From an uncultured Candidatus Saccharibacteria bacterium (GTDB taxonomy: Bacteria > Patescibacteriota > Minisyncoccia > Phycocordibacterales > PALSA-1337): a stretch of DNA of 64,000 nucleotides. Below the pieces are notes generated by a model, which did not search any database, had not been told where the DNA came from, and saw only the letters and a program-made list of their open reading frames with translations. How positions within the stretch are numbered: position 1 is the first letter of the stretch; the number at the start of each line of letters is the position of its first letter. Of this stretch, positions 1-64,000 are shown in pieces. The translations under genes and the position numbers were made by a program. The DNA lies in the NCBI GenBank assembly GCA_964467225.1, contig CAYXPQ010000001.1, positions 6,812-70,811 of the forward strand, in the 5' to 3' direction.

Positions 1-648
1 TTACCAGGAATAGTACAAACACAGACAAATGATAAAGGTTATACATTTTTAGACGGATTGAGATCGGCCCTTAGACAAGATCCAGATATAATAATGGTCG
101 GTGAGATCCGAGACAGTGAGACAGCTGCTATTGCTATTAATTCATCACTCACTGGGCACTTGGTTTTCTCTACATTACACACAAATAGCGCAGCTGGTGC
201 TTTCCCCCGCCTTATAGACCTAGGCATAAATTCCAAAATCATGAGTTCTGCAATAAATATTGTATTGGCTCAAAGATTGGTTAGAAAATTATGTGAACAC
301 TGCAAAAAACCTTTGGCTATTGAAGGAAATGTAAAAACAGAAATAGATTCAGTACTTGCGACTATCTTTGATAAAAACGAAATACCTCCAATGCCAGCAA
401 ATGTTTTTGAAGCAAATGGTTGTGAGAAATGCAATCAAACAGGATACAAAGGCAGAATTGGAATTTATGAAGGAATAAAAATGAGCCCTGAGGTAAATAA
501 TGTTATTGAAATGAATCCAAGTGAAGATGAGGTAGATAAAGCTTCTGCAAATCAAGGAATACTGACAATGAAACAAGATGGTATAATAAAAATATTGAAA
601 GGAATAACATCTATAGATGAATTAGAGAGAGTTATAACAGTAGAATAA
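1..648 (+). CDS. Type II secretion/type IV pilus assembly ATPase (GspE/PilB family), C-terminal fragment; gene starts upstream of window
   Basis: Frame 1 is open from base 1. Conserved GspE C-terminus ([24 protein letters not shown]). Tetracysteine zinc motif CEHC...CEKC is present. Paralogous to 50358..52106. Confidence 0.85.
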
Positions 649-950
649 AGTTAGGAAGCACAAAAAATCATGTGTCAATTGAAAATTTATTAAATGGGAG
701 TAAGATTAATAGAAGAAAGAGATGAAAAGTGAGAAGAGAATCAGGTGCATGAATCTCTAAACAATACTTTCAATGCGATCACCAAAAGTTAAACGTAGTC
801 TCAAGGATAATCCCAGTGCTACACACTGGGTGAAGACCAGAATGTCCTCAAAACTACATCAGATAGGCTGATTAAACAGTCTATATTGTTTAGAGATTTA
901 TGAATCTGATACCGTTGGAACTAATGGAAGCTTAGCATACATTAATAATT

Positions 951-1958
951 ATGTCAAGTGATACAAATAACTCAAATCAAGACCCAGTTAAAGAGACTGG
1001 GTATCTAGACCAAACACTACGCCCTTCTAAGTGGAGAGATTATATTGGTCAAAAATCCATCAAAGACAATCTCCATATACTTTTGACCGCTGCACAAGAA
1101 AGAAAACACCCTCCTGAACACATTTTGTTCTATGGACCACCAGGACTAGGTAAGACTACCCTCGCCCATTTGATTGCAAAAGAGACAGGAGCTCAAATGA
1201 AAGTTACTTCTGGCCCCGCAATACTTAAAGTTGGAGATCTTGCATCTATTCTTACAAATCTTTCACATGGAGATATTCTTTTTGTTGACGAAATTCATCG
1301 ACTCAACAAATCAATTGAAGAAATACTCTATCCTGCTATGGAAAGCGGCACTTTGGATATTATTATAGGCAAAGGTCCTTCTGCTAGAACTATTCAACTC
1401 GAACTTCCATCATTTACACTTATAGCTGCAACAACAAGAATAGCTATGATATCCTCCCCACTCAGATCTAGATTCTCTGGTGGTGTATTTAAGCTTGAAT
1501 TCTATACTGAAGATGAAATAGGTGAAATAATAATAAGATCATCTAAAATATTGGATATAGATATTCATGATGATGCTACTAGAGCAATTGCGGAGAGAAG
1601 TAGATTTACCCCTAGAACAGCAAATTATTTTTTAAAAAGATGCCGTGATTATGCTCAAATAGAAAAAACTCAATTAACAAAGGAGATCGTTCACAAAGCA
1701 CTGGAAATGTTGGGCGTTGATGACTTAGGCCTTAATTCAGCTGACAGAGATATTTTAAAAACAATAATTGATAAATTCAATGGTGGGCCCGTAGGTCTTA
1801 ACACTATTTCTGCTGCCCTATCCGAAGAACAAGCAACAATAGAAGAGGTCTATGAACCCTATCTCATCCAACTAGGTTTGCTTGAAAGAACACCAAAAGG
1901 TAGAATAGCGACTGAAAAAGCATTTAATCACCTAAAGATTAAATCAAATAAATTATAA
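951..1958 (+). CDS. ruvB: Holliday junction branch migration helicase RuvB
   Basis: Walker A GPPGLGKTTLA and RuvB N/C domain signature; 335 aa. Confidence 0.95.
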   Translation: MSSDTNNSNQDPVKETGYLDQTLRPSKWRDYIGQKSIKDNLHILLTAAQERKHPPEHILFYGPPGLGKTTLAHLIAKETGAQMKVTSGPAILKVGDLASILTNLSHGDILFVDEIHRLNKSIEEILYPAMESGTLDIIIGKGPSARTIQLELPSFTLIAATTRIAMISSPLRSRFSGGVFKLEFYTEDEIGEIIIRSSKILDIDIHDDATRAIAERSRFTPRTANYFLKRCRDYAQIEKTQLTKEIVHKALEMLGVDDLGLNSADRDILKTIIDKFNGGPVGLNTISAALSEEQATIEEVYEPYLIQLGLLERTPKGRIATEKAFNHLKIKSNKL

Positions 1959-1974
1959 TAATATAATCAAAATT

Positions 1975-2505
1975 ATGGCTGGACATAATAAATTTTCAAA
2001 AATTAAGCACCAAAAAGCAGCAAATGATGCAAAAAAGAGTAAGGTTTTTGGTAAATTAGTAAGATTCATTACAGTAGAAGCAAAAAAGGCTGGTGGAAAC
2101 TTGAGATCTCCTGGCCTTTCACTTGCTATTGAAAAAGCAAAGAAAGAAAATATGCCAAACGACACAATCGAAAGAGCTATCAAAAAAGCTACTACAGATA
2201 ATTCTGCTGCCATGGAGAACATTACTTATGAATCTTATGGTCCAGGAGGTGTAGCAATATTAGTAGAAACACTTACCGATAACAGAAATAAAGCAGCTCA
2301 AGAAGTTAAAGCTATACTTGCACGACACGGATCAGAATTAGCATCTCCTGGTAGTGCATCTTGGGCATTTACAAAAGGTTCAGAAGGTATGGTTGCTTCT
2401 ACTACTATCCCCCTCGAAGATGCAGATATAGAGAAACTTCAACTATTAGTCGAAGAACTTGAAGAGAATGATGAGGTTCAAGAAGTTTTTACTAATGCTG
2501 AGTAA
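1975..2505 (+). CDS. yebC: YebC/PmpR family transcriptional regulator, short form with internal deletion
   Basis: N-terminus MAGHNKFSKIKHQKAA... and C-terminus ...DEVQEVFTNAE match YebC. Only 176 aa versus ~240 typical. Confidence 0.85.
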   Translation: MAGHNKFSKIKHQKAANDAKKSKVFGKLVRFITVEAKKAGGNLRSPGLSLAIEKAKKENMPNDTIERAIKKATTDNSAAMENITYESYGPGGVAILVETLTDNRNKAAQEVKAILARHGSELASPGSASWAFTKGSEGMVASTTIPLEDADIEKLQLLVEELEENDEVQEVFTNAE

Positions 2506-2507
2506 AA

Positions 2508-2978
2508 ATGATAATACTTGGAATTGATCCGGGTTATGATCGAGTTGGGATAGCCGTGATAGAAAACAGATCACTATTATATTCAGAGTGTCTTTTAACA
2601 TCACAAAAAGATGATTTTTATACTAGACTTAAAAACATTGGTTTGAGAATAAGGGAAATAATCGAGCAATATTCCCCACAAATTCTAGCCATTGAATCTC
2701 TGTTTATAACCAAAAATCACAAAACGGCTATGAAAGTTGCAGAGGCCAGAGGTGTAATATCTTATGAGGCCAGAATTGCAGGAATGAATATCTATGAATT
2801 CAGTCCACCACAAATAAAGGTTGCAGTTACTGGACATGGGAGTAGCGATAAATCACAAATAATAAAAATGATTCCCTTGTTAATAAAAATGAAACACAAA
2901 AAGGCTTTAGATGATGAGTATGATGCTATAGCTGTAGCTATCACCTGCCAAGCCTATTTGGCATCAAAATTGAGATAA
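2508..2978 (+). CDS. ruvC: Crossover junction endodeoxyribonuclease RuvC
   Basis: MIILGIDPGYDRVGIAVIE RNase H-like fold motif. Sits in ruvB-yebC-ruvC context. Confidence 0.93.
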   Translation: MIILGIDPGYDRVGIAVIENRSLLYSECLLTSQKDDFYTRLKNIGLRIREIIEQYSPQILAIESLFITKNHKTAMKVAEARGVISYEARIAGMNIYEFSPPQIKVAVTGHGSSDKSQIIKMIPLLIKMKHKKALDDEYDAIAVAITCQAYLASKLR

Positions 2979-2980
2979 CT

Positions 2981-2989
2981 TTATCCACA
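2981..2989 (+). promoter_or_regulatory. Perfect DnaA box TTATCCACA
   Basis: Exact 9-mer match immediately after the ruvC stop, upstream of the small acidic ORF. Confidence 0.5.
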
Positions 2990-3072
2990 ATACAATTGAT
3001 TTGCAAAATTTTTGTACTTTTGTTACAAATATTAAATCTAAAAATAATTATTCACGAAATTTAGATAAAAAT

Positions 3073-3276
3073 ATGCCAAAAGAAAAAAAAATTGATACAA
3101 AAGCTAAAAAAGGTTCAGTGAATGAAGTTGAAGAAAAAGAAATAATGCTTGATGATGAGGAAAAAGTCATAGACACAGATTCCTCTATTCCTGAAGATGT
3201 GTTCGAGGACGAAGAGGATGATGGTTTATTAGATGAAGATGAAGTGGATCCATTTAAAGATAAGTGGGAAGAGTAA
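3073..3276 (+). CDS. Small highly acidic hypothetical protein
   Basis: ORF with internal start MPKEKK. C-terminal D/E-rich tail. Followed by a terminator hairpin. Confidence 0.5.
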   Translation: MPKEKKIDTKAKKGSVNEVEEKEIMLDDEEKVIDTDSSIPEDVFEDEEDDGLLDEDEVDPFKDKWEE

Positions 3277-3292
3277 ATTGTGTAGCAATTAG

Positions 3293-3316
3293 CCTCAGCG
3301 CAGTCATGCGCTGAGC
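3293..3316. terminator. Bidirectional rho-independent terminator hairpin (ctcagcgc-agtcat-gcgctgag) with T-rich tail
   Basis: 8-bp GC stem followed by ttttaat repeats. Lies between the convergent acidic ORF and tyrS. Confidence 0.6.
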
Positions 3317-3323
3317 TTTGCTT

Positions 3324-4541
3324 TTAATTTTTAATTTTAATTTTAGCAAACCTCTTTTTACCTATTCTTAGAACACAATCTGTCTCTGCTTTAATATTGA
3401 AATCCTTAATCACTTCATCAGTTCCTGCATAAGTTATTGCATTACTTTCGATTAATCTTCTCCAGTCTGAATTAGAAACAACAATTCCCGTCTCAACCAA
3501 TGAATCTCTTATACTTGAACCTTTTGATAATTCAATTTCCATTATATCTTTTGGCACTTCCCCTTTTGAAAAAGCTGTGTCGAAATTATCTTGAGCTTTA
3601 TTAGCCTCTTCTTCTGAGAAATAAATTTTTACTAGGTTGTATGCTAATTTCATCTTTATATTTTTTGGATTTTCTCCATTTTCAAGTAAATTCTTGTATT
3701 CATTAATAGTGTCTACAGGAACACGAGTAACTAAATTAAAATATTTAATAATAAGGCTATCATGTAGCGACATAACCTTGCCATAAATATCGTTGGCGTT
3801 ATCTAATAAATTTATTGTATTTCCCCAACTTGAACTCATTTTTCTTCCATCCAAGCCCTCGATAAGTGGATTTGTAATAATATCTTGTGGAGGCTGATTG
3901 TAGTGTCTTTGCATTTCCCTACCAGCAAGAAGATTAAATTTTTGATCTGTTCCTCCTATTTCTATATCAGACTTTATAGCAACAGAATCATAGCCTTGCA
4001 TTAGAGGATAGATTAATTCTCGAAGAGAAACTCTCTTGCCGCTATCTAAACGTTTTTTGATATTTTCTCTAGAAATAAAATCACTTAATGAAAATATATT
4101 GGCCTGTTCACTAACTTCATTATAACTAAGCTTACTTAGCCATTTGCTATTGTAATGAATTTCAGCCTTTTCTATATCAATAACCTTTGATGCTTGTTTT
4201 ACATAATTTTTTAGATTTTCCTTAACCTGATCTTCAGTAAGCATTGGTCTTTCGCTATCTTTGTCAGAGGTGTCTCCAATAACAGCTGTATAATCACCAA
4301 TAATTAAAATAATTTTGTGTCCAAGATCTTGAAAATCTTTTAATTTAAGTAGTGGTATTGATCTACCTAAATGTATATTAGGGCTTGTGGGGTCAATACC
4401 TAATTTTATTCTTAATTGTTTGCCACTTTTTAATTTTTCTTCAAGGCTTTTTCTCTCAATTATCTCTTCTACACCTCTTGAAAGAACTTCTTCTATATCT
4501 TTTTCTTCAGTATTGATTTTTATTTTATTTGTTCCAAACAT
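3324..4541 (-). CDS. tyrS: Tyrosyl-tRNA synthetase
   Basis: Class I motifs: HLGRSIP (HIGH-like) and KMSSS (KMSKS). C-terminal S4-like domain. Start taken at MFGTNK. Confidence 0.9.
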   Translation of the reverse strand: MFGTNKIKINTEEKDIEEVLSRGVEEIIERKSLEEKLKSGKQLRIKLGIDPTSPNIHLGRSIPLLKLKDFQDLGHKIILIIGDYTAVIGDTSDKDSERPMLTEDQVKENLKNYVKQASKVIDIEKAEIHYNSKWLSKLSYNEVSEQANIFSLSDFISRENIKKRLDSGKRVSLRELIYPLMQGYDSVAIKSDIEIGGTDQKFNLLAGREMQRHYNQPPQDIITNPLIEGLDGRKMSSSWGNTINLLDNANDIYGKVMSLHDSLIIKYFNLVTRVPVDTINEYKNLLENGENPKNIKMKLAYNLVKIYFSEEEANKAQDNFDTAFSKGEVPKDIMEIELSKGSSIRDSLVETGIVVSNSDWRRLIESNAITYAGTDEVIKDFNIKAETDCVLRIGKKRFAKIKIKN

Positions 4542-4585
4542 AATATGTACTATGTAATGTACCATATTTATGATAAAATTTCGAA

Positions 4586-7126
4586 ATGTCTAGAAAAAAG
4601 CGATTTTTTAACACGTTTGCGTGGAAATTGCTCAAACCTCTAATTACCCTGACAATTTCTGTGAGTCTAATAGCAACAAGTGTTGCTATCTTGTGGTTTT
4701 CAACATTACAAATACCTGATTTGAGTGCATTTGAAGCCAGAAAGGTTAGTCAGTCTACAAAAATATTTGATCGAACTGGAGAAATACTCCTATATGATAT
4801 ACATAATGACTCAAAAAGAACTGTAGTGGCTTTTGAGGATATTTCAAAGAATATTAAAAATGCTACTGTCGCTATCGAAGATGTAGAGTTCTATCAACAT
4901 ATTGGAATAAAACCAACAGCTATTATTAGAGCTGTTGTAGCCAACCTAACTCCCGGATCAGGATTAACTCAAGGAGGGTCAACAATTACTCAACAAGTTA
5001 TTAAAAATGCAGTCCTAACCAAAGACAAAACCATAACCAGAAAACTAAAAGAATGGATTTTGGCCATAAAAATAGAAAAGGTTTTGAGTAAAGATCAAAT
5101 TTTGAATACATACTTAAATGAGAGTCCATATGGTGGAAGTATTTATGGTGTAGAAGAGGCAAGTAAAACTTTTTTTGGTAAATCTTCAAAAGATGTAACT
5201 TTAGCAGAAGCTGCTTATCTTGGAGCAATACCACAAGCCCCTACCTTCTATTCTCCATATGGTCCAAACAAAGAAAGACTTGATGCCCGACAAAAATTAG
5301 TTCTTTCAAAAATGAAAGAGAATAATTTTATTACGGCCGATGAGTATAATGAGGCATTAAAAGAAAAAGTTAAATTCTTAGAAAAAAGCACAACTGGAAT
5401 ACGAGCTCCCCATTTTTCATTATTTGTAAAAGAACAATTAATAAACAAATACGGTGAAAGTGCTGTAGAAGAAGGTGGTTTGAAAGTTATCACAACATTG
5501 AACTATGATTATCAAGAAAAGGCAGAGAAAGTAATAAGTAACTTCGCCCCTACTCTTGCTTCATCATACAATGCAAGCAATACAGCAATGGTAGCTATTG
5601 ATCCCAAGACAGGAGATATTCTTGCCTTAGTTGGTTCAAGAAATTATTTTGATAAAGAAATTCAAGGAAATTTCAATATTGTCACCGCACATAGACAACC
5701 CGGATCAACTTTCAAACCTTTCGTATATGCTACTGCTTTTATGAAAGGTTATACACCTGAAACCGTTCTTTTTGATGTAAAAACTGAATTCTCTACACAA
5801 TGTACTGTTGAAGGAAAATTAAAAGATGAGAATGATAAGGTAAACAAATGTTATTCTCCAGAAAATTATGACATGCTATATGAAGGTCCCATAACAATAA
5901 GAAAGGCTTTAGCTAGATCTAGAAACATCCCAGCTGTTAAAGCTTTATACTTGTCAGGGGTGAAAGATTCTATAGAAACTGCTGAGGCTATGGGAATAAC
6001 TAGTCTCAAAGATCCCAATAGATATGGATTAACATTAGTACTTGGAGGTGGTGAAGTTTCCCTTCTCGAACTGACAAGTGCTTATGGAGTATTTGCAAAT
6101 GACGGAATTAGAAATCCATATAGATCAATACTAAGGATTGAAGATTCGAAAGGAAATGTTGTGGAAGATTTTAAAACTAATCCAGTTCAAGCAATACCAT
6201 CACAACCAGCAAGACAAATAAATGATATTCTTTCAGATCCCAAAGTCATGACTGATAGCTTAAAACCTATTGTAAGCAATCTTAATAGACAAGTGGCGGT
6301 AAAAACAGGAACAACCAATGACTATCGAGATGTATGGATTGAAGGATATACTCCAAATATTGTAGTTGGGGCTTGGGCAGGCAAAAATGATAATACACCA
6401 ATGGACAGAAAAGTCGCAGGACTTATCATTACTCCTGTTTGGGGAGCTTTCATGACAGAAATAAACAAATCATTAGAAAAAGAAACATTTAAAAACCCTG
6501 AGCCAGATACACAAGATATTAAACCTATATTAAGAGGAATATGGAAAGGTGGTGTCACTTATAAAATAGATGGTATTTCAAAAAAACTTGCAACTGATCT
6601 GACACCGCAAGAGTTACAACAAGAGATTATTTTACCTAGTGTACATAGTATTTTACACTGGGTAGACAAATCAAATCCAAACGGTGAAATTCCAAAGGAT
6701 CCAAAACAAGATTCACAATATGAATATTGGGAATATGGTGTGCGAAAATGGTTTGATGAATGGGTAATTAACAATCCTGGCTTTACAGAAACCACAAATA
6801 TAGGAATTCCAACAGAAACAGATGATGTACATACATTGGAAAATTCACCAAAAATAGTTATAACTTCTCCAAAAAACGGAGATGTGGTGTCCTCAAGATC
6901 AAAAGTGAATGTCCAAATAAGTTATAGTGGCAAATACCCAATCAAAAAATCTGAGTTATATATAAACAATAAATACATTTCAACCAGCGAAAGAATTCCT
7001 AATCTATTAACTTTCATACCTCAAGATATTGGTATCACGCAAGACAAAATTATAATAAAAGTTGTTACTTTTGATGCTGTATTGAATAGAGTTGAAGCAA
7101 CAATAGATATAAACGTGTCTAATTAA
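4586..7126 (+). CDS. Penicillin-binding protein 1A family (bifunctional glycosyltransferase/transpeptidase)
   Basis: N-terminal TM. GT51 motifs (EDxxFYxHxG, TITQQV). Transpeptidase STFKP and KTGTT motifs. Long C-terminal extension. Confidence 0.9.
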   Translation: MSRKKRFFNTFAWKLLKPLITLTISVSLIATSVAILWFSTLQIPDLSAFEARKVSQSTKIFDRTGEILLYDIHNDSKRTVVAFEDISKNIKNATVAIEDVEFYQHIGIKPTAIIRAVVANLTPGSGLTQGGSTITQQVIKNAVLTKDKTITRKLKEWILAIKIEKVLSKDQILNTYLNESPYGGSIYGVEEASKTFFGKSSKDVTLAEAAYLGAIPQAPTFYSPYGPNKERLDARQKLVLSKMKENNFITADEYNEALKEKVKFLEKSTTGIRAPHFSLFVKEQLINKYGESAVEEGGLKVITTLNYDYQEKAEKVISNFAPTLASSYNASNTAMVAIDPKTGDILALVGSRNYFDKEIQGNFNIVTAHRQPGSTFKPFVYATAFMKGYTPETVLFDVKTEFSTQCTVEGKLKDENDKVNKCYSPENYDMLYEGPITIRKALARSRNIPAVKALYLSGVKDSIETAEAMGITSLKDPNRYGLTLVLGGGEVSLLELTSAYGVFANDGIRNPYRSILRIEDSKGNVVEDFKTNPVQAIPSQPARQINDILSDPKVMTDSLKPIVSNLNRQVAVKTGTTNDYRDVWIEGYTPNIVVGAWAGKNDNTPMDRKVAGLIITPVWGAFMTEINKSLEKETFKNPEPDTQDIKPILRGIWKGGVTYKIDGISKKLATDLTPQELQQEIILPSVHSILHWVDKSNPNGEIPKDPKQDSQYEYWEYGVRKWFDEWVINNPGFTETTNIGIPTETDDVHTLENSPKIVITSPKNGDVVSSRSKVNVQISYSGKYPIKKSELYINNKYISTSERIPNLLTFIPQDIGITQDKIIIKVVTFDAVLNRVEATIDINVSN

Positions 7127-7376
7127 TATCCTTAATAATTAAATTAGGTATTTTATTTATTATAAACTTAATTATTTTTTGTTTATTAATATAAATCTGG
7201 TTTTTTTCTACCGAATTTAATTTCAGTTTAATACCATTCGAGCTAAAGGAAATACTCTCAACTGGAACCATTACTCCTGCTTCCCTCTTTATTATTTCGG
7301 ATATAATTGTTCTTTTTTGTATTTCTTTTAATGCAGTATTATTAAATTTATCAAAAAATGTTTTAACTAACTTCAT
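7119..7376 (-). CDS. Small conserved hypothetical protein downstream of dnaN (possible S4-like/DUF721-type)
   Basis: 85-aa ORF tightly packed after dnaN on the same strand. No recognisable motif. Confidence 0.4.
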   Translation of the reverse strand: MKLVKTFFDKFNNTALKEIQKRTIISEIIKREAGVMVPVESISFSSNGIKLKLNSVEKNQIYINKQKIIKFIINKIPNLIIKDIN

Positions 7377-7377
7377 A

Positions 7378-8484
7378 TTATCTATTCATTGGCATAACAA
7401 GATATCTAAATGATATATCAGAAACAGGAGTTATTATCATTGGTCTATTTAAGCCATTAAAATGTAAAGTTACACTGTCAGAATCAATAGATTGGAAACA
7501 GTCGATAATATATTTATAGTTAAAATTGATTTCTACTGATTCTCCATTTATTACACAATCCAAAATAGACAAATTCTCTCCTACATCGTTATTTTTGGTT
7601 CTAATTTCACATTTCTTGGAACTTATATCGACTTTAAAGTTAACTTGATTAAACTTATCAGAGAAGATATTTGATAATTTAAGGCTATTAACTAGATCCT
7701 GTTTAAGTATTATTACTTCAGTAGTATTTGATTTTGGAATAATCTGCTTATAATCAGGAAATACACCATCAATGACTCTAGAAATTAAATACACCCCATT
7801 ATAACTAAACGATATTTGATTTTTATCCAAATTAACTTCAATATCATCATTTATTTCTTCTAGCACCCTAATTATTTCTGAAATATTTTTGAATGGGATC
7901 AAAATCTGGCCAAATTCTTTGCTCTTTTTGATCTTTATTCTCTTCTCGGCTAGTCTAAATGAATCTGTGGCAACAAAAACCACAAAATCACCGTCACAAA
8001 AAACACAAACACTAGATAATTCTGGCTTAATACTAGATACAGAAGAGCTATACCAAACTGATTTTAATCCTTTTGCAAAATCTGAGCCATTAATTAAAAA
8101 AGAATTACTAGAATCTATTCTCGGAATAGTTGGGAAATCCTCTGAAGGTATAGTCTTTATTATTCCAGAACTGCGCAAGGTGATGACTTTTATATTGTTT
8201 TGATCAGTTACTAGCTTAACACCCTTTTCATCTTCTATAAGACCAGAAATAAAAGAATTTAATATTTGAGCTGGAACCGCGAAGACACCTTCTTCTTCTA
8301 TCTTTGCAGGAATACTAACTTCAATACCTAAATCTATATTTGTAGATTTGAGAGTTAGAATATTCTTCTGAGTTGCATCTAATAGTAAACAAGATAGTAC
8401 AGGTAAGGTCATATGCTTACCTGCAATTTTTTCTGTTATACCCACTGCTCTCTTTAATTTGTCTTGTGAACATTCTATCTTCAT
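7378..8484 (-). CDS. dnaN: DNA polymerase III beta sliding clamp
   Basis: 368 aa with three-domain beta-clamp pattern. Immediately downstream of dnaA. Confidence 0.93.
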   Translation of the reverse strand: MKIECSQDKLKRAVGITEKIAGKHMTLPVLSCLLLDATQKNILTLKSTNIDLGIEVSIPAKIEEEGVFAVPAQILNSFISGLIEDEKGVKLVTDQNNIKVITLRSSGIIKTIPSEDFPTIPRIDSSNSFLINGSDFAKGLKSVWYSSSVSSIKPELSSVCVFCDGDFVVFVATDSFRLAEKRIKIKKSKEFGQILIPFKNISEIIRVLEEINDDIEVNLDKNQISFSYNGVYLISRVIDGVFPDYKQIIPKSNTTEVIILKQDLVNSLKLSNIFSDKFNQVNFKVDISSKKCEIRTKNNDVGENLSILDCVINGESVEINFNYKYIIDCFQSIDSDSVTLHFNGLNRPMIITPVSDISFRYLVMPMNR

Positions 8485-8712
8485 ATTTGTTTTTATTTAT
8501 ATTTAAATACTTATTGTTATTATTAGGGCTGTGAGTATGGTGATAACTCAATTATATCATTATTTTTAGCCATATTATTCTTCTATAACTGTGTATTACT
8601 TTCTAATAATTTCTAACAACTAATTTTTATATACATACTTATCCTAACTTTTTCAAATTAATCCACATTCATTGATATCTTGTTAACAGACTTATACACA
8701 ATCTTATCCACA
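8485..8712. promoter_or_regulatory. Candidate oriC: AT-rich dnaA-dnaN spacer with clustered DnaA boxes
   Basis: Perfect TTATCCACA at 8704-8712. Near-matches TAATCCACA (~8663), TTATACACA (~8690) and TTATCCTAA (~8639). Long AT-rich tract at 8485-8630 could serve as a DNA unwinding element. Confidence 0.65.
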
Positions 8713-10059
8713 TCACATCATGGCTCGGATTTGTGATATTTCACTCATAAGTAAAGAGTTTGTTTTTAAATCCTCTTTAATCTTCTCACATGAGTGAATT
8801 ACGGTGGTATGGTCTCGACCTCCCATTTTCTCCCCTATTGAAGGGAAGGAAATATTGAAATCTTCACGAAGAATGTACATAATAACTTGTCTTGGTTTAA
8901 CAACCTCCTTCTTTCTAGTTTTTTCGAATATTATATCTTCACTAACATTATAAAAATCAGTAATTAATTTGATAACATCCTTAACTGAAATGTTCTTTTT
9001 GGGTTTTGTACTATTTTTTACTAAATTTTTAATTTCATTTAATGAAAGAGGGCGGTTTTTGAGTTGAGTCTGGCAAACCACTGCATTTATAGTTCCTTCC
9101 AATTCTCTAACATTACTTTCAATACTTGCAGCAAGAAAATCTAATACATCTGGACTTAGTTCTATATTGTTAGCCAAGCTCTTAGCTCTCAATATGGCGG
9201 TTCTGGATTCATGATCTGGGGCTGGTATATCAATTATCATTCCAGCACCGAATCTAGACTTTAGTCTGTCTTCTAGTCCAGGTATGTAATTGGGGTGTTT
9301 ATCAGAGGAAAATACTAATTGTCTGTTGGTGTTATAGAACGTTTCGAATAAATGGAATAATTCTTCCTGGAACTTCTCTTTGCTTGCGAAGAATTGAATA
9401 TCGTCCATAATAATAACATCATATTTTCTATACTTCTCTTTGAATTTTTGAGTAGTGTTGTTTTGTAAAGATGAGAAATATTCAGATCCGAATCTTTCTG
9501 ATGTAAGGTAAAACACCTTTTTTTGAGGAAAGTCCTTTTTTATATGATTCCCTATTGCTTGGATAAGGTGTGTTTTTCCGTGTCCAGTATTTCCGTATAT
9601 AAAAAGTGGATTATATGTAGATCCAGGACTTTTTATTACAGCTTTGGAGGCAGCATGCGCCAACTCATTGAATGGCCCAACAACAAATGAGTCAAAAACA
9701 TATCTAGGGTTAAGATTGTCTTCTTTGTTTATATAGAAATCCTGTAAAGGCATGGAAATTGTGGGGCTAAATTGTTGAGGTTTCTTCTCTGCAAGTTTTC
9801 TTTTATCAGATTCTTTGATAATTACATATTCTAATGCTCTAATACTTTCATTTAATTGTCTCAAAACCTTAAGTATTGTGTTGTGGAATTTCTTATACAA
9901 CCATTGTTGTATAAAAGGATTTGGAACACCAAGATAGACTATTCCCTCCTCACTCTTTACTATACAAGTGTCATTGAACCAGGTAGAAAAGTTGGCTTGT
10001 GATACAGCCTGCTCAATATCTATTAATGCGCGATTCCATAATTCAACATGATCCTTCAT
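8713..10059 (-). CDS. dnaA: Chromosomal replication initiator DnaA
   Basis: Walker A GNTGHGKTHL, AAA+ domain and C-terminal DNA-binding domain. Start chosen at MKDHVELW. Confidence 0.95.
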   Translation of the reverse strand: MKDHVELWNRALIDIEQAVSQANFSTWFNDTCIVKSEEGIVYLGVPNPFIQQWLYKKFHNTILKVLRQLNESIRALEYVIIKESDKRKLAEKKPQQFSPTISMPLQDFYINKEDNLNPRYVFDSFVVGPFNELAHAASKAVIKSPGSTYNPLFIYGNTGHGKTHLIQAIGNHIKKDFPQKKVFYLTSERFGSEYFSSLQNNTTQKFKEKYRKYDVIIMDDIQFFASKEKFQEELFHLFETFYNTNRQLVFSSDKHPNYIPGLEDRLKSRFGAGMIIDIPAPDHESRTAILRAKSLANNIELSPDVLDFLAASIESNVRELEGTINAVVCQTQLKNRPLSLNEIKNLVKNSTKPKKNISVKDVIKLITDFYNVSEDIIFEKTRKKEVVKPRQVIMYILREDFNISFPSIGEKMGGRDHTTVIHSCEKIKEDLKTNSLLMSEISQIRAMM

Positions 10060-10193
10060 GACAATAAGTATATACCTGTTTATAAAATATAAAACTTGTG
10101 GAATAGATAAAATTATGTTGATAAGTTGTGGAGAACACAAAATTTTATTCCAATCTTGAAATTTTAAATTATGTAATGTATAGTAGAATAACT

Positions 10194-10328
10194 ATGTCAT
10201 TTACATATCAACCAAAAAAGAGAAAGAGAGCAAAGACTCATGGATTCTTGGTAAGGTCAAAGACTTCAACAGGAAGAAATGTTCTTAAGAGAAGACGAAC
10301 AAAAGGTCGCAAAAAAATAGCTGTTTAA
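10194..10328 (+). CDS. rpmH: 50S ribosomal protein L34
   Basis: [21 protein letters not shown]... is the classic L34 sequence. Start reset from the longer ORF. Confidence 0.92.
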
Positions 10329-10329
10329 T

Positions 10330-10665
10330 ATGCTACCTCGTTTATTGAGGCTAAATATAGGCTTATTTAAGGAAATAATAGAAAAAGGAAGATTTTCCCA
10401 CGGAAAGTACTTCCTTTTTCGCTATGTTAAAAACGAAGGTATACCCCGTTTTGCTGTATCAGTATCTAAGAAAGTATCAAAAAGCGCAGTAGATAGAAAT
10501 AAAATCAGAAGAAGAGTTTATTGTTCAGTTAGAAAATTAATCAACGAAACCCAAGATGGTTACAAAATAATTATTTTTGTTAAATCAGGTATAGAAAAGT
10601 TAAATATAGAAGAAATTTCAAAAGAAATTGAATCAGACTTTGTTAAAAACGGTTTTTTAAAGTAA
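10330..10665 (+). CDS. rnpA: Ribonuclease P protein component
   Basis: Basic 111-aa protein after rpmH. Contains FAVSVSKKV...RNKIRRR motif. Confidence 0.88.
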   Translation: MLPRLLRLNIGLFKEIIEKGRFSHGKYFLFRYVKNEGIPRFAVSVSKKVSKSAVDRNKIRRRVYCSVRKLINETQDGYKIIIFVKSGIEKLNIEEISKEIESDFVKNGFLK

Positions 10666-10675
10666 AATTACCTTC

Positions 10676-11401
10676 ATGATTTCATATATATACAATAATT
10701 TAATTTTTAACCCACTTTATAACGGCCTTATTTATTTAATAGATGTAATTCCAGGAATTGATGCAGGAATTGCTGTTATTATATTTACAATTATTGTTAG
10801 GTTAATTCTCTTCCCTATTTCAAAAAAAGCTGTGGTTACCCAAGTTAAAATGAAAGAAATAGAGCCTGAATTAAATAGAATAAAGAAAGAAATACCGGAT
10901 AGACAACAACAAGCTCTGGCTGTTATGGATTTATACAAGAGAAAGGGAGTAAATCCTTTTGCAAGCTTTCTTTTTTTGTTTCTTCAACTACCTATTATCT
11001 GGGCATTATATAAAATCTTCATGTCATCAGGTTTGCCTGCCGTGAAAGAATCTCTACTATATGGTTTTGTTAAAGCCCCTGTTATTGATATGAATTTTCT
11101 TGGAATAGTTGATATAGGTTCTAAGAGTATTACTTTGGCTGTTATTGCGGCAATTGCACAATATCTACAGCTACACTTCTCTCTTTCTGCTTCTGGTCAA
11201 CCTAACAAATCTGGCGATCCAGCTATGGATATGGCACAAAACATGATGAAGAATATGAAATATATTTTTCCAGTTATGGTCTTCTTTATTTCATACAAAA
11301 TTGCAGCGGTAGTAGCCTTGTATTGGACTGTAAGTAGTTTATTTACACTCGGTCAAGAAATAGTAGTTAGAAAGCATTTAAAGAATCATCAACCTCTTTA
11401 A
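10676..11401 (+). CDS. yidC: Membrane protein insertase YidC/Oxa1 family (short form)
   Basis: Conserved PISKKAVxxQxKMKEIxPEL and MDLYKRKGVNPF motifs. rpmH-rnpA-yidC synteny. Confidence 0.9.
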   Translation: MISYIYNNLIFNPLYNGLIYLIDVIPGIDAGIAVIIFTIIVRLILFPISKKAVVTQVKMKEIEPELNRIKKEIPDRQQQALAVMDLYKRKGVNPFASFLFLFLQLPIIWALYKIFMSSGLPAVKESLLYGFVKAPVIDMNFLGIVDIGSKSITLAVIAAIAQYLQLHFSLSASGQPNKSGDPAMDMAQNMMKNMKYIFPVMVFFISYKIAAVVALYWTVSSLFTLGQEIVVRKHLKNHQPL

Positions 11402-11402
11402 T

Positions 11403-12698
11403 TTATTGATTTAGATCTAACATCCAAAGACTTAAATCTCTTTTGTTTATGAAGTACAAGTAATTTTCTTTCGGATCTAGTGTAAGATCTGTAATATCTA
11501 TCAAAGATTTTGAGAGATTTATAGGATTAGCTAGAAGGTGGACTTCCCCATTTAATACATTTAGTACCCAAATTTGATCTGTAAAAGATACTAAGCCTTT
11601 ATACCAATCTTCAGGATATGATGCTTCTGGAATTTCGGTCGGAACAGCACAATATACTTCATTTTTTCTTAGTTTACTCCAAACACATTTGTCGGCAAGA
11701 GTCTTGAATATGACTTCAGTGCTTGTTCCGTTAGAAATATTTAGTATTTGAGTTTCAATGCCGTTTGTTCCTCTTGAATATAAGAGATATTTACTATCGT
11801 TACTCATCTTTGAGGACAGACCTCTTACAGGCCCTAAGATTTTTTTCATTTCTGCGGTTTTGGTATTTATAGAATATGTATATCCATTTATGGTTGAATT
11901 ACCTTTGGTTGTTAGGGTAACGGTAGATAATTCTGGCCAATCAATATTAACTTGAGTAAGTGGAGTGTCCACAATTTTGGTTCTTGTTTTCTCATCAAAA
12001 GTTGAAATGTTACCTACTCCCCTTCCACTCTCAATCGTCCAAGTAAAAATCTGTTCCCCAGAAGGAGAAACAGAAACACTATCAAAGTTAGACAAATATT
12101 TACCTTTTATTTCAAATGGGGTTGTTGAAGTCGCCATTGATGCAGGAACCTTTCTAACTTCAGCATAAAAATTAGTAATGGTCTCAGTACCATCTTTTAA
12201 ATATCTTAGTACACTAGCAGTCAGGTTTTTGTTCCAGTATGCTTCATATATTTTTGGCAGTGTTGTATTGGATATTTTCTCAATATCTGTAGTTATGTTG
12301 TTTGCTTGATAGACATGACCAGTTCCCCTATCAATATACCTTAACAAAGTAACTTCTATGGATGTTGTGGAAGTTGGAGAGGTTTTGATTTTTGTTGTAC
12401 TAGCAAACATCCCTGCTACAGGCTCTGAGCTAATTAATCTTAATTTAGGCATGGACACTGCTGGATTTGTGTAATCAACTACAATATTTGTGGTGGTTGT
12501 AGAAATATCTATATTATTGTTATTATTTTTTGGGATGTTGTCTGTATTAAGGGGTGTAAAGCCAGATTTGGTATCAGTGTTGTTGGGTGTGTTATTAGTT
12601 ACCACACTGGTATCCTTAAAAAATAACCAATAATATACTCCACCGGCAATTATGGCTATGAAGATTAGAATAATAATTATTAATGTTGATTTTTTCAT
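11403..12698 (-). CDS. Hypothetical membrane-anchored/secreted protein (Thr/Asn-rich linker, beta-rich C-terminal domain)
   Basis: N-terminal TM helix, low-complexity region, 431 aa. Last gene of the T4SS-like operon. Confidence 0.6.
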   Translation of the reverse strand: MKKSTLIIIILIFIAIIAGGVYYWLFFKDTSVVTNNTPNNTDTKSGFTPLNTDNIPKNNNNNIDISTTTTNIVVDYTNPAVSMPKLRLISSEPVAGMFASTTKIKTSPTSTTSIEVTLLRYIDRGTGHVYQANNITTDIEKISNTTLPKIYEAYWNKNLTASVLRYLKDGTETITNFYAEVRKVPASMATSTTPFEIKGKYLSNFDSVSVSPSGEQIFTWTIESGRGVGNISTFDEKTRTKIVDTPLTQVNIDWPELSTVTLTTKGNSTINGYTYSINTKTAEMKKILGPVRGLSSKMSNDSKYLLYSRGTNGIETQILNISNGTSTEVIFKTLADKCVWSKLRKNEVYCAVPTEIPEASYPEDWYKGLVSFTDQIWVLNVLNGEVHLLANPINLSKSLIDITDLTLDPKENYLYFINKRDLSLWMLDLNQ

Positions 12699-12699
12699 G

Positions 12700-13818
12700 C
12701 TACTTTATAATTTTAGATGACTTTTCTAGATAGTCTCGAAGATAAGCAATTCTGAGTTCGAGTATATTTTTATATTGTTCTTCAAGTCTTGGATCGGTTG
12801 AATATGAGGCATATTCTTTCTCGTATGATACTAGTCTTTTTGATACCGCATCCCTACTTTTTGCTGTTTGATCTTGATATGATTTATCAACTTCTTTGAT
12901 CATTTCTCCCTCTTCTCTTAATTGATCAACATAAAAGACTCTATCTGTTCTTAATATTGAAACACCCTCGGTATTATTACTTTTCAACATTTCTTCTATG
13001 TATTTATCATAAAACTTGTTTACTTCTTCAATTTTTTTATCAACTAATGACCAATCGGGATTTGTGGCTCCATACCAATTTGTTTCAGGACTCACTCTCA
13101 AATCAATAGCTAGATTCTTAATACTATTTCTGCCTAGGGTTCCTGTTATTTCTCTAGAAATTTCAATATTCTTTTTTCTAATGGTTTCTTGCTCAATAGC
13201 CTTCTGTATTTGATATTCCTCCTCATCTATTTCTCCGCTTTTTAGTTTGTTCTCGGCAACAGCTAACTTCTCTTGGGCTGCTGACTTTTGAGCGTTTGCA
13301 TCATTAACTTTTTTTATTGCATCTGCATTTACTTTTGCTAGATTTTCTGTGGCACTTAATTTAGCGAAATCTTCAGCGACATTTTTGCCAAAATTTAGTG
13401 TTTCTGTGTCTGCTTTAAAATTCACTGGAGGGATCTCTGTATAAATTTGAACTAATCGCGGATCTATAATCCTAAGAATTAAATATGATGAAAATACTAG
13501 TAACAGACCCGTAATCGCACTTCTTATTCTTTTTTTAGCATCAAGTTTGGTTGGCAAAGCTTCGGCCAACATATATTCAAATCCTGCGTATATAATTACA
13601 ACAATAGCTAGAAAAACAGCTAATGCAATTGAAAATTTAAATACATATCCTACATAATCCTGAAAACTTATTTCTGTCTGCAAGGTACCTTCTGTACAAT
13701 TCCCTACTCCACTTACGCATGGCAGTGGCTCAAGCAAGGTATATTTGTCTACCGCCAAGACAGTTTGGGCTTGGATGGAAAATGCTAATATAAATATTAT
13801 AAATAATAGTTTTTTCAT
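12700..13818 (-). CDS. Membrane protein: signal peptide, two hydrophobic helices (VirB2/TrbC-like topology), long coiled-coil C-terminus
   Basis: Start taken at MKKLLFIIF. An alternative upstream start at 13842 would overlap the previous gene by 23 nt. Confidence 0.55.
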   Translation of the reverse strand: MKKLLFIIFILAFSIQAQTVLAVDKYTLLEPLPCVSGVGNCTEGTLQTEISFQDYVGYVFKFSIALAVFLAIVVIIYAGFEYMLAEALPTKLDAKKRIRSAITGLLLVFSSYLILRIIDPRLVQIYTEIPPVNFKADTETLNFGKNVAEDFAKLSATENLAKVNADAIKKVNDANAQKSAAQEKLAVAENKLKSGEIDEEEYQIQKAIEQETIRKKNIEISREITGTLGRNSIKNLAIDLRVSPETNWYGATNPDWSLVDKKIEEVNKFYDKYIEEMLKSNNTEGVSILRTDRVFYVDQLREEGEMIKEVDKSYQDQTAKSRDAVSKRLVSYEKEYASYSTDPRLEEQYKNILELRIAYLRDYLEKSSKIIK

Positions 13819-13819
13819 T

Positions 13820-14839
13820 TTAGAAAGTTGTGTTCTGTTCATTGTCTTCTTTCTTTTTGAAGTTAATCATTATTGATGATTGAGCTCTTTCAAGTATATC
13901 ATTTTCATGTCTGACTTCTATGTTTATATTTGAACTTCCATCTATATCCCCTTTTGGTCTCAAAATTATGCTTTGATTTTTTGTTAATTCAGGTTGTTCT
14001 ATATTATTTATTGACCAAAGATAGCTTATTTTGTTGTTTTTTGTATTGAAATTAAAACCAAACGGTGCCGCCATTATATTTAATTCTGCATTATTCATTG
14101 TATGAATATTTACAAGGGATTTGTTTAGTAATATTCCGTATAGAGGACTAATTTCATAAAATCCTATACTTGGTTCAACGGGCTCAATTCTTACAAATGA
14201 ATTCGCTTCTTCTCTCTGGTCTCTTGTATAAACGTCAACTGATATATCAAGAGGTTTTGGTATTTCGCTAGCTTTGATCTCTATACTTTGAACACCGTAA
14301 CCTGTACCATTTTCTATGTCCTTACCACCCATTTTCCATCTATATACTAGATTCTTGGGATCAACTTCTTTGATACCATCTGATGATAGATGAGGAATTG
14401 CTATTAGTTTTATCCAATTCTCATAAACAAAAGGATTTTTACCTTTATAAAAAGGTGGAGTATATGATCTACTTGCTTCCCATACAATATCAACTGATCC
14501 AGATTTTAAAGTGATTGATTTTCTAACTTCCTTTCCATTATTGGCACTGATTATGGCTAAGACTGTAGTTCTTTTGCCAATATTGGGTGATTTTGTTGTT
14601 ATTTTTTTGATACCTACTCCTCTTGCTACTTCTTTGCCATCAACTAACCATATTACTGATGAAGAATTTAAATCAATTAAATAACTTTCTATAGTTATAG
14701 TAACAATTTCGTTCGGTGCAGGTTTCTCAGGAGTGCTAGAGATTATCACCCCATCAATTGGTGCTTGATATTGAGCCTTTGCAATTCCAAATGTTACAAA
14801 AAATAGTGATACAAAAAATAACAAAAGAAGTTTTTTCAT
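13820..14839 (-). CDS. Secreted hypothetical protein
   Basis: Cleavable signal peptide MKKLLLLFFVSLFFVTFGIAKA. 339 aa. Confidence 0.6.
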   Translation of the reverse strand: MKKLLLLFFVSLFFVTFGIAKAQYQAPIDGVIISSTPEKPAPNEIVTITIESYLIDLNSSSVIWLVDGKEVARGVGIKKITTKSPNIGKRTTVLAIISANNGKEVRKSITLKSGSVDIVWEASRSYTPPFYKGKNPFVYENWIKLIAIPHLSSDGIKEVDPKNLVYRWKMGGKDIENGTGYGVQSIEIKASEIPKPLDISVDVYTRDQREEANSFVRIEPVEPSIGFYEISPLYGILLNKSLVNIHTMNNAELNIMAAPFGFNFNTKNNKISYLWSINNIEQPELTKNQSIILRPKGDIDGSSNINIEVRHENDILERAQSSIMINFKKKEDNEQNTTF

Positions 14840-14858
14840 TTATTATATTTTAACACAT

Positions 14859-15269
14859 TTAATTTTTATTTGGATATCTTATTCCCTGTTGCGTATTGAA
14901 CTTTGGAGGTCTTAGTCGTGGTGGTGTGGTTCCTGGTGTTTTAGTGACTGATGATAGAGATATTCCAGTCTTTTCTTCTAATCTGATCATTATAATAACC
15001 AAAATCATACCCAGAGTTACTGATGGTAACCATTGAAGTATGGGTATTAATTCTATTAAGGTAGAAATAATTCCTGAAGCGAGTCTTCTGGCATTAACAA
15101 TACCCAAACCAACATACCAAAAATAAATATTAATACAGATCCAAAATCCAGGTCCTAGAATACTTCCTAGTAAAGGAATTAATGATAATAAATCCACTAA
15201 TATAGCAACAAAAATCAAGATAAATGCAGTTATTGTGCCTATTTTATGTGCGGGTCTGTTATCTTCCAT
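14859..15269 (-). CDS. Small polytopic membrane protein
   Basis: Three to four predicted TM helices. Located between the VirB4-like ATPase and the secreted protein. Confidence 0.55.
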   Translation of the reverse strand: MEDNRPAHKIGTITAFILIFVAILVDLLSLIPLLGSILGPGFWICINIYFWYVGLGIVNARRLASGIISTLIELIPILQWLPSVTLGMILVIIMIRLEEKTGISLSSVTKTPGTTPPRLRPPKFNTQQGIRYPNKN

Positions 15270-15280
15270 TTTACTTTTGA

Positions 15281-17095
15281 TTATTGAGCAGAAGAAGCCA
15301 ACTCATCCTTTGCTCTCTTTATGGACAATACCTGTTCTGGATTTGTTGTAATTATTTGGTCTTCTGTATATGAAGCTACTACTTTGATTGCTACGTGTTT
15401 TAGTCCTACGAAGAATATTCCCTCCCCCACATCTGATTCTAATAGTAGATATTTCTCCTCATCAGTTAGGTTGAATGTTTTCTGTACATTATCTATTGAT
15501 GATGGAGATTGTTTCAATAGAATTTGTATTGATGAGTTGGTAATAATTGGCAAACCATAAGGAGATTTAAGGAAATCATCAACGTCCTGTGTAATAGTTG
15601 CTAGTCCTAAATAATACTTTCTTCCTCTCTTGGCTAAACCAAGCAAGAAAGAAGCTGTGTCTTCTGATTTCATCATCCACCATGCCTCATCTATTACCAA
15701 GAGGCGCTTTTTTAGCTGTTTTCTAATAGCATTCCATATATAGTGGGTGACTATATACATTGCGACTGGTTTCAATTCATCTTCCATGTCTCTCAAAGAG
15801 AATACTACGAACTTTTTATTTATATCAACATTTGATGGTCTATTAATAAATCCAGCCCATGTTCCCTTTGTGTATTTAGTCAATCTCTCAACTAGTGATT
15901 CTGCCCCCTCCATTCCAGCAAGTACAAGCTCGAAATCAGAAAGTAATGGTGGCTCAACATTTCTAAAATCCGATTCAGCCGTAATATCTTTCAAGGCGTA
16001 AGTCTCTGTAATTGCTCTATCAATAATAGAATCTTCCTCTTGTGATAATCCACCAAGCATTATTCTGAAAAGTCCAACAAGATTAATTATGTTAGATCTC
16101 AAGACATCTGCAGCACTTTCATCTTCTCTTGGCACCGGTAAATCAAATGGATTAATATGATGCTCCGAATTCAAAGAAATATTAAAATACTTGCCACCAG
16201 TTGCTTCTGCCATATATTCATATTCCTTTTCTGGATCAATGACGATAACTTCGGTATCAAACATCAGTGTTCTAAGTATTTCTAATTTTGTACAGTAGGA
16301 CTTACCAGATCCAGCCTTGGCAAAAGTTACTGAATTGTAGTTTTCAAGTAGGAATCTATCAAAAAGAACCAAAGAAGAGTTGTGTCTGTTGATTCCATAC
16401 AAAATACCCTTATCTGATGTCAGGTCAAATGAAACGAATGGAAATAAACTGGATAATGGTGAAGAATTAAGCTTGGAATGAACCATTAGCTCATCTGTAC
16501 CTATTGGCAACACACTCTTGTAACCACTTTCCTGCTGGAACAAGGCGGGCTTTAAATAAACAAGTTTTGATTCTAGAACTGATTTTATTTCTGATTCTAG
16601 TTTATCTAATTCATTTTCATTATCTCCAAAAATTGTTATATAAACTCCAACATCAAATAATTTCTCTTGGGCTTGCATAAGATTATCTCTCAGTGCCTCG
16701 AGGTCTTGGTAAGCAGTATCCAGCATTGGATCACGAACCAAACCCTTATCTTCTCTTGTTGATATTTGGCTTTGAACTTCAGCAACTTTCTTTTGGAAAT
16801 GTCTAAGAATTTTTGCTGTGTCTATGGGGTGTATAAAAATTGAAATATTAAATATCTTATCCAAATTTATAATCGGAGCGAACCAGCTTTCTGAAAGAAA
16901 TCGGGGGTATGATATGACAAAAAATGTCCTAGCAACTTTCTCACCCAAATTTAATTCCTTTGGACTGATTTTTAATGCGGAGGGAGCAATTATATCTTTT
17001 AATTCCAAAACTCCAGCCTCATATATCTCTTGAGGCATTAGTGAAACAACAGGTGTTTCTTCTTTTCTACCAAACATTTTTGAAAATATACCCAT
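15281..17095 (-). CDS. VirB4/TrbE/TraE-family conjugal-transfer-type ATPase (AAA_10/DUF87-like)
   Basis: Walker A AKAGSGKSY. Walker B LLVIDEAWWMM. 604 aa. Typical VirB4 C-terminal domain layout. Confidence 0.75.
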   Translation of the reverse strand: MGIFSKMFGRKEETPVVSLMPQEIYEAGVLELKDIIAPSALKISPKELNLGEKVARTFFVISYPRFLSESWFAPIINLDKIFNISIFIHPIDTAKILRHFQKKVAEVQSQISTREDKGLVRDPMLDTAYQDLEALRDNLMQAQEKLFDVGVYITIFGDNENELDKLESEIKSVLESKLVYLKPALFQQESGYKSVLPIGTDELMVHSKLNSSPLSSLFPFVSFDLTSDKGILYGINRHNSSLVLFDRFLLENYNSVTFAKAGSGKSYCTKLEILRTLMFDTEVIVIDPEKEYEYMAEATGGKYFNISLNSEHHINPFDLPVPREDESAADVLRSNIINLVGLFRIMLGGLSQEEDSIIDRAITETYALKDITAESDFRNVEPPLLSDFELVLAGMEGAESLVERLTKYTKGTWAGFINRPSNVDINKKFVVFSLRDMEDELKPVAMYIVTHYIWNAIRKQLKKRLLVIDEAWWMMKSEDTASFLLGLAKRGRKYYLGLATITQDVDDFLKSPYGLPIITNSSIQILLKQSPSSIDNVQKTFNLTDEEKYLLLESDVGEGIFFVGLKHVAIKVVASYTEDQIITTNPEQVLSIKRAKDELASSAQ

Positions 17096-17102
17096 AATTA
17101 TT

Positions 17103-17735
17103 TTAGTTTATTTGAATAGGCTTCTCTGTTTCTCCGGGATTGAATATTTTGTAATATAATTCTACCACTTCTTCTGTTCCTAATTCAGCAACACGTATTC
17201 CACATCTTACCAATCCTTGCTCAACAACACCCACTCTTTGTTCGAGTTGGCTTCGGTATTCCTCGAATTGTTCATTTGCAAGAACTTTGCTGTCTGTTCC
17301 CTTTTTCATTATTGAACTAATTGGATTTTTGCTAGCTGTTAAGACTGGAGGAGTATATGGAATTATAATAAAAAAGCTTTTGGTCATTATGCTTGAATTC
17401 TCGACAAAGGTTCTAATAAATTCTATGTATTCTCTTGTCTGTATTTTCATTAACTCTGCTACTTGTTCTTTATATCTTTCTTCAAGCAAGGCAATATATG
17501 GCCTAATATCAAGTCTTTTGGATTGTATGAATATTTGTACTGAGAAATCAAGAGAGTTTAGAAAATTTTGAAATTGGGATATTATCGCATTTTGTTCATC
17601 AGAAGATTTGAGGGCAAAGTTTAAGGAGGATGCCAATACTATAGATCTCATTGATCCATCCTTCAATACTACAATTCCGTCTCTAATCTCTTGAATTGGT
17701 ACGAAATCTTGGGTTGTTTTGGTGTTTTGAGCCAT
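17103..17735 (-). CDS. Hypothetical soluble protein of T4SS-like operon
   Basis: 210-aa ORF translationally coupled to neighbours. Confidence 0.55.
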   Translation of the reverse strand: MAQNTKTTQDFVPIQEIRDGIVVLKDGSMRSIVLASSLNFALKSSDEQNAIISQFQNFLNSLDFSVQIFIQSKRLDIRPYIALLEERYKEQVAELMKIQTREYIEFIRTFVENSSIMTKSFFIIIPYTPPVLTASKNPISSIMKKGTDSKVLANEQFEEYRSQLEQRVGVVEQGLVRCGIRVAELGTEEVVELYYKIFNPGETEKPIQIN

Positions 17736-17737
17736 GA

Positions 17738-18166
17738 TTATTTTTGATTTTTATTTGTGTACATGCTTTCTTTTATATCCAAACTCCATGTAAGATCTTT
17801 AAGCTTACTATCAGAAATCTTGGGAACCATAACAGATGCGTATTGTTTGGCTTCCTGAGCAACGTTTGTTGGAACTTTTTTGTCTACTTTTTTCCAAATA
17901 TATAATTTCGATGAAGTAAAATATTTAAATGCCCACTCGACCACATCAATAAATGGAAAACGTTTGTATAGTTTTCCAAATGATAACGCGATTGAGAAGG
18001 ACATAACTAACATTATAGGTACAATGGAAATTATTAATGATGGAATAAATCTATATATAGCAAATGAAATTCCTGCTCCTCCTGCTAGATACACGAATTG
18101 TCGTATTGTTAATTCACCAACTATTTTGTCCTCAACTTCAATAAATTGTGGAACTTGATACCTCAT
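17738..18166 (-). CDS. PrgI/VirB3-like small membrane protein
   Basis: 142 aa with a two-TM hairpin. Position immediately upstream of the VirB4-like gene mirrors Gram-positive PrgI/VirB3. Confidence 0.5.
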   Translation of the reverse strand: MRYQVPQFIEVEDKIVGELTIRQFVYLAGGAGISFAIYRFIPSLIISIVPIMLVMSFSIALSFGKLYKRFPFIDVVEWAFKYFTSSKLYIWKKVDKKVPTNVAQEAKQYASVMVPKISDSKLKDLTWSLDIKESMYTNKNQK

Positions 18167-18195
18167 GCACTTATTATAACATAGGGATTTTTATC

Positions 18196-18879
18196 TTATG
18201 CGAATGGTTCCCTATATGGGTCCACTGTGTATGGTTTTGGTGGTTGATTTTCTTTTTTATCAACAATTGTTTTTTTCTTGGGAGCAATTTCTACTACTTT
18301 TTTCTCTTCGACTTTCTGTGCATTGTTTATCGGGGTTGTTAATAGATGGTCAATCATTGTTGGATGCTGAGCATCTTCTATTTCTTTCAATATAGCTTCC
18401 CTATCTAGGTTGGTGTCATTATATTGAGGCGAACTTGAAGGTGGGGCTTTTGGTTCAATATGGAACTGCCCTTCTTGCTCAAGTTTCGTAGGACCAAAGT
18501 TTTGTTTTTGAATTTGTTGGGATGTGGGTGGTGGGGGTGGGGTGGGTACCGATAAGGGTTTATTGGAATCTGATAAGAATTGATTATCGATACTGCTTTG
18601 TTGTTTGTCCTGAATTTTGGATTGTATTGGTTTTAGTATTAATGTGTTAACATCAGCTACAATTTTGCTTGATAATTCATTATTAATTTCTAGCCTTTTA
18701 TTTATGTTGTTTTGAAAATCATTTGCATGGGTAAAACCCATTATTACATCTTGAATTTCCGCTGCTAATTCATCCTGTAAATCAAGCATTAAGTTGTATT
18801 TTCCAGCAATCAATGAAATATTTTTATATGTTTCATTTGAATATGCTATTTCTTTAATGTAATTTTTTAGTTGATCCAT
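18196..18879 (-). CDS. Hypothetical protein with Pro-rich low-complexity C-terminal half
   Basis: 227-aa ORF containing a PTPPPPPTSQQ stretch. Confidence 0.5.
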   Translation of the reverse strand: MDQLKNYIKEIAYSNETYKNISLIAGKYNLMLDLQDELAAEIQDVIMGFTHANDFQNNINKRLEINNELSSKIVADVNTLILKPIQSKIQDKQQSSIDNQFLSDSNKPLSVPTPPPPPTSQQIQKQNFGPTKLEQEGQFHIEPKAPPSSSPQYNDTNLDREAILKEIEDAQHPTMIDHLLTTPINNAQKVEEKKVVEIAPKKKTIVDKKENQPPKPYTVDPYREPFA

Positions 18880-18886
18880 AATAATT

Positions 18887-20827
18887 TTAGGTTATCCATG
18901 CATCTTTGTTATCATTAATAAATTTATTGGCCTGATGATTTTTATTGAATTTACCAGTCCAATAATATATTGAGTCTCCTATTTGTTTTCTTAATACATC
19001 ATCCATTCCATCCATATCTTTTAATTGACTAGCTCTCATGTGGGTAATCAAATCATCACTAATTGGTGTTCCTTGAGGTGTATTATTTTCAATATATCTC
19101 TGTAAGTCAGAACCTGTCATATTTTTCATAATTAATTTAATTTCATCATGATTTCCTGAACTGACTGCGTTTGATAAGGCCTTTTCTCTTGATTCAATTA
19201 TCTTTACTTTATCAGCATCTGATCTATCACTTTTATCTATTGCTGAATAAACATTGCTTGGTATAAATGGAATAACATTTTTATCCATCAGCTTATTTTT
19301 ATCTAACGAAGAAATTTCAGAATTAGATAGACCTTCAAATAATTTTTTAATTTCTGCACGATTAGATGTTTTTATAGCATTTTCAAGCTGATTAGTCTTA
19401 TCGGTATTTCTTTTTAATGTGCTAATAATCTTTGCTCTTGCTTTATCCTCATTCTCCACATCAGCTAGGCTTTGTTTTGAACCAAATTTACTATTTTCAT
19501 ATTGATTCAGCTTTCCTCTTACTGCCTGGCTTATACCAAGATTTCTCAATACTGAACTAGTTCTTCTTCCCAGTTCAGAACCTTGTGCACTTGCTGCCAT
19601 TGTGTCAAATTTTTCTCCAGCCCATCTCGCACTTCTTCCCACAGTATTTCTACCTATCACACCACTAACCATACCACTCACCCACTTCTGGGCTGTAACT
19701 CCCCATTTAGCACTATCGCCCCCAAGTTTAATGGCAGCAATTAAGGGGGCTAACATTACAAAATATGCAATAGTATATTGAAGGACCAGACCAACTGTTG
19801 CCATCATAAAATTATTTTTGCTACTAGCGGTTCTTGCAGCATCAAGTTGGCTAAAGAAACCCATACCATCTACTCCTGTTAGAAATTTTACTGATACATA
19901 CATCAACAATAGGTAAACTGGCATAAAGATCAATTGACCTATAAGCAAGCTACGCCATTTGCCTGAAATATTAGATTCGATCTGAGGGAAGATCATTCCA
20001 ACAAAATACACTGGTGAGAATCCCATTAATAATAACAAAATAACGATTCTAATTATGAAAGCAATAGCTGCTGCTAGTATACTTCCAGCGGCAAGTAATA
20101 TAAGAATACTACCTCCAACTGTGGCTATAATAATATGAAAGAAATCTGTCTCTGCAACTCCAGTTACAAATCCTTTGGGATTATTGTATAGGCTGGGAAG
20201 TTTTAAATTCTGCATGAATATATTAGACAATCCATTCTCTGCAGTTGGGGTTGCTGAACCAAGGATTGAAGAAATGCTATTTTTGTCTATTGTTGCAGAA
20301 TTTGGAACTAATGCTCTATAGAACTGTAATGATACCAAGTTTGAAGCGTCTATCAGTGTTTTGGTAAAAAATAGACTAAAGTTTATAAGGATTCCTGCCA
20401 TTATTATGTTTTTTATCAAAGTTGACGCGCTAGTTTTGGCTGCATCTAGAATGGTGAGTATAGAAGTGTAAATTAGAGCAAATATAATAAACATACTTGA
20501 AAGATTCCTTATAACTAGCCATATCTGGTCTATAGCAGGAGTAGCTTCATACAAGGCTTTTATATTGAGTGTGAGTACTATGGCAATATTCAATACCATA
20601 CCAGAAACACTCAAGAACCAGGCAGATGCTGAGAGTACTAACTCCCCCACATAAGCCACTATACCTTTGAAAACTGAACCGAAAGAAAATTCTTTAACAC
20701 ACAGACCAGGGTTAAAAAGACAAGCAATATCAACAGCACCAGCTTGTGCGGGAATAGGATGGAAGGCTACACTTACCACCGTAAGCAACAATATTATTAC
20801 TAGAATTGTGTTAAGTATTCTTCTCAT
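18887..20827 (-). CDS. Polytopic membrane protein, VirB6/TrbL-like
   Basis: Signal peptide plus at least 6 TM helices. Hydrophilic C-terminal tail. 646 aa. Confidence 0.55.
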   Translation of the reverse strand: MRRILNTILVIILLLTVVSVAFHPIPAQAGAVDIACLFNPGLCVKEFSFGSVFKGIVAYVGELVLSASAWFLSVSGMVLNIAIVLTLNIKALYEATPAIDQIWLVIRNLSSMFIIFALIYTSILTILDAAKTSASTLIKNIIMAGILINFSLFFTKTLIDASNLVSLQFYRALVPNSATIDKNSISSILGSATPTAENGLSNIFMQNLKLPSLYNNPKGFVTGVAETDFFHIIIATVGGSILILLAAGSILAAAIAFIIRIVILLLLMGFSPVYFVGMIFPQIESNISGKWRSLLIGQLIFMPVYLLLMYVSVKFLTGVDGMGFFSQLDAARTASSKNNFMMATVGLVLQYTIAYFVMLAPLIAAIKLGGDSAKWGVTAQKWVSGMVSGVIGRNTVGRSARWAGEKFDTMAASAQGSELGRRTSSVLRNLGISQAVRGKLNQYENSKFGSKQSLADVENEDKARAKIISTLKRNTDKTNQLENAIKTSNRAEIKKLFEGLSNSEISSLDKNKLMDKNVIPFIPSNVYSAIDKSDRSDADKVKIIESREKALSNAVSSGNHDEIKLIMKNMTGSDLQRYIENNTPQGTPISDDLITHMRASQLKDMDGMDDVLRKQIGDSIYYWTGKFNKNHQANKFINDNKDAWIT

Positions 20828-20829
20828 AA

Positions 20830-22404
20830 TTATTGACTATTTCTACATCTACCCAGCTGCGTCTTGGAATCGTTTATGTATGGACCTGCGGAAATTTTTG
20901 TTTGATCTAACTGTGTTCTAGCGTCCTGGATATCCTTTGCACTTGTCAGACTCATTGTTGTTGAAAGTTGAGATAATTTCTGGCTTGCAACATTTAGTTC
21001 TTCCAGAGTTCTTGCAGTATTTGCTGTACTTCTGATCTCTCTCATTGTTGTAAGTCTCTTCTCTGCTTCTTCAAATTGAGCTTTAAGTGTGTCTCGTGTT
21101 GGTGTTATTTTTAGAATCGCAGCTTTTACTTCATTTAATCTTGCGGAGAAGGCGCTTAGGTCCCAGTATGGTCGGTTAGGTGTAGTTAATAGTGTATTGA
21201 AACAGGCTACTGCGTCTTTGTAGTCAGTATCTATAGAGTTATATATTTCATAGCTCTGCTTCTTCAAGTCTACATAGTCAGTTGTTAGCTTCAGTGGATT
21301 TTCTATAGTACTCAATACTTGTGTTCTTAGAGTTTCGATTTGCGAAGACGAACCTTCACCATTATTTAGATTGTTTATATAAGAACTACTATCTCCTGGA
21401 CCACTTCCACTTACTGAGCCAAGTCCCTTTGTTAATACTTGGGTAATCAATTGTGCTACTAAAGCATTTACTATTTCATTTATTTCATCTGCAAGCTCAA
21501 GTTGTCTTAGACCAGATCCAAGTTGATTCTCAAGTGAACTAGAAATAACAGATCCTGGTGTTTGGATTTCACATGTTTGATGTTTACTAACTTCTTGTTT
21601 TGCATAGAACTCCTCTTCACTTCCCTTTTCTGCTTTATCCAAATCTTGTTTAGCGTACAATGCTTCCTCAGATCCATCATCTTTACACTTTTTCCATGAT
21701 AAGAATCCCTTGCCTTGATTAATCTCTTCTCTTTGTTGAGATCTGGCACTTGCAACTCTCCAAGATAGATCTGCTTCAGCTTGCAAATATGCACCATAGA
21801 CATTGTTCTGGGGTTCGGTAGACAGACTGACGAAAGCTGGCCAGCCTCCTTGTTTGAAATCCCCAGCTGTAAATCCATTTATTGATGCATTCTCAACTGC
21901 ATTTTTTGTATTTTTGATTATTGTATTTAGGGTACAAGTATATCTTTTCATCACGTTTGGGTGATATTTAAACCTTAGTGCAATTTGAATATCGATGCTA
22001 AACGGTGAACAAAGACTTGTGAGTGGACCTCCATATTTTGCAAGAAATGCACCTGTTACTTGATCTGCTACATCAAGGAAGAATGCTCCAGGATTCTGTA
22101 GAAATGAAGGACTTCCTTCGAAACCAGAATTAATCCAATTAACAACACTTTGAGTCATTTGCCTTACGACTTGTTTTACAAGAACATTAAGCAATCCGTC
22201 CAATACGAATTCCTTTAATTGGAGCGAGTATGTTGAAGCGCTTGAAACAACACTGCTAGCAGCTGTAATAGTGTTTTGGGCTATGTTACCAGCGTCTATG
22301 GTTGCTAGTTGAGCATTAGCTTTTTGAGGAATAAAAATCTGTGGAATAATAAAACTTATTATGAGTATTCCGGATATTAATTTTTTAATAAAAGAAAAAT
22401 TCAT
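20830..22404 (-). CDS. Secreted coiled-coil hypothetical protein
   Basis: Signal peptide. Internal duplicated (L/F)YAKQ(D/E)..K motif. Confidence 0.55.
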   Translation of the reverse strand: MNFSFIKKLISGILIISFIIPQIFIPQKANAQLATIDAGNIAQNTITAASSVVSSASTYSLQLKEFVLDGLLNVLVKQVVRQMTQSVVNWINSGFEGSPSFLQNPGAFFLDVADQVTGAFLAKYGGPLTSLCSPFSIDIQIALRFKYHPNVMKRYTCTLNTIIKNTKNAVENASINGFTAGDFKQGGWPAFVSLSTEPQNNVYGAYLQAEADLSWRVASARSQQREEINQGKGFLSWKKCKDDGSEEALYAKQDLDKAEKGSEEEFYAKQEVSKHQTCEIQTPGSVISSSLENQLGSGLRQLELADEINEIVNALVAQLITQVLTKGLGSVSGSGPGDSSSYINNLNNGEGSSSQIETLRTQVLSTIENPLKLTTDYVDLKKQSYEIYNSIDTDYKDAVACFNTLLTTPNRPYWDLSAFSARLNEVKAAILKITPTRDTLKAQFEEAEKRLTTMREIRSTANTARTLEELNVASQKLSQLSTTMSLTSAKDIQDARTQLDQTKISAGPYINDSKTQLGRCRNSQ

Positions 22405-22410
22405 AATTGT

Positions 22411-23277
22411 CTAATTTGGAATGAAAAATGAACCGCCTTCGTTGTCGTTATATTTCAAACTTAATGAAGTTAATTTGTTTTTGATGTTTAATATTGCATC
22501 AGCAAAAATCTGAACAGTCGGAGTATATCTAGCTACAGCTTGTACTCCCGCAAGCGGGTCTACATCTGATATTCTTAATTTCTCTACAATAAATACCAGA
22601 GAACTTACAGAATTTATTAGATCTATATGCATTTTGGACATTAATTGAGGGACTTCAACATTCAATAAACCATTCAGAATATTTTTGTAACTTTTTATTA
22701 TTGGGTCAAGCTCTTTTAGAATTGCAGGATTCTCTTTGTCGAATGAGTCTTTTGCAATTACGGCTTCATTTCTTGAAGAAATTGAATATGTTTTGAAAAC
22801 ATAACCAGCGTCATTTGCATATTTTCTTATTACATCCACACTATCATTGTTAATTATTTTGAGATTGATTATTGAATACTCCTTCGGAGAAGCTAACATT
22901 ACTCCACTCTGAATGACCTGACCAACCAATTCTTCTTGGCTGGCTTTATCATTTGCATACCCCATCTGTCTGAGTTCCATGTATCTTGCAAAAAAGTCTC
23001 TGCCAAGTAGGTCGGTGGAACTAAGCTTGTCTTTCGATTTGGTCAAATCAGTTGATTTTGAAGTGCTCGCTATGTCATTGGCTTCCAAAATTTTTTGCCA
23101 ATCTACAGATGCCTTGGGATTATCTGGACTAACTATGCTTACAGGATTATTTTTGTATACAATTTCTGATCTATTATTTCTATATTCAGCAACAAAAAAA
23201 GCAACACCTACTAAGCCTATCGCTACTAGGATCATTAACACATTTTTTGTGCTTCCTTTATTGTATAAATACTTCAC
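22411..23277 (-). CDS. N-terminally membrane-anchored hypothetical protein (first gene of T4SS-like operon)
   Basis: 288 aa with a single N-terminal TM helix. Confidence 0.55.
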   Translation of the reverse strand: MKYLYNKGSTKNVLMILVAIGLVGVAFFVAEYRNNRSEIVYKNNPVSIVSPDNPKASVDWQKILEANDIASTSKSTDLTKSKDKLSSTDLLGRDFFARYMELRQMGYANDKASQEELVGQVIQSGVMLASPKEYSIINLKIINNDSVDVIRKYANDAGYVFKTYSISSRNEAVIAKDSFDKENPAILKELDPIIKSYKNILNGLLNVEVPQLMSKMHIDLINSVSSLVFIVEKLRISDVDPLAGVQAVARYTPTVQIFADAILNIKNKLTSLSLKYNDNEGGSFFIPN

Positions 23278-23329
23278 TGGGCAGTATTTGAAATATAATC
23301 AAAATACTTGATAAATTATATCAATTTTA

Positions 23330-24121
23330 CTAGTTATTTCCTACGATTTTTTTCCACATTTCAGGGGATAAGTTCTCTGCTCTTATGTCTTTTGGCAAAT
23401 TTTGTCTTTCCCAAATTTTATCAAGAGTAATTCTAGGTATTTTATCTTCCAAATTATTAATTAGAAACTTTCTTTTGTGAGCAAAACCAGCTTTAAGTAT
23501 TTCAAAAAATACTTTCTCATCAATTTCAGGATTTTCGAAGAAATTTTTTGAAATTTTATCAATAATTAACACTGCAGAATCGACGTTTGGTATTGGTCTA
23601 AAGAATTTCCGTGGCACAGTGACTAAATATCTAGGATTTCCATAGACTTTTACTGAAATTGATAGAATACTTTGTTTCTCATCCACTATTCTCTTGGCAA
23701 GTTCCCTTTGTAGCATAACTACGATTCTGTTAGGAGAATTATCAATTTCCAGGAATTTCCTTAGAAATTCACCACTGATGTAATATGGAATATTGGCTAT
23801 AATTGTGTAATTGTCCTTAGAAAAGAGCTTAAAATCAAGGTTAAAATCTAAAATATCGTGATGAATAAGCTTTAGTTGTCCGGATTTAATATTTTCTGAG
23901 AATTTATCTTGTAGAAATGGTATTGCTCTATTGTCTTTTTCTATTGCTACAACTTTCGCCCCTGTCTTTAGCAGGGCTTCAGTAAGCGCTCCTTTGCCTG
24001 GCCCAACTTCTAAAACCAAGGATTTGTCAGATACTTCTCCAGCATGAACCATTGCCGATATAACATTCGGTGCGTGTAAGAAATTTTGGCCTAATGACTT
24101 TTTTGCGGTGAAGTTTTCCAT
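23330..24121 (-). CDS. rsmA: 16S rRNA (adenine1518/1519-N6)-dimethyltransferase
   Basis: QNFL...VLEVGPGKGALT SAM-binding motif. Confidence 0.92.
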   Translation of the reverse strand: MENFTAKKSLGQNFLHAPNVISAMVHAGEVSDKSLVLEVGPGKGALTEALLKTGAKVVAIEKDNRAIPFLQDKFSENIKSGQLKLIHHDILDFNLDFKLFSKDNYTIIANIPYYISGEFLRKFLEIDNSPNRIVVMLQRELAKRIVDEKQSILSISVKVYGNPRYLVTVPRKFFRPIPNVDSAVLIIDKISKNFFENPEIDEKVFFEILKAGFAHKRKFLINNLEDKIPRITLDKIWERQNLPKDIRAENLSPEMWKKIVGNN

Positions 24122-26076
24122 TAAAAATCTATAAAAATTGCTTTTAATCCTGATGGTTGTTCTGAATCTCCTGTTGAAGTTATGTGTTCATCACCAATAT
24201 CAGAAATAAAGCTAGATGGAGTATTAACTTTTTGTGACCCATATATGGTTCTAAGTTGAGAATAGCTTAAAAATACTTTTTTTCTTGCTCGTGTTAATGC
24301 CACATAGAATAATCTTCTCTCTTCTTCAGTTTGACTTTGACTTACCTTCTCATCATTCATTCTTTGGTGAGGAAACAGATCTTCTTCAAGTCCCACAATA
24401 AAGACATAATCAAATTCCAGACCCTTTGATGCATGTACTGTCATTAGCCTAACAGCATTATTTGTATTTTCCAATTCATCTTGATCGGTAGATAATGCAG
24501 AGTTTTCTAAAAATTTCTCAACACCTTCTGGTGCGGGTAAATAATCATATTGAGAAGCAAAAGTTACTAATTCGCGCAAATTTTCTAATTTATCTTGTTC
24601 TTCTAAAGTTCCATTTTTATATGAATTTTCTATTCCTGTTTCTTTTATAATAAATTTAATTAATTGGGATGGGGTTTGTGTATTAGCGATGCTTTTGATT
24701 TGTTCCAAAAGATTAAGAAATACTGAAACTTTATTTCGTAGAGCTGGTCCCAATGTGTTTTCTTGTTCCGTCACAACTTTTAAAATAGTTGCCTTCCCTA
24801 TTCCTCGTGGGGGAACATTTACAATTCTTACAAGATCGCTAGTACTCTCTCTGTTTAAACCGGCTTTTATAAAAGAGATTACGTCTTTTATTTCCTTTCT
24901 TTCAAAGAATTTTGTGCCCAGGATTTGATAAGGGATATTTTTGTTTAAGAATGCTTCTTCAATAACTCTAGATTGAAAATTAGCTCTATAAAGAATTGCA
25001 ATTTCCTTAGGATCTGAGCCATTTTCTATTAATTCCCTTGCTTTGTCAGCCACAACCCTAGCCTCTTCTTGTTCTGTATATGAAATAAATAATTCTATTT
25101 TTTCTCCCTCAATATTTTTTGTAAAAAGGTTCTTTTCTTTTCTTAATAAATTTTTCTTTATAACGTTGTTGGCTGCTGTGAGGATGGTTTGTGTTGAACG
25201 ATAATTCTCTTCAAGCAATATAACTTTAGCTTCTGGGTATTCTTTTTCAAAATTTAATAAATTGGCAATGTCTGCGCCTCTCCAGCTATAAATATTTTGA
25301 TCAACATCCCCAACTACACAAATATTTCTATGTTCTTGAGCTAATAATGTGGCTATTTCATATTGAACTTTGTTTGTATCCTGATACTCATCAATGTGAA
25401 TATAATTCCAAACAGAACTATAATGCTTTCTAACTTCGAGATTGTTTCTCAATAGAATCGCAGTTTTTAGTAGCAAGTCATCAAAGTCTAATGATTTTTC
25501 TTTTGAAATTACACTTTCATATCTCTCCCATACTTGAGCTACTAATTTTTGAAAAAAATCCTTAAAATTATTTTTGTATGAATTTAGAGTTATACCATCT
25601 CCCTTTTGTCTTGATATCGCTCCCAGAATAGTTCCAGGTTCATACTGTTTGGTGTCGTAGCCAAGCTCTTCCAGTGCATTCTTAACAATCCTCTTGGAAT
25701 CTCCTCTATCTAAAATAGTAAAATGTCTTGGAATACCCAATAAACTACTATTTTCTTTAATAATATGCACCCCTAAAGAGTGAAATGTACTTATAAAAGG
25801 CTTTTCGTTAAAAGATATAGGAATATTTAAGGTTTTGTCACTTTCAATAAGCTGAAACACCCTCTCTCGCATCTCTTTTGCAGCTTTGTTTGTGAAGGTT
25901 ATTGCTAAAATCCTTGAAGGTTCAATTCCGGATTTGATAAGATTCAGTATTCTGTGAGTTATGGTTTTTGTTTTACCTGCTCCAGCACCCGCTACTATAA
26001 GTAGTGGCCCATTGAGAGTCTCCACTGCCTCCTTCTGTCTTAAATTTAGAGATGATTCAGATTTACTTGATGACAT
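24121..26076 (-). CDS. pcrA: ATP-dependent DNA helicase PcrA/UvrD family
   Basis: GAGAGKT Walker A and UvrD helicase motifs. 651 aa. Confidence 0.92.
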   Translation of the reverse strand: MSSSKSESSLNLRQKEAVETLNGPLLIVAGAGAGKTKTITHRILNLIKSGIEPSRILAITFTNKAAKEMRERVFQLIESDKTLNIPISFNEKPFISTFHSLGVHIIKENSSLLGIPRHFTILDRGDSKRIVKNALEELGYDTKQYEPGTILGAISRQKGDGITLNSYKNNFKDFFQKLVAQVWERYESVISKEKSLDFDDLLLKTAILLRNNLEVRKHYSSVWNYIHIDEYQDTNKVQYEIATLLAQEHRNICVVGDVDQNIYSWRGADIANLLNFEKEYPEAKVILLEENYRSTQTILTAANNVIKKNLLRKEKNLFTKNIEGEKIELFISYTEQEEARVVADKARELIENGSDPKEIAILYRANFQSRVIEEAFLNKNIPYQILGTKFFERKEIKDVISFIKAGLNRESTSDLVRIVNVPPRGIGKATILKVVTEQENTLGPALRNKVSVFLNLLEQIKSIANTQTPSQLIKFIIKETGIENSYKNGTLEEQDKLENLRELVTFASQYDYLPAPEGVEKFLENSALSTDQDELENTNNAVRLMTVHASKGLEFDYVFIVGLEEDLFPHQRMNDEKVSQSQTEEERRLFYVALTRARKKVFLSYSQLRTIYGSQKVNTPSSFISDIGDEHITSTGDSEQPSGLKAIFIDF

Positions 26077-26346
26077 ATCATCACTATATCATGTTGAATT
26101 GCTTTCAATAATAAATTTAATATATTACACAATATCTCCATAACTCTTTCAATGCCATCTTTGACATTTTGGCTATTTAATTATATTAAAATTCAATAGT
26201 AAAAGAGCTATTGACTTTCTTTTAATGGTCGCGTAACCTACTTAGATACCCGACAAATTTAGGTATAAAAATGGCTAATTTAAGCCATTTTCCGAATTAC
26301 TGACACCAATTAAATTGTCTTAAATGACAAATTCCGATATTGCCGA

Positions 26347-27447
26347 ATGACAATTTATGTTATGCAATATTTTACTAAAATAGATAAAAATAATTCTCAA
26401 TTTTCAATGCTTCCAATTGGAGAAGTGTTAATTGTTTTTTTATTAAGTTTAGCTGTTCTAATATATCCGAGCACTGCAAATGCTGGGATATTTTCAATTT
26501 TTACTGATGCAACTAGTGAGGTGGCGGATGCTAAAACTTTAGAATTGGTTGATAATAGAAATTCTCAGAACATTCTTGTTCTTCATGCCGCTGTTAACTC
26601 AGATCCTAATCCAAACAAAAAGATCAGTGATGCTCCCCTAGTGTCGGGAAATGTGTTGGTTGCAGAGATTGGACCTTCAGGAACTGTCTCAGATATTGAG
26701 AAAGAGATCTCGAATAATCAAATAAGCCTATATATTGTTAGAGAGGGAGATACATTGCTCGAAATAGCTAATATGTTCGATGTTACTCCAAATACTATTA
26801 TCTGGGCCAATGATATAGACAGAAATTCAGTGTTAAAGGAAGGTCAAAAGCTAGTTATATTACCTATTTCAGGTATTAAATACACTGTGAAGAAGGGTGA
26901 TACTATAAGAGGTATAGTTTCCAAGCATAAGACAGATCTAAATGAAGTACTAAAGTATAATGATCTAACATTGGCTTCAACTATTTCTCCAGGAGATATT
27001 ATTATCATTCCAGATGCTGAACCAGCAATAGATAGTTCTAAGACTAGCATATTCAAAAAGAATACATCATTATCAACAAAAGACTCACGATTACCATATT
27101 ATCCAGGATATTATATTAGACCTATAGAAGGAGGTTACAGATCACAGGGATTACATGGAACAAATGGAGTTGATCTAGCGGTTTCTCTTGGTACACCAAT
27201 ACGTGCATCAGCTGCTGGTACAATTATAGTTAGCAAGACTGGTGGATGGCATGGAGGGTATGGAAATTACGTTATTATCTCTCATACAAATGGTACTCAA
27301 ACACTATATGCACATACTCAGAAGAACTTTGTAAATGTTGGAGATTATGTTGAACAAGGTCAATTAATTGCTAGAGTTGGAAGTACCGGAAATTCAACAG
27401 GACCACATGTTCACTTTGAAATAAGAGGTGCCAAGAATCCTTTCTAA
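26347..27447 (+). CDS. Cell-wall hydrolase: signal/TM anchor, two LysM domains, C-terminal M23 peptidase
   Basis: LysM motifs YIVREGDTLLEIA and YTVKKGDTIRGIV. M23 motifs HTNG...HxH (GPHVHFE). Confidence 0.88.
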   Translation: MTIYVMQYFTKIDKNNSQFSMLPIGEVLIVFLLSLAVLIYPSTANAGIFSIFTDATSEVADAKTLELVDNRNSQNILVLHAAVNSDPNPNKKISDAPLVSGNVLVAEIGPSGTVSDIEKEISNNQISLYIVREGDTLLEIANMFDVTPNTIIWANDIDRNSVLKEGQKLVILPISGIKYTVKKGDTIRGIVSKHKTDLNEVLKYNDLTLASTISPGDIIIIPDAEPAIDSSKTSIFKKNTSLSTKDSRLPYYPGYYIRPIEGGYRSQGLHGTNGVDLAVSLGTPIRASAAGTIIVSKTGGWHGGYGNYVIISHTNGTQTLYAHTQKNFVNVGDYVEQGQLIARVGSTGNSTGPHVHFEIRGAKNPF

Positions 27448-28968
27448 TTAAATACTCTTCTGCCTGTACTGTATTGCTTCTAGTACATGTTCCCTTTTAA
27501 TATTTGGTGAGCTATCTAGATCAGCTATTGTTTGAGAAAGTTTTATTATTCTGTGATAGGATCTGGCGGACAAGTTGAGTCTTTCAGAAGATTCTTTCAA
27601 TAAAACACTTGCTTCACTATCAATTTCTATAAGATTCTCTATATCTGATAATGACATCTCACTATTGTATTTTTTATTTATACTTCTATTATCAAATCTT
27701 GTTGATTGGATATTTCTAGCTTTCTCTACTCTTTTTTTAATTAAATTAGAACTCTCATTTGCCTCTGATCTAGTTAATAGCTTGTCATAATCAACTTTTG
27801 AAACAGGAATCCACATATCAATTCTATCTACTATTGGTCCTGATATTCTTTTGCTATAGTCATTTATATCTCTATCATTGCAGGTACAGCGTTTTGTATT
27901 TCTAAAACCACATGGACACGGATTCATGGAAGCTATTAGAATACATTTTGCGGGAAATGTTAATGAGCCTTTGGCTCTAGAAATAGTTATTTTATGGTCT
28001 TCTAATGGTTGTCTCAATGATTCTATTACTTTACGATCAAATTCCGGAAATTCATCCAGAAACAGAACCCCTCTATGTGCAAGCGATATTTCTCCAGGTT
28101 GAGGATATGGTCCTCCACCAACCAAAGATACATAAGAAGCAGTATGATGAGGAGATCTAAAAGGTGGTCTCAATATTGGCTCTCTTAGAATTTTTGATAT
28201 TGAATACAGGCTAGTTACTTCTAGTATTTCACCTTCAGTGAGATTAGGTAAAATTGTTTGAAATGCTCTAGCTAGCATGGTTTTGCCTGTTCCTGGAGGT
28301 CCGTACATAACAATATTATGTCCCCCACTAGCAGCAATTTCTAATGCTCTCTTTGCTATTTCTTGACCTCGTATCATATTAAAATCTAACTCAATGATCT
28401 CTGGTTTATGAATGATTTCACTCTTCTCTAATTTTTTAATTTTGAAATTATCTTTTGTTAAATGATTTATAACTTCATTCAATGTTTTGCATGGATATAT
28501 ATCTATTCCATTCACCAACCCAGCTTCGATAGAATTCTCAATCGGTATATAAACTTCTCTATAGCCTAATTCTTTAACACCCTTAATTAGGGGTAATACT
28601 CCACTCACTCTTCTAATTTCTCCATTTAATGATAATTCACCAAGAAATATCTTATCATTTGGATTAAAACAAATATCTGTACTAGCCATAAGATAAGCTA
28701 ATGCCATTCCGAGATCAAAAGATGGACCTTCTTTCCTAATATCTGCTGGAGCAAGCGATATAACAACTTTCTGGTTTTTTTGTTTTGGGGAAATGTAGCC
28801 ACTATTCTTTATAGCTGCGGAGATTCTGTCTTTTGATTCATCAATGGCTTTGTCTCCTAATCCAACTATTGAAAATGAATGTAAACCATTTGATAAATCC
28901 ACCTCAATACTAATAATATGTGCACTTAATCCATATAATTGAGCACTAAAAATTTTTGATATATTCAT
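27448..28968 (-). CDS. comM: YifB/ComM family Mg-chelatase-like AAA+ ATPase (competence protein ComM)
   Basis: N-terminal Lon-like domain. Walker A GPPGTGKT. C-terminal ChlI domain. Confidence 0.9.
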   Translation of the reverse strand: MNISKIFSAQLYGLSAHIISIEVDLSNGLHSFSIVGLGDKAIDESKDRISAAIKNSGYISPKQKNQKVVISLAPADIRKEGPSFDLGMALAYLMASTDICFNPNDKIFLGELSLNGEIRRVSGVLPLIKGVKELGYREVYIPIENSIEAGLVNGIDIYPCKTLNEVINHLTKDNFKIKKLEKSEIIHKPEIIELDFNMIRGQEIAKRALEIAASGGHNIVMYGPPGTGKTMLARAFQTILPNLTEGEILEVTSLYSISKILREPILRPPFRSPHHTASYVSLVGGGPYPQPGEISLAHRGVLFLDEFPEFDRKVIESLRQPLEDHKITISRAKGSLTFPAKCILIASMNPCPCGFRNTKRCTCNDRDINDYSKRISGPIVDRIDMWIPVSKVDYDKLLTRSEANESSNLIKKRVEKARNIQSTRFDNRSINKKYNSEMSLSDIENLIEIDSEASVLLKESSERLNLSARSYHRIIKLSQTIADLDSSPNIKREHVLEAIQYRQKSI

Positions 28969-29054
28969 ATATATCAATATACATAATTAGGTATTAAGAA
29001 AAGCTTAAGAAAAGTGTCAAAAATTACCATTTCACAATAAAAAAGTGAAAATGG

Positions 29055-29420
29055 CTATTTTTTCATACTACCGATAGATGTTCTAGCAGAAGGATTGGCC
29101 TCCAATCTCTCTTTTTCAATAGGTTTACCAGAAATTTCACAAATACCATAAGTACCATCATCTATTCGCTGAAGTGCAGCTTTTACTTCATTAAGTTGAG
29201 GCTCTAGTTGGTTTAAAATAGACTTATTATCCTCAAGCTCCTCCATTTTGTCTGCAACTTCATTTTCGTCAGCGGAATCAACCTCCATATCTGAAGCTGT
29301 TGCTTCCCAATCGCTTGGATTATCTGGATTTATCCTGCTTATAGTTGAAAGTTCTTCCTCCAGTAATATCTTCTCCTTTTCTAGTTTATCCTTGAAATAT
29401 TTTATGTCTTGTTTATCCAT
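29055..29420 (-). CDS. DksA/TraR family protein
   Basis: Coiled-coil N-terminus with acidic tip (DSADENE). C-terminal zinc-finger-like region with a single Cys. Confidence 0.65.
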   Translation of the reverse strand: MDKQDIKYFKDKLEKEKILLEEELSTISRINPDNPSDWEATASDMEVDSADENEVADKMEELEDNKSILNQLEPQLNEVKAALQRIDDGTYGICEISGKPIEKERLEANPSARTSIGSMKK

Positions 29421-29432
29421 GATGCTTATATT

Positions 29433-30467
29433 TTACCTTAAATAACTCTGCTTTTCAATCTTTTCTATAATTTTCATAAGTGCTTCTTCATTTGTTGTAA
29501 TAATTAATGTATTTTTGTCTACAAAAGAGTAAAGTATTAGTATTTCTCCGTTCTCACTTATAAACTCTCTTACATCTCTATTAAGTATTGTTCTATCTTG
29601 AAATCTACCTCTTATTGTAAAGAATGAACTAAGAGTTGTTGTGCTATTCTCTTGCCTAGCCCTATTCTCATAATTAAAGGCAATTGCCATTTCGTCAGCC
29701 ATGTTATTCTCCCATTTCAACATTCCAGCAAAAGTATTTTGGAAAAAGTCCGTTGTAAGTATAATAAATGGAACTTTGCCTGAATCTTCATTTAATGTTC
29801 CTAACATCCACTTTTTTGTCAGTGATCTATTGAAGCTTTCAGGTACACTAGTATCTAGCATTTGGAAGAATTGAGCAGCTTCAATTTTAGAAGTTGTAGA
29901 CCCAGTATTATTCGTAAGAATATATTCATTAACCTTATTAATATCTATCTTATCGTTAAATAAAACCTCTTTTATTTTGAATGGAAAATCAGAGCTCTTA
30001 ATTGTACCTAATTCAATAATTTGTTGATTATCAGCTTTTATTATTCCAGGAATTATATTATTCTGTCTGGTCTGAGGAGTTGGTAATGCTAGGGGACTTT
30101 GTAAATATAGATAATAACCACCTCCAATTCCTCCAGCAATTAAAATAATACTTAAAAGTAGCATAATAAATTTTTTAAAGCTTCCAGATGAAGGTTTTGT
30201 TTTGTTACTAATTGTCGCTGATTGAGTGTCACCCTCCTTTTTATTTTCTTCAATAGCTATGTTTAATACTGAAGTTTTTTTGCTCGCGATTGCCTCTGCT
30301 ATGTCGCTTTCATAAGTCCTAATAGGTTTTTGTAATACAATTTTAGGCTTATTCCCTGGATCGACTTGATCGTGTAGTATTTGCAAAGGATGTTCATTCA
30401 AATTAGGAATTTCTTTTTTAACAAGAGACTCAACCTCGTCTTGAAGTGTTTTCTTCTCTTCATTCAT
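29433..30467 (-). CDS. Single-pass membrane hypothetical protein
   Basis: 344 aa. TM helix around MLLLSIILIAGGIGGGYYLYL. Confidence 0.55.
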   Translation of the reverse strand: MNEEKKTLQDEVESLVKKEIPNLNEHPLQILHDQVDPGNKPKIVLQKPIRTYESDIAEAIASKKTSVLNIAIEENKKEGDTQSATISNKTKPSSGSFKKFIMLLLSIILIAGGIGGGYYLYLQSPLALPTPQTRQNNIIPGIIKADNQQIIELGTIKSSDFPFKIKEVLFNDKIDINKVNEYILTNNTGSTTSKIEAAQFFQMLDTSVPESFNRSLTKKWMLGTLNEDSGKVPFIILTTDFFQNTFAGMLKWENNMADEMAIAFNYENRARQENSTTTLSSFFTIRGRFQDRTILNRDVREFISENGEILILYSFVDKNTLIITTNEEALMKIIEKIEKQSYLR

Positions 30468-30486
30468 ATTGATTGATTATATCACC

Positions 30487-32583
30487 TTACTTTTTCTTTA
30501 TGAAATTTGGATCAAGTTGTTTGATTGAAAGATTGATCCTTTTCTTATCATCTACCTCCTTTATAATAACTGGGACAATCATTCCCTCTTTTATATAATC
30601 AGTAATCTTCTCAATTCTAAATGATGCAATCTCTGATACATGCACCAGGCCTTCAGTATTACCTGCAATTTTTACAAATACTCCAAAATCCATAACTTTT
30701 GTAACTTCACCTTCGAATTTCTCGCCAACCTTGTATTCTCTGGTCATATTGAATATCACATCTCTAGCTTTTTTGGCTGTGCCATTTTTGCCTGTAATAA
30801 ATACAGTTCCATCATCTTCAATAGTTATGTCTTCTACAGCAGTTTTTTCTTTTATTTCTTTGATTGTCTTGCCTCCAGTGCCAATTATTAAGCCAATCTG
30901 ATCTTGCTTTATAGTTAAGGTAAGTATTTCAGGTGCATTTGGAGAAATATCAGCTCTTGGTTTTGATATTTCCTTTTCAATTAAATCTAATATCTGCATT
31001 CTGGCATTCTTTGCTTTTTCAAATGCTTCTTCTAAGATTTTTAATGGAATTCCATTTACTTTTACGTCCATTTGTATAGCGGTTATACCCTGTCTTGTAC
31101 CTGCTACCTTGAAATCCATATCTCCATGATGATCTTCAGGACCCTGAATATCTGTTAGAACTTTGTATTGTTTCTCGTTTCTCATCATTAAGCCAGAAGC
31201 AATACCTGCTACTGGAGATTTAATAGGTACTCCTGCATCCATAAGGGCTAGAGTTGATCCACATACTGAACCCATAGAAGTAGATCCATTAGATGAGAAA
31301 GCTTCCGATACTATTCTTATTGTGTAAGGGAATATTTCTTTTGCAGGGATTATTGGTAACAAAGCTTTCTCAGCAAGTGCTCCATGACCTATCATTCTTC
31401 TATTTGTTCCTCCAACTTTACCCGTTTCTCCTGTTGAGAATGGTGGGAAATTATAATGATGCATAAATCTTTTATTTTCTGATTGTTCCATACCGTCTAA
31501 TACTTGTGCATCTCCAGGGCCACCTAGTGTCAAAGCAGAGAGAACATGAGTTGCTCCCCTATAGAATATTCCAGTTCCATGTATCATAGGTGAGATTCCT
31601 CCTGCCTTAACAAAAAGCTCTCTTATTTCATCCATTCCCCTTCCATCTGCTCTTCGGTTATTATTTATTGCTTCGTTGTGAAGTATTTCGTTTATTGTTT
31701 CATCCAATAATTCTATTGCCAAACTTTTATTACCATCAGGAATTTCTTTTGAAAATTTATCCATCCAAATTTCCGCTATCTCAGATAATTTCTCTTTATT
31801 TGAATTATTAAAAATATAATCAGGTAGAATTGGAAGTATTTCCTTATCAAATAATTCCTTTGTACCAGGAGTAATTGTGGGTTTATCAACTTTTCTTTTC
31901 TCTTTACCTATTTCTTTTATAATATTCTTTTGCCAGTTTTGTATTTTTTCTATTTCTTCACTTGCTTTTAATAATGCTTGGTTAATTACACTCTCACTTA
32001 CTTCATTTCCTCCAACTTCAATCATATTTATTAATCTATCTTTACCACAAGCTACTAGGTCAAATGAAATACCAACCTCATCTCTTGTTTTGTAATTGGG
32101 ATTTACATGGAAATTCTCATTTTTTGCAATTCTCACCGCAGATACTGGACCATTCCATGGAATATCTGAGGTACCTAATGCCAATGACGCAGCAATTACA
32201 GAAATAACATCAGGATCATCTTCATCTATAGAAAGAACGGTTAGAATAACTTGAATTTCATTCCTAATATGATGATCAAATAGAGGTCGTATTGTTCTAT
32301 CCACTATTCTTCCAGAAAGAATCGCTTCATCGCTCGGTCTGCCCTCTCTTCTGATGAATCTACTACCTAGAATTTTGCCTGATGCATAGAATCTCTCCTC
32401 ATATTCAACTGTTAAAGGGAAAAAGTCTATGTCTTTCTGTGTTTTACCCATCACTGCTGTTGCTAGTACAACTGTATTGCCGTACCTGACCATTACTGAA
32501 CCGTGTGCTTGTTCTGCCAAATCATTAAATTCTGCTGTCAGAGTCTTACCGCCGACTTCAAGGGTAAATTGTTTTGATTTCAT
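30487..32583 (-). CDS. pnp: Polyribonucleotide nucleotidyltransferase (PNPase)
   Basis: Two RNase PH domains followed by KH and S1 domains. 698 aa. Confidence 0.95.
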   Translation of the reverse strand: MKSKQFTLEVGGKTLTAEFNDLAEQAHGSVMVRYGNTVVLATAVMGKTQKDIDFFPLTVEYEERFYASGKILGSRFIRREGRPSDEAILSGRIVDRTIRPLFDHHIRNEIQVILTVLSIDEDDPDVISVIAASLALGTSDIPWNGPVSAVRIAKNENFHVNPNYKTRDEVGISFDLVACGKDRLINMIEVGGNEVSESVINQALLKASEEIEKIQNWQKNIIKEIGKEKRKVDKPTITPGTKELFDKEILPILPDYIFNNSNKEKLSEIAEIWMDKFSKEIPDGNKSLAIELLDETINEILHNEAINNNRRADGRGMDEIRELFVKAGGISPMIHGTGIFYRGATHVLSALTLGGPGDAQVLDGMEQSENKRFMHHYNFPPFSTGETGKVGGTNRRMIGHGALAEKALLPIIPAKEIFPYTIRIVSEAFSSNGSTSMGSVCGSTLALMDAGVPIKSPVAGIASGLMMRNEKQYKVLTDIQGPEDHHGDMDFKVAGTRQGITAIQMDVKVNGIPLKILEEAFEKAKNARMQILDLIEKEISKPRADISPNAPEILTLTIKQDQIGLIIGTGGKTIKEIKEKTAVEDITIEDDGTVFITGKNGTAKKARDVIFNMTREYKVGEKFEGEVTKVMDFGVFVKIAGNTEGLVHVSEIASFRIEKITDYIKEGMIVPVIIKEVDDKKRINLSIKQLDPNFIKKK

Positions 32584-32681
32584 AGTGGAAATAATAACAT
32601 TTTGATTTGAGGTTTACTATTTGTTGACAAAAAGGATATAAAAGGCAATATAGAATAAGACTTTGCCAGAATTAACTGGTA

Positions 32682-33131
32682 ATGCAAAACAAAGGATTGT
32701 TTGTGAAAATTAAGGTGAATATCTTTGGTTGTGATGATCACTTCAATAATTTGAGTGAGCGGAATCGTCACATATTTCGCACGGCAATTGTTGATAAATT
32801 TGTAGAACAGGCAAGGCAACGTAATCTTAAAATACCTGAGTATGATTCGGATCATGATTTGGCTGTGTATCAACTCGGTTTACCAATTTTTCGTCTTTAT
32901 TTTGCAGATGTTATTCTGCGTATTGAGGATGGAGAACAGGTGCCAGATATAGAAAATCTTTATTCTCTATCAACTGCGATTGGTGAACTTTGGGATGAAT
33001 TTGTCAGATCCTTCATTGATACTGGAGGATTTGTGGGGCTCAGATTGATATGTAAGGACAGACAATTTCGTTGGAGCTTTGAGGGGAGAGTCGTACCAGA
33101 AGAAAAGCATACCCACACTATCAATCCTTAA
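32682..33131 (+). CDS. Hypothetical protein (no recognisable domain), slightly GC-elevated
   Basis: 149-aa ORF followed 19 nt downstream by a strong terminator. Confidence 0.5.
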   Translation: MQNKGLFVKIKVNIFGCDDHFNNLSERNRHIFRTAIVDKFVEQARQRNLKIPEYDSDHDLAVYQLGLPIFRLYFADVILRIEDGEQVPDIENLYSLSTAIGELWDEFVRSFIDTGGFVGLRLICKDRQFRWSFEGRVVPEEKHTHTINP

Positions 33132-33148
33132 TGATGTGTGTGAGGTCA

Positions 33149-33181
33149 CAAAAGCCAGCGGTTCGTATACTCGCTGGCTTT
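33149..33181. terminator. Rho-independent terminator (aaaagccagcg-loop-cgctggctttt)
   Basis: 7-bp GC stem flanked by A- and T-tracts. A TTGACA / TGATAAT promoter-like pair follows at ~33215-33247. Confidence 0.7.
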
Positions 33182-33253
33182 TCTCTATTGTATATCTATG
33201 GATAATACTGTTGATAATTGACAGTAAACTATCAACTATGATAATATTACCCC

Positions 33254-34231
33254 ATGGTAACCAGCACATATCATGATATTTATGAATACATTAATAAAAA
33301 TGGACAAGCTTCAATTGTTGAGCTTTTTAATCATTTTAAAATATCTAGGCAGGCAATTTTTAGGCATATTAATAGACTACAAAAGGAGGATCTAATTTAT
33401 AAAATTGGTAAATCACCAAGGGTGTTTTATTTACCTAAAAAACAATCAAAAATAGCAAATACAGGCATTATATCAGAGGATAAGAAAGAAATTATCAATG
33501 AAAATTACCTTATTATTACTCCAGACGGGAGAAGACTAGAAGGAGTTGAAGGGTTCGAATATTGGTGTGATAAACATAATTTACCTATAGAAAAGACTGC
33601 AAATGAATATGTTGATACATTAAAAAAGTATAATAAATATAAAAATGAAGGACTAATTAATGCCACCTCAAAAATTAAAGATAGTTTTGAAGAAATTGGT
33701 CTAGATGCCTTGTATTATAAGGATTTCTATAGCATTGAGAGATTTGGAAAGACCAAACTTGGACTGATTCTCCTCTATGCTAAGCAAAGCCAAGATAGAA
33801 ATCTAATAAAAGAGATTGAGAACATTATAAGACCTTCCATTGTTGATATTATTAATAATAATGATATTGATGCTATTGGGTTCATTCCTCCAACAGTAAA
33901 ACGCGAAGTACAACTTATGAGGGAACTTGAAAGATCACTTAGTATATCTTTACCGATAATAAATTTGGTAAAAATTAAAGGCGATATAGCTATTCCACAA
34001 AAGACCTTGAATAAAATTGAAGATAGAATAGAAAATGCTAGAAAATCTATTATTCTTGATGATAAGAAAGTATATAATAATATTCTTTTGATTGATGATG
34101 CTGTAGGTTCTGGTGCCACTCTAAATGAAACTGCAATTCAAATCAAGAATAGACAACTCTGCAAAGGTAAAATAATTGGATTAGCTATTACAGGTAGCTT
34201 TAAAGGATTTGATGTGATAAGTGAGGTGTAA
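33254..34231 (+). CDS. Winged-helix DNA-binding domain fused to type I phosphoribosyltransferase domain (PurR/ComF-like)
   Basis: N-terminal HTH (IVELFNHFKISRQAIFRHINRL). C-terminal PRPP-binding motif ILLIDDAVGSGATLNE. Confidence 0.65.
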   Translation: MVTSTYHDIYEYINKNGQASIVELFNHFKISRQAIFRHINRLQKEDLIYKIGKSPRVFYLPKKQSKIANTGIISEDKKEIINENYLIITPDGRRLEGVEGFEYWCDKHNLPIEKTANEYVDTLKKYNKYKNEGLINATSKIKDSFEEIGLDALYYKDFYSIERFGKTKLGLILLYAKQSQDRNLIKEIENIIRPSIVDIINNNDIDAIGFIPPTVKREVQLMRELERSLSISLPIINLVKIKGDIAIPQKTLNKIEDRIENARKSIILDDKKVYNNILLIDDAVGSGATLNETAIQIKNRQLCKGKIIGLAITGSFKGFDVISEV

Positions 34232-34232
34232 T

Positions 34233-34850
34233 CTATTCTTGTCCCGATAAATCTGCGATCTCATCTGCTACAGTTCCCAAAGTAGCATCTTTCGGTCCCC
34301 TTTTCTTAAAACTTGCTCTGAAATTTGATTTACCTTTAGCATGGCCTCCAATTAAATATTTCTTAACATCCTCATCAAGATCAAAGAAATCATCAACAGC
34401 CTCACGTAATTTAACTGAAGTAGACTTACCAAATGAAACAACTTCTACTTGGCAACCCTCATTTGTTTGTAAATATTCTACCAACGGTACAAAGTCTCCA
34501 TCCCCTGTTACAAGAATAACAGCATCAAGCTTGGGTGCCATTTTGACCGCATCAATAGCCATTCCAACATCCCAATCTGCCTTTTTAGCACCACTTCCGA
34601 ATATTTGAAGATCTTTTGTTTTTGTTTCTATTCCCATTTTTGTCAAAGCTTCAAAAAATGCCTTCTCATCTCCCGCTTCAGTGGTTATAACATAAGCTAT
34701 GGCTCTAATAAGCGATCTATCGCCTACTACATCTTTTACTATTTGGCCAAAATTAACTTTTGAATGGTATAGATTCTTAGCACTATGGTAGATGTTTTGA
34801 GTATCTATAAAAACTCCAACTCTCTGTTCTCTGTGTTTTATTACTGACAT
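34233..34850 (-). CDS. NYN domain (LabA/DUF88-like) protein
   Basis: VGVFIDTQNIY...ILVTGDGDFVPLV PIN-like acidic residues. Confidence 0.75.
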   Translation of the reverse strand: MSVIKHREQRVGVFIDTQNIYHSAKNLYHSKVNFGQIVKDVVGDRSLIRAIAYVITTEAGDEKAFFEALTKMGIETKTKDLQIFGSGAKKADWDVGMAIDAVKMAPKLDAVILVTGDGDFVPLVEYLQTNEGCQVEVVSFGKSTSVKLREAVDDFFDLDEDVKKYLIGGHAKGKSNFRASFKKRGPKDATLGTVADEIADLSGQE

Positions 34851-34935
34851 ATAAAAATATTAAAATTATAAAAACTTATAAAATGCAATTTGCTTATTAA
34901 AATCAATACAGATAGATTATATCATTAAAATCACA

Positions 34936-34953
34936 AACCGCCTTTTGGCGGTT
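34936..34953. terminator. Terminator hairpin aaccgcc-tttt-ggcggtt downstream of rpsO
   Basis: 7-bp stem located 10 nt after the rpsO stop. Confidence 0.55.
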
Positions 34954-34962
34954 CATAATGTC

Positions 34963-35232
34963 TTATTTTGCCTTAAGGTCTAGCTTCTTAGCGATACTTG
35001 CATGTCGCTTAGGGTGCTTTTTCTTTAGATAGTTCATGTGAGACTGTCTATCAGCAACCATAGCTAGCAAACCTCGTCTTGAGTGATTATCTTTCTTGTG
35101 TTTCTTCAAATGACTAGCTAATTCTTCGATTCTCTTCGTTAATATTGAAATTTGAACCTCTGGAGAACCAGTGTCCTTGTCGTGAATTGCTGATGATTTA
35201 ATGATATTTGTCTTCTGTCGTGTTGTTAACAT
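34963..35232 (-). CDS. rpsO: 30S ribosomal protein S15
   Basis: 89-aa typical S15 sequence. Confidence 0.93.
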   Translation of the reverse strand: MLTTRQKTNIIKSSAIHDKDTGSPEVQISILTKRIEELASHLKKHKKDNHSRRGLLAMVADRQSHMNYLKKKHPKRHASIAKKLDLKAK

Positions 35233-35261
35233 TGCTTGATTATCGTAGCATAAATAACTTT

Positions 35262-35700
35262 AAAGCGCAAGGGGTTGTTGACTAGAAAGAAGAAAACCCC
35301 AGACAATACATCACGTCTGGGGTTATACTGCGACCCACCTTCGTCTTGTGACTTGGTGGCGCCGAGGTCGTTCAGTTTTGGCTAGTGTTCTTGTTTTCGA
35401 AATGCTTCGGCGGGCTGTTCATGGGTGCCTTTCCCTTTTGGATTCACGGAATTGCATTCTTTTTTGGTCTCTCAAGGGATTGCGCTTACCCACACTACGT
35501 GGGGTGCATCTTCTTCACGATGACTCCTTTCTTTGTCGATTTCCCTTCTCTGGCGTGAGGCCGGGGCCGGGTGATCAGGAATTATTTTTTCCGACGCTGA
35601 CACCGACAGGGGGCGGTCCGTTGTTCATGGCTCCTTTTGTTGAGCTTTTAGCTCAGGCGATTATCATGCGTAGGAAGTGATCTACTGTGTTATTCACCTT
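35262..35700 (-). ncRNA. Candidate structured RNA gene in GC-rich island (tmRNA/ssrA-like 3' end); identity unresolved
   Basis: About 50% GC in a ~32% GC context. No credible ORF (the 110-aa plus-strand ORF is Arg/Trp-rich noise). Minus strand reads ...GGCGCCACCA at 35354-35363. An 8-bp hairpin (35296-35323) plus U-tract follows. Adjacent to the tyrosine recombinase gene. Confidence 0.4.
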
Positions 35701-35802
35701 GGTGAGTCACAGTCCATCAAACCTACATCTGCACATGAGTATAGCATATACAGATTTTTTGTCAAGTACTTTAAATTTTACATAAAAGCTATACTTTATA
35801 GC

Positions 35803-36741
35803 ATGTCGCACAATCTCAAAGATTTAAAAACTGATTTCCTACAATATACCGAGATAGAAAAGGGTCGAAGTCTCAATACTGTTCGTAATTATGATCAGTA
35901 TTTAAGCCGTTTTTTAGACTATACGAAGATAAAAGATCCTAAGGATATTACTGATAATAAAGTCCGAGATTTCCGTATTTGGCTCAATAGACAAGAGGCA
36001 AAAAAGGAGAAAGGAATGGCTCCTACAACACTCAAAAAGCGAACTCAAAATTACTATTTGATTGCACTTAGAGCTTTCCTCAAATATCTGGCTAGACAAG
36101 GCATAAATTCCCTCGCACCGGATAGGATTGAGCTCGCAAAGGTTCCAGAAAGGTCGCTGGACTTGATTACTATTGAAGAATTGGAGCGATTATTGAAAGC
36201 TCCTGATACTACAACCCTACGAGGATTGAGAGATAAGGCGATTTTGGAGTTACTTTTCTCTACTGGCCTTCGTATTTCCGAATTATGCTCTCTTCCTCGT
36301 GATATAAATTTAAAATTAGATGAAATGTCGGTCAGAGGTAAAGGAGAAAAAGTCAGAGTTGTATTTATTTCTGATGATGCTAAAACAGCTGTTAAAAATT
36401 ATTTAGACAAGAGAGATGATATGGACGATGCCCTATTTGTTCAAATACTAGGCAAAGGTAATGAAAAACTGGCTCAAAAGAGAGATTCATTAAGAATAAC
36501 TCCTCGTTCGGTAGAGAGAATAATCAAACAATACGCCATAAAATGCGGAATATCAAAAAAAGTTACCCCTCATGTGATAAGACACAGTTTTGCAACTGAT
36601 TTATTGAGAAATGGTGCTGATCTTCGCTCGGTTCAGATGTTGCTAGGTCATGCAAATATCAATACCACCCAGATATATACACATGTTACTGACAGTGAAT
36701 TAAAGAAAATCCATAAGAAATTTCATAGGAAAAGTGAATAA
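35803..36741 (+). CDS. Tyrosine site-specific recombinase, XerC/XerD family
   Basis: C-terminal catalytic RHSFATDLL...LLGHANINTTQIYTHV (R-H-R-Y). Start reset to MSHNLKDLK. Confidence 0.85.
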   Translation: MSHNLKDLKTDFLQYTEIEKGRSLNTVRNYDQYLSRFLDYTKIKDPKDITDNKVRDFRIWLNRQEAKKEKGMAPTTLKKRTQNYYLIALRAFLKYLARQGINSLAPDRIELAKVPERSLDLITIEELERLLKAPDTTTLRGLRDKAILELLFSTGLRISELCSLPRDINLKLDEMSVRGKGEKVRVVFISDDAKTAVKNYLDKRDDMDDALFVQILGKGNEKLAQKRDSLRITPRSVERIIKQYAIKCGISKKVTPHVIRHSFATDLLRNGADLRSVQMLLGHANINTTQIYTHVTDSELKKIHKKFHRKSE

Positions 36742-36768
36742 TTCCATATCATCTGATAATATTAGTGC

Positions 36769-37557
36769 ATGAGAATAATTTGTTGGAATGTAAATGGTAT
36801 TCGTGCAAATATCAAAAAAGGCGGTTTTGATTGGATTTTACAACAATCTCCGGATTTTTTCTGTTTACAGGAGACCAAGGCACATCCTGAACAATTAGAC
36901 GACGGAACTAGAAATCCACTAGGATATTACTCATATTTTGACCATTCTAAGCTAAAAAAGGGTTATAGTGGGGTTGCAATTTATACAAAGATTAAGCCAA
37001 CCAAGGTAGATTACGCACTTGGAGTGAAGGAATTGGATCAAGAAGGTAGATTTCTAGCCCTATTTTATGCTGATGAAAGCATTGTGGGTAGTAAATTTGT
37101 ATTAATTACATGTTACTTCCCTAATGGGGGCGGAGGACCAGCACGATTGGCGTATAAATTAGAATTTTATGAAGAATTTTTGAAATATATTAATAAACAA
37201 AAAAAAGCAGGATATGAAATAATATTTTGTGGTGACATTAATACAGCTCACAATGAGATAGATTTGGCACGTCCAAAAGAAAATGAAAAGAACACTGGTT
37301 TCCTTCCAGAAGAAAGATCGTGGATAGATAAAGTTATTAACAATGGTTATTTAGATATTTATAGAAAAATTAATCCTGATAAAAAGGATCAATACACATG
37401 GTGGGATATGAAAACTTTTGCACGAGAAAGAAACGTCGGATGGAGAATTGATTATTTCTTCATAAGTCCAAATTTGGAAAGCAAGATCAAAAAAGCTAAT
37501 ATTCTCAACACTGTTTATGGTTCTGACCACTGTCCTATAGAATTAATTTTAAAATAA
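36769..37557 (+). CDS. xth: Exodeoxyribonuclease III
   Basis: MRIICWNVNGIRA...LQETK endonuclease/exonuclease/phosphatase (EEP) motif. Confidence 0.92.
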   Translation: MRIICWNVNGIRANIKKGGFDWILQQSPDFFCLQETKAHPEQLDDGTRNPLGYYSYFDHSKLKKGYSGVAIYTKIKPTKVDYALGVKELDQEGRFLALFYADESIVGSKFVLITCYFPNGGGGPARLAYKLEFYEEFLKYINKQKKAGYEIIFCGDINTAHNEIDLARPKENEKNTGFLPEERSWIDKVINNGYLDIYRKINPDKKDQYTWWDMKTFARERNVGWRIDYFFISPNLESKIKKANILNTVYGSDHCPIELILK

Positions 37558-38074
37558 ATTATATTGTCTTTTATAAAAGAAAAGTTATCCACAGATTTTA
37601 TTTGCAATGTCCTTTACATGTCTTTTATGGTTGCTATAATAATGCACAGATAAGTTGAGTTATTAACCAAGGATTAACTTGACAATGTTCTTTCAAAAGT
37701 AAGGGGTAGTATTGTTATCATTTTGAAATTCTTTTCAGAGAGATGGCGACCCTTCTTAGGTTTAGCTGAGGCATTGCATTTTTTCGCATTTTTTTAAGTT
37801 CCTCGTTGGAACACTCATTTGTAGGAAAATTTATGCAACCCCTCCCTATTACTTGGGTTGATGGTCAGTTGTCGCGGATCTTTGATCCCTTCTGGATCAT
37901 GTTGGTCCCTCTGTATAAGCCAAGAATTTCCACAACCGCAGACTTTGTTCGGTTCTCTCATTTTCTAACCTGAGACCCGTCCATTTGGATGCGGTTGATT
38001 TGTATTTAAATATTAATATGGCTCAATAGAGCCATATAATATATGTTTCATGTGAAATAATGACACAATGTTAA

Positions 38075-39553
38075 TCATGAAACATGGTATTTCTTGTGTA
38101 TATGTTCTATATTCTTGTTTTCTACCTCGTCTTTCTTGTTTCTACCAATTTCTGCAAGTTTTGCCAAATCATCAAAAGTCATTTTAGACATCTCTAAGGC
38201 TCTATTTTCTAGGTGCTCAGGTGTGTTTAGAGCAGGATTATCAAGCACTTCTTCCATTAGAGCATTAAGAATATTACCAATTACTGGTCCAGGTGTTACA
38301 TGTGTAACATCCATAATTCTTTTACCGTCAATCTTAAGCATGGCAACAGATATAGGGTCTCTAAGAGCCTCTTCAATCATTGACTGATACTTTCTGAGTC
38401 TGTACGGATTTTCCTTAGGTCTTCCAGTACCAACTCTATCGCATATTCTTATATTCATTAGGTCCCATATATTGTCTCTGCCTACATTATTTATCATCCT
38501 TCTTACAGCAGAAAGGGTAATAGTTGCAGTATCAGAGAAAAACATATGCCATCTTACCATTTTAACTACTTTTTCAATTGTTTTTGTGGGAAACTTTAGT
38601 CTTTCAAGTATTTTTTGCGTTACACGTGAACCAACAACTTCATGGCCGTAGAATGTAAATTGATTGGTTTCATGTGAAATTCTTCTTGTTTCTGGCTTTG
38701 AAATGTCGTGAAATAGGGCAGAAAGTCTTATTTCTAGGGACCAATTCTTATCTGCGGAATGCTGAAGCGTTCTAAGAAGGTGTTCCCAAACATCATAAGC
38801 ATGTGCCTGATTTTGCTCTACATTCTTGGTTTTGATCAATTCTGGTACAACATATTCTAAAACACCAAGTCTATCCATAAGTTCAATGCCAAATTTGGGA
38901 TTATTAGACATTATTATTCTTACAAATTCATCCCTAATCCTCTCAATAGAAATCCTTTTTAGTAGAACAGAGTGGCTAACTATAGCCTTCTCTGTATCAA
39001 TGTTAATCATGAAACCTAATTCTGTCGACAATCTTATTGCTCTCAGTATTCTTAAAGCATCTTCTTTGAATCTATCATCTGCATTTCCAACAGCCCTAAT
39101 GGTTTTGTCCTTTATGTCTTTTAAACCATCAAAATTATCAACTATGTCTTTTATTGAACCATTCGATAAGCTTATTGCAATTGAGTTAATCGTGAAATCT
39201 CGTCTTTTAAGATCGTCATTGATGCTTTTGCTGAATTTAACTTGATCAGGGTGTCTATGGTCAGTATATGAGCTTTCAAGGCGATATGGAGTGACTTCAA
39301 CTATTTTTAATTTGTCATCACTAGTGTTTTCATTTACAACTCCAACTGTGCCGTAATCATTCTCGTAGAAAGTTTTGGGGAAGAGGGGAATTATTTGTTC
39401 CGGGGTAGCATTTGTGGTTATATCCCAATCTTTAGGGGTTTTACCAAGTAATATGTCCCTTGTACAGCCACCAACAAGAAAAGCTTCAAAACCAGCTTTT
39501 TCAAGGGTTTCGATTATTTCAGTAATTTCTTCGGGTATTACTTGATTTTTCAT
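38075..39553 (-). CDS. cca: CCA-adding enzyme / poly(A) polymerase family with HD domain
   Basis: GGCTRDILLG nucleotidyltransferase motif. C-terminal HD domain. Confidence 0.88.
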   Translation of the reverse strand: MKNQVIPEEITEIIETLEKAGFEAFLVGGCTRDILLGKTPKDWDITTNATPEQIIPLFPKTFYENDYGTVGVVNENTSDDKLKIVEVTPYRLESSYTDHRHPDQVKFSKSINDDLKRRDFTINSIAISLSNGSIKDIVDNFDGLKDIKDKTIRAVGNADDRFKEDALRILRAIRLSTELGFMINIDTEKAIVSHSVLLKRISIERIRDEFVRIIMSNNPKFGIELMDRLGVLEYVVPELIKTKNVEQNQAHAYDVWEHLLRTLQHSADKNWSLEIRLSALFHDISKPETRRISHETNQFTFYGHEVVGSRVTQKILERLKFPTKTIEKVVKMVRWHMFFSDTATITLSAVRRMINNVGRDNIWDLMNIRICDRVGTGRPKENPYRLRKYQSMIEEALRDPISVAMLKIDGKRIMDVTHVTPGPVIGNILNALMEEVLDNPALNTPEHLENRALEMSKMTFDDLAKLAEIGRNKKDEVENKNIEHIHKKYHVS

Positions 39554-39637
39554 GATATGATTGTAGCAATAATGCTATGTTTTTCATAGTATTTGTTAAA
39601 TATAACAAAAAGGGTATATTAAGCAGTGTTTGAATAT

Positions 39638-39709
39638 GCGCCCGTGGTGAAATGGATATCATACCGGTCTTCGGAACCGTTGTTGGGGGTTCGAGTCCCT
39701 CCGGGCGCA
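39638..39709 (+). tRNA. tRNA-Arg (anticodon TCG)
   Basis: Cloverleaf with 7-bp acceptor gcgcccg/cgggcgc. Anticodon loop cttcgga. T-loop ttcgagt. CCA not encoded. Confidence 0.8.
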
Positions 39710-39768
39710 CAAAATTAGGGTGTTTTGATTTGGTAAAAAATTAAAACTAATATATAATGACTCAAATT

Positions 39769-39839
39769 GCGGGTATGGTTTAGTGGTAGAATGCGTCCTT
39801 GCCAAGGACGAGGCGGGAGTTCGATTCTCCCTACCCGCA
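39769..39839 (+). tRNA. tRNA-Gly (anticodon GCC)
   Basis: Acceptor gcgggta/tacccgc. Anticodon stem cgtcc/ggacg with loop ttgccaa. T-loop ttcgatt. Confidence 0.85.
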
Positions 39840-39909
39840 CAGAAATCTTAAAGTACAGTCTTTTTATAAGAGTCATTTGTCCACTATTATTCACAAATAC
39901 CCTTAAAAC

Positions 39910-39930
39910 TGTGGATAACTCTGTGGATTA
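39910..39930. promoter_or_regulatory. Tandem DnaA boxes TGTGGATAA / TGTGGATTA upstream of yraN
   Basis: Perfect box at 39910-39918 and a one-mismatch copy at 39922-39930. Confidence 0.45.
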
Positions 39931-40010
39931 TGTTTATTAGACATAAATAATATGGCTTATAATCGTGTCTTTTGTCTTTTTTAATAGTGTTAATTAATTT
40001 ATGAATAATC

Positions 40011-40379
40011 ATGAATAATAGGGAAAAAGGTGATATAGGTGAAGGTATTGCATGTAACTATTTAAAAAATAGGGGATATCTGATACAAAATAGAAATTAT
40101 CGAGAGAAATATGGTGAAATTGATATTATCGCTGTAAAAGATAATATTCTTCATTTTATTGAGGTAAAATCAGTCTATATAGACAAGAGTCATGATAAAT
40201 ATAGGCCAGAGGAGAATGTTCACGATCTCAAACAGAGAAAATTAAGAAGGATTATTCAAGTATATATTAATAGGAACAATCTATCCAATTCAGAATTTAG
40301 ATTTCATGTTATAACAGTAAAAATAGATAATTTTAACAACAAATGTTATATCAAAATGTTAGAAAACATTATTCTGTAG
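40011..40379 (+). CDS. yraN: YraN family (UPF0102) endonuclease
   Basis: GDIGEGIACNYL...GEIDIIA...IHFIEVKS matches the YraN consensus. Confidence 0.85.
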   Translation: MNNREKGDIGEGIACNYLKNRGYLIQNRNYREKYGEIDIIAVKDNILHFIEVKSVYIDKSHDKYRPEENVHDLKQRKLRRIIQVYINRNNLSNSEFRFHVITVKIDNFNNKCYIKMLENIIL

Positions 40380-40415
40380 AGTTTTTTTATATGCTGTGTT
40401 AGTATGATGGAATAT

Positions 40416-40488
40416 CGGAGCGTGGTGTAACGGCTAACATGCTTCTTTTGGGAAGAAGTGACTCCGGGTTCGAATCCCGGCGCTCCGA
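40416..40488 (+). tRNA. tRNA-Pro (anticodon TGG)
   Basis: Acceptor cggagcg/cgctccg. Anticodon stem cttct/agaag with loop tttggga. T-arm ccggg-ttcgaat-cccgg. Confidence 0.85.
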
Positions 40489-40493
40489 CAAGT

Positions 40494-40916
40494 ATGAAGA
40501 AAATATTAAATTTTTTCGACAAATTTGAAGATCGTGTAAGAGGTAATCTAAGTAGGTATCCTATTTTATATACAATAATTGGAAGTATAGCTATAGTTTT
40601 GTTTTGGAGAGGGGTGTGGCATACAGCTGATATGTTACAAGAACAGGGTGGAATCTTAGGATTTATATTCTATGAGCCAGTAAACATGATTTTGGTTGTT
40701 ATTGTGCTTCTGTCTACTGGTCTTTTTGTATCATATTTTATTGGAGATACAATTCTTATTTCAGGTCTTAAACAACAAAAGAAGACAACAGAGAAAACAG
40801 AGAAGGAGATAAAGGATGAAGAGGGAAGACTAGATGAAATAAGGGATTCTATTAAAGAATTGAAGAGTGAAGTTGAAGAAATAATAGAAGTAATAGAAAA
40901 AGTGGAAAAAAAATAG
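40494..40916 (+). CDS. Two-TM membrane protein with charged coiled-coil tail
   Basis: Start reset to MKKILNFF after the tRNA-Pro. 140 aa. Confidence 0.55.
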   Translation: MKKILNFFDKFEDRVRGNLSRYPILYTIIGSIAIVLFWRGVWHTADMLQEQGGILGFIFYEPVNMILVVIVLLSTGLFVSYFIGDTILISGLKQQKKTTEKTEKEIKDEEGRLDEIRDSIKELKSEVEEIIEVIEKVEKK

Positions 40917-40950
40917 AATTCTTGCTAGTATAGATTTTGTTGAAATATAT

Positions 40951-41021
40951 GCGGGATTAGTTTAGTGGTAAAACTACAGTTTTCCAAACTGTTGTCGGGA
41001 GTTCGATTCCCCCATCCCGCA
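40951..41021 (+). tRNA. tRNA-Gly (anticodon TCC)
   Basis: Acceptor gcgggat/atcccgc. Anticodon stem acagt/actgt with loop tttccaa. T-loop ttcgatt. Confidence 0.85.
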
Positions 41022-41026
41022 CAAAA

Positions 41027-41584
41027 ATGCAAATTGAATTTAACAAAGTGACTTGGTATTCAAAATTAGGCGCTTTAATACTATTTATTTTTGTAATTCC
41101 ATCACTAACATTCTATATTGGAAGGAAATATGAAGAAGTACAAAATTTAAGTATTTATACTGAAATTCCAGATTCAAAAATAATAAAATCTTTAAATTCT
41201 GACTATTTAAATTCAACTTATAATATTGATGGTGAGACTATAATCTTGAAAAATGGTAAGGCAGATAATGTAACTATATTTGGCAAGCCAGTAATGGCAG
41301 ATCTTAATGGTGACAATAAAGAAGATGCAGTATTCTTTTTAGTTCAAGATACAAGTGGAACTGGAGTATTTACTTATGTTGTTACATCAATCAGCAAAGA
41401 TGCAGTTTTTATTGGTGATAGGATATCACCTCAGAATATAAATGTGGATAATAAAGGTTTAATTAAGGTTAATTATGTTACTAGGAAAGAAAATGAACCT
41501 TTCAGTGCAGAACCATCTGTTGGTGTAACAAAATACTTTAAAGTCATTAATAGAGAGTTGGTGGAAATAAAAGCTGATCATTAA
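41027..41584 (+). CDS. N-terminally anchored hypothetical protein
   Basis: 185 aa with a TM anchor. Confidence 0.55.
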   Translation: MQIEFNKVTWYSKLGALILFIFVIPSLTFYIGRKYEEVQNLSIYTEIPDSKIIKSLNSDYLNSTYNIDGETIILKNGKADNVTIFGKPVMADLNGDNKEDAVFFLVQDTSGTGVFTYVVTSISKDAVFIGDRISPQNINVDNKGLIKVNYVTRKENEPFSAEPSVGVTKYFKVINRELVEIKADH

Positions 41585-41603
41585 TTTTCGTTACCAGTTG
41601 TTG

Positions 41604-42425
41604 TTAAAAGAAGTCCTTACCTAACTTTATTTTTAATTTCTCCGACTTTATTTTGTTTCTTGATATTTTAATTTTGCTCTTTATTTTTCTTTCAAGAAAT
41701 TTTTTCAATGATTTTATAGTCTCTTCATTAAATGATGTAGTCTTAATATAAAAATTATCAATTTCGTCTGAAATTTTTTTGTCTAAATAAACTTCTGTAA
41801 TATAATCACCAATTACTGTTACATAATAGTTGTTACCCTCAAATACTTTTCTATAATTATATTGAATATGTTGATCATTCAAATCTTTTTTTATTTGTTT
41901 GTCTAAAAAAGTTGTTCCTCCAACATTCATTAAAAAATTCCTCCCACTACCAACAATCTCTTGCAGAAGGTCCTTCTCAGATTTGTTTCGTGCTAAATAC
42001 AACCAGTAATGTGGATCATAGCAGTATATAGATTCATTTTTTGGAGAATTATGCAAAAAAATAGTTTGAGAATGACCCCAAAAGATGTCTAAATTATTAA
42101 GATTTCTAAAAGAGTAGCTTAAATACTCACCATCTTCTAGATTTAGTGCATCAAAAGAATTTTGATTTAAAAGATATTTTTCGTCGGCAAGCTCAAATAT
42201 TCTTTTAAGCTTCTTAATCCATGCTGTATTCAATGAAACTATACCTCTATATACAAGTACTATCTCACTTTTTTTGAGTTTACGAATAATTGCATAGAAT
42301 CCTTGCTTAGTTGTGTTTTTTCTAACTAATTTTACTTCTTCGAGTAGAGTGGTAGATCGTTGCTCGCCTTTTATTAATTTTGAAATAATTATATCTTCAA
42401 TTTTCTTTGGTGTTATTAAATCCAT
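41604..42425 (-). CDS. Hypothetical protein with possible N-terminal winged-helix domain
   Basis: 273-aa ORF with no catalytic motif recognised. Confidence 0.5.
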   Translation of the reverse strand: MDLITPKKIEDIIISKLIKGEQRSTTLLEEVKLVRKNTTKQGFYAIIRKLKKSEIVLVYRGIVSLNTAWIKKLKRIFELADEKYLLNQNSFDALNLEDGEYLSYSFRNLNNLDIFWGHSQTIFLHNSPKNESIYCYDPHYWLYLARNKSEKDLLQEIVGSGRNFLMNVGGTTFLDKQIKKDLNDQHIQYNYRKVFEGNNYYVTVIGDYITEVYLDKKISDEIDNFYIKTTSFNEETIKSLKKFLERKIKSKIKISRNKIKSEKLKIKLGKDFF

Positions 42426-42522
42426 GTAATTAATTATATATAAAAGTAAACAAAATGTTTACTATTTTAGTATAAAACCACATTTATTTGATAATGTACA
42501 GTGGGTATATTATTATAAAAAT

Positions 42523-43323
42523 ATGAAAAATAAAAGATTAATTATAATTTCAGGTGTAACAGGGGCAATAGGTAGCGCTTTATTTGCAGAATATGGTCAA
42601 TATAAGAATAATATTGTTTACGGTATAAGTAGAAAGGCAAGACCAATTAATTCTTTTTTGAAGAATGGCAAATTGCCGTTTAATACGCTAATATGCTCGT
42701 TAGATTCATCAAATGACTACGCAAAACTATTTAGATCAATTGATTATTCATTAATTAGTGAAGTTGTCTATATTCACGCACTGGGTCTTTATCCATTTGA
42801 AGTTGATAATAATGGTCAGATTAAGATAGAGAATGATAATGATGAAGACGGTATTAATGATGAAGTAATGAAATTAACACTAGAATTATTCTCTAAGGTA
42901 ACTGAGAGTTTGCAAGATAATTGGAAGGGAGTAACAAAATGTGTGATTTTCGGTGGAATCGCAGACAAATATACTCCAACAATTCATCAATCATGGTGGA
43001 AAGTGATGGGAATGACCAAAAATTATATGTTGAATCAGGTTAAATTCAAGTCAAAATTATCAATGATACTAATAAATATATCTTCTGTACTATGTCCACA
43101 TGAGGTAATCACAAGGCCATTTGTCTTTACTAATACAGATGCCCAAAAGGAATACTGGTTGCACCCATATAAATTAGCTAAATTTGTGCTAAGTATAGTT
43201 AAAATGGCTTTACCAGGCTATCATGAAGTTGAAAAGTATAAAATTAAGCCGAACTTTCAGATAAATGATTACTATAGGGATGATAATTTCACCCCAAGGA
43301 AAGTAAGAGAGTTATACAAATAA
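42523..43323 (+). CDS. Rossmann-fold NAD(P)-binding protein (atypical SDR/epimerase-like)
   Basis: N-terminal IISGVTGAIGSAL glycine-rich dinucleotide-binding motif. Confidence 0.6.
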   Translation: MKNKRLIIISGVTGAIGSALFAEYGQYKNNIVYGISRKARPINSFLKNGKLPFNTLICSLDSSNDYAKLFRSIDYSLISEVVYIHALGLYPFEVDNNGQIKIENDNDEDGINDEVMKLTLELFSKVTESLQDNWKGVTKCVIFGGIADKYTPTIHQSWWKVMGMTKNYMLNQVKFKSKLSMILINISSVLCPHEVITRPFVFTNTDAQKEYWLHPYKLAKFVLSIVKMALPGYHEVEKYKIKPNFQINDYYRDDNFTPRKVRELYK

Positions 43324-43340
43324 AATACACCAAAAATCAA

Positions 43341-43366
43341 AAAACCACCTGTTATGGCGGTTTTTT
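43341..43366. terminator. Bidirectional rho-independent terminator (aaaaccacc-tgttat-ggcggtttttt)
   Basis: Hairpin with flanking A- and T-runs between convergent genes. Confidence 0.7.
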
Positions 43367-43397
43367 GATTAATAATGGCTCGAGCGAGCTATTATTG

Positions 43398-43670
43398 CTA
43401 TTTTACTGCGTCCTTCAATGCCTTTGCAGCTCGGAACTTTGGAACTTTCATAGATGGAACCTTGATAGATTCACCAGTTCTTGGGTTTCTAGCTTCTCTT
43501 GCTGCTCTTTGCTTTACTGAGAAGATACCAAGTCCTGCAATAGATACTTCCTCACCTTTCTTTAGAGAATCGATAATTGAGTTCAAAACTGTTTCTACTG
43601 CTTGTTCTGCTTGAACCTTTGTTCCTCCAAGCACTGCATGCACTGCATCTACAATTCCTGCTTTATTCAT
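43398..43670 (-). CDS. hup: DNA-binding protein HU
   Basis: 90 aa. GFGxF-like arm ...RNPRTGESIKVP. Confidence 0.92.
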   Translation of the reverse strand: MNKAGIVDAVHAVLGGTKVQAEQAVETVLNSIIDSLKKGEEVSIAGLGIFSVKQRAAREARNPRTGESIKVPSMKVPKFRAAKALKDAVK

Positions 43671-43767
43671 AATTAATTTAATTAATAAGTACTAATAATG
43701 TTTCTAACCTCCATACAATTATATAATAAGCCATTTTTTGCGCAATAGAAGTTTTATTACCCAATTT

Positions 43768-45300
43768 TTATCTTGCAAAGTCAATTATTCGTGTTTCTCG
43801 AATAATCGTAACTTTAATTTCTCCTGGATATTTAAGTTCTTTTTCAATTTTTAGTGCAATATCTCTTGCCATATTCTTTGCCTCTATATCAGTAATTTTC
43901 TCTGGGGTGACAAATATTCTTATTTCACGTCCAGCCTGAAGAGCGTATGACTTCTCGACACCATTAAATGAATTAGCTATAGCTTCTAAATCCCCTAATC
44001 TTCTAAGATAATTTTCAATACTGTCATTTCTGGCCCCAGGTCTAGCTCCTGATATTGCATCTGCTGTCTGAACAATTCTGGATTCTATTGTTTCATAAGG
44101 ATACTCTTCATGATGAGCTTGCATTGCTTTGATGATGTCTTCGTTAGCGCCAAATTTCTGAAGAATTCTTCGTCCAATCTCTACATGCGTACCTGCCACT
44201 TCATGATCTAATGCTTTGCCTAAATCATGTAATAGTGCTCCAGCCTTAGCTACTGCTATATTTGCTCCAATCTCTGTAGCTATCATGCCTGCAATATGTG
44301 ACATTTCTATTGAGTGCTGAAGTACATTCTGACCATAACTTGTTCTGAAGTATAGTCTACCTAGAACTAGTAATATTCTTGGATCAAGACCAATCACTCC
44401 ACATTCATATGCTGCTTGTTCGCCTTTTTCTTTAATTATTTTATTTATATTATTGTGAGCTGATTCAACCGCCTTCTCGATCTTTACAGGTTGTATTCTT
44501 CCATCCTTTATTAATTCTTCTAAGGCGACCTTGGCAATATGTCTCCTTACTGGATCAAATGATGAAATAATTATTGTACCTGGAGTGTCATCTACTATTA
44601 CTTCTACACCAGTCATCCTTTCAAAAGTCTTGATATTTCTACCTTCCTTACCTATTATTTTACCTTTAAGTTCATCATTTGGAATACTTACTGTTGTAGA
44701 CATAATATCTGAAGCAACTGAGTTAGCTAGACGTTGAATAGATGAAGCTAGAATATCCTGAGCTTTTCTCTCAAGTAATTCCTCCCCATTTTGTTCAAAT
44801 TTTTGAATTCTAACTAAGAGGTCTTCTTCAGAATTTTTTTCTATTGATTTTAATAAAGTTTGTTTTGCTTCATCGGTAGTCATCTTGGCTACTTTTTCAA
44901 GAGCTTGAACCTTCTCAGATTCTAGCTTTTCCGCCCTGTCCTTGAGAGATTTTATTTCGGCCATTTTTTCTTTGATTGATTCAATCTCTCTATCTACGTC
45001 TACTTGTCTCTTATCTAATATGTCTTCTTTTTTTATTAATCTTGATTCATATTGCTTAATTTTGTCTTCCTTCTCCTTTATTTCGAAACGAGCTTCTTCT
45101 GTTATCTTTCCTGCCTTTGATTCAGCCTCACTTGTAATTTTCTTTGCTTCTTCCTTTGCTGTTAGAAGCATTTCTTTGATCTCTAGTTCCATTGACCCCT
45201 TTTTACCCAAAGAGATAATAAGTCGAAGGTAATAACCTATGGCTATTCCAGCTATACCCGCAATACTCAAGAGTGCTGCAACTGTTTTTAATGATGTCAT
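43768..45300 (-). CDS. rny: Ribonuclease Y
   Basis: N-terminal TM. Coiled coil. KH domain (GKIIGKEGRNIK). HD domain (HDLGK). Confidence 0.92.
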   Translation of the reverse strand: MTSLKTVAALLSIAGIAGIAIGYYLRLIISLGKKGSMELEIKEMLLTAKEEAKKITSEAESKAGKITEEARFEIKEKEDKIKQYESRLIKKEDILDKRQVDVDREIESIKEKMAEIKSLKDRAEKLESEKVQALEKVAKMTTDEAKQTLLKSIEKNSEEDLLVRIQKFEQNGEELLERKAQDILASSIQRLANSVASDIMSTTVSIPNDELKGKIIGKEGRNIKTFERMTGVEVIVDDTPGTIIISSFDPVRRHIAKVALEELIKDGRIQPVKIEKAVESAHNNINKIIKEKGEQAAYECGVIGLDPRILLVLGRLYFRTSYGQNVLQHSIEMSHIAGMIATEIGANIAVAKAGALLHDLGKALDHEVAGTHVEIGRRILQKFGANEDIIKAMQAHHEEYPYETIESRIVQTADAISGARPGARNDSIENYLRRLGDLEAIANSFNGVEKSYALQAGREIRIFVTPEKITDIEAKNMARDIALKIEKELKYPGEIKVTIIRETRIIDFAR

Positions 45301-45436
45301 ATGCGAATATCAATCCGCTTTTTCGTGACTATAAATCTTAAATGTAATTATTCTAATCATGGTATAATCGGCAATCTAAAAGTCTCTAAAAGTGAAATGA
45401 AAAAATTAAATTTATAACGCCACAACTATATCACGC

Positions 45437-46006
45437 TTAAATTATCTTGTCGATTATACCGTACTTCTTGGCTTCCTCTGCATCCATGAAGAAATTTCTG
45501 TCTACATCCTTTTCAATTTTAGTCAAACTTTGACCTGTATTCTTCGCTAGCATTTTATTTAATGTTTCTCTTGTTCTAAGTATATGTTTAGCACTGATTT
45601 CGATATCTGAAGCTTGGCCTTCAGCACCTCCAAGTGGCTGATGAATCATCACTTCTGAATTAGGTAGGGCAGAGCGCTTTCCCTTTTTCCCTGAAGAAAG
45701 TATTAATGCTCCCATAGATGCTGCTACTCCTACACATACTGTAGAGACATCATTCTTAATGTTATTCATTGTGTCTATTATTGCTAGACCTGCAGTTACA
45801 ACTCCACCAGGGGAATTTATATACATTGTGATATCCTTCTTTGAATCTTCTGCTTGTAAGAATAGTAATTGAGCGATCACAATATTTGCAACATGATCAT
45901 CAATTGGTCCTCCTAGGAAAATAATATTCTCTTTTAATAATCTTGAATATATATCATAAGCTCTTTCGCCCAAATTGGTTTTTTCTATTACGGTTGGTAT
46001 TAACAT
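45437..46006 (-). CDS. clpP: ATP-dependent Clp protease proteolytic subunit
   Basis: Ser-His-Asp triad context: GVAASMGA (catalytic Ser) and ...MIHQP (His). Start reset to MLIPTV. Confidence 0.92.
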
Positions 46007-46093
46007 AATTTTAAAATTTAATATAAGTAATAATTTCATATTACCTTATGTTTCATATTTGGCAAATTTAATTTTTGGTTATACACTTGCAGT

Positions 46094-46786
46094 ATGAAAC
46101 TACATAGATTTTTTGTTCAAGATAAGTTGAAGAATAAACAAAGTATAACTATTGCCCGTGAGGATCTTCTCAACCAATTAAAGAATGTTTTTCGGTTTAT
46201 TAAAGGTGATCAAGTTATATTATTTGATAATTCTGGTGATGATTTTATATTTGCAATTGATGGATATGTTTCAGATGGGGTTTCATTCAGTTTGATTGAG
46301 GTGCGTAGAAATATTGTTATACCTGTTAGAGAAACATATCTTTTTTCTTCAATTGTTAAAAAAGATAATTTTGAATGGATTACTCAGAAAGCTACTGAAC
46401 TTGGTGTTTCACATATAATTCCCATAGCATCTGATCGTAGTGAAAAGAAGGATTTAAATATGGATAGGATAAATAAAATAATTGTGGAAGCTGCTGAACA
46501 ATCTGGTCGTGGAACATTGCCAATATTATATGAAGTAACTGATTTAAAGTCTGCTCTATCAAATTATGGTCATGTGAAATCCATTGCTTGGGATCCTTCA
46601 GCAACAAAATTTTCTTCAGAGGATATGATTGATTGCATTGGAGCTTATATCGGTCCAGAAGGGGGTTGGTCTCAACAAGAGTTAGAATTGTTCAAGGAGC
46701 GTGGAATGAAAGTTAAATCTTTAGGTCCACAAACCTTGCGCTCTGAGACTGCTGTTATAGCAGTTGTTTCACAACTAGTCTTTTAG
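46094..46786 (+). CDS. rsmE: 16S rRNA (uracil1498-N3)-methyltransferase RsmE
   Basis: MKLHRFFV start and SPOUT-fold C-terminus. 230 aa. Confidence 0.8.
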   Translation: MKLHRFFVQDKLKNKQSITIAREDLLNQLKNVFRFIKGDQVILFDNSGDDFIFAIDGYVSDGVSFSLIEVRRNIVIPVRETYLFSSIVKKDNFEWITQKATELGVSHIIPIASDRSEKKDLNMDRINKIIVEAAEQSGRGTLPILYEVTDLKSALSNYGHVKSIAWDPSATKFSSEDMIDCIGAYIGPEGGWSQQELELFKERGMKVKSLGPQTLRSETAVIAVVSQLVF

Positions 46787-47773
46787 ACTTTCAAGAAACT
46801 GATAGACTTTCTCGTTTGTTAGAACTGTTTCAGCATATGTATATGCGAGCTCATTGTCTGCATCTTTATAATGTGCTAAAATGTGTCTAACTTCTTCCTC
46901 AATTTCTTTTTGATCAACAACAATCTTTTCTAGTTTAACAATGTTGTTGAGGATAAGTTGGAGCTTAGCTTTTTTATCCGCGTGTGGACGCCAGTCTTGT
47001 CTCAAATCTTCAATTGTTTTCTTGGCGTGCTTAAGATAATCCTCTAGGGTTACTCCCATGCGCTTAACATCATCTGAAAACTGAGCTTCGATTCTTCGAA
47101 CTTCGCTGTCAATAAGTAGTTCAGGAATCTCTGTAGATGATGCTTCTAGGATTGCGTCTGAAAGAGCAATTCGCCTTTTCTCCTGCACTTGAAATTTTTT
47201 GTCTTGCACAAGAGCCTCCTTGACTCTTTTTTTAAAGTCATCTGATTCATGATCATGACCAGTATGATCTTCATGTGATGAGACAATTTTTTTGATTGCT
47301 TCTTCTACTTCTGCTTCAGTAACTTCAATTTTTTCTTCTGGCTTTTTTGACTCTTTCTTGGCTATTGATTTGTAGTCAGCCATTTTGATTTCAGGAATGA
47401 CAGCAGTTTTTATCTTAAATTCAAGAGGAATATTTGCAGCAATTTTGGTGATGCTAATTTCTGGTCTACCGATAGCTTCAATATTCTCTTTAATTATTAT
47501 TTCAGGGTAAGCTCGTGATAAAGCAAGTTCTGCCATTTCTTCAAGTATCGCCATTTCACCCACTTTTGAGATTAAGATATTCTCAGGTACCTTGCCTTTA
47601 CGAAATCCATCAACTGTAATTTCATTATTAATATTTTCTAGAGCTTTATTTCTAAATGAAGAGAAAGCTTCAACCTTAATTGACCCCGTGATTTCTACCA
47701 TAGATTTTGGTAGTTTGTTTATTTTTATATTTTCTACTGTTTCAATATTTTTGTTGTTTTTCATGATTTTCAC
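46775..47773 (-). CDS. tig: Trigger factor (short form)
   Basis: GFRKGKVP ribosome-binding signature. 332 aa versus ~430 typical. Confidence 0.85.
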   Translation of the reverse strand: MKIMKNNKNIETVENIKINKLPKSMVEITGSIKVEAFSSFRNKALENINNEITVDGFRKGKVPENILISKVGEMAILEEMAELALSRAYPEIIIKENIEAIGRPEISITKIAANIPLEFKIKTAVIPEIKMADYKSIAKKESKKPEEKIEVTEAEVEEAIKKIVSSHEDHTGHDHESDDFKKRVKEALVQDKKFQVQEKRRIALSDAILEASSTEIPELLIDSEVRRIEAQFSDDVKRMGVTLEDYLKHAKKTIEDLRQDWRPHADKKAKLQLILNNIVKLEKIVVDQKEIEEEVRHILAHYKDADNELAYTYAETVLTNEKVYQFLESLKD

Positions 47774-47868
47774 AGTCTACCTCAAATATCATTTTTAGCA
47801 AGTTGTCAAAACAAAAATCCCATCATTCAAACATGATGAGATTTTTGAAATTAACTCAGCTAATTTTA

Positions 47869-48177
47869 TTAGAAGCTTGCATCTATATCTTTTAATTGAT
47901 TATCTAATTCAGCATCTAGATTGGCTTCATCTGCTTTGATTGTATCTGTATTATTAATATCAACACTATCATTTCTAGGTGGTAATGAAGTAGTGTTGTC
48001 TGTATTTGGAATTAGTTGATTATTATCTAATCTCTTTCCGAAGAAATATAATGCAGCAATTATTATTAATATAACAATGATTAATGTGCCAATTATTGGA
48101 CCGATCTTCTTCTCTTCATTGATTGTTGGTGGCATACCATTCATCATGCCACTTGAATTTTGTGTATTAATATCCAT
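47869..48177 (-). CDS. Small single-TM hypothetical protein
   Basis: 102 aa with a central TM helix. Confidence 0.5.
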   Translation of the reverse strand: MDINTQNSSGMMNGMPPTINEEKKIGPIIGTLIIVILIIIAALYFFGKRLDNNQLIPNTDNTTSLPPRNDSVDINNTDTIKADEANLDAELDNQLKDIDASF

Positions 48178-48192
48178 GTTTTTATTATTTAA

Positions 48193-48921
48193 TTATCTAG
48201 TAGTTGTTGCTTGAGTGTTGGTCGAATTTACTGGTGGTGTACTTGTTGAAGTTACAGGGCTGACATTAGCTATTGTCTTTAATACCACTTTAAGCGAATC
48301 CCTAGCTTCTTTTACCGCCTTTATAGCGTCATCTCCAGTCTTTCTAGGTTTCTCTAAATTTACTTCTGTACTTGTTGAATTTGTGCTTGGAGCTATAGTT
48401 GGTGTAGGAAGATTCGTGAAAACTTCTATTGCAAGCTTAGCTTTAGCGATTTTATCATTTGCAATAGTTAGATCTGCTCTAGCCTTGGTCATATCTCTAC
48501 CTTTACCTTCCAAAAATACAATTCTTTCAAGAATATTTCCGCTAATTTTTGTGAGATTATTTAGACTGGCATTAAGTTCCTTTAACAATGCTTGCTTTCT
48601 CATCTCATAAGAATTCAACTGGATTTTCTTTAGTATTTCACCTCTCTCGTTCTTTAAAATCCTGAATGTAGCGGTAGTTGAGGCTCTAATGTCCTTTCTC
48701 TCATCCTTCAATTCTTTTAATCTCTCGGTAGTCGAAGCTCTTAATTCCTTCCTCTCTTCAATTTTAATGTTTCTAATATCCTTATTCTTTTCGAATTTAG
48801 TTTCAATTTTTTCTTTTACTTGAACAATTCTTTCTCTATCTTCTGCTTTTGCAACATTTAGAGCCACAATTAGACTCAAAATAGCAAAAAATGATGCTAT
48901 ATTTACAGTTTTTAATTTCAT
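48193..48921 (-). CDS. Secreted repeat-containing hypothetical protein
   Basis: Signal peptide. Repeated ERK..RASTT..LKxER units. Thr/Ser-rich C-terminus. Confidence 0.55.
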   Translation of the reverse strand: MKLKTVNIASFFAILSLIVALNVAKAEDRERIVQVKEKIETKFEKNKDIRNIKIEERKELRASTTERLKELKDERKDIRASTTATFRILKNERGEILKKIQLNSYEMRKQALLKELNASLNNLTKISGNILERIVFLEGKGRDMTKARADLTIANDKIAKAKLAIEVFTNLPTPTIAPSTNSTSTEVNLEKPRKTGDDAIKAVKEARDSLKVVLKTIANVSPVTSTSTPPVNSTNTQATTTR

Positions 48922-48990
48922 TTTATTATTTTAATAATTTATTAGCCAATAAATAGTTACAAGCCAGTAACTTTGTTTCTATTATATAAC

Positions 48991-49025
48991 AAAAGAACTA
49001 CTAGCAATAGTAGTTCTTTTTTTTA
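48991..49025. terminator. Rho-independent terminator after nusA (agaactact-agcaa-tagtagttct plus T8)
   Basis: 9-bp perfect stem. A-run upstream and T-run downstream. Confidence 0.7.
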
Positions 49026-49046
49026 ACAATTAATTTTGTTTAATAA

Positions 49047-50186
49047 TTATTCGGCAAACTCTTCTTTAGGAGTAGTCGGGTTTGTTGATTTTATATCTAT
49101 TTTCCACCCAGTTAGTTTAGCAGCTAGTCTTACATTTTGACCACCTTTACCAATAGCTAGAGATTGTTGATCTTCAGAAACATGAACTGTAGCTTTCTTT
49201 TCATTTTCTTCTATATCAATCTTCAGTACTTTGGCTGGAGAAAGTGATTCCTCGATAAATTGAGAAAGATTATCATTCCATTGTATAATATCTATCTTTT
49301 CACCTCCCAATTCACTCATTACTGTAGATACTCTAACTCCTCTTTGGCCAACTAAAGAACCAATTGGGTCAATGTGAGAGTCTTTTGAAACTACAGCGAT
49401 CTTTGATCTTGCACCAGCTTCTCTTGCAATTGCCTTTATTTCAACTATTCCTTGAGCAATTTCTGGCGTTTCAACTTCAAAGAGCTTTGAAATGAAATTT
49501 GGATGTGATCTTGAAAGCTTTAATATTATGCCTTTCGGAGATTCTTCTACAGCATATAGATATGCTCTAATTCTTTCTCCCTGTTTGTAATGTTCCCCTG
49601 GAATTTGATCTTCATAGGAAATAATACCCATAGCTCTTCCCATATCAACAAATATTGATCCTCTCTCTATTCTTTGTACTGTTCCAGAGACTATTTCTCC
49701 ATCCTTCTGACCATATTCATTTAATACAGAGACTTTCTCAGCTTCGCGAATCTTCTGTATAATAACTTGTTTTGCTGTTTGTGCTGCAATACGTCCATAG
49801 TTATCCTTTTGTTCAAGAGGGAAGATTATTTCATCATCTACCTTTGCATCCCTCTTAATCTTCTTGGCGTCAGCCAAAAGGATATGATGCTCAGGGTTAA
49901 ATCTTACTCGAATGCTTTCCTCAGCCATATTTTTGATATCTTGTTCATCTTCTTCGTGATCCATAATTACCTTTGTTTCATCTACAACTATTTTAATTTG
50001 ATAAAATTCAACTTTACCTGACTCGTTATCAAAAATAGCTCTAACAATCTGGCCTTTTTTACCGTATTCTTTCTTATAAGCTGTAGCAAGAGCTAATTCT
50101 ATTGCCTCAAGCATTTTATCCTTAGGAATCCCTCTTTCGTTTTCCATTTGTTGGAGAACTGAGTGTATTACTTTTAAATCGAACAT
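49047..50186 (-). CDS. nusA: Transcription termination/antitermination factor NusA
   Basis: NusA N-terminal domain, S1 domain and KH domains. 379 aa. Confidence 0.92.
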   Translation of the reverse strand: MFDLKVIHSVLQQMENERGIPKDKMLEAIELALATAYKKEYGKKGQIVRAIFDNESGKVEFYQIKIVVDETKVIMDHEEDEQDIKNMAEESIRVRFNPEHHILLADAKKIKRDAKVDDEIIFPLEQKDNYGRIAAQTAKQVIIQKIREAEKVSVLNEYGQKDGEIVSGTVQRIERGSIFVDMGRAMGIISYEDQIPGEHYKQGERIRAYLYAVEESPKGIILKLSRSHPNFISKLFEVETPEIAQGIVEIKAIAREAGARSKIAVVSKDSHIDPIGSLVGQRGVRVSTVMSELGGEKIDIIQWNDNLSQFIEESLSPAKVLKIDIEENEKKATVHVSEDQQSLAIGKGGQNVRLAAKLTGWKIDIKSTNPTTPKEEFAE

Positions 50187-50357
50187 GATTTTGTTATTAT
50201 TTAAGATTTTTATAAAAAATAGCTCGCCTTGAAGCGAACTTAAACATTTATATATTACTATTTTTTATTTTAAAAGTCAAATAGGTATATTATCCCCATA
50301 TTTTTGTCCATATTTTCATAGAATTCTCTGATATAATATAAGGTGAATAGATAACAT

Positions 50358-52106
50358 ATGCACATAGAAGATTCACAACTAGATAAGTTTATTTTAGATT
50401 CTAATCTAATATCCAAATCTGATTTAGACGAAGCTGAGAAGCAAGCTAGGGAAGAGAATAGACGCTTGGGTGATATTCTTGTAAGTAGTGGCAAAATTAC
50501 TGAAGACAATTTGCGAAGGATGCAAGCTTATGTGCTGGGCATACCTTTCGTGGATCTTAAAAATAGGAAGATACCTTTTGAGACCCTATCAATGATTCCT
50601 GAGCCTGTGGCTAGAAATCATAGTATTGTCGCGTTTAAAAAAGATGATGGAATGTTGGAGGTGGCAATGCTTGATGTAGAAGATCTTTCTGCAATTGATT
50701 TTGTAAAAAAGAAGGTAAATTTAAAGATTCTACCTAGACTTACTGATTCTGAATCAATAAAAAACGTAATAATTCAATACCAAAAGAGTCTTAAAGCAGA
50801 ATTCGGTGATATTATACAGAAAGAATCAGAAACACTAAAAACTATAACAGAAGAAGCGGGGGAATCGTTCTCTGAAGCAGACTTAAAAAAGATTGCAGAG
50901 GATTTGCCTGTGGTAAGAATCGTAGATACATTGCTTAAGCATGCAATATTACAGAACGCATCGGATATTCACATTGAGCCAATGGATGATCAATTATTAG
51001 TTAGATATAGAATTGATGGAATGCTTCATGATGCCATGGTTCTTCCTAAGAGTGCAGAGCCATCTATAACTGCTCGTATAAAGGTGCTATCTAATTTGAA
51101 ATTGGACGAGAAGAGGTTGCCTCAAGATGGTCGTTTTAAGATCGATATGAATAATGAGAAAGTTTCTTTCCGTGTTTCTCTACTCCCAACTTATTATGGA
51201 GAGAAGACAGTAATGCGTCTTCTACGAGAAAGCGTATCTGGTTTTACATTGGAATATCTCGGTTTCCATGGAGAGGGACTAGAAAGGATTCATCATGCTA
51301 CTACTCTTACAACTGGTATGATACTTACAACAGGACCTACTGGATCAGGTAAAACGACAACTTTGTATACTATTTTGGATATTCTTAATCAGCCAGATGT
51401 AAATATTTCAACAATTGAAGATCCTATTGAATATCAAATGAAAAGAATAAATCAAACTCAGGTTAAGCCTGAAATTGGTTTTACTTTCTCAGTGGGATTG
51501 AGGACTTTAGTTAGACAAGACCCTGATGTTATTATGGTGGGTGAGATTCGAGATAATGAAACGGCCTCATTGGCGGTTAATGCTGCTTTAACAGGTCACT
51601 TGGTTCTATCAACACTTCACACTAATAGTGCTGCTGGTGCAATTCCTAGATTGATGGATATGAAAATCGAACCATTTTTACTTGTTTCAACAATAGATAT
51701 AATTATTGCACAGAGACTTGTAAGGAAGCTTTCAGAACATAAAGAAAAATATTTCTTAAGCAAGACTGAAATAGCAACATTATCAAAAACAGTTGATCTG
51801 GATAGGGTGTTGCAAGCATTAAAGGATGAGAAGGTGATTAAGAGTGCGGATTCTTGGGAGAAAATTCCTTTCTGGAAGCCTATTGCATCAAAGGACGATG
51901 ATGGTTATAAGGGAAGATTAGGTATACACGAAGTTCTGAAAGTTACACAAAGTATCAAAGATTTGATTATAAAGGGGGCAACTACTACTGAAATTGAAGA
52001 ACAAGCAAAGAAAGAGGGGATGTTAACAATGATTGAAGACGGAATATTTAATGCAGTAAAAGGTATTACAACAATTGAGGAGGTATTAAGAGTTATTTCA
52101 GAATAA
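50358..52106 (+). CDS. pilB: Type IV pilus assembly ATPase PilB/GspE family
   Basis: N-terminal GSPII_E_N domain. Walker A GPTGSGKTTT. Asp box, Walker B and His box present. Lacks the C-terminal tetracysteine. Confidence 0.9.
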   Translation: MHIEDSQLDKFILDSNLISKSDLDEAEKQAREENRRLGDILVSSGKITEDNLRRMQAYVLGIPFVDLKNRKIPFETLSMIPEPVARNHSIVAFKKDDGMLEVAMLDVEDLSAIDFVKKKVNLKILPRLTDSESIKNVIIQYQKSLKAEFGDIIQKESETLKTITEEAGESFSEADLKKIAEDLPVVRIVDTLLKHAILQNASDIHIEPMDDQLLVRYRIDGMLHDAMVLPKSAEPSITARIKVLSNLKLDEKRLPQDGRFKIDMNNEKVSFRVSLLPTYYGEKTVMRLLRESVSGFTLEYLGFHGEGLERIHHATTLTTGMILTTGPTGSGKTTTLYTILDILNQPDVNISTIEDPIEYQMKRINQTQVKPEIGFTFSVGLRTLVRQDPDVIMVGEIRDNETASLAVNAALTGHLVLSTLHTNSAAGAIPRLMDMKIEPFLLVSTIDIIIAQRLVRKLSEHKEKYFLSKTEIATLSKTVDLDRVLQALKDEKVIKSADSWEKIPFWKPIASKDDDGYKGRLGIHEVLKVTQSIKDLIIKGATTTEIEEQAKKEGMLTMIEDGIFNAVKGITTIEEVLRVISE

Positions 52107-52110
52107 GCAA

Positions 52111-53337
52111 ATGTCACATTTTATTTATAAAGCTAAAAAATCTACTGGAGAAATATATAAAGGTGAAAAAGACGCTAATGATCGTTATGAACTTTATAAA
52201 ATATTAAAAGAATCTGGTGACGAGGTTATTGATGTAAAAGAGAAATTTGGTAGTAGAATATCAATAAAAAGTAGTTTTAATTTCTCATTCTCACTCTTTG
52301 GTAAAGTTAAAGCTCAAGAAAAAATAAATTTTGCAAGAAATCTAAGCTCTATGATTACTGCAGGACTTTCTATGTCTAGAGCATTGTCAGTTATTGAAAG
52401 ACAATCAAAAAATAAATTTTTTCAAAAAATAATTTCTTCATTACAGACAGAAATAACAAAAGGTAAGACCTTAAGTGATGCTATGTCTATGTATAAAAAT
52501 GTTTTCTCTCCACTTTTTATATCTATGGTCTCAGCAGGAGAGAAGAGTGGTACCTTAAATGATTCGCTAAAAATAGTTGCTGACCAATTGGATAAGAATT
52601 ATGTTTTACAGAGAAAAGTGAAAGGGGCAATGATGTATCCAGCGATAATACTTTTTGCAATGGTACTTATCGCTATTTTGATGTTGACATATATAGTGCC
52701 GACCCTAATGAAGACATTTACTGAGTTGAAACTAGATTTGCCTATGTCGACCAAGCTTATACTTTTTACAAGTAAACTATTAATCAATAACGGATTATTT
52801 GTCTTAATTGTAGTTGTTATTCTTATTTCTTTATTTGTTTTGTGGTCAAAAAAAGAAGGAGGTAAGAAAGTAATTCATCTTTTTATATTAAAAATTCCCA
52901 TAGTTGGTAATATTATCAAAGAGGTTAACTCTGCAAGAACCGCAAGGACACTTTCTTCATTGTTAAGTTCAGGAGTAGATGTTGTTGAATCGGTCAAAAT
53001 AACAAAAGATGTTATTCAGAATATTTATTACAAAAAAATCCTGGATAAAGTAGGATTAGCAATAGAAAAAGGAGAACCGATATCAAAGATTTTTACTGAA
53101 AACTCAAATCTATATCCAATTTTCCTTGGAGAAATGATAAATGTAGGTGAAGAAACTGGTAAGATTGGAGAAATGCTTCATGGTGTAGCTATATTTTATG
53201 AAGATGATGTAGAACAGAAGACAAAGGATATGTCTACTATTATAGAACCATTCTTGATGATTATAATTGCTGCTGTGGTGGGATTTTTTGCTGTTGCGAT
53301 GATTTCACCTATGTATTCACTTGTAAATGTTATATAA
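52111..53337 (+). CDS. pilC: Type IV pilus inner-membrane platform protein PilC/GspF family
   Basis: Two T2SS-F repeats and 3 TM helices. 408 aa. Confidence 0.88.
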   Translation: MSHFIYKAKKSTGEIYKGEKDANDRYELYKILKESGDEVIDVKEKFGSRISIKSSFNFSFSLFGKVKAQEKINFARNLSSMITAGLSMSRALSVIERQSKNKFFQKIISSLQTEITKGKTLSDAMSMYKNVFSPLFISMVSAGEKSGTLNDSLKIVADQLDKNYVLQRKVKGAMMYPAIILFAMVLIAILMLTYIVPTLMKTFTELKLDLPMSTKLILFTSKLLINNGLFVLIVVVILISLFVLWSKKEGGKKVIHLFILKIPIVGNIIKEVNSARTARTLSSLLSSGVDVVESVKITKDVIQNIYYKKILDKVGLAIEKGEPISKIFTENSNLYPIFLGEMINVGEETGKIGEMLHGVAIFYEDDVEQKTKDMSTIIEPFLMIIIAAVVGFFAVAMISPMYSLVNVI

Positions 53338-55099
53338 AATCTTACAAAGAAATAAAGGATTTACTTTAATTGAAACCTTAGTTGGTGTGGCAGTATTTCT
53401 AGTTATTTCTACAGCAGTCTATCAAGCCTATGTAAGTCTTTTTAATCTTATTAGCTTAAATCAATATAAGATTGTGGCACTTAATTTAGCAAATGAGCAG
53501 TTCGAGATTGTAAGGAATCTATCTTATGCAAATGTTGGTATTCCTGGAAGTATTCCGAGTGGAAATATTCCACAAGTTCAAAATATTAATAGATCAGGGA
53601 TAGATTTTGTGGTAAGAACAACAATAAGAAATATCGATCAACCTTTTGATGGTACTATAGGTGGAATACCAAACGATACTTCTCCTGCAGATAATAAAAT
53701 GGTTGCTGTAGAAGTTAGTTGTCCTACTTGCGTAAATTTCTTTCCTTTAACATTGACAACAATAATAGCCCCCAAAAATCTTGAAACTGCTTCAGTTAAT
53801 GGAGCTTTATTGATTAAGGTCTTTGATGCAAATGGAGTTCCTGTTTCTGGTGCAAATGTATCAATAAGAAATTATCAAGCAACCACGACCATTGCTATTG
53901 ATGATATGACAAATTCAAATGGAGTCCTACAAATTGTAGACGTACCACCTGGAATAGAAGCATATGAAATATCTGTATCAAAAGCAGGGTATTCTAGTGA
54001 TAGAACTTATCCAAATGGAGCAATTGGCAACCCTACTCCTAGTAAACCACATGCAACTGTAATTGTTCAACAACTAACCCAAGTCAGTTTTTCGATTGAT
54101 AAATTGAGTAGTATTGAATTTAATAGTGTTACCAGTGATTGTATTGCTATACCAAATATTGACTTTGCTTTGAAAGGTGCAAAGCAGATTGGAACAAGTG
54201 TTTATAAATTTAATAAAAACTTATCAACCAATGGGACGGGTGTTTATTCAAGTAGTACTATTGAATGGGACTATTATACTGTTACTGGTATAGACTCAGC
54301 ATATGATATTGCAGGAATCAACCCATTAAATCCAATTAGTCTAAATCCAAATGTTAGTCAAAATGTTCTACTAATTGTTGCTCCTAAAGATCCTAAAGCA
54401 TTGCTGGTTACTGTTAAAGATAATTCTACATTATTACCACTTACTGATGCAACTGTGAGATTGAGGAAAGGTGTAGCTTTTGATGAGACTCAAATTACTG
54501 GTAGAGGATCAATCAATCAAACTGATTGGTCTGGTGGCGCATACTCATTTAATGATGGAAATATTGAAGTGGCAGATCCGATTGGAGATCTGAATTTATT
54601 AAAAGTTTTTGGACTATATAATTTAGGTGGTACGATAGAATCTACTACAATTGATACAGGATCACCAAGTAATTTTTATAATTTAAGCTGGTTACCGATA
54701 GATCAACCTGTAGGAGCAGGAACAGATAGTGTTCGTTTTCAATTTGCTACCAATGCTATTATTACAGGTACAACAACATGGGATTATAAGGGTCCAGATG
54801 GAACTTCAGCAAGTTATTATACGGTCTCAAATTCACCAATATCTTTAGCACATAACGGTGATAGATATGCTAGATATAAAATTTTCTTAAATACACTTAG
54901 TGCAACAAACACGCCTAATATATCCGATGTTTCATTTACTGTTACATCATCTTGTACACCCCCGGGACAAGTTATTTTCTCAGATTTAGATAGCGGTACA
55001 TATATTTTGGATGTAACAAAAACAGGATATAACCCATTTAGTCAAAATGTGGATTTAAATAGTGATTGGCTTGAACAAGAAGTAATTTTGAGTCAATAA
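53327..55099 (+). CDS. Large prepilin-type N-terminal cleavage/methylation domain protein (590 aa)
   Basis: Class III signal: ...KGFTLIETLVGVAVFLVI. Confidence 0.75.
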   Translation: MLYKILQRNKGFTLIETLVGVAVFLVISTAVYQAYVSLFNLISLNQYKIVALNLANEQFEIVRNLSYANVGIPGSIPSGNIPQVQNINRSGIDFVVRTTIRNIDQPFDGTIGGIPNDTSPADNKMVAVEVSCPTCVNFFPLTLTTIIAPKNLETASVNGALLIKVFDANGVPVSGANVSIRNYQATTTIAIDDMTNSNGVLQIVDVPPGIEAYEISVSKAGYSSDRTYPNGAIGNPTPSKPHATVIVQQLTQVSFSIDKLSSIEFNSVTSDCIAIPNIDFALKGAKQIGTSVYKFNKNLSTNGTGVYSSSTIEWDYYTVTGIDSAYDIAGINPLNPISLNPNVSQNVLLIVAPKDPKALLVTVKDNSTLLPLTDATVRLRKGVAFDETQITGRGSINQTDWSGGAYSFNDGNIEVADPIGDLNLLKVFGLYNLGGTIESTTIDTGSPSNFYNLSWLPIDQPVGAGTDSVRFQFATNAIITGTTTWDYKGPDGTSASYYTVSNSPISLAHNGDRYARYKIFLNTLSATNTPNISDVSFTVTSSCTPPGQVIFSDLDSGTYILDVTKTGYNPFSQNVDLNSDWLEQEVILSQ

Positions 55100-55103
55100 T
55101 ATT

Positions 55104-55724
55104 ATGAAAAACACCAAAGATAATAAAACACTAGGATTCACACTACTAGAATTGGTAGTAGTTATAGGAATTATTTCTGCGATTATTATTTCCCTTGGCA
55201 ATTTTCAGACAGATATATTCAAAAATAACAAATTCTCATTTGACTCATTAAATACTGTTCAAGATGCAAAATCTATTATCTCTACAATGGTAAAAGAATT
55301 AAGAACTGCTTCACCTGGCAGTAATGGATCATTTACAATTGTACAAGCGGCGACAAATACCCTGACTTTCTATAGTGATATTGATGGTGATCTCTTAAAA
55401 GAACAAGTTAGATATTACTTAGCCACCACAACTTTGAAAAAAGGAATTATCAAACCTACTGGTAATCCTCTAACTTATAATAATGCTAATGAAACATTTT
55501 CATATTTAGCATATAATATTAGAAATTCATCGACATCACCTTTATTTCAATATTTTGATTCAAATTATATGGGAACATCATCACCACTTACACAACCAGT
55601 TACTACCACAGATGTAAGATTGGTGAAGATAAATTTAATTATTGATATTGATCAAAATAAATCCCCAGTAATTAGGACTTATACTTCGCAGGTCAGTATT
55701 AGAAATCTAAAAGATAATTTATGA
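55104..55724 (+). CDS. Type IV pilin/pseudopilin
   Basis: LGFTLLELVVVIGIISAI prepilin motif. Confidence 0.75.
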   Translation: MKNTKDNKTLGFTLLELVVVIGIISAIIISLGNFQTDIFKNNKFSFDSLNTVQDAKSIISTMVKELRTASPGSNGSFTIVQAATNTLTFYSDIDGDLLKEQVRYYLATTTLKKGIIKPTGNPLTYNNANETFSYLAYNIRNSSTSPLFQYFDSNYMGTSSPLTQPVTTTDVRLVKINLIIDIDQNKSPVIRTYTSQVSIRNLKDNL

Positions 55725-57133
55725 AAAAAGGTTTTATTTTAGTAAATGTTCTTGTTTTCTCAGTTATTGCAATTATCGTAACGACCTCTTTAACAAATTG
55801 GGCAGCAGTAATGCTAAAAGATACTAAAAGATTAACTTATAGAGAACAAGCTTTTCAAATTGCTGAAGCCGGTATTGATTATTATAGGTGGCACTTGGCT
55901 CATGCACCTAATGATTTCAAAGATGGTCATGCTACTACAACAAATGGCCCATTCATTCATGATTTTAGAGATAAAGATAATAATGTTATCGGAAGATTCG
56001 AATTAATTATTACTCCACCACCAGTGGGTTCTACTTTGATTAGAATTAAATCAAAAGGAATTGTGGATGCTGATCCTAATTATCCCAGGACAATTCAGGC
56101 AACTTTAGCTATTCCATCTTTTGCAAAATATGCAGTGGTGGCTGGAGATATTATGAGATTTGGAGTCGGTACTGAAGTTTTTGGACCCATACATTCAAAT
56201 AATGGTATTCGTTTCGATGGATTGGCACATAATCTCATCACTAGTTCAAAGGATAAATATGTGGATCCAGATAATGGTACTGCAAATAGATTTGGGGTTT
56301 ATACAACTGTAGGTACTGTGGATCCCAATCCTCCTGCTGTAGTTCCTAGTAGACCTGATGTATTTATGGCAGGAAGACAATTTCCTGTGGCTGCAGTGGA
56401 TTTCGCTGGAATTACAACTGAACTAGCTACTATGAAGGCTGACGCTATATCTGGTGGTAGATATTTCGCAGCTTCAGGTGCACAGGGATATAATATAGTA
56501 TTAAAGACTAACGATACATTTGATCTATATAGAGTTACTTCAGTAAGAAATTCTCCTGGAGGTTGTAGTAATACACAAGGTCAAACTGGTTGGGCAACTT
56601 GGAGTATCAATAATAGGACTTTTTTGCAAAATTATACTTTACCAGCAAATGGAATAATCTTTGTAGAAGATAATGTGTGGGTAAATGGTCAGATTAATTC
56701 TGCAAGAGTAACTATAGCTGCTGGAAGATTTCCAGATTCATCATCAACTAGAAAGGATATTATTATAAATAATGATTTGTTGTATACTAATTATGATGGA
56801 CAAGATACTATAGCTTTGATAGCACAAGGTAATATAACAACAGGATTGTATAGCGATGATAGTCTTAGAATTGATGCTGCATTAATTGCACAGAATGGTA
56901 GAGTTGGTAGATTCTATTATTCTAGTTCTTGTGGTGTAAATAGTTCTAGATCCGATATAACATTGTATGGAATGCTTGGTACTAAATTAAGATATGGTTT
57001 TGCTTATACTGATGGTACTGGATATAATATTAGAAATATAATATATGATAGTAATTTGCTATACGCTCCTCCTCCAAGTTTCCCTTTGACTTCTAGTCAA
57101 TACTCAATACTGTCTTGGGAGGAAATAAAATAG
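55721..57133 (+). CDS. Pilin-like protein lacking Glu5 (minor pilin/GspK-like)
   Basis: KKGFILVNVLVFSVIAII hydrophobic N-terminus without the conserved glutamate. Confidence 0.6.
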   Translation: MKKGFILVNVLVFSVIAIIVTTSLTNWAAVMLKDTKRLTYREQAFQIAEAGIDYYRWHLAHAPNDFKDGHATTTNGPFIHDFRDKDNNVIGRFELIITPPPVGSTLIRIKSKGIVDADPNYPRTIQATLAIPSFAKYAVVAGDIMRFGVGTEVFGPIHSNNGIRFDGLAHNLITSSKDKYVDPDNGTANRFGVYTTVGTVDPNPPAVVPSRPDVFMAGRQFPVAAVDFAGITTELATMKADAISGGRYFAASGAQGYNIVLKTNDTFDLYRVTSVRNSPGGCSNTQGQTGWATWSINNRTFLQNYTLPANGIIFVEDNVWVNGQINSARVTIAAGRFPDSSSTRKDIIINNDLLYTNYDGQDTIALIAQGNITTGLYSDDSLRIDAALIAQNGRVGRFYYSSSCGVNSSRSDITLYGMLGTKLRYGFAYTDGTGYNIRNIIYDSNLLYAPPPSFPLTSSQYSILSWEEIK

Positions 57134-57151
57134 TTGTGATATACTCTTGTT

Positions 57152-57910
57152 ATGAAAAAAATTGTAATAGGTAATTGGAAGATGAATCCAACTTCATACT
57201 CTGAAGCTTTAAAAATTTTCAACTCAATAAAAAGATTTTCTTATAAATTGAATAAAATTGATGTAGTTATATGTCCTCCTTCTGTTTACGTTCATTCATT
57301 TATCAAAAAGAATAAAGATAAAATAATTGCAATTGGCTCACAGAATGTCTTCTATGAAGAGCAGGGATCATATACAGGTGAGTTGAGTGTCAAAATGTTG
57401 AGGGATATTGGTGTTACTCATATAATTGTTGGTCACTCAGAGAGAAGATCAAATGGTGAAACTGATGATGATATATCTAAAAAGATACAAATCACTTTAG
57501 CGAATGATATTCGCCCTATTCTATGTATTGGTGAAAAAGAAAGAGATTCAAGTGGCAATTATTTGAATTTTATAAAAGATCAGATCAAAAATTCTCTTTC
57601 AAAAACTAACAAAAAATTCATTAACAAATTAATTATTGCTTATGAACCAATATGGGCTATTGGTGCAAAGGAAGCTATGAGTCCGAGTGATATACTAGAA
57701 ATGAGTTTATTTATTAAAAAAGTGATTTCAGATATTTATGGCCAAGGAGAGATAGATAATATACCAATATTGTATGGTGGTTCTGTTAATTTTAAAAATG
57801 CATCGGATATTATTATACAAGGACAGGTCAATGGTTTATTAGTTGGAAGAGAGAGTGTTAATTCGATTGGTTTTATAGAATTATTAAAAGCAATAGATAC
57901 AATACAATAA
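57152..57910 (+). CDS. tpiA: Triosephosphate isomerase
   Basis: IGNWKMN and VGHSERR motifs. Confidence 0.93.
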   Translation: MKKIVIGNWKMNPTSYSEALKIFNSIKRFSYKLNKIDVVICPPSVYVHSFIKKNKDKIIAIGSQNVFYEEQGSYTGELSVKMLRDIGVTHIIVGHSERRSNGETDDDISKKIQITLANDIRPILCIGEKERDSSGNYLNFIKDQIKNSLSKTNKKFINKLIIAYEPIWAIGAKEAMSPSDILEMSLFIKKVISDIYGQGEIDNIPILYGGSVNFKNASDIIIQGQVNGLLVGRESVNSIGFIELLKAIDTIQ

Positions 57911-57911
57911 T

Positions 57912-58982
57912 ATGAAAAGCATAAAAGATATAAAGAAGCTTGATGGGGTAAGAGTTCTTGTCAGGCTAGATTTAAATGTACCTATTCAAAATAATGTTAT
58001 TGTAGATGATTTTAGAATTAAAAAAGCTTTACCATTAATTCAGTATCTTTCGGATAACGGTGCAAATCTTATCCTAATTAGTCATATTGAAACAGTTGAT
58101 AATCCCACTTTAAAGCCAGTTGCTGAATATCTAATTAAATTAGGTATTGATTGTGCCTTTGAGAAAAATTATAGAAATGTTTTAAATAATAAAAGTAAGA
58201 TTATTCTTCTTGAAAATTTAAGAGAGTATGAAGGGGAAAAGAAAAATGATAAGAAATTTGCTAAAGAACTAGCTTCTCTCGCTGATATTTATGTAAATGA
58301 AGCATTTTCTGTATCTCATAGAGATCATGCTTCCGTCTCAGCTATTACGGAATTTATACCAAGTTATGCTGGATACCAATTTGAAGAAGAAATAAAGCAT
58401 TTAAGTACTGCTTTTAACCCTGAACATCCTTTTCTATTTATTCTTGGAGGTGCAAAATTTGAGACAAAATTTCCATTATTAGAGAAATTTATTGATTCGG
58501 CGGATAAAATATTTGTAGGAGGTGCACTTGCAAATAATTTCTTCAAAGAAATGGGACAGGATATAGGTGATTCTCTTGTTTCTCCAGAAAATTATGACTT
58601 ACAAAGATTTATTAATACAAAAAAGATTGTTCTACCCATAGATAGTCTAATAAAAGACAAAAAAATAATGGATGCAAGTACTAAGACTGTTGAATTATTG
58701 AAACAAGAGATAGATAAAGCAAAATATATTTTGTGGAATGGTCCACTTGGTGCATATGAATCTGGATATAGAGCTTCTACACTTCAACTTGCAGAAATTT
58801 TAGCAGATGCAACGGCTAGAGGCGTAAAGACTATAGTTGGTGGTGGTGATACTCTAGCTACTATAGCAGAATTAAAATTAGTAAATGGTTTTACTTTCGT
58901 TTCAACTGGCGGAGGGGCAATGTTAGATTATCTTGCAAAAGGTACATTACCTGGAATTGAGGCATTAGAAAAGGGGCTATAA
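57912..58982 (+). CDS. pgk: Phosphoglycerate kinase (short form)
   Basis: RxDLNVP N-terminal motif and C-terminal GGGA/ATP-binding region. 356 aa. Confidence 0.9.
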   Translation: MKSIKDIKKLDGVRVLVRLDLNVPIQNNVIVDDFRIKKALPLIQYLSDNGANLILISHIETVDNPTLKPVAEYLIKLGIDCAFEKNYRNVLNNKSKIILLENLREYEGEKKNDKKFAKELASLADIYVNEAFSVSHRDHASVSAITEFIPSYAGYQFEEEIKHLSTAFNPEHPFLFILGGAKFETKFPLLEKFIDSADKIFVGGALANNFFKEMGQDIGDSLVSPENYDLQRFINTKKIVLPIDSLIKDKKIMDASTKTVELLKQEIDKAKYILWNGPLGAYESGYRASTLQLAEILADATARGVKTIVGGGDTLATIAELKLVNGFTFVSTGGGAMLDYLAKGTLPGIEALEKGL

Positions 58983-59336
58983 CATTGAGACAATTTTGTC
59001 TCTATTAGTTTTGAAATCTTTGGGATCTCCGGTGGTTCCTGGCTTTGGGAATATCCATATATGTGCATGTGGTACTTCTTCTCCTATGACCTTGCTCCAT
59101 ATTTCTTCTGTACCAAATGCTTTACGCTGTGCTAATGCTATCTTTCTAGCCACTTCGAAATATTCGCCGCAATTTGGTACATCCCATACCCATCTATGAT
59201 GATTCTTTGGAACTATTAGACTATGTCCTGGTGAGCGAGGATCTATACTTAGAAATACTATAAAATCTTTATCTTCATGCACAATATCCGCTGGCACTTC
59301 CTTTTTAATTATTTTACAAAATATGCAGTTGTTCAT
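58977..59336 (-). CDS. HIT family hydrolase
   Basis: CIFCKII start and histidine triad region HxHxH-like (NHHRWVW). Confidence 0.85.
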   Translation of the reverse strand: MNNCIFCKIIKKEVPADIVHEDKDFIVFLSIDPRSPGHSLIVPKNHHRWVWDVPNCGEYFEVARKIALAQRKAFGTEEIWSKVIGEEVPHAHIWIFPKPGTTGDPKDFKTNRDKIVSML

Positions 59337-59374
59337 GGGTTTATTATAACAAATGATATACTATCTATCACCCC

Positions 59375-61057
59375 ATGCCCAAATATCAGATCAGAGAATT
59401 AAGAGACGGTGACTTTATTGATAATCTACTTTTTCACCGTGGAATCAAAACCGCAGAAGATAAAGAAAGATTTTTGAATTTAAATTATAATGAGCAAACA
59501 CATGACCCTTTTCTTCTAAAAGATGCCGAAAAAGCAGCAAAGAGAATAATTAAAGCAATAGAAAATAATGAAAAGATAGTTATCTATAGTGATTATGATG
59601 CAGATGGAATCCCAGCAGGGGTTATTTATCACGATTTATTTAAGAAAATAGGATTTAAGAATTTTATAAATTATATACCTCATAGACATGATGAGGGATT
59701 CGGACTAAATATTGATGCTGTAAATCAGTTCATAGAAGATAGGGTAAACCTAATTATTACTTTGGATTGTGGTATTTCTGATAATGAGGCAGTAAAATTG
59801 GCTCAAGATAATGGAATAGATGTCATAATAACCGATCATCATGAGCCACATGAAGAATTACCAAAAGCTTATGCAATAGTTGATCATAAACAAAAAGATT
59901 GCAATTATCCAGAAAAGATACTTTGTGGTTCTGGTGTAGGATATAAGCTAATACAGGCAATTTTAAAAATTAATAGATTTAATTTGAAAGAAGGTCAAGA
60001 GAAATGGTTCTTGGATATGGTTGGAATCGCTACATTGTCAGATATGGTACCTTTGGTGGGGGAGAATCGTGTTTTTGCTAGTTATGGACTAACTGTTCTA
60101 CGCAGAAGTCCAAGAAAGGGCTTAGTTAGACTATTGAATCATTTAAAAATCAATCAAAGATATTTGAATGAAGATGATATTGGGTTCATGATTACTCCGA
60201 GAATCAATGCAGCATCTAGAATGGGAGTGCCGATGGACGCCTTTCATCTACTTTCTACTGAAAGCGATGATGATGCTAATAAATTCACAGAACATTTGGA
60301 TAGAATTAATAATGAAAGAAAAGGCACAGTCGCTTCTCTTGTAAAAGAAGTTAAAAAGATAATAAATGAAAGACATAGGGAAAATCCAAGAAATGTAATT
60401 GTTGTTGGAAATCCAGAATGGAAGCCGTCGCTACTGGGGCTTGTTGCAAATATTTGTGCCGAGGAATTCAGCAAGCCTGCATTCATATGGGGTAGGGATG
60501 GAGATAATATCATCAAGGGTTCATGTAGATCAGGCGATACCGTAAGTGTAGTGGAGATAATGAAGAACGTACCAGATGGAGTGATGATTCAATACGGTGG
60601 TCACTTCGCTTCCGGAGGCTTCGTCGTAAGTAATGAGGCAATACATCACTTTGAGGATCATCTAAATTCTGCTTTTGACAAATTAATTAAAGAGAATAAT
60701 GATATTGAGCCAGATTATATTGATTATGAATTAGATTTGGATCAAGTGAATTGGGAGATCTATTCTCAAATTGAGAAATTGGCACCATTTGGTATCGGTA
60801 ATGAAAAGCCATTATTTATTTTTAAAGATATAAAAATTGTAGGAATAAAGCATTTTGGCAAAGAACAAAATCATTTGGAATTAAATTTTAAAAGCAAAAA
60901 GGGAAATAAAATTAATGCTATGGGATTTTTTATGAATTCAGGCAGTTTTGCAAAAGAATTAAAAGTTGGAATGAATATAGATCTTGTTGCTACACTTGAA
61001 AAATCTATGTTTAGAGGTCGAGCAGAGCTAAGATTGAGAATTGTTGATATACTATAG
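59375..61057 (+). CDS. recJ: Single-stranded-DNA-specific exonuclease RecJ
   Basis: DHH motifs (DYDADG, ITDHH) and DHHA1 domain. 560 aa. Confidence 0.9.
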   Translation: MPKYQIRELRDGDFIDNLLFHRGIKTAEDKERFLNLNYNEQTHDPFLLKDAEKAAKRIIKAIENNEKIVIYSDYDADGIPAGVIYHDLFKKIGFKNFINYIPHRHDEGFGLNIDAVNQFIEDRVNLIITLDCGISDNEAVKLAQDNGIDVIITDHHEPHEELPKAYAIVDHKQKDCNYPEKILCGSGVGYKLIQAILKINRFNLKEGQEKWFLDMVGIATLSDMVPLVGENRVFASYGLTVLRRSPRKGLVRLLNHLKINQRYLNEDDIGFMITPRINAASRMGVPMDAFHLLSTESDDDANKFTEHLDRINNERKGTVASLVKEVKKIINERHRENPRNVIVVGNPEWKPSLLGLVANICAEEFSKPAFIWGRDGDNIIKGSCRSGDTVSVVEIMKNVPDGVMIQYGGHFASGGFVVSNEAIHHFEDHLNSAFDKLIKENNDIEPDYIDYELDLDQVNWEIYSQIEKLAPFGIGNEKPLFIFKDIKIVGIKHFGKEQNHLELNFKSKKGNKINAMGFFMNSGSFAKELKVGMNIDLVATLEKSMFRGRAELRLRIVDIL

Positions 61058-61060
61058 AGC

Positions 61061-61540
61061 ATGAAAATTTCAATTTTTACTGATGGATCTTCAAGAGGTA
61101 ATCCAGGTCCTGGAGGATGGGGAGCTATTATATTGGATAATAATAATATCAGGGAAATCGGAGGGAGAGAAGATGTGACTACAAATAACAGAATGGAATT
61201 GATGGCTTGTATTAAATCTTTAGAGAGTATTTCGCCCACTTCAGCAATAGTTCTGTATTCAGATTCTCAATATGTAATAAAGGGTATGACAGAATGGATA
61301 GAAGGCTGGCAAAGGAAGAATTGGAAAAATTCTCAGAAGAAAGACGTGTTGAACAGAGATCTATGGGAGAAAATGCTTGAAGTTTCAAATGGTAAGAATA
61401 TTGAATGGAAATATGTTAAAGGTCATGCCGAAAATCCAGGAAATAATCGTTGTGATGAAATCGCCACAAGTTTTGCGGATAACGAGCCAACAAAATTGTA
61501 CGATGGACCTATTGACTCATACAGTATAAGAATTGTGTAA
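61061..61540 (+). CDS. rnhA: Ribonuclease HI
   Basis: FTDGSSRGNPGPGGWGAI motif. Confidence 0.92.
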   Translation: MKISIFTDGSSRGNPGPGGWGAIILDNNNIREIGGREDVTTNNRMELMACIKSLESISPTSAIVLYSDSQYVIKGMTEWIEGWQRKNWKNSQKKDVLNRDLWEKMLEVSNGKNIEWKYVKGHAENPGNNRCDEIATSFADNEPTKLYDGPIDSYSIRIV

Positions 61541-61555
61541 CTCAAATCTTCATTA

Positions 61556-61582
61556 AATCTTAATAACTTCTTAAGATTTTCT
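61556..61582 (+). terminator. Terminator hairpin aaatcttaa-taacttc-ttaagattt after rnhA
   Basis: 9-bp AT-rich stem followed by a T-rich tail. Confidence 0.5.
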
Positions 61583-61609
61583 TAATACTGCTTTTGCTAT
61601 TGTTGGTAG

Positions 61610-62944
61610 ATGAACAAAAAAATAAATATAGTTATCATTTTGATTTTAATAGCAATTCTCATTTTTCGATTCTACTTTGCATTTAATATTGATAATACAG
61701 ACTTGATAAAAAAATATTCAGGTCAAAATATTGAAATAAAAGGGATAATAATAAATGAACCACAAATAAAAGATTTCAATCAAGCGTTTAACGTTAAGAC
61801 TGACAAATTTATCACCAAGGTTACAACAGATAGGTATATAGAATATAATTACGGTGATAGGATTAGTTTAAATGGTAAAATTAGCACTCCAAGAAATTTC
61901 CAAAGTAACGGTGGAAGAACATTTGATTATATTAATTTTCTATTAAAAGATGGAATTGTTTTTGAAATGAAAAAACCATCAATTAAATTTGAGGGTAGAA
62001 ACGAGGGAAAATTTATTTCAAAAAATCTTTTTAAATTTAAACAGGCTTTCCTCTATAATCTCAAAAAGGTTTTGGGTGAACCTCATGCTGCTCTGGCAGG
62101 TGGACTTGTGGTAGGGGAGAAAGGAGCTCTGGGTAAAGAATTAATAGATGATTTCAGGAAATCTGGACTGATACATATCGTAGTTCTGTCTGGTTACAAT
62201 ATTACAATTGTGGCGGATTCGATAAGAAGAATACTTTCATTTCTACCTAGGGTAATTGGGATTATTCTCGGAGGATTAGGAATATTGTTTTTCGGAATTT
62301 TGGTAGGTGGTGGCGCTACTGTTATTAGATCATGCATCATGGCGATCATTGCACTGTTCGGTTCGTTGATTAGGCGAGACTATAATGTTGGCAAGGCTTT
62401 ATTTGTGGCAGGAGTTTTGATGTTGATTCAAAATCCATTAATTTTGCTTTATGATCCTTCTTTTCAATTATCTTTTCTAGCAACTCTCGGTCTTATATTT
62501 CTTTCTTCTCCAATTGAGAATAAATTAAATTTTGTTACTGATACTTTCGGTATTAGAGGACTCATTGCCTCTACACTCGCAACTCAAATATTCGTATCGC
62601 CATATATACTCTATATGATGGGACAATTATCAATAATTGGAACTATTGTAAATATTCTTGTATTACCAATAATCCCTATAACTATGTTTTTTGTTGCTGT
62701 GACTGGGTTAATCGGTTTTATAAGTGAAGGTATTTCTCAGATTTCTGCTTGGGTTTCACATCTGCTACTTTCATATGAATTATTTATTGTGAAATTCTCT
62801 GCATCACTTTCATTCTCATCAATTCAATTACCGAAATTTCCTTTCTCAATAGTTGTTGGATTTTATTTAATCTATTTTGTAATGCTTGTAAAATTGCCTT
62901 CAACCCTCTGCCAATTTAAGTTTTGGAAGAAATCTTCAACGTAA
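61610..62944 (+). CDS. comEC: ComEC/Rec2 family DNA internalisation channel protein (membrane domains only)
   Basis: N-terminal OB/DUF4131-like region and polytopic competence domain with HIVVLSGYNI motif. No MBL domain in this ORF. Confidence 0.8.
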   Translation: MNKKINIVIILILIAILIFRFYFAFNIDNTDLIKKYSGQNIEIKGIIINEPQIKDFNQAFNVKTDKFITKVTTDRYIEYNYGDRISLNGKISTPRNFQSNGGRTFDYINFLLKDGIVFEMKKPSIKFEGRNEGKFISKNLFKFKQAFLYNLKKVLGEPHAALAGGLVVGEKGALGKELIDDFRKSGLIHIVVLSGYNITIVADSIRRILSFLPRVIGIILGGLGILFFGILVGGGATVIRSCIMAIIALFGSLIRRDYNVGKALFVAGVLMLIQNPLILLYDPSFQLSFLATLGLIFLSSPIENKLNFVTDTFGIRGLIASTLATQIFVSPYILYMMGQLSIIGTIVNILVLPIIPITMFFVAVTGLIGFISEGISQISAWVSHLLLSYELFIVKFSASLSFSSIQLPKFPFSIVVGFYLIYFVMLVKLPSTLCQFKFWKKSST

Positions 62945-63423
62945 TTTTTCTTTCCGGATGGTTGATAGTCTGCAACATAAGAATGTTCCCACATATCAAG
63001 AGCGAGTATTAGTGCACAATCCTGGAGCTGACTTATGTGTTGTTCTTCAACCCAAATATTAATTAATAAATTTTCTTTTTTATCATAATAAAGCATTGCC
63101 CAACCAATACCTCTTGTTAATGCTAATGATTTGAAGGAAGCTAACCAAGCATCGTATGAACCAAAATCTTTCTCTATTTGTTTTTTTAAGGGACTATTGT
63201 CTGATAGGGGATTGGGAGTTCCTTCAAGTGATGAGAAATACACTTCATGATTTCTCATTCCATTGTATTCAAATCCTAAGCGTCTTATGTCTTGCTTGCC
63301 ATCTAGAGTTTCATTTAAGTTTTTTACATATCCGGCATATAACTTCAAATGCTCTTCGATTGTCTTGCTTGAAATTCCTTTTAAATTAGCAATATTAAAT
63401 TTTTTTTCGGTGAATTTATTCAT
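62872..63423 (-). CDS. sodA: Fe/Mn superoxide dismutase
   Basis: Fe/Mn SOD metal-ligand motif D..WEHSY. 183 aa. 3' end overlaps the comEC 3' end antisense by 73 nt. Confidence 0.88.
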   Translation of the reverse strand: MNKFTEKKFNIANLKGISSKTIEEHLKLYAGYVKNLNETLDGKQDIRRLGFEYNGMRNHEVYFSSLEGTPNPLSDNSPLKKQIEKDFGSYDAWLASFKSLALTRGIGWAMLYYDKKENLLINIWVEEQHISQLQDCALILALDMWEHSYVADYQPSGKKNYVEDFFQNLNWQRVEGNFTSITK

Positions 63424-63437
63424 ATAACAATTTTATC

Positions 63438-64000
63438 ATGAAAAATAAAAAGCTATACATAATAATATTTATTTTAATTATCTCAGGCTATCTCTCATTT
63501 TATTTATATAAATGGGAATTTCGCGAGCGAGTATTTGGAATTTATTTTTTTAGTTTGAATAGAGGTCGATCAATTTTCATGAGAACAGCAGAAAATAAAA
63601 CAATACTTGTAGGTGGAGGACAGAATGCAGAGGTTATTAGAGAAATCACAAAGGTCACTCCTTTCTATAGAAGACGAATTAATAAATTAATAATTCCAAG
63701 CGCAAATGCGAATCAGATCGGCGGGCTAATAGAGATAGTTAGCAGATATGAAATTGATGAAATAATAATTCCAAAAATAATGTCAACAAGTACAGTCCTT
63801 TCAGAATTAAAAAAAGTTATAAATAGAAATAAAATTCATGTTATTGAGGTTGTAGAAGAAGATGAAATTGAAATAGAAAAAGGCTTAGAAATTAGAATTC
63901 TTTTCCCTAATGAAAATTTTAAATATAATAAAACAAGTTTGCCGGAATTAGGATTGAGAATCGATTATAAAAATACTTCTTTATATTTGATTGGAAATTT
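63438..64000 (+). CDS. Metallo-beta-lactamase-like domain protein (ComEC C-terminal domain homolog), 5' partial; degenerate metal-binding motif
   Basis: Open frame from ATG at 63438 to the window end. TM helix then TILVGGGQ...LIIPSANANQIGGL resembles the ComEC MBL domain, with HxHxDH replaced. Confidence 0.55.
   Translation, partial: MKNKKLYIIIFILIISGYLSFYLYKWEFRERVFGIYFFSLNRGRSIFMRTAENKTILVGGGQNAEVIREITKVTPFYRRRINKLIIPSANANQIGGLIEIVSRYEIDEIIIPKIMSTSTVLSELKKVINRNKIHVIEVVEEDEIEIEKGLEIRILFPNENFKYNKTSLPELGLRIDYKNTSLYLIGN

Follow-up and report, generated by a model that had tools for sequence, protein, structure and literature searches.

The island under study, from an uncultured Taylorbacteria (CPR) genome, lies between rpsO on the minus strand and a tyrosine recombinase gene on the plus strand (Table 1). 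Between positions 35262 and 35700 its GC content is 49.9%, against a mean of 33.1% (sd 3.4%, 439-nt windows; z = +4.9) for the window, by which we mean the whole 64-kb stretch of DNA analysed; this region ranks first among the 439-nt windows, the runner-up reaching only 41.5%. The GC-rich island announced by the original prediction is thus real, and both of its neighbours are identified. Scored against NCBI models, the recombinase passes the XerA-type NF040815 (244.8; cut-off 220) and stays below the integron-integrase (IntI) models TIGR02249 (127.9; cut-off 265) and NF011946 (75.8; cut-off 435). It is a conserved chromosomal gene of the XerA type and no island integrase. The open reading frames of the genome are uninterrupted under code 11, and ARAGORN located four tRNAs in the window, all at 39.6-41.0 kb. 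A separate candidate non-coding RNA of about 350 nt, conserved and covarying, occurs close to the island at 37648-38010.

Table 1. Features of the rpsO-xer interval, in the direction of minus-strand transcription.
Feature	Position	Strand	Details
Tyrosine recombinase gene	35803-36741	plus	neighbour on the far side of the island
Predicted unit promoter	35738-35765	minus	−35 TTGACA (35765-35760), 16-nt spacer, extended −10 TGcTATACT (35746-35738)
Long hairpin near the 5′ end	35670-35726	minus	MFE and centroid folds
Small hairpin GAGCU-AAA-AGCUC, 5′ of the first Shine-Dalgarno (SD)-like motif	35642-35654	minus	fold
SD-like AAAGGAG, 2 nt 5′ of the micro-ORF 1 AUG	35631-35637	minus	sequence
Putative micro-ORF 1, MNNGPPPVGVSVGKNNS, 17 aa, stop UGA	35575-35628	minus	family start M-N-x-P-P
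GC-rich element CCCGGCCCCGGCC, immediately 3′ of the micro-ORF 1 UGA	35559-35571	minus	sequence
Second SD-like motif AAAGGAGUC	35530-35522	minus	sequence
GUG mini-ORF VKKMHPT and stop	35518-35495	minus	sequence; translation uncertain
Third SD-like stretch AAAGGGAAAGGC	35438-35427	minus	sequence
Putative micro-ORF 3, MNSPPKHFENKNTSQN, 16 aa, stop UGA	35422-35372	minus	sequence
GGCGCCACCA	35363-35354	minus	internal to the predicted transcript
Local hairpin CCACC..GGUGG	35359-35335	minus	fold; contains CCA
Intrinsic terminator, 11-bp stem AACCCCAGAC..GUCUGGGGUU	35285-35324 (stem 35324-35295)	minus	followed by UUCUUCUUUC
Promoter of rpsO	35242-35270	minus	TTGCGC, 14-nt gap, extended −10 TGCUACGAU
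rpsO	34963-35232	minus	Pfam Ribosomal_S15, E 1e-28

These features support a discrete minus-strand transcription unit, apparently holding no protein gene, and the island is best read as an independent accessory unit of ~445 nt running roughly from 35731 to 35285. From 5′ to 3′ it comprises an extended −10 promoter of the sigma-70 type, a GC-rich hairpin region, two to three micro-ORFs and a terminator. The promoter matches the consensus at 11 of 12 positions in addition to its extended −10; only two matches this good were found when both strands of the 64 kb were scanned, making it the joint-strongest, and transcription would start near 35731. The long 5′ hairpin pairs GUAGG..UGAU..ACUGUG..UCAC with GUGA..CACAGU..AUCA..CCUAC across its loop. 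Micro-ORF 1 follows its AAAGG at a spacing of 4 nt, and micro-ORF 3 carries the window's second M-N-S-P-P module (direct repeat D1). Translation of the intervening GUG mini-ORF, which overlaps a hairpin, CCCAC-GUAGU-GUGGG (35503-35489, minus), and whose counterpart in lineage L175 reads MKMKPP and stop, is uncertain because by inspection its frame is not kept in L086 and L087. The GC hairpin announced near 35296-35323 corresponds to the terminator, with six GC pairs in its stem. The promoter of rpsO lies 3′ of this terminator and outside the unit, whose limit it marks, and is kept in occupied and empty gaps alike (see below). A role as an rpsO leader mediating S15 autoregulation was considered and discarded, since rpsO is served by a promoter beyond the terminator and many genomes have no such element.

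The statement that the island has no plausible ORF holds for long ORFs: a 110-aa frame on the plus strand is broken in relatives. It does not hold for short ones, in view of the three SD-led micro-ORFs of the minus strand. A plus-strand transcript or protein was also rejected, there being no good promoter and the 110-aa ORF having no Pfam match and being interrupted in L006 and L086.

To place the unit among its relatives, about 145 distinct related rpsO-xer gaps were compared, the window clade being defined by a Xer identity of at least 74%. The rpsO-xer pair is kept throughout, but the gaps are of two kinds, empty ones of ~50-170 nt and occupied ones of 200-930 nt. Within the window clade the distribution is bimodal, with 15 of the 43 complete gaps empty and 28 occupied. 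Of the latter, 27 have, at the same position and reading in the rpsO direction, a promoter close to consensus, at least 20 are closed by a terminator-like hairpin, and 21 contain an M-N-x-P-P ORF, the other seven having no recognisable Pro-Pro ORF. The interior is mosaic and cannot be aligned even at 97% Xer identity. Thus what L005 (Xer 97% identical) has in common with the window is confined to the initial 139 nt and the terminator, while L006 (Xer 96%) differs in its 5′ module and carries the same micro-ORF module. The neighbouring gap at 37558-38074 retains 78-97% identity in those same genomes, and the variability is therefore local to the rpsO-xer gap. Breakpoints between modules coincide with the conserved anchors (promoter and 5′ end, SD-AUG, terminator), as homologous recombination would predict. 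Micro-ORF and terminator do not lie at a fixed distance from each other, 0 to ~300 nt separating the stop from the terminator, and numerous assemblies end inside the gap.

With a recombinase gene that diverges from a strong promoter, and with a mosaic of shuffled modules downstream of that promoter, the locus invites comparison with a cassette array, either integron-like or Xer-dependent (IMEX, dif-module), in which the adjoining recombinase would do the shuffling, and the NCBI family name of the enzyme is indeed "tyrosine recombinase/integron integrase". We consider such an array very unlikely: the protein fails the integron-integrase model and passes the XerA-type one, the modules are of ~100 nt and gene-free, and no attC- or dif-like inverted repeats occur at their borders, the terminator and AT-rich pairs of the promoter region being the only inverted repeats in the region. 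Nor were phage or plasmid relatives found, a blastn search (word size 11) of 50,697 phage and 72,556 plasmid records returning no match to the island.

That last result also bears on the suggestion that the island is a decayed foreign fragment. In its general form this view holds the divergent rpsO-xer promoter gap to be a tolerated hot spot where small genes are gained and then decay without function. It would account for the frequent losses, for the truncated appearance of both window micro-ORFs relative to longer homologues, and for the same gap of more distant lineages, which holds unrelated ordinary genes or nothing. Decay nevertheless seems improbable to us, our estimate for it being near one in ten, as promoter, AAAGG-AUG-AAC-x-Pro-Pro core and terminator persist amid sequence diverged past alignment, the hairpins show compensatory changes, and GC content is maintained ~17 points above that of the genome.

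The original prediction favoured a structured RNA gene, perhaps a tmRNA, possibly divergent or permuted. The island does recall ssrA (RF00023), as a GC-rich and apparently non-coding stretch of a few hundred nucleotides adjoining a tyrosine recombinase gene, with an internal ..GCCACCA, a terminator after it and a short frame. Both sequence motifs behind the proposal exist, GGCGCCACCA on the minus strand and the 5′-like motif GGAUUCAC ("ggattcac", 35440-35447) on the plus strand; they are on opposite strands. The CCA (35356-35354) taken for the RNA's 3′ end is internal to the unit by ~65 nt: ~30 nt still separate it from the terminator hairpin that follows, and it forms part of the 5′ arm of a local hairpin. 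L005, L085, L086, L087 and L175 lack it. As already conceded at the time, no acceptor-stem partner is to be found, nor is there a T-loop (a GGUUCGAAUCC-like T-arm) before GGCGCCACCA. ARAGORN reported no tmRNA in the window. With Rfam models run over the whole window, nothing in the region reached a gathering score, and between 35100 and 35900 matches at E up to 10 were at chance level only, with none to the tmRNA, alpha-, beta- or cyano-tmRNA or tRNA models; RNase P, 6S, SRP RNA and the other Rfam families likewise gave nothing above chance, the highest score being 18.6 bits where 45 is the gathering score. The frames begin with SD and AUG or GUG and end in ..GKNNS, ..TSQN and ..MHPT, unlike a tmRNA tag, which has neither SD nor AUG and ends in a hydrophobic, ..ALAA-like degron. 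The unit also lacks a tRNA-like domain, a resume-codon/tag architecture and pseudoknots, the adjoining recombinase is chromosomal, and the element proves hypervariable, and dispensable, when close relatives are compared; its absence from so many gaps of the clade, together with the loss of alignability at 97% Xer identity, is incompatible with a housekeeping RNA. The tmRNA reading, standard, permuted or degenerate, is for practical purposes refuted, and RNase P, 6S and SRP RNA deserve as little credit. What survives of the proposal is the more general idea of a structured RNA gene, to which promoter, terminator and hairpins with some compensatory changes lend support.

Compared with shuffled sequences, the fold of the minus strand shows no significant extra stability (z −1.5); the plus strand scores better (z −3.4), most simply because of additional G-U pairs on the U/G-rich complement. 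The 5′-end pairing beats shuffles in eight of 26 lineages, and L005, L085 and L175 retain the long hairpin, their changes being confined to its apical loop or apical stem. Between close pairs of lineages some of the GC-rich hairpins carry compensatory changes that preserve pairing, as in the SD-holding hairpin, GUACC/GGUGC in L008 and GUGCC/GGCGC in L016. MAFFT and RNAalifold applied to 13 5′ UTRs yielded no consensus pairs, the sequences of the 3′ partners being unalignable; structure comparison is informative only within pairs or triplets of lineages. Alternative terminator/antiterminator pairings drawn by eye for the window, L029 and L175 are weak (4-6 bp).

Only one feature of the unit is widely conserved: AAAGG, 5-10 nt, then AUG AAC xxx CCN CCN, encoding M-N-[G/S/A/D]-P-P. 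The module was found nowhere else in the window, nor in ~90 scanned loci. The first two positions of the Pro codons are invariant and the third varies (CCG, CCU, CCC, CCA). The preceding codon may be GGA, AGC, AGU, UCG, GCA, GAU, GAC, GGC, GCU or GCG, all specifying small residues; the use of AGC, AGU and UCG for serine suggests that the sequence is translated. L097 and L099 have lost the original AUG by mutation; their start is an in-frame AUG further upstream, served by a displaced AAAGG, and the SD-AUG spacing is retained. In the homologues of micro-ORF 1 in L006, L086 and L087 the frame is maintained through 3-nt indels. The Asn codon is nearly always AAC, and GC-rich Pro codons predominate despite the AT-rich genome, so that constraint at the nucleotide level and constraint at the peptide level are in part inseparable.

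The AAAGG motif itself is distinctive. Elsewhere in the genome SD sites are nearly absent (3 of 48 genes), and in 33 loci AAAGG was counted 55 times on the RNA strand and 8 times on the opposite one. Each RNA has only two to four copies, and GGA is often missing from them; they occupy linkers rich in A or the loops of hairpins, GCC-AGAAA-GGC being one example. By inspection, certain copies have no start codon after them. These properties would suit an untranslated structured RNA acting as a sponge in the manner of CsrB or RsmZ, its AAAGG motifs binding a protein or the 30S anti-SD and AUG..CCNCC being an RNA motif; the remaining sequence would be free to vary, as it generally is in Csr/Rsm sRNAs. 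CsrB and RsmZ are protein sponges that bear many ANGGA motifs in hairpin loops and have CsrA or RsmA as their cognate protein, and like the present unit they keep promoter and terminator around a fast-evolving body with repeated SD-like purine motifs in loops or linkers. The motif here is AAAGG and not the CsrA-site ANGGA, its copies are few, and the first of them precedes a start codon and codon-patterned sequence. The switch between AGY and UCG serine codons, the third-position wobble of the Pro codons and the small residues before Pro-Pro form a protein-level pattern, the SD-AUG spacing is preserved when the start relocates, and inspection revealed no consistent pairing partner covarying with CCNCC. 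We therefore hold an untranslated sponge to be a poor candidate, with odds of roughly one in eight.

Beyond the Pro-Pro pair, conservation fades. Substitutions at codon positions 1, 2 and 3 number 55, 42 and 48, and the shortest ORFs have five to seven codons (MNDPPM, MNKDPPE, MKDPP, MKMKPP). In the longer homologues of L008, L016 and L017 the GC-rich element CCCGGCCCCGGCC lies within the ORF and encodes GPGP, and the longer homologues have weak motifs past Pro-Pro, KN.NF..GPGP and a C-terminal IA. Such shared motifs lean toward a peptide product. The locus could thus consist of one or more micropeptide genes, with products of 16-46 aa, an MNxPP head and a fast-evolving tail under diversifying selection, serving as bacteriocin, pheromone or host-interaction peptides; the copies in the window would be truncated. 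The strong promoter, the SD and the stabiliser-like 5′ hairpin agree with this, as do the features past Pro-Pro in L097 and L099 (CxC, KN, AF.G.VPG), in L008, L016 and L017 (NF..GPGP), in L005, L085 and L175 (C-terminal IA) and in L020 and L024 (NSGIFAG). Equal rates at the three codon positions are compatible with diversifying selection, and the frequent assembly breaks in the gap are what strain-variable loci would give. Still, in several lineages the ORF is reduced to five to seven codons, no signal or leader peptide is recognisable, and no transporter, modification or immunity gene lies nearby. Ten micro-ORF peptides had no match in Pfam or NCBIfam, and seven looked up exactly in a collection of 15 billion proteins were not present. 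The unit is lost from one third of the genomes, and in the window clade the ORF ends at UGA before the GPGP element, with the frame beyond not maintained. On balance we consider a micropeptide gene unlikely, at somewhat over one chance in five.

Two related ideas were set aside. Read-through or recoding of the UGA was suggested by an SPGPG in frame after it in the window clade, but this frame is lost a few codons on and ORFs are intact under code 11. A search of IMG/VR with the pattern AAAGGNNCC..ATGAACNNNCCNCC gave 22 matches, ~16 of them to a single MN[LIM]PP family; these look unrelated, since in both loci that were inspected (L177, L180) the matching Met is internal to a phage protein of ~940 aa, close to its C-terminus. 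No paper on small proteins encoded between the genes of Patescibacteria came up in a literature search.

The reading we prefer, with a probability of about 50%, is that of an accessory structured RNA selected for translation through an early Pro-Pro pair. We infer that ribosomes translate the M-N-(G/S/A/D)-P-P start and that selection is limited to these first five codons, the remainder, of 0 to ~40 codons, being without codon-position bias. With only five codons constrained and the tail free on this reading, it would be the act of translating, and not the peptide, that is under selection. The early Pro-Pro might serve as an EF-P-dependent pause site on the structured RNA, and ribosome loading and pausing might then set its folding and thereby its stability, its activity or read-through of the terminator. 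Pausing at consecutive prolines depends on EF-P and on context (PMC4176338, PMC8129111), and EF-P affects attenuation by leader peptides (PMC5021804).

On this basis one may speculate, with appreciably less confidence than in the preferred reading, about a translation-status sensor specific to the CPR, in which loading and Pro-Pro pausing would remodel the RNA and tune its stability or read-through into rpsO. Loading would depend on the availability of anti-SD and pausing on EF-P or prolyl-tRNA status, and new combinations of the variable body would arise by recombination between conserved anchors. No regulated target was found, rpsO having its own promoter past the terminator in all genomes compared. 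The resemblance to polyproline leaders and attenuators (mgtP of the Salmonella mgtCBR leader; the his and trp leaders) lies in a very short ORF with conserved key codons, embedded in a structured RNA that ends at an intrinsic terminator. The unit departs from them in that every downstream gene has its own promoter, so that rpsO needs no read-through, in that the ORF-terminator distance varies, and in being an accessory element missing from one third of related genomes.

Similar in outline are the dual-function sRNAs and small-ORF mRNAs, such as SgrS/SgrT, RNAIII/delta-haemolysin and SR1/SR1P. As predicted from its sequence, the unit shares with them a stand-alone promoter-to-terminator RNA a few hundred nucleotides long, stable hairpins and a putatively translated micro-ORF; it differs in having two or three micro-ORFs with only five conserved codons, in the rapid replacement of its interior through mosaic recombination, and in having no known base-pairing target. 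With polymorphic precursor loci for peptide signals or bacteriocins (comC, agrD, blp) it shares a conserved N-terminal part, a hypervariable tail, strain-level polymorphism and mosaic alleles; here, however, the head is of five residues, alleles of five to seven codons exist, and there is neither an export or processing motif nor a cognate transporter, kinase or immunity gene near the unit.

Should the island turn out to be no more than an insert in decay, or an accessory gene for a rapidly evolving peptide, its interest would be local. If our preferred reading is correct, an unannotated family of micro-ORF RNAs would be added to the Candidate Phyla Radiation, for which, to our knowledge, nearly no regulatory RNAs or small proteins are known experimentally. 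For annotation, the locus would be a warning that, in AT-rich CPR genomes, a GC-rich island need not be a housekeeping RNA, and the fact that this hot spot breaks many metagenome assemblies would call for practical caution. The unit would also be a clean example from nature of five codons, M-N-x-P-P, being held while all else turns over, and may provide a handle on Pro-Pro/EF-P-dependent pausing and on the use of SD sequences in organisms whose genes otherwise do without them.

The segment at 35262-35700 has a GC content of 49.9%, against a window mean of 33.1% (z = +4.9 for 439-nt windows), and is by far the GC maximum of the window, the runner-up region reaching 41.5%. The GC-rich island described in the original prediction is thus real, as is its position between rpsO (34963-35232, minus strand; Pfam Ribosomal_S15, E 1e-28) and a tyrosine recombinase gene (35803-36741, plus strand). 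The recombinase passes model NF040815 (score 244.8, cut-off 220) and fails the integron-integrase model (127.9, cut-off 265). It is a conserved chromosomal XerA-type gene with thousands of close homologues in Patescibacteria. Given this failure, and since the island lacks every integron-defining feature tested, an integron or IMEX module is very improbable. No phage or plasmid relatives of the island DNA were found.

The prediction had also likened the island to tmRNA, an interpretation to be rejected and left with next to no probability, as every defining feature tested is missing. ARAGORN detected no tmRNA in the window, its output being four tRNAs (39.6-41.0 kb); at gathering score, Rfam 15 returned those same tRNAs and nothing else. 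With relaxed filters and an E limit of 10, the interval 35100-35900 yielded four chance-level matches, all far under their cut-offs (a CRISPR repeat, a plant miRNA, a snoRNA and a lncRNA). The two tmRNA-like motifs exist and lie on opposite strands: 'ggattcac' at 35440-35447 on the plus strand and GGCGCCACCA at 35363-35354 on the minus strand. The latter, taken for an RNA 3' end, is not one; its CCA is internal to the unit by about 65 nt and belongs to the 5' arm of a local hairpin, with no T-arm 5' of it. The GC hairpin named in the prediction is present, with an 11-bp stem at 35324-35295. The statement that the island contains no plausible ORF held for long ORFs and not for short ones, since the unit carries micro-ORFs.

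Features of the predicted minus-strand RNA unit in the rpsO-xer gap
Feature	Position	Strand	Remarks
Promoter -35, TTGACA	35765-35760	minus	16-nt spacer to -10
Promoter extended -10, TGcTATACT	35746-35738	minus	with TTGACA, consensus 11/12
Long 5' hairpin	35726-35670	minus	
Small hairpin	35654-35642	minus	
AAAGGAG	35637-35631	minus	5' of micro-ORF 1
Micro-ORF 1, MNNGPPPVGVSVGKNNS then UGA	35628-35575	minus	
Element CCCGGCCCCGGCC	35571-35559	minus	3' of micro-ORF 1
GUG mini-ORF, VKKMHPT then stop	35518-35495	minus	AAAGGAGUC upstream
Micro-ORF 3, MNSPPKHFENKNTSQN then UGA	35422-35372	minus	AAAGGGAAAGGC upstream
Hairpin holding GGCGCCACCA	35363-35335	minus	
Terminator	35324-35285	minus	includes 11-bp hairpin 35324-35295, then UUCUUCUUUC
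rpsO own promoter, TTGCGC .. TGCUACGAU	35270-35242	minus	downstream of terminator

Just one other site on either strand of the 64 kb, at 37613, equals the unit's promoter in its consensus match. The putative transcription start lies near 35731. The Shine-Dalgarno (SD) motifs of the unit stand in a genome that is almost SD-free: an SD-like motif of any kind precedes just 3 of the window's 48 long genes. Many genes, xer (TATACT, 7 nt, ATG) and rpsO (TACGAT, 9 nt, ATG) included, are probably leaderless, because their -10 box lies only 7-9 nt 5' of the AUG. In 33 loci, AAAGG occurs 55 times on the RNA strand versus 8 times on the opposite one, at a density of 4.4 per kb in these RNAs versus 1.6 per kb in the genome background; the window RNA has four copies (P about 0.01 against shuffles). 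An untranslated, sponge-like sRNA presenting such SD-like sites is an unlikely reading next to the coding signature described below.

Relatives were sampled as 171 loci in which rpsO and xer diverge, and these yielded 145 distinct gaps, plus three more; the genomes carry the label Candidatus Taylorbacteria or Paceibacteria. The gaps fall into two length classes, about 50-170 nt and 200-930 nt. Within the clade defined by Xer identity of at least 74%, the complete gaps comprise 15 empty and 28 occupied ones. Of the latter, 27 contain the promoter, in 24 cases at an unchanged position; 21 have an SD-preceded M..PP ORF, and a crude search found a terminator-like hairpin in at least 20. The interior is a mosaic. 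In L005, whose Xer is 97% identical, the first 139 nt are 98% identical to the window, and from there to the terminator similarity is undetectable. L006 (Xer 96% identical) has another 5' module and shares the micro-ORF 1 module with the window, while L086 and L087 join the 5' module of L006 to the 3' module of L005. Breakpoints coincide with three conserved anchors (promoter/5' end, SD-AUG region, terminator). This hypervariability is local, because in these genomes the neighbouring gap at 37558-38074 keeps identities of 97, 90, 87, 84 and 78% across about 500 nt. Thus the unit is bounded by conserved signals, accessory in distribution and turned over as a mosaic. A decaying insert, which has the retained signals against it, is distinctly unlikely. 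Many contigs end inside the gap (L005, L006, L010, L013, L085, L089, L092, L093, L098, L101, L104 and L174), some of them from sister samples with identical Xer protein, which suggests strain-level heterogeneity disrupting assembly.

Alignment of 24 micro-ORF starts from about 21 gaps, anchored on the proline pair, left as sole conserved columns AUG AAC n(g)n CCn CCn, with AAAGG 5-10 nt upstream. The first proline codon is CCG, CCU or CCC and the second CCC, CCG, CCU or CCA. The preceding codon (GGA, AGC, AGU, UCG, GCA, GAU, GAC, GGC, GCU or GCG) specifies Gly, Ser, Ala or Asp with no common nucleotide, serine codons of both families being used. L097 and L099 have lost the ancestral AUG by mutation to AUC or ACG; an AUG lying three codons upstream in the same frame stands in for it and has an AAAGG of its own at suitable spacing. 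L099 has an additional 6-nt in-frame insertion. By this sequence evidence, the five-codon core bears a coding signature and its pattern is that of protein-coding DNA. A scan of the window and about 90 loci found the motif AAGG..ATGA[AC]C..CCNCC at no other place.

Past codon 5 the ORF runs for 0 to about 40 further codons (MKDPP, MNDPPM, MNKDPPE, up to 46 aa), and substitutions in homologous pairs are spread evenly over codon positions (55, 42, 48). Some lineages retain weak later motifs (KN.NF..GPGP; C-terminal IA); in the window clade a UGA ends the ORF just 5' of the element coding for GPGP, and within a few codons the frame is no longer kept. Neither Pfam nor NCBIfam has a family matching the peptides, which are also absent from a 15-billion-protein collection. 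A fast-evolving micropeptide gene, which the later motifs and the even substitutions would suit, is conceivable and rather unlikely.

Long ORFs in the window stop at TAA (34), TAG (8) or TGA (3). UGA ends both Pro-Pro micro-ORFs (35575-35577 and 35372-35374) and those of about half to two thirds of the family, a preference that may stem partly from the GC-rich context. A second type of mini-ORF module is found in these RNAs, tandemly duplicated in L008 (gap positions about 316-470, rpsO strand) and present in L016 (about 300-345). It comprises an SD-like motif, a 7-codon ORF (MLTAKGV and MLITTGV in L008, MLMTTGV in L016) and a hairpin, GGUGUUUGAG.AA.CACC, with the UGA stop in its loop. A further small gene with its own promoter, in L020 (about 485-605) and L024 (about 75-200; both rpsO-strand gap coordinates), encodes a Gly-rich peptide of about 40 aa with conserved C-terminus ..NSGIFAG (MKTQVLRNTRAIGAVHGADAGTGRFGLEAVQGNSGIFAG, MKTNSPDVRYTRALGLVRGADSTGCFGYAVQATNSGIFAG) that matched no known family.

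The stability gain of the whole minus-strand RNA over shuffles is not significant (z -1.5). Individual hairpins reappear across folds, and close pairs of relatives retain them by compensatory changes, for instance in L019/L021 (CUUGCA/UGCAAG versus CUUGUA/UACAAG) and in the SD-holding hairpin of L008/L016 (GUACC/GGUGC versus GUGCC/GGCGC). Pairing of the 5' end with downstream sequence beats shuffles in 8 of 26 lineages, about one being expected; attempts to align one consensus structure over all lineages failed.

A second unannotated element of about 350 nt (37613-38010, plus strand), in the gap 37558-38074 between the exonuclease and CCA-adding enzyme genes, is a stronger candidate than the island for a structured ncRNA of classical type. 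Its promoter, TTTACA-16-TGcTATAAT, is the other top-scoring one in the window. The element's sequence is 78-97% conserved among relatives, its 46-aa ORF is broken in them, and Rfam gives no match. The consensus fold has 93 pairs, with 96% of cells paired versus at most 48% when slid, and compensatory change at nine pairs (score reached by 0 of 500 shuffles); its many G-U pairs assign the RNA to the plus strand. A perfect DnaA-box-like TTATCCACA lies at 37586-37594, just 5' of this promoter, and TTATCCACA- or ATATCCACA-like boxes lie 5' of a second promoter in the rpsO-xer gaps of L020, L024 and L022. Cumulative GC skew is minimal at about 50.0-50.4 kb, where genes mostly on the minus strand give way to plus-strand ones (49047-50186 minus, 50358-52106 plus), possibly marking the replication origin region.

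Viral sequences gave 22 hits to the AAAGGNNCC..ATGAACNNNCCNCC pattern, about 16 from one MN[LIM]PP family. In L177 and L180 the pattern falls on an internal Met close to the C-terminal end of a phage protein of about 940 aa (conserved ..GT(H/R)MNLPP(T/I)D..), whose DNA fits the pattern by chance. About 14 more (L179, L181-L185, L187, L189, L192, L195-L198) have the MN[LIM]PP peptide in common by sequence. These hits look unrelated to the island RNA.

We postulate, with a probability of about one half, that the unit is a cis-acting, translation-sensing RNA. It would be transcribed from the strong promoter, and ribosomes would initiate at the SD-led AUGs. If M-N-x-P-P alone is under selection, the selected event would be translation through the early Pro-Pro pair. 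Ribosome pausing at consecutive prolines depends on EF-P and context (PMC4176338, PMC8129111) and pauses of this type in leader ORFs can control termination (PMC5021804), which is why this reading is favoured. The output might be the stability or activity of the RNA itself, or read-through towards rpsO. In working, the unit would most resemble a polyproline leader ORF or dual-function sRNA. It is not classed as an attenuator, because rpsO is served by a promoter of its own and an obligatory terminator/antiterminator pair was not found. The island is real, unannotated and unusual: a hypervariable micro-ORF RNA family of Taylorbacteria.

Follow-up and report, generated by a model that had tools for sequence, protein, structure and literature searches.

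A conserved type IV filament operon of CPR bacteria encoding a modular pilin and a pilin-like protein with a ComZ-like predicted fold

The pilus operon spans positions 50358-57133 (+ strand) of the window, the 64-kb stretch of DNA analyzed here. It encodes a PilB-type ATPase, PilC, two prepilins of 590 and 206 aa and a 470-aa pilin-like protein, and all five open reading frames were verified at these positions on the + strand. The features of the window discussed below are:

1..648, + strand: PilB2, the last 215 codons of a second PilB/GspE-type ATPase, in a frame that is open at nt 1 and runs off the window start
50358..52106, + strand: PilB1 (582 aa), Pfam T2SSE (E = 1e-119) and MshEN
52111..53337, + strand: PilC/GspF-type inner-membrane platform (408 aa), Pfam T2SSF twice (E = 1e-53)
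53327..55099, + strand: putative modular minor pilin (590 aa), MLYKILQRNKG/FTLIE, Pfam N_methyl and CarboxypepD_reg
55104..55724, + strand: putative small minor pilin (206 aa), MKNTKDNKTLG/FTLLE, Pfam N_methyl
55721..57133, + strand: putative GspK/PilX-class, ComZ-like tip pilin (470 aa), MKKG/FILVN, assigned from an AF2 model and Foldseek
57152..57910 and 57912..58982, + strand: tpiA and pgk, assigned from the identical genes in L001 and their Pfam annotations (TIM, PGK)
59375-61057, + strand: recJ (Pfam)
61061-61540, + strand: rnhA (Pfam)
61610-62944, + strand: comEC, DNA-uptake channel, Pfam Competence and DUF4131 domains

Neighboring genes of the operon are separated by 4 nt or overlap by 4-11 nt. 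The 4-nt overlap between the genes of the 206-aa and 470-aa proteins is consistent with the former being a putative partner of the latter. As the first-pass annotation had noted, the operon leads straight into tpiA and pgk: tpiA starts 18 nt past the pilus genes and pgk 1 nt past tpiA. Both genes lie outside the pilus machine, though given their shared direction and tight spacing they are probably co-transcribed with it. The sole intergenic terminator-like hairpin is found after pgk (58987-59002), while the remaining + strand matches fall within coding sequence. Gene identities, domains and signal motifs bear out the earlier reading of the region as a type IV pilus-type locus.

PilB1 shares its domain order and all ATPase motifs with the canonical T4aP PilB (Myxococcus 3jc8, Geobacter 5tsg/5zfr) and with Thermus PilF. 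An MshEN domain (residues 60-145, E = 4e-13 in Pfam) forms the N-terminal part, and is followed by Walker A (326-333), the Asp box (354-358), Walker B (388-399) and the His box (412-422); the c-di-GMP motif model reached 35.8 bits against a cut-off of 38. Its closest solved relatives are likewise the PilB proteins of Myxococcus and Geobacter and the PilF of Thermus (E~1e-118, compared to only E~1e-34 for PilT). The NCBIfam models rank PilB (TIGR02538, 519 bits) above GspE (507 bits) and far above PilT (TIGR01420, 176 bits), but all three scores stay under their equivalog cut-offs (675.65 for PilB and 630.25 for GspE). By these profile scores, PilB1 is a divergent superfamily member that is an equivalog of neither PilB nor GspE. 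A PilT/PilU retraction ATPase (about 350 aa, no MshEN) was rejected on the same scores and on a neighbor-joining tree rooted on PilT and calculated without support values, in which PilB1 and PilB2 both belong to the PilB ingroup, in separate clades. We also rejected a firmicute Com pseudopilus (ComGA-GG): the ComGA match (250 bits, cut-off 300) is confined to the ATPase core, that of ComGB reaches 168 (cut-off 240), and the ComGE and ComGF matches are N-terminal only and under their cut-offs. For PilC, every NCBIfam match (GspF, PilC and ComGB) remains under its cut-off.

PilB1 departs from canonical PilB and PilF in the C-terminal tetracysteine zinc motif (CxxC...CxxC). PilB1 contains no cysteine, all four zinc-binding residues being replaced (LSEHK ... 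IASKDD), and the intervening segment is longer. This loss is common to the whole PilB1 clade, with the motif present in 0/63 full-length orthologues. The contrast drawn in the first-pass annotation between a PilB without this motif and a paralogue at 1-648 that retains it (at residues 98, CEHC, and 141, CEKC, of the PilB2 fragment) thus holds.

The 590-aa protein carries a genuine class III signal (KG/FTLIE, with an N_methyl match), followed by a pilin module of about 155 aa and about 435 aa of beta-sandwich modules, including CarboxypepD_reg (164-227) and a PEGA-like module (552-579; Pfam, NCBIfam). N_methyl and PF13620 are found in 67-68 of the 68 family members. The entire profile of the 206-aa pilin aligns to residues 8-158 (hhalign, probability 95.6%), which makes the 590-aa pilin module a homologue of this pilin. 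The AF2 model (pLDDT 84) retrieved CnaB/Ig-type stalk proteins such as TIE, PitA, SpaA and BcpA in Foldseek. [quoted passage not shown] The combination of prepilin (IPR012902) and PF13620 is among the 15 commonest architectures in a survey of modular pilins, where CPR lineages supply many of its representatives (Raynaud et al. 2021, PMC8179133). The modular architecture is thus already catalogued and not new. More than 1849 full-length homologues were found, and at least 389 species-representative genomes encode the protein.

The 206-aa pilin, like the 590-aa protein, has the full class III signal (here LG/FTLLE): a short basic leader with Gly at its end, Phe+1, Glu+5 and a hydrophobic helix of about 20 aa. 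N_methyl was found in all 44 members of its family, and its match to solved pilins is confined to the N-terminal helix.

The 470-aa protein retains Gly-1, Phe+1 and the hydrophobic helix, but has Asn instead of Glu at +5, and this Asn5 is conserved among its orthologues. The protein itself has no Pfam match, and PilX_N (PF14341) was not hit at E<=0.1; the same model matches 29 of the 67 family members (best E = 2e-5). The earlier description of a GspK/minor-pilin-like protein without Glu5 is supported. The AF2 model (pLDDT 82) consists of an N-terminal helix (2-61), a four-stranded sheet (78-129) and a beta-solenoid-like domain (about 139-442). A Foldseek search of the PDB put Thermus ComZ first, with all three chains of 6qvi (E = 3e-9 to 2e-8, probability 1.0), ahead of the ice-binding-protein solenoids that have been reported as structural neighbors of ComZ itself (PMC6561018). 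The model thus shows the ComZ-type combination of a GspK-like pilin domain and an ice-binding-protein-like beta-solenoid. The likeness is one of predicted fold only, with a TM-score of about 0.3 and an identity of 13%; at the sequence level, the 67-member family profile did not retrieve ComZ from the PDB sequences at E<=10.

ComZ of Thermus thermophilus (6qvi; partner PilA2, 6qvf; PMC6561018) resembles the 470-aa protein in several respects. Its N-terminal hydrophobic helix is not recognised as a canonical prepilin, it combines a GspK-like sheet with a large beta-solenoid, it is about 500 aa long, and its gene adjoins small pilins. In ComZ, however, the solenoid is inserted inside the pilin sheet, whereas it mostly follows the four strands in our model; sequence similarity is not detectable, and the filament discussed here presumably belongs to a CPR cell that has no secretin.

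The locus was compared with the best 80 related loci, picked by similarity to the 590-aa protein. The five pilus genes hold their order in nearly all of them, and the wider arrangement (nusA, then pilB-pilC-590-206-470-tpiA-pgk, then HIT and recJ-rnhA-comEC) is nearly invariant; the stretch from the pilus genes through tpiA to pgk is kept in about 58 loci. Median identities amount to 77% (PilB), 58% (PilC), 54% (590-aa protein, biased upward by this selection), 48% (206-aa pilin) and 63% (470-aa protein). The neighboring tpiA and pgk reach 51 and 55%, so that the pilins are as conserved as these enzymes. Such values suit conserved components of a machine better than shaft pilins that evolve fast or adhesins specific to one host. 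We conclude that the locus is real and common in one large CPR/Parcubacteria group, whose standard operon for building pili it represents. The earlier label 'unusual' does not hold, since the arrangement as a whole, with its 590-aa pilin, its PilB without zinc motif and its passage into tpiA-pgk, is conserved throughout a large CPR clade.

Several parts of a pilus machine are missing from the window. No PilD, PilM/N/O, PilQ or PilT was found among its ORFs (36 scanned with Pfam, the translations of the others read), in line with the first-pass annotation; this absence is well supported, if not exhaustive. A six-frame motif scan of the 64 kb yielded only two canonical G-F-T-L-[IL]-E prepilins, neither of the size of a shaft pilin, and tblastn detected no T2SSE ATPases in the window other than PilB1 and PilB2. 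A complete machine is assumed for this genome, since the visible DNA is limited to 64 kb.

We consider it likely that these genes specify the extension motor, the platform and a three-pilin priming and tip set, together the core type IV filament operon of the class Paceibacteria (Parcubacteria), with the major pilin, the prepilin peptidase PilD, PilM-type alignment proteins and any PilT for retraction located elsewhere. PilB1 would act as a hexameric extension ATPase that turns the PilC platform and so pushes pilins from the membrane into the filament. The three pilin-like proteins would be the minor-pilin set and not the shaft, starting assembly and ending up at the tip by the logic of GspI-J-K, PilV-W-X or Thermus PilA2-ComZ; this tip location, the order of assembly and any ligand are what we infer from gene identities, signal motifs, predicted folds and conservation. 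The 470-aa protein, with its PilX_N-type helix, missing Glu5 and ComZ-like beta-solenoid, would cap the filament, the 206-aa pilin may dock under it via its N-terminal helix, and the 590-aa pilin would display its chain of beta-sandwiches (about 435 aa) at or near the tip. The set resembles the tip complexes GspI-J-K (T2SS) and PilV-W-X (T4aP), in which low-abundance pilins are encoded together and a large Glu5-less member caps the fiber. It differs from them in having three members only, with no equivalent of FimU/GspH and no PilY1, in the long beta-sandwich stalk of one member, and in the position of the genes directly behind pilB-pilC.

For the function of such a filament, DNA uptake is one possibility that we hold tentatively. 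The ComZ-like 470-aa tip and its 206-aa partner would bind extracellular double-stranded DNA, and retraction or disassembly would deliver it to ComEC for nucleotide scavenging or transformation; capture of DNA at the tip by such a putative receptor is plausible. Among solved structures, the 470-aa protein significantly matches ComZ alone, and ComZ is a tip pilin that binds DNA and teams up with a small pilin encoded beside it (PMC6561018). Cultured Saccharibacteria have been shown to be naturally competent in a ComEC-dependent manner, and conservation of com genes extends across the CPR (PMC10633639). The pilins are conserved like housekeeping genes across lineages with probably different hosts, which fits a universal ligand such as DNA. 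In addition, comEC is encoded 4.5 kb downstream, and of the 51 related loci that contain recJ, 42 have recJ-rnhA-comEC behind the operon (one further locus has comEC without rnhA). This linkage is weak evidence, however, because gene order is generally conserved in these streamlined genomes, and five unrelated genes (tpiA, pgk, HIT, recJ and rnhA) stand between the pilins and comEC. A beta-solenoid fold is by itself no DNA binder, the two DNA-contacting lysines of ComZ cannot be mapped onto the 470-aa protein because the two do not align at the sequence level, and with a pI of 6.7 this protein is close to neutral. PilB1, a full-length PilB that includes MshEN, is not ComGA-like, and the type IV pili of Saccharibacteria have an essential role independent of comEC (PMC10633639). 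The first-pass annotation had suggested that the 590-aa pilin may be adhesin-tipped or DNA-binding. For DNA binding it is a poor candidate since it is acidic (pI 4.5), and the DNA-receptor-like fold sits in the 470-aa protein.

An adhesion pilus is an equally tentative reading. Here the 590-aa stalk (carbohydrate-binding-like PF13620 and Ig-like modules), the 470-aa solenoid, or both would be tip adhesins attaching the ultrasmall cell to its host. The stalk resembles Gram-positive adhesive pilus and stalk proteins such as TIE, PitA, SpaA and SpaC, and PF13620 is listed as a carbohydrate-binding-like fold in the modular-pilin survey (PMC8179133). The type IV pili of Saccharibacteria, a sister CPR class, have been characterised experimentally and include large accessory-domain minor pilins without a PilD signal, one of which, PilX2, is required for host binding (PMC11623550). 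Adhesins for diverse hosts usually diverge fast, however, while the present proteins keep 50-91% identity over many groups at the level of candidate phyla, each protein having about 80-90 invariant columns, and no ligand-binding site was identified. The T4P-1/T4P-2 systems of Saccharibacteria TM7x (PMC11623550) are akin to the present locus in that this CPR organism, too, has two PilB paralogues, along with large minor pilins that carry accessory domains and lack a typical PilD signal. Experiments have established roles of these systems in host binding and motility. The TM7x loci have pilM/N/O, pilD and pilT beside pilB-pilC, in contrast to an operon of pilB, pilC and three pilins only; the accessory domain of TM7x PilX2 is a beta-propeller, unlike the pilins here, and our PilB2 is an orphan.

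PilB2 lies upstream of ruvB-yebC-ruvC. It is 45% identical to PilB1, and its NCBIfam scores (PilB 224 bits, GspE 222, PilT 86) together with its place in the tree identify it as PilB/GspE-type and not PilT-like. Neither observation named as refuting the first-pass annotation, a PilT-like ATPase at the window start or a large ORF lacking the prepilin N-terminus, was therefore made. Intact orthologues of 558-583 aa were found upstream of ruvB in five relatives (L090, L094, L095, L096 and L097), and another intact one in L092, on a short contig where ruvB is not visible. As these orthologues are intact and syntenic, the gene is maintained. None of the relatives examined has pilus genes (PilC, pilin, PilM) beside it, and PilB2 is thus a conserved orphan adjoining ruvB. 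That zinc-less PilB1 and zinc-containing PilB2 drive different filaments, or act on one filament as antagonists in extension and retraction, is speculative and rather doubtful. It would agree with two PilB-type motors of such limited identity in separate clades, with the maintenance of PilB2, and with the two pili that Saccharibacteria run with two PilBs (PMC11623550). It is at odds with the absence of pilus genes beside PilB2, with its frameshifts in three relatives (L083, L084 and L089) and with the lack of a second platform protein in the window; for retraction by a PilB-type paralogue there is no precedent-independent evidence, and only 215 codons of this genome's PilB2 are visible.

A more far-reaching proposal, which we regard as speculative and unlikely to hold in full, joins these threads. 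The ComZ-like solenoid of a Paceibacteria-wide three-pilin tip complex would be the DNA receptor of an uptake route feeding nucleotide auxotrophs, with zinc-less PilB1 as a specialised motor and the orphan, zinc-containing PilB2 either counteracting it or serving as a second motor. On this view, the unusually strong pilin conservation, equal to that of glycolytic enzymes, would reflect an essential universal ligand and not host recognition.

A type II secretion-like pseudopilus (GspE-F with an I-J-K-like set) that exports proteins instead of forming a surface pilus is highly improbable. The GspE and GspF models do score almost as well as PilB and PilC, and the minor-pilin set fits GspI/J/K logic, but there is no secretin and no GspC/L/M, and PilB1 has the PilB-type N-terminal MshEN and is closest among solved structures to PilB and PilF, not GspE. 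CPR cells, moreover, have been reported as visibly piliated and without an outer membrane. Finally, the 590-aa protein is most unlikely to serve as major subunit in a filament of unusual thickness: despite its perfect class III signal with Glu5, its place as first pilin gene past pilC and the lack of a shaft-sized pilin in the window, a helical type IV filament could hardly accommodate, for steric reasons, a multi-domain appendage of about 435 aa on each subunit, the protein's modular architecture and pattern of conservation fit minor tip-type pilins (PMC8179133), and related genomes own ordinary PilA-like pilins, with typical 249-aa ones found as separate genes in L005 and L067.

The pilus genes form a block of five on the forward strand (50358-57133), spaced by 4 nt or overlapping by 4-11 nt, in an AT-rich window (about 33% GC) with dnaA and dnaN on the same chromosome segment. 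The five genes are:

50358-52106, forward strand, gene 1, PilB-type ATPase of 582 aa (PilB1), with Pfam T2SSE (E=1e-119) and an MshEN domain
following gene 1, forward strand, gene 2, PilC/GspF platform protein (Pfam)
53327-55099, forward strand, gene 3, 590-aa protein, N-terminus MLYKILQRNKG/FTLIE
55104-55724, forward strand, gene 4, 206-aa protein, N-terminus MKNTKDNKTLG/FTLLE
55721-57133, forward strand, gene 5, 470-aa protein, N-terminus MKKG/FILVN

The block is followed by tpiA after a gap of 18 nt and then by pgk after 1 nt; the sole intergenic terminator-like hairpin sits 3' of pgk. A six-frame motif scan recovered two canonical prepilins only in the window, and tblastn two T2SSE ATPases only, PilB1 and a second one (PilB2), of which the C-terminal part lies at the start of the window. 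Pfam scans and inspection of the remaining ORFs revealed no PilD, PilM/N/O, PilQ or PilT among the window ORFs. The first-pass annotation, which had listed the five genes, two ATPases and these same absences, therefore described the locus accurately.

The features that this annotation regarded as unusual are standard throughout a large clade. Full-length homologues of the 590-aa protein (580-620 aa, 55-85% identity) number more than 1849, and their named sources are Patescibacteria or Taylorbacteria. In a survey with one genome per species, relatives of this protein are present in at least 389 genomes, and the best 80 loci, which we analyzed, belong to Taylor-, Nomura-, Zambryski-, Campbell-, Giovannoni-, Portnoybacteria and other Paceibacteria/Parcubacteria. 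Among these best 80, the order is almost invariant: nusA on the reverse strand, pilB-pilC-590-206-470-tpiA-pgk, a HIT gene on the reverse strand and recJ. The tetracysteine motif is absent from every one of the 63 full-length PilB orthologues. The median identity to the window proteins in related loci, which were chosen by their similarity to the 590-aa protein, is 77% for PilB, 58% for PilC, and 54, 48 and 63% for the 590-, 206- and 470-aa proteins, against 51% for tpiA and 55% for pgk; thus, the pilins are conserved like housekeeping enzymes. Further along the forward strand, 2-5 kb past the pilus genes, are recJ, rnhA and comEC (59375-62944), an order kept in 42 of the 51 related loci that extend that far. 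The window comEC is short (444 aa), with Competence and DUF4131 domains and without a beta-lactamase domain. Additional PulG/PilA-type pilins occur near the conserved block in two related loci: L005 has two of 249 aa (9649-11169), and L067 has one of 336 aa and one of 579 aa (15073-17904). The clade thus possesses shaft-type and additional modular pilins that do not belong to the fixed core.

PilB1 has complete Walker A, Asp box, Walker B and His box motifs and contains no cysteines. All four zinc-ligand sites are substituted (KLSEHK ... IASKDD), with additional residues in between. It scores 519 bits against the PilB model, 507 against GspE and 176 against PilT, none of them at the equivalog cut-off, and among solved structures it is closest to PilB of Myxococcus and Geobacter and to Thermus PilF (E~1e-118; PilT about 1e-34). 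The zinc motif has been lost throughout the clade from a PilB that is canonical in other respects, a natural experiment on the role of this motif. Residues 12-54 (window 50391-50519; RLGDILVSSGKI...) match the NCBIfam MshEN c-di-GMP-binding motif with 35.8 bits, against a cut-off of 38. This near-cut-off motif is odd in a lineage that is not known for c-di-GMP signalling.

The frame of the PilB2 fragment is open over nt 1-648 and retains CEHC...CEKC. PilB2 shares 45% identity with PilB1 across the 215 visible residues and scores 224 bits against PilB, 222 against GspE and 86 against PilT. A neighbour-joining tree calculated from the C-terminal region common to the ATPases (196 columns, without support values), rooted with PilT proteins from pilB-pilT-pilC loci, placed PilB1 in a separate tight clade and PilB2 with orthologues located upstream of ruvB; canonical PilBs, with those of Myxococcus and Geobacter among them, formed a third group. 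From the model scores and this tree, the ATPase at the start of the window is therefore not simply PilT-like, in line with its earlier reading as a second assembly ATPase. In relatives, PilB2 is flanked by polA-tsaE on one side and ruvB-yebC-ruvC on the other, and no pilus genes adjoin it in those examined. Its orthologues are intact in six metagenome loci (L090, L092, L094-L097; 558-583 aa, two CxxC), carry frameshifts in three others (L083 and L089 with one each, L084 with three or more, adjacent genes being intact) and are interrupted in L086 and L087 by N-runs of the scaffold close to Walker A, probably by assembly collapse between the two PilB paralogues. Thus, PilB2 represents a maintained but orphan paralogue. 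The frameshifts and the many database fragments of 185-341 aa had raised the suspicion of a decaying pseudogene; we rejected general decay, given the N-runs in L086 and L087, the location of most fragments on contigs of about 1 kb and the six intact loci. Gene fission was likewise dismissed, as the recurrent C-terminal ORFs of 258-263 aa reflect a conserved Met just upstream of Walker A together with assembly breaks. A metagenome scan with PilB2 returned mainly generic PilBs (42-50% identity), because the pattern QDPDIIMV is universal, and true orthologues in about nine loci only.

The AF2 model of the 590-aa protein (pLDDT 84) predicts that a long N-terminal helix (14-63) is followed by a small sheet of four strands (84-147) and by successive beta-sandwiches. 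The family profile of the 206-aa pilin aligns over its whole length to residues 8-158 of the larger protein (hhalign probability 95.6%), and both alignments share a terminal motif (...RNL/KNL). The 590-aa protein therefore consists of a complete pilin module and about 435 grafted residues. In the grafted region, CarboxypepD_reg (PF13620) is present in all 68 members of the family and PEGA in 52; the region resembles the CnaB/Ig-type stalks of TIE, PitA, SpaA and BcpA. The protein is a “modular pilin” as defined by Raynaud et al., who list IPR012902 with PF13620 within the 15 commonest modular-pilin architectures, with several CPR representatives (PMC8179133). The mature protein is acidic (pI 4.5), which argues against the earlier suggestion that the large pilin binds DNA. 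PDB sequences searched with profiles of the three pilin families gave matches confined to the N-terminal helix.

The 470-aa protein itself has no Pfam match; 29 of the 67 members of its family match PilX_N, and the family N-terminus is conserved as G-[LFMI]-[IV]-L-[IV]-N. Its AF2 model (pLDDT 82) comprises a helix (2-61), a sheet (78-129) and many short strands typical of a beta-solenoid. The three best Foldseek matches of this model in the PDB are the three ComZ chains of Thermus thermophilus (6qvi; E=3e-9 to 2e-8, probability 1.0), followed only by ice-binding-protein solenoids. ComZ combines a GspK-like pseudopilin domain with an ice-binding-protein-like solenoid, is missed by PilFind, binds the neighbouring pilin PilA2 as well as DNA, and has been argued to be located at the pilus tip (PMC6561018). 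The predicted fold of the 470-aa protein is exactly this combination, making the protein a concrete and testable candidate for a DNA- or ligand-binding tip. Invariant cysteines, which may form disulfides or a metal site, occur in both the 590-aa family (C132-x-x-C135 at 53720-53731, at the end of the pilin module; C272, 54140; C543, 54953) and the 470-aa family (C282, 56564; C404, 56930), in contrast to PilB1, from which all cysteines have been lost.

The locus is most economically read as a core operon for a type IV filament. PilB1 would act as the extension motor and PilC as the platform, while the 590-, 206- and 470-aa proteins would serve as minor pilins that prime assembly and make up the tip. 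In this set, the 470-aa protein would be the cap without Glu5, the 206-aa pilin its partner, and the 590-aa modular pilin would display the stalk. Genes for the shaft pilin, for PilD and for the alignment proteins would have to lie elsewhere; two relatives, L005 and L067, do carry PilA-like pilins as separate genes, and homologues of pilB, pilC, pilM and pilT have been reported across the CPR phyla (PMC11623550). As to what such a pilus does, DNA capture is a possible function, suggested by the predicted ComZ-like fold of the 470-aa protein, the conserved comEC close by, a pilin conservation resembling that for a universal ligand and the competence demonstrated in Saccharibacteria (PMC10633639). 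Adhesion may be proposed just as tentatively, from the stalk fold of the 590-aa protein and, by analogy, the precedent of TM7x PilX2. The two functions are compatible rather than exclusive.

[quoted passage not shown] In Parcubacteria/Paceibacteria, a far larger group with almost no cultured members, a compact five-gene core is now defined in hundreds of species, and likely roles are given to three proteins annotated merely as ‘prepilin-type domain’ or ‘hypothetical’. CPR type IV pili, paired PilBs, large minor pilins with accessory domains and the PF13620 modular pilin architecture are already published. A search in a library of PMC open-access full texts and bioRxiv preprints returned neither the ComZ-like assignment of the 470-aa family, nor a clade-wide zinc-less PilB, nor the fixed five-gene core between nusA and tpiA-pgk. 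These points are refinements that fill in the known picture and do not overturn current understanding.

Elsewhere in the window, gene content points to a type IV secretion-like cluster that matches the monoderm-conjugation-like T4SS of Patescibacteria (PMC12102498):

11403-23277, reverse strand, whole cluster
12700-13842, reverse strand, weak T4SS_pilin match
15281-17095, reverse strand, VirB4/TraG P-loop ATPase
17738-18166, reverse strand, PrgI/VirB3-like protein
18887-20827, reverse strand, large polytopic membrane protein
20830-22404, reverse strand, DUF4141 protein

A GC island (35290-35680; about 50% GC against 33% for the genome), flanked by rpsO (34965-35240, reverse strand) and an integrase-like ORF, ends on the reverse strand in a clean intrinsic terminator (AACCCCAGAC...GUCUGGGGUUUUCUU). 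At E<=0.1 the island matches nothing in Rfam, nor is it called as a tmRNA; Rfam over the whole window and the island returned four tRNAs and nothing else. The island may represent an undescribed or very divergent non-coding RNA. Finally, a 325-aa protein (33254-34231, forward strand) combines a winged helix at its N-terminus with a weakly matching phosphoribosyltransferase domain (E=8e-4); it is possibly a ComF-like protein of competence, or else a regulator of the PRTase type.

Follow-up and report, generated by a model that had tools for sequence, protein, structure and literature searches.

A split comEC locus in a Patescibacteria clade, with an antisense sod gene and a separate ComEC-type MBL-like protein lacking metal ligands

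We have found that in a 64,000-nucleotide stretch of Patescibacteria DNA (the whole of which we call the window) the homologous parts of ComEC are distributed over two genes with an antisense superoxide dismutase gene between them. The first gene encodes a 444-aa channel protein, and the second a 253-aa protein predicted to consist of one transmembrane (TM) helix and a metallo-β-lactamase (MBL) fold in which none of the seven metal ligands of the ComEC nuclease domain is kept (Table 1). We consider it rather likely that the two products make up one ComEC, a channel and a subunit composed of TM11 and a dead MBL domain, and that they would reassemble, with the second serving a non-catalytic role. 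ComEC is the universal gateway for natural transformation, and recent structures and biochemistry give its MBL domain an essential job, the degradation of the non-translocated strand. We document here the homology and fold of the two products, the loss of the ligands, the position of the split, synteny, selection and the order of states among relatives. Other competence-related genes in the window encode PilB, PilC, a pilin-like protein and a ComM-like protein.

Table 1. Features of the split comEC locus in window coordinates
Feature	Position	Strand	Basis and remarks
recJ (DHH/DHHA1/RecJ_OB)	59375..61057	+	Pfam matches; context, outside ComEC
RNase H gene (rnhA)	61061..61540	+	Pfam RNase_H, E=1.9e-44; directly upstream of comEC, conserved (synteny)
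ComEC channel subunit, 444 aa	61610..62944	+	Pfam and NCBIfam
comEC/sod tail-to-tail overlap, 73 nt	62872..62944		Stop-to-stop
Compact Fe/Mn superoxide dismutase, 183 aa, 552-nt gene	62872..63423	-	Sod_Fe_C; antisense between both ComEC genes
Spacer between divergent start codons of sod (-) and MBL-like gene (+), 14 nt	63424..63437		Sequence reading
MBL-like putative pseudo-nuclease subunit, first 187 of 253 codons	63438..64000	+	ATG start; runs off the window
N-terminal TM helix of the MBL-like protein, residues 6-24	63453..63509	+	Hydropathy profile
Degenerate motif 2, PSANANQIGGL	63696..63728	+	Alignment to ComEC MBL domains

An earlier note on this DNA had described the first open reading frame (ORF) as ending after the membrane domain, and profile searches confirm that it carries DUF4131 and Competence only. 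Pfam places DUF4131 (PF13567) at residues 6-121 with 41.3 bits, above the cut-off of 31.6 (E=1.7e-10), and Competence (PF03772) at residues 166-427 (E=1.3e-47), the latter covering profile positions 1-265 of 270, and finds no Lactamase_B match in this ORF. The protein passes the model of the ComEC N-terminal part, TIGR00360 (73.3 bits against a cut-off of 36.5), fails the full-length model TIGR00361 (81.1 bits against a cut-off of 190) and ends after TM10, in the TM numbering of PMC13539106. It corresponds to residues 143-436 of the full-length ComEC 30bt_A (E=2.7e-14) and also aligns to 9vc6_A. Its parts are one N-terminal TM helix, an OB fold (DUF4131), the Competence domain, in which the invariant motifs are kept, and a positively charged C-terminal tail. 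The ratio dN/dS for this gene is 0.06-0.10.

The second ORF starts 493 nt beyond the comEC stop codon, a distance that recurs in 10 other loci as well as in the identical contig L001, and is cut by the end of the window. Extension of the sequence on L001 completes it at 253 aa (L001:1893-2654; window-equivalent end 64199). Pfam gave nothing useful here, which is why the homology of this ORF had to be traced with a family profile and a structure model: Lactamase_B (PF00753) has no match in the 187-aa window fragment even at E<=1, a match to SPC25 (E=0.098) was discarded as spurious, and precomputed Pfam domains are absent from the full-length 253-aa entry (P0001) and from 117 of the 119 other listed homologues, with PF00753 precomputed only for P0115 and P0117. 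The single sequence matches TIGR00361 weakly (profile positions 441-563, E=0.0036), while the family profile finds the ComEC MBL domains in the PDB, namely 30bt_A (E=1.1e-11, chain residues 514-746) and 9ic4_A (E=4.8e-10). The alignment to 30bt_A begins at chain residue 514 and so takes in the helix that precedes the MBL domain; on this alignment the N-terminal TM helix is the counterpart of TM11, the last TM helix of canonical ComEC. For an AlphaFold2 model (pLDDT 94.3, pTM 0.89), Foldseek ranks the ComEC MBL domain 9ic4 first (E=2.2e-16, TM-score 0.75), ahead of Pce/CbpE and RNase J; INTS9-INTS11 entries are also among the fold matches. Hydropathy, family profile and model thus agree with the TM helix and MBL-like fold that had been proposed for this ORF, which is, as modelled, a single TM helix followed by an MBL fold homologous to the ComEC nuclease domain.

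The metal site of this predicted fold is gone. We examined the two-metal site as H-x-[HD]-x-D-H, the His of motif 3, the Asp of motif 4 and the His of motif 5. The earlier note's statement that PSANANQIGGL stands in place of HxHxDH is borne out by an alignment that runs column for column with THPDADHIGGL (consensus THP[HD]xDHIGGL), in which H has become S88, H/D N90, D N92 and H Q93. Together with F156, N187 and N213 at the other positions, 0/7 ligands are kept. The columns of motif 2 are free of His in all 120 closest homologues listed, a sharing that would lie far beyond chance.

Could the protein nevertheless be an enzyme, with hydrolytic or nuclease activity that depends on non-canonical residues or on a different cofactor? 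We judge this very unlikely. The loops of the former active site are conserved, E210, R44 and R103 are invariant in the family, E27, E69 and E170 are nearly so, and 13/43 family members have His at position 213 and 4/43 have Asp at position 187. Against this, the family has no conserved cluster of His, Asp or Cys suited to bind one or two metals, and the protein escapes Pfam Lactamase_B. Moreover, in canonical ComEC the mutations that lower nuclease activity in vitro all abolished transformation, with the exception of S728, which is not a metal ligand (PMC12455585).

A further element also appears, from the alignment, to be missing. In L. pneumophila the Arg-Phe-x-Phe of pin loop 2 (R688/F689/F691) is required for transformation, and this loop is the one non-catalytic element of the MBL domain demonstrated to be essential; DNA binding by the canonical MBL domain in isolation was not measurable (PMC12455585). 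The protein described here ends about 16 residues past the strand that precedes pin loop 2, with no Phe there in the sequence-level alignment. The most obvious structural role would therefore be unavailable to it. Conservation near the former ligands, too, exceeds that of the remaining domain only modestly (0.75 versus 0.68, p=0.04), a further point against the two-subunit reading.

The position of the split bears on how two such polypeptides might work together. Gene 1 would supply the DNA channel, with its N-terminal TM helix, extracytoplasmic OB fold and Competence domain, and gene 2 the former C-terminus of ComEC, that is, TM11 followed by an extracytoplasmic MBL-fold domain. The break would then fall in the loop between TM10 and TM11, which is cytoplasmic in a cryo-EM structure of ComEC (PMC13539106), and so both polypeptides could insert independently with canonical topology. 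The comEC tail and the N-terminus of the MBL-like protein are both positively charged, in agreement with a cytoplasmic location for this loop. We infer that the two polypeptides reassemble in the membrane into a ComEC-like machine. With all seven ligands lost, and apparently the loop-2 segment as well, the MBL module should be unable to act as the Mn-dependent nuclease for the non-translocated strand. The gene is under purifying selection (dN/dS 0.10-0.25), and the protein most likely therefore has a non-catalytic role at the channel entrance, where it might position or brace the OB fold or bind DNA. In S. pneumoniae degradation of the strand falls to EndA; here another nuclease would take over this task, or the step would be unnecessary.

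The earlier note left two readings of the locus side by side, a separate and catalytically dead subunit or a disrupted comEC. The former is favoured by conservation and purifying selection; the latter, in which the split and the degenerate motif would reflect recent damage or a frameshift artefact and DNA uptake would have been lost, we regard as virtually untenable and, for this locus, as already refuted. Over 2455 nt the Logan contig L001 matches the window at 100% identity, the comEC/sod junction is the same in a second run, and the MBL-like protein is also found on an NCBI contig of 180 kb. A complete 552-nt antisense gene stands between the two ORFs, such that no frameshift can restore a fusion, and with identical independent assemblies we ruled out a frameshift or mis-assembly that hides one. 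A pseudogene was likewise ruled out by dN/dS, whose values in comEC, sod and the MBL-like gene all fall far short of 1, and by the conservation of length and motifs in >120 homologues of the MBL-like protein (43-86% identity, constant length). The retention of the invariant Competence-domain motifs also speaks against disruption. Broken copies of comEC do exist elsewhere in the clade, the gene being in two ORFs in a few related contigs (L060, L066, L071). Comparison with relatives shows the split layout to be conserved in >100 related loci; its persistence throughout the clade marks it as a working variant rather than a damaged comEC.

About 40 species-level genomes share the gene order recJ-rnhA-comEC-sod(-)-MBL-L28(-) (rpmB), as do most of 80 metagenome loci, and recJ is the same-strand upstream neighbour of comEC in nearly all related loci. 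Of the 114 related loci whose comEC ORF reaches 400 aa or more, none has comEC fused to the MBL gene, and the longest comEC ORF is 565 aa. The split layout is a clade-wide, ancient trait and not a peculiarity of this genome. Related records carry the labels Taylorbacteria, Nomurabacteria, Paceibacteria or 'uncultured Saccharibacteria', the last of which we take to be unreliable.

The relatives are graded. In L094, L099, L105, L115 and L123 the motifs are intact and the MBL ORF overlaps comEC by 4-20 nt; in L117, where the overlap is 20 nt, the first His has become Asn; and in L043, L107, L116 and others intact motifs are found together with the sod wedge. Decayed motifs form one large clade on a neighbour-joining tree of ComEC. 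This distribution suggests the order in which an overlapping split with intact motifs was followed by insertion of the sod wedge with the motifs still intact and then by decay of the motifs. On this order sod would be a passenger, caught between the two halves at a time when the active site was still intact.

The same comparison bears on whether the MBL-like protein still belongs to ComEC at all. It might instead be a relic that lost its ComEC role after the split and acquired a new, unrelated function, with adjacency to comEC reflecting inherited gene order; one example would be an extracytoplasmic binding protein, anchored in the membrane, that takes up phosphate or a nucleotide in the pocket of the former active site. 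We hold this to be unlikely, though it has points in its favour. All ligands and apparently loop 2 are lost, and the family has a new set of invariant polar or basic residues (R44, Q62, R103, T117, S118, S189, Q193 and E210) and two family-specific stretches of top conservation, FKFNKTSLPEL and GNLSKTIQK. In addition, dN/dS of the gene is above that of comEC, and its link to comEC is not universal: L047 has a standalone MBL gene away from comEC, and some related lineages have no MBL gene within 5 kb downstream of comEC, so that the partner is either dispensable or encoded elsewhere in them. What weighs against a relic is that adjacency and orientation to comEC hold even at about 40% ComEC identity, with and without sod, in very compact genomes whose gene order around the locus otherwise varies, a NUDIX gene and other inserts being present in some and absent from others. 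The MBL motif types also follow the neighbour-joining tree of the ComEC channel, and the family keeps the TM11-equivalent helix and a conserved juxtamembrane segment.

The gene between the two halves is, judging by its sequence, a genuine Fe/Mn sod gene. Its product matches Sod_Fe_C (PF02777, E=8.5e-24) and Fe/Mn superoxide dismutases (SODs) in the PDB with E-values down to 5.7e-19. The stretch LDMWEHSY aligns to LDVWEHAYY of 1ma1, which puts D143 and H147 at metal-ligand positions; H59 aligns to a ligand His, and H25 was assigned by inspection only. The N-terminal domain PF00081 scores below the cut-off (E=0.009), and the helical hairpin lacks about 20 residues of its usual length. Selection on this gene is likewise purifying (dN/dS 0.03-0.07).

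The 73-nt antisense overlap between sod and the 3' end of comEC that had been reported for the window is confirmed, and its length is exactly 73 nt in 37/41 loci. Within it the third codon positions of one gene are paired with those of the other, and the Asn-Tyr codons of SOD sit across from TAA, the comEC stop codon. Read in antisense, the SOD segment NYVEDFFxNLNWExVEGNF yields the comEC tail KLPSxxSQFxFxKKSST; lineages with another overlap have unrelated comEC tails. The overlap is constant, then, because the comEC tail reads the conserved SOD C-terminus in antisense. A special function for the exact 73-nt overlap was accordingly set aside in favour of this wobble-to-wobble coding constraint.

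One might add to the two-gene model a regulatory role for the nesting itself, in which read-through from comEC into the MBL gene would run antisense to sod, and the reverse, in the manner of an excludon. Such an arrangement would couple the stoichiometry of DNA uptake to the oxidative-stress response. We think this addition quite improbable. The 3' ends of comEC and sod overlap and the start codons of sod and the MBL-like gene are 14 nt apart, so promoters must sit inside neighbouring coding sequence; the wedge is kept in 83/100 classified loci; and the only clear hairpin terminator comes after the MBL ORF (L001:2658-2680). Yet the length of the overlap is accounted for by the SOD coding constraint, and in more distant lineages other genes intervene, so that sod and comEC are hundreds to thousands of nt apart. 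A promoter scan of the locus gave 22 sites where 17.3 were expected, which is uninformative in AT-rich DNA, and Rfam found only four tRNAs in the window, all distant from the locus.

If, as we favour, the MBL-like protein is a non-catalytic subunit of ComEC, a nuclease for the non-translocated strand might be sought nearby. We found no candidate replacement in the 64-kb window, which counts against that reading: neither a second MBL protein nor an obvious extracellular nuclease turned up, and the only EEP-family protein is without an N-terminal extension and looks cytoplasmic. Uptake could conceivably follow a different mechanism, in which DNA enters without extracellular destruction of the complementary strand, both strands are salvaged, and sod adjusts the balance between channel and pseudo-nuclease to the oxidative state of the cell; we give this only a slim chance. 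Bacteria of this clade are nucleotide-auxotrophic. Salvage of both strands would fit with RecJ, RNase H, HIT and NUDIX as conserved neighbours.

A large and ancient Patescibacteria clade has thus carried out a natural separation-of-function experiment, in which the MBL module is kept as a separate gene, its ligands are gone and it remains under purifying selection. The clade argues that the module has a selectable role beyond catalysis, and relatives with intact, partly decayed and fully decayed motifs provide a series in which that role can be tested. The locus also bears on whether ComEC is used for transformation or for nucleotide scavenging in these organisms. For annotation, the roughly 250-aa 'hypothetical protein' found 3' of comEC/sod in Paceibacteria-type genomes would be the C-terminal module of ComEC.

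Both an unfused ComEC in bacteria of the candidate phyla radiation (CPR) and a dead MBL domain in the ComEC of S. pneumoniae have already been published. The absence of a ComEC-MBL fusion in CPR bacteria was reported by Meheust et al. 2019 (PMC6744442), and the 444-aa protein is of the same DUF4131 plus Competence type as that CPR ComEC and as the 'DC' domain profile of Pimentel & Zhang 2018 (PMC6299819). Whereas the MBL domain was scored as absent in those studies, we find it encoded by a neighbouring gene, whose motifs some lineages keep intact and one large clade has in decayed form; the scoring of CPR ComEC is thereby corrected, the MBL domain being split off, not absent, and invisible to Pfam in many lineages. 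In our search of the full-text literature we found neither the sod wedge nor a conserved, standalone and dead MBL partner of ComEC described.

Relative to canonical ComEC/Rec2 (that of B. subtilis, the Neomoorella/Moorella structures 30bt and 9ic4, and TIGR00361), the locus has the same homologous parts in the same order along the DNA: OB fold, Competence domain, last TM helix and ComEC-type MBL fold. It differs in that the parts lie on two polypeptides split between TM10 and TM11 with an antisense gene between them, in that one TM helix precedes the OB fold where canonical ComEC has three, and in that 0/7 metal ligands and apparently no C-terminal pin-loop-2 segment are left. The best functional analogy is ComEC of S. 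pneumoniae (CelB), a functional uptake channel with a degenerate MBL domain in which 2/7 metal ligands survive, and which depends on the nuclease EndA (Baker et al. 2016, PMC5031224). In that protein, however, the dead MBL domain is fused to the channel, whereas here it is encoded separately and has no ligand left, and an EndA-like partner was not found in the window. An MBL fold as a non-catalytic subunit is also known from CPSF100 with CPSF73 and INTS9 with INTS11; this likeness is at the level of the fold only, as those proteins have an active MBL paralogue and a beta-CASP domain, while here there is no active paralogue in the window and no beta-CASP domain. Finally, ComEC of H. pylori and the Mycoplasma ComEC-like proteins of the MAG0480 family (NF045979) are likewise channels without a nuclease domain. 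For H. pylori ComEC a single N-terminal TM helix before the OB fold has been predicted (PMC13539106), as we find here; the H. pylori genome is without a close relative of the ComEC MBL domain (Baker et al., PMC5031224), whereas the clade described here keeps one next door to its channel gene.

We have found that the 444-aa ORF and the ORF that starts at 63438 on the same strand are clearly homologous to the two parts of ComEC. As the earlier note had it, the 444-aa ORF ends after the transmembrane (TM) domain: Pfam matches DUF4131 at residues 6-121 and Competence at residues 166-427 (E=1.3e-47), with no match to Lactamase_B, and the ORF scores above the NCBIfam ComEC_N-term threshold and fails the full-length ComEC/Rec2 model (81 bits against a cut-off of 190), having no fused domain. 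It aligns with residues 143-436 of 30bt_A, the solved structure of an 801-aa ComEC (E=2.7e-14). The downstream ORF, read earlier as a TM helix with a metallo-β-lactamase (MBL)-like fold, is not recognised by Pfam and as a single sequence matches the MBL portion of TIGR00361 weakly (E=0.0036). A family profile built from 43 homologues bears that reading out, matching chain residues 514-746 of 30bt_A (E=1.1e-11) and the isolated ComEC MBL domain 9ic4_A (E=4.8e-10), and its alignment to the ComEC structure starts within the TM helix ahead of the MBL domain. An AlphaFold2 model from the same alignment (pLDDT 94.3, pTM 0.89) has 9ic4 as its top Foldseek match in the PDB (E=2.2e-16, TM-score 0.75 for the predicted model), with other MBL-fold phosphodiesterases and RNase J ranking next. 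The close homologues, more than 120, are all 170-300 aa long (mostly about 250-260 aa) and include no fused ComEC; a few carry names such as 'competence protein ComEC' or 'beta-lactamase superfamily II metal-dependent hydrolase', or are hypothetical Patescibacteria proteins.

Features of the locus and of its surroundings (window coordinates unless prefixed by L001, a contig that extends beyond the window end)
Feature	Position	Strand	Evidence or remark
Second, partial T2SSE ATPase	58-648	+	window start
VirB4/TraG-like ATPase	15281-17095	-	
PrgI-family protein	17738-18166	-	
ComM-like protein	27448-28977	-	Pfam; ChlI/Mg_chelatase domains, Lon_C-like N-terminus
Four-tRNA gene cluster	39638-41021	+	
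Type IV pilus genes	50358-55099	+	PilB-like ATPase, PilC-like platform protein, 590-aa protein with N-terminal methylation (pilin) motif
HIT	58977-59336	-	
recJ, RNase H	59375-61540	+	
comEC channel subunit, 444 aa	61610-62944	+	Pfam DUF4131 + Competence
sod, Fe/Mn superoxide dismutase, 183 aa	62872-63423	-	Sod_Fe_C E=8.5e-24
Spacer between sod and MBL-like start codons, 14 nt	63424-63437		
MBL-like ORF, first 187 codons	63438-64000	+	ATG start; runs off window
Full MBL-like ORF, 253 aa	L001:1893-2654		
NUDIX	L001:2699-3199	-	

An exact-protein look-up recovered comEC in two Logan assemblies, each of a different sequencing run. One of these, L001, matches the window at 100% identity across all 2455 shared bases and, continuing past its end, completes the MBL-like ORF; an identical MBL-like protein is encoded on a 180 kb NCBI contig. 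A frameshift concealing a single fused ComEC is rejected, since the assemblies are identical and a complete gene on the other strand separates the two ORFs, which no frameshift could therefore join. In L001 the MBL-like ORF is followed by a hairpin, the antisense NUDIX gene and then rpmB. The hairpin (9-bp, GC-rich, L001:2658-2680, window-equivalent about 64203-64225) lies between the MBL-like ORF and the convergent NUDIX gene and is plausibly a bidirectional terminator, the sole clear one in the locus.

Residue-level profile alignment to canonical ComEC confirms the replacement of HxHxDH by PSANANQIGGL and extends the loss to the other motifs. DVGQGDA (motif 1) has become SLNRGRS (Asp to Ser, Asp to Arg); THPDADHIGGL (motif 2) has become PSANANQIGGL (H to S88, H/D to N90, D to N92, H to Q93); LHP (motif 3) is LFP (H to F156); ADI / TGD (motif 4) is GNL (D to N187); and HHGS (motif 5) is YNSA (H to N213). 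Motifs 2-5 have lost all seven of their ligands, and without a metal site the protein falls outside the catalytic MBLs. That it retains some non-canonical catalysis is very improbable; no alternative conserved His/Asp/Cys cluster is found in the family. The dead module is nevertheless under purifying selection, somewhat relaxed relative to comEC and sod: among the three closest genomes, Nei-Gojobori dN/dS is 0.10-0.25 for the MBL-like gene, 0.06-0.10 for comEC and 0.03-0.07 for sod. Within the family, conservation no more than three residues from the former ligands is 0.75, against 0.68 in the rest of the domain (p=0.04), and the most conserved stretches (LNRGRS, GGGQN, NKTSLPE and GNLSKTIQ) lie in or beside former active-site loops, which hints that the pocket may still be used for binding. 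Neofunctionalisation of the MBL-like protein, a rival to a role within ComEC, we consider unlikely.

The layout is conserved among relatives. When one genome per species was scanned, the MBL-like protein was found encoded at 40 loci (43-86% identity); wherever the contig extends far enough, the genes run recJ(+), RNase H(+), comEC channel(+), sod(-), MBL-like(+), rpmB (usually -). A profile search across 1.84 billion representative proteins gave 157 matches below 1e-30. Every one of the best 150 is short (about 100-400 aa, most 230-396 aa and matching from within the first 30 residues), and none is of fused-ComEC length. These 150 comprise the family of the MBL-like protein itself (PSAxxxQIGGL), a large second degenerate group (ATNxxGKNVSGL) and more distant, standalone proteins with fully intact DVGQGDA, THPHxDHxGGL, TGD and HHG. 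A scan of metagenomes that started from the channel subunit, and thus presupposed no MBL layout, returned 80 loci (38-84% identity). In total 114 loci have a comEC ORF of at least 400 aa (longest 565 aa), and in none does it contain an MBL match. Conserved layout, purifying selection and ligand loss thus support the earlier note's suggestion of a separate, catalytically dead subunit; its alternative, a disrupted comEC locus, is refuted by the identical assemblies, the intervening opposite-strand gene and the conserved layout. We note that the comEC channel gene is itself interrupted, as two ORFs, on three related metagenome contigs (L060:3623-4957, L066:1481-2814 and L071:4983-6413), which are either real pseudogenes or assembly errors. 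We also note that related TPA_asm MAG records are mostly titled 'uncultured Candidatus Saccharibacteria', and that the same locus occurs in records titled Taylorbacteria, Nomurabacteria, Paceibacteria or Paceibacterota; the Saccharibacteria title looks like a pipeline default, unfit for taxonomy.

Among the 100 loci with an MBL ORF, the motifs are decayed in 72 with sod between comEC and MBL and in 7 with no sod detected there, intact in 8 and 8, respectively (5 of the latter overlap comEC by 4-20 nt), and partial (first His to Asn) in 3 and 2. The identical recJ-rnhA-comEC-sod(-)-MBL-rpmB setting holds an intact-motif partner in L043 and a degenerate one in L046; in L045 a degenerate partner overlaps comEC by 34 nt without sod, and in L047 an intact-motif partner lies away from comEC. 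In a neighbour-joining tree of the channel subunit intact-motif lineages are basal, and all decayed forms fall into one large clade with one partial form as its sister; this suggests, from a distance tree only, that decay arose once and that comEC and the MBL-like gene co-diversified. The most economical order would be that the ComEC fusion was absent or split into overlapping ORFs, that sod was then inserted between the halves, and that the catalytic site was lost last. In one sub-clade (L095, L101, L103, L106, L110, L113, L118, L119 and L124) no MBL gene lies within 5 kb downstream of comEC, and in L047 and L048 a standalone intact-motif ComEC-type MBL gene adjoins yebC and ruvC; the MBL partner can therefore relocate or be lost.

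The intervening gene encodes a superoxide dismutase (SOD) that matches PDB SODs (best E=5.7e-19); H59, D143 and H147 align with metal ligands, and H25 is placed as the fourth by inspection only. The protein is unusually compact: compared with solved Fe/Mn SODs, its N-terminal helical hairpin is short by about 20 residues, and Sod_Fe_N scores under the Pfam threshold. The coordinates agree with the earlier note's 73-nt overlap: comEC and sod meet tail-to-tail, with stop codons 73 nt apart. The overlap is exactly 73 nt in 37 of 41 loci, at ComEC identities down to ~55%. This register sets third codon positions of comEC against those of sod, the antisense of the SOD C-terminal NYVEDFFxNLNWExVEGNF gives the comEC tail KLPSxxSQFxFxKKSST, and the comEC stop TAA lies opposite Asn-Tyr codons. 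Four lineages have overlaps of 38, 44, 59 and 79 nt; in three the comEC tail is unrelated, and in L043 (79 nt, same frame register) it is still recognisably similar. The exact overlap thus has an ordinary cause, a conserved SOD C-terminus read antisense, and the comEC tail is a tolerated cytoplasmic extension dictated by SOD and not an independently conserved element. Neither sod nor the MBL-like gene has an obvious Shine-Dalgarno sequence, and with start codons so close their promoters must sit within each other's coding sequence; alternatively, the MBL-like gene may be expressed by read-through of a comEC transcript that crosses sod along its full length in antisense. We give little credence to a regulatory role for the nesting of sod.

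Cryo-EM of ComEC shows 11 TM helices, three ahead of the periplasmic OB fold, with TM11 joined to the periplasmic MBL domain by a flexible linker (PMC13539106). Here the channel subunit has one N-terminal helix ahead of the OB fold and a positively charged C-terminal tail, and the MBL-like protein begins MKNKK followed by a single helix; we therefore infer, from homology and the positive-inside rule, that the break falls in the cytoplasmic TM10-TM11 loop and that each half keeps its canonical topology. Channel subunits of the dead-MBL clade are 444-470 aa long with the single N-terminal helix (window 61610-61690), where canonical ComEC has three; intact-motif relatives (among loci L094-L128) have a ComEC of 486-565 aa, with ~45-130 additional N-terminal residues. 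A two-subunit ComEC is the best-supported reading, and we think it probable: the channel subunit would come together again in the membrane with the pseudo-nuclease, anchored by TM11; at the entrance of the channel the dead module would act structurally or in handling DNA, and degradation of the strand would be left to another agent or dispensed with. S. pneumoniae ComEC, which keeps two of seven ligands and depends on EndA, is a precedent for uptake with a ligand-poor MBL domain (PMC5031224), and ComEC-dependent transformation has been demonstrated in another Patescibacteria lineage (PMC10633639). Counting against the two-subunit model is the apparent loss of pin loop 2 (R688/F689/F691), essential for transformation in L. 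pneumophila (Stedman et al., PMC12455585): judging from the sequence alignment, the MBL-like protein, ending ~16 residues past the strand after motif 5, appears to lack it. An isolated canonical MBL domain showed no measurable DNA binding (PMC12455585), and no replacement nuclease is visible in the 64-kb window.

The presence in the window of PilB, PilC, a pilin-like protein and a ComM-like ATPase makes a functional uptake pathway plausible; in other bacteria the ComM family acts in recombination of transforming DNA. In almost all related loci same-strand recJ and RNase H genes flank comEC; a HIT-family hydrolase gene lies upstream and a NUDIX hydrolase gene often downstream. This conserved single-stranded DNA and nucleotide-processing neighbourhood would fit salvage of imported DNA. 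Elsewhere in the window, a same-strand run (11403-22404 (-)) contains the VirB4/TraG-like ATPase and the PrgI-family protein among several ORFs lacking a Pfam match, and resembles the type IV secretion cluster of monoderm type that has been described in Patescibacteria. In the stretches 7378-10140 (-) and 951-2978 (+), dnaA and dnaN adjoin each other, so a replication origin probably lies in or beside the window; ruvB, yebC and ruvC are close by. ORF 40458-40916 overlaps one tRNA gene and is probably spurious.

Neither full-text searches of the literature nor a dedicated survey of MBL-fold genes in the Candidate Phyla Radiation (PMC10459063) turned up a separate, syntenic, TM-anchored ComEC MBL gene, loss of all ligands in a large clade under selection, or a sod wedged antisense between ComEC halves. 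Across the clade, the structural role of the ComEC nuclease domain has become naturally separated from its catalytic one, which is of use in annotation and in mechanistic studies of DNA uptake. That Candidate Phyla Radiation bacteria lack the ComEC-MBL fusion has been published before (PMC6744442). DUF4131+Competence proteins are common (PMC6299819), H. pylori ComEC has no MBL domain and that of pneumococcal ComEC is dead (PMC5031224); the two-gene ComEC thus elaborates on known themes and is not a new kind of system.
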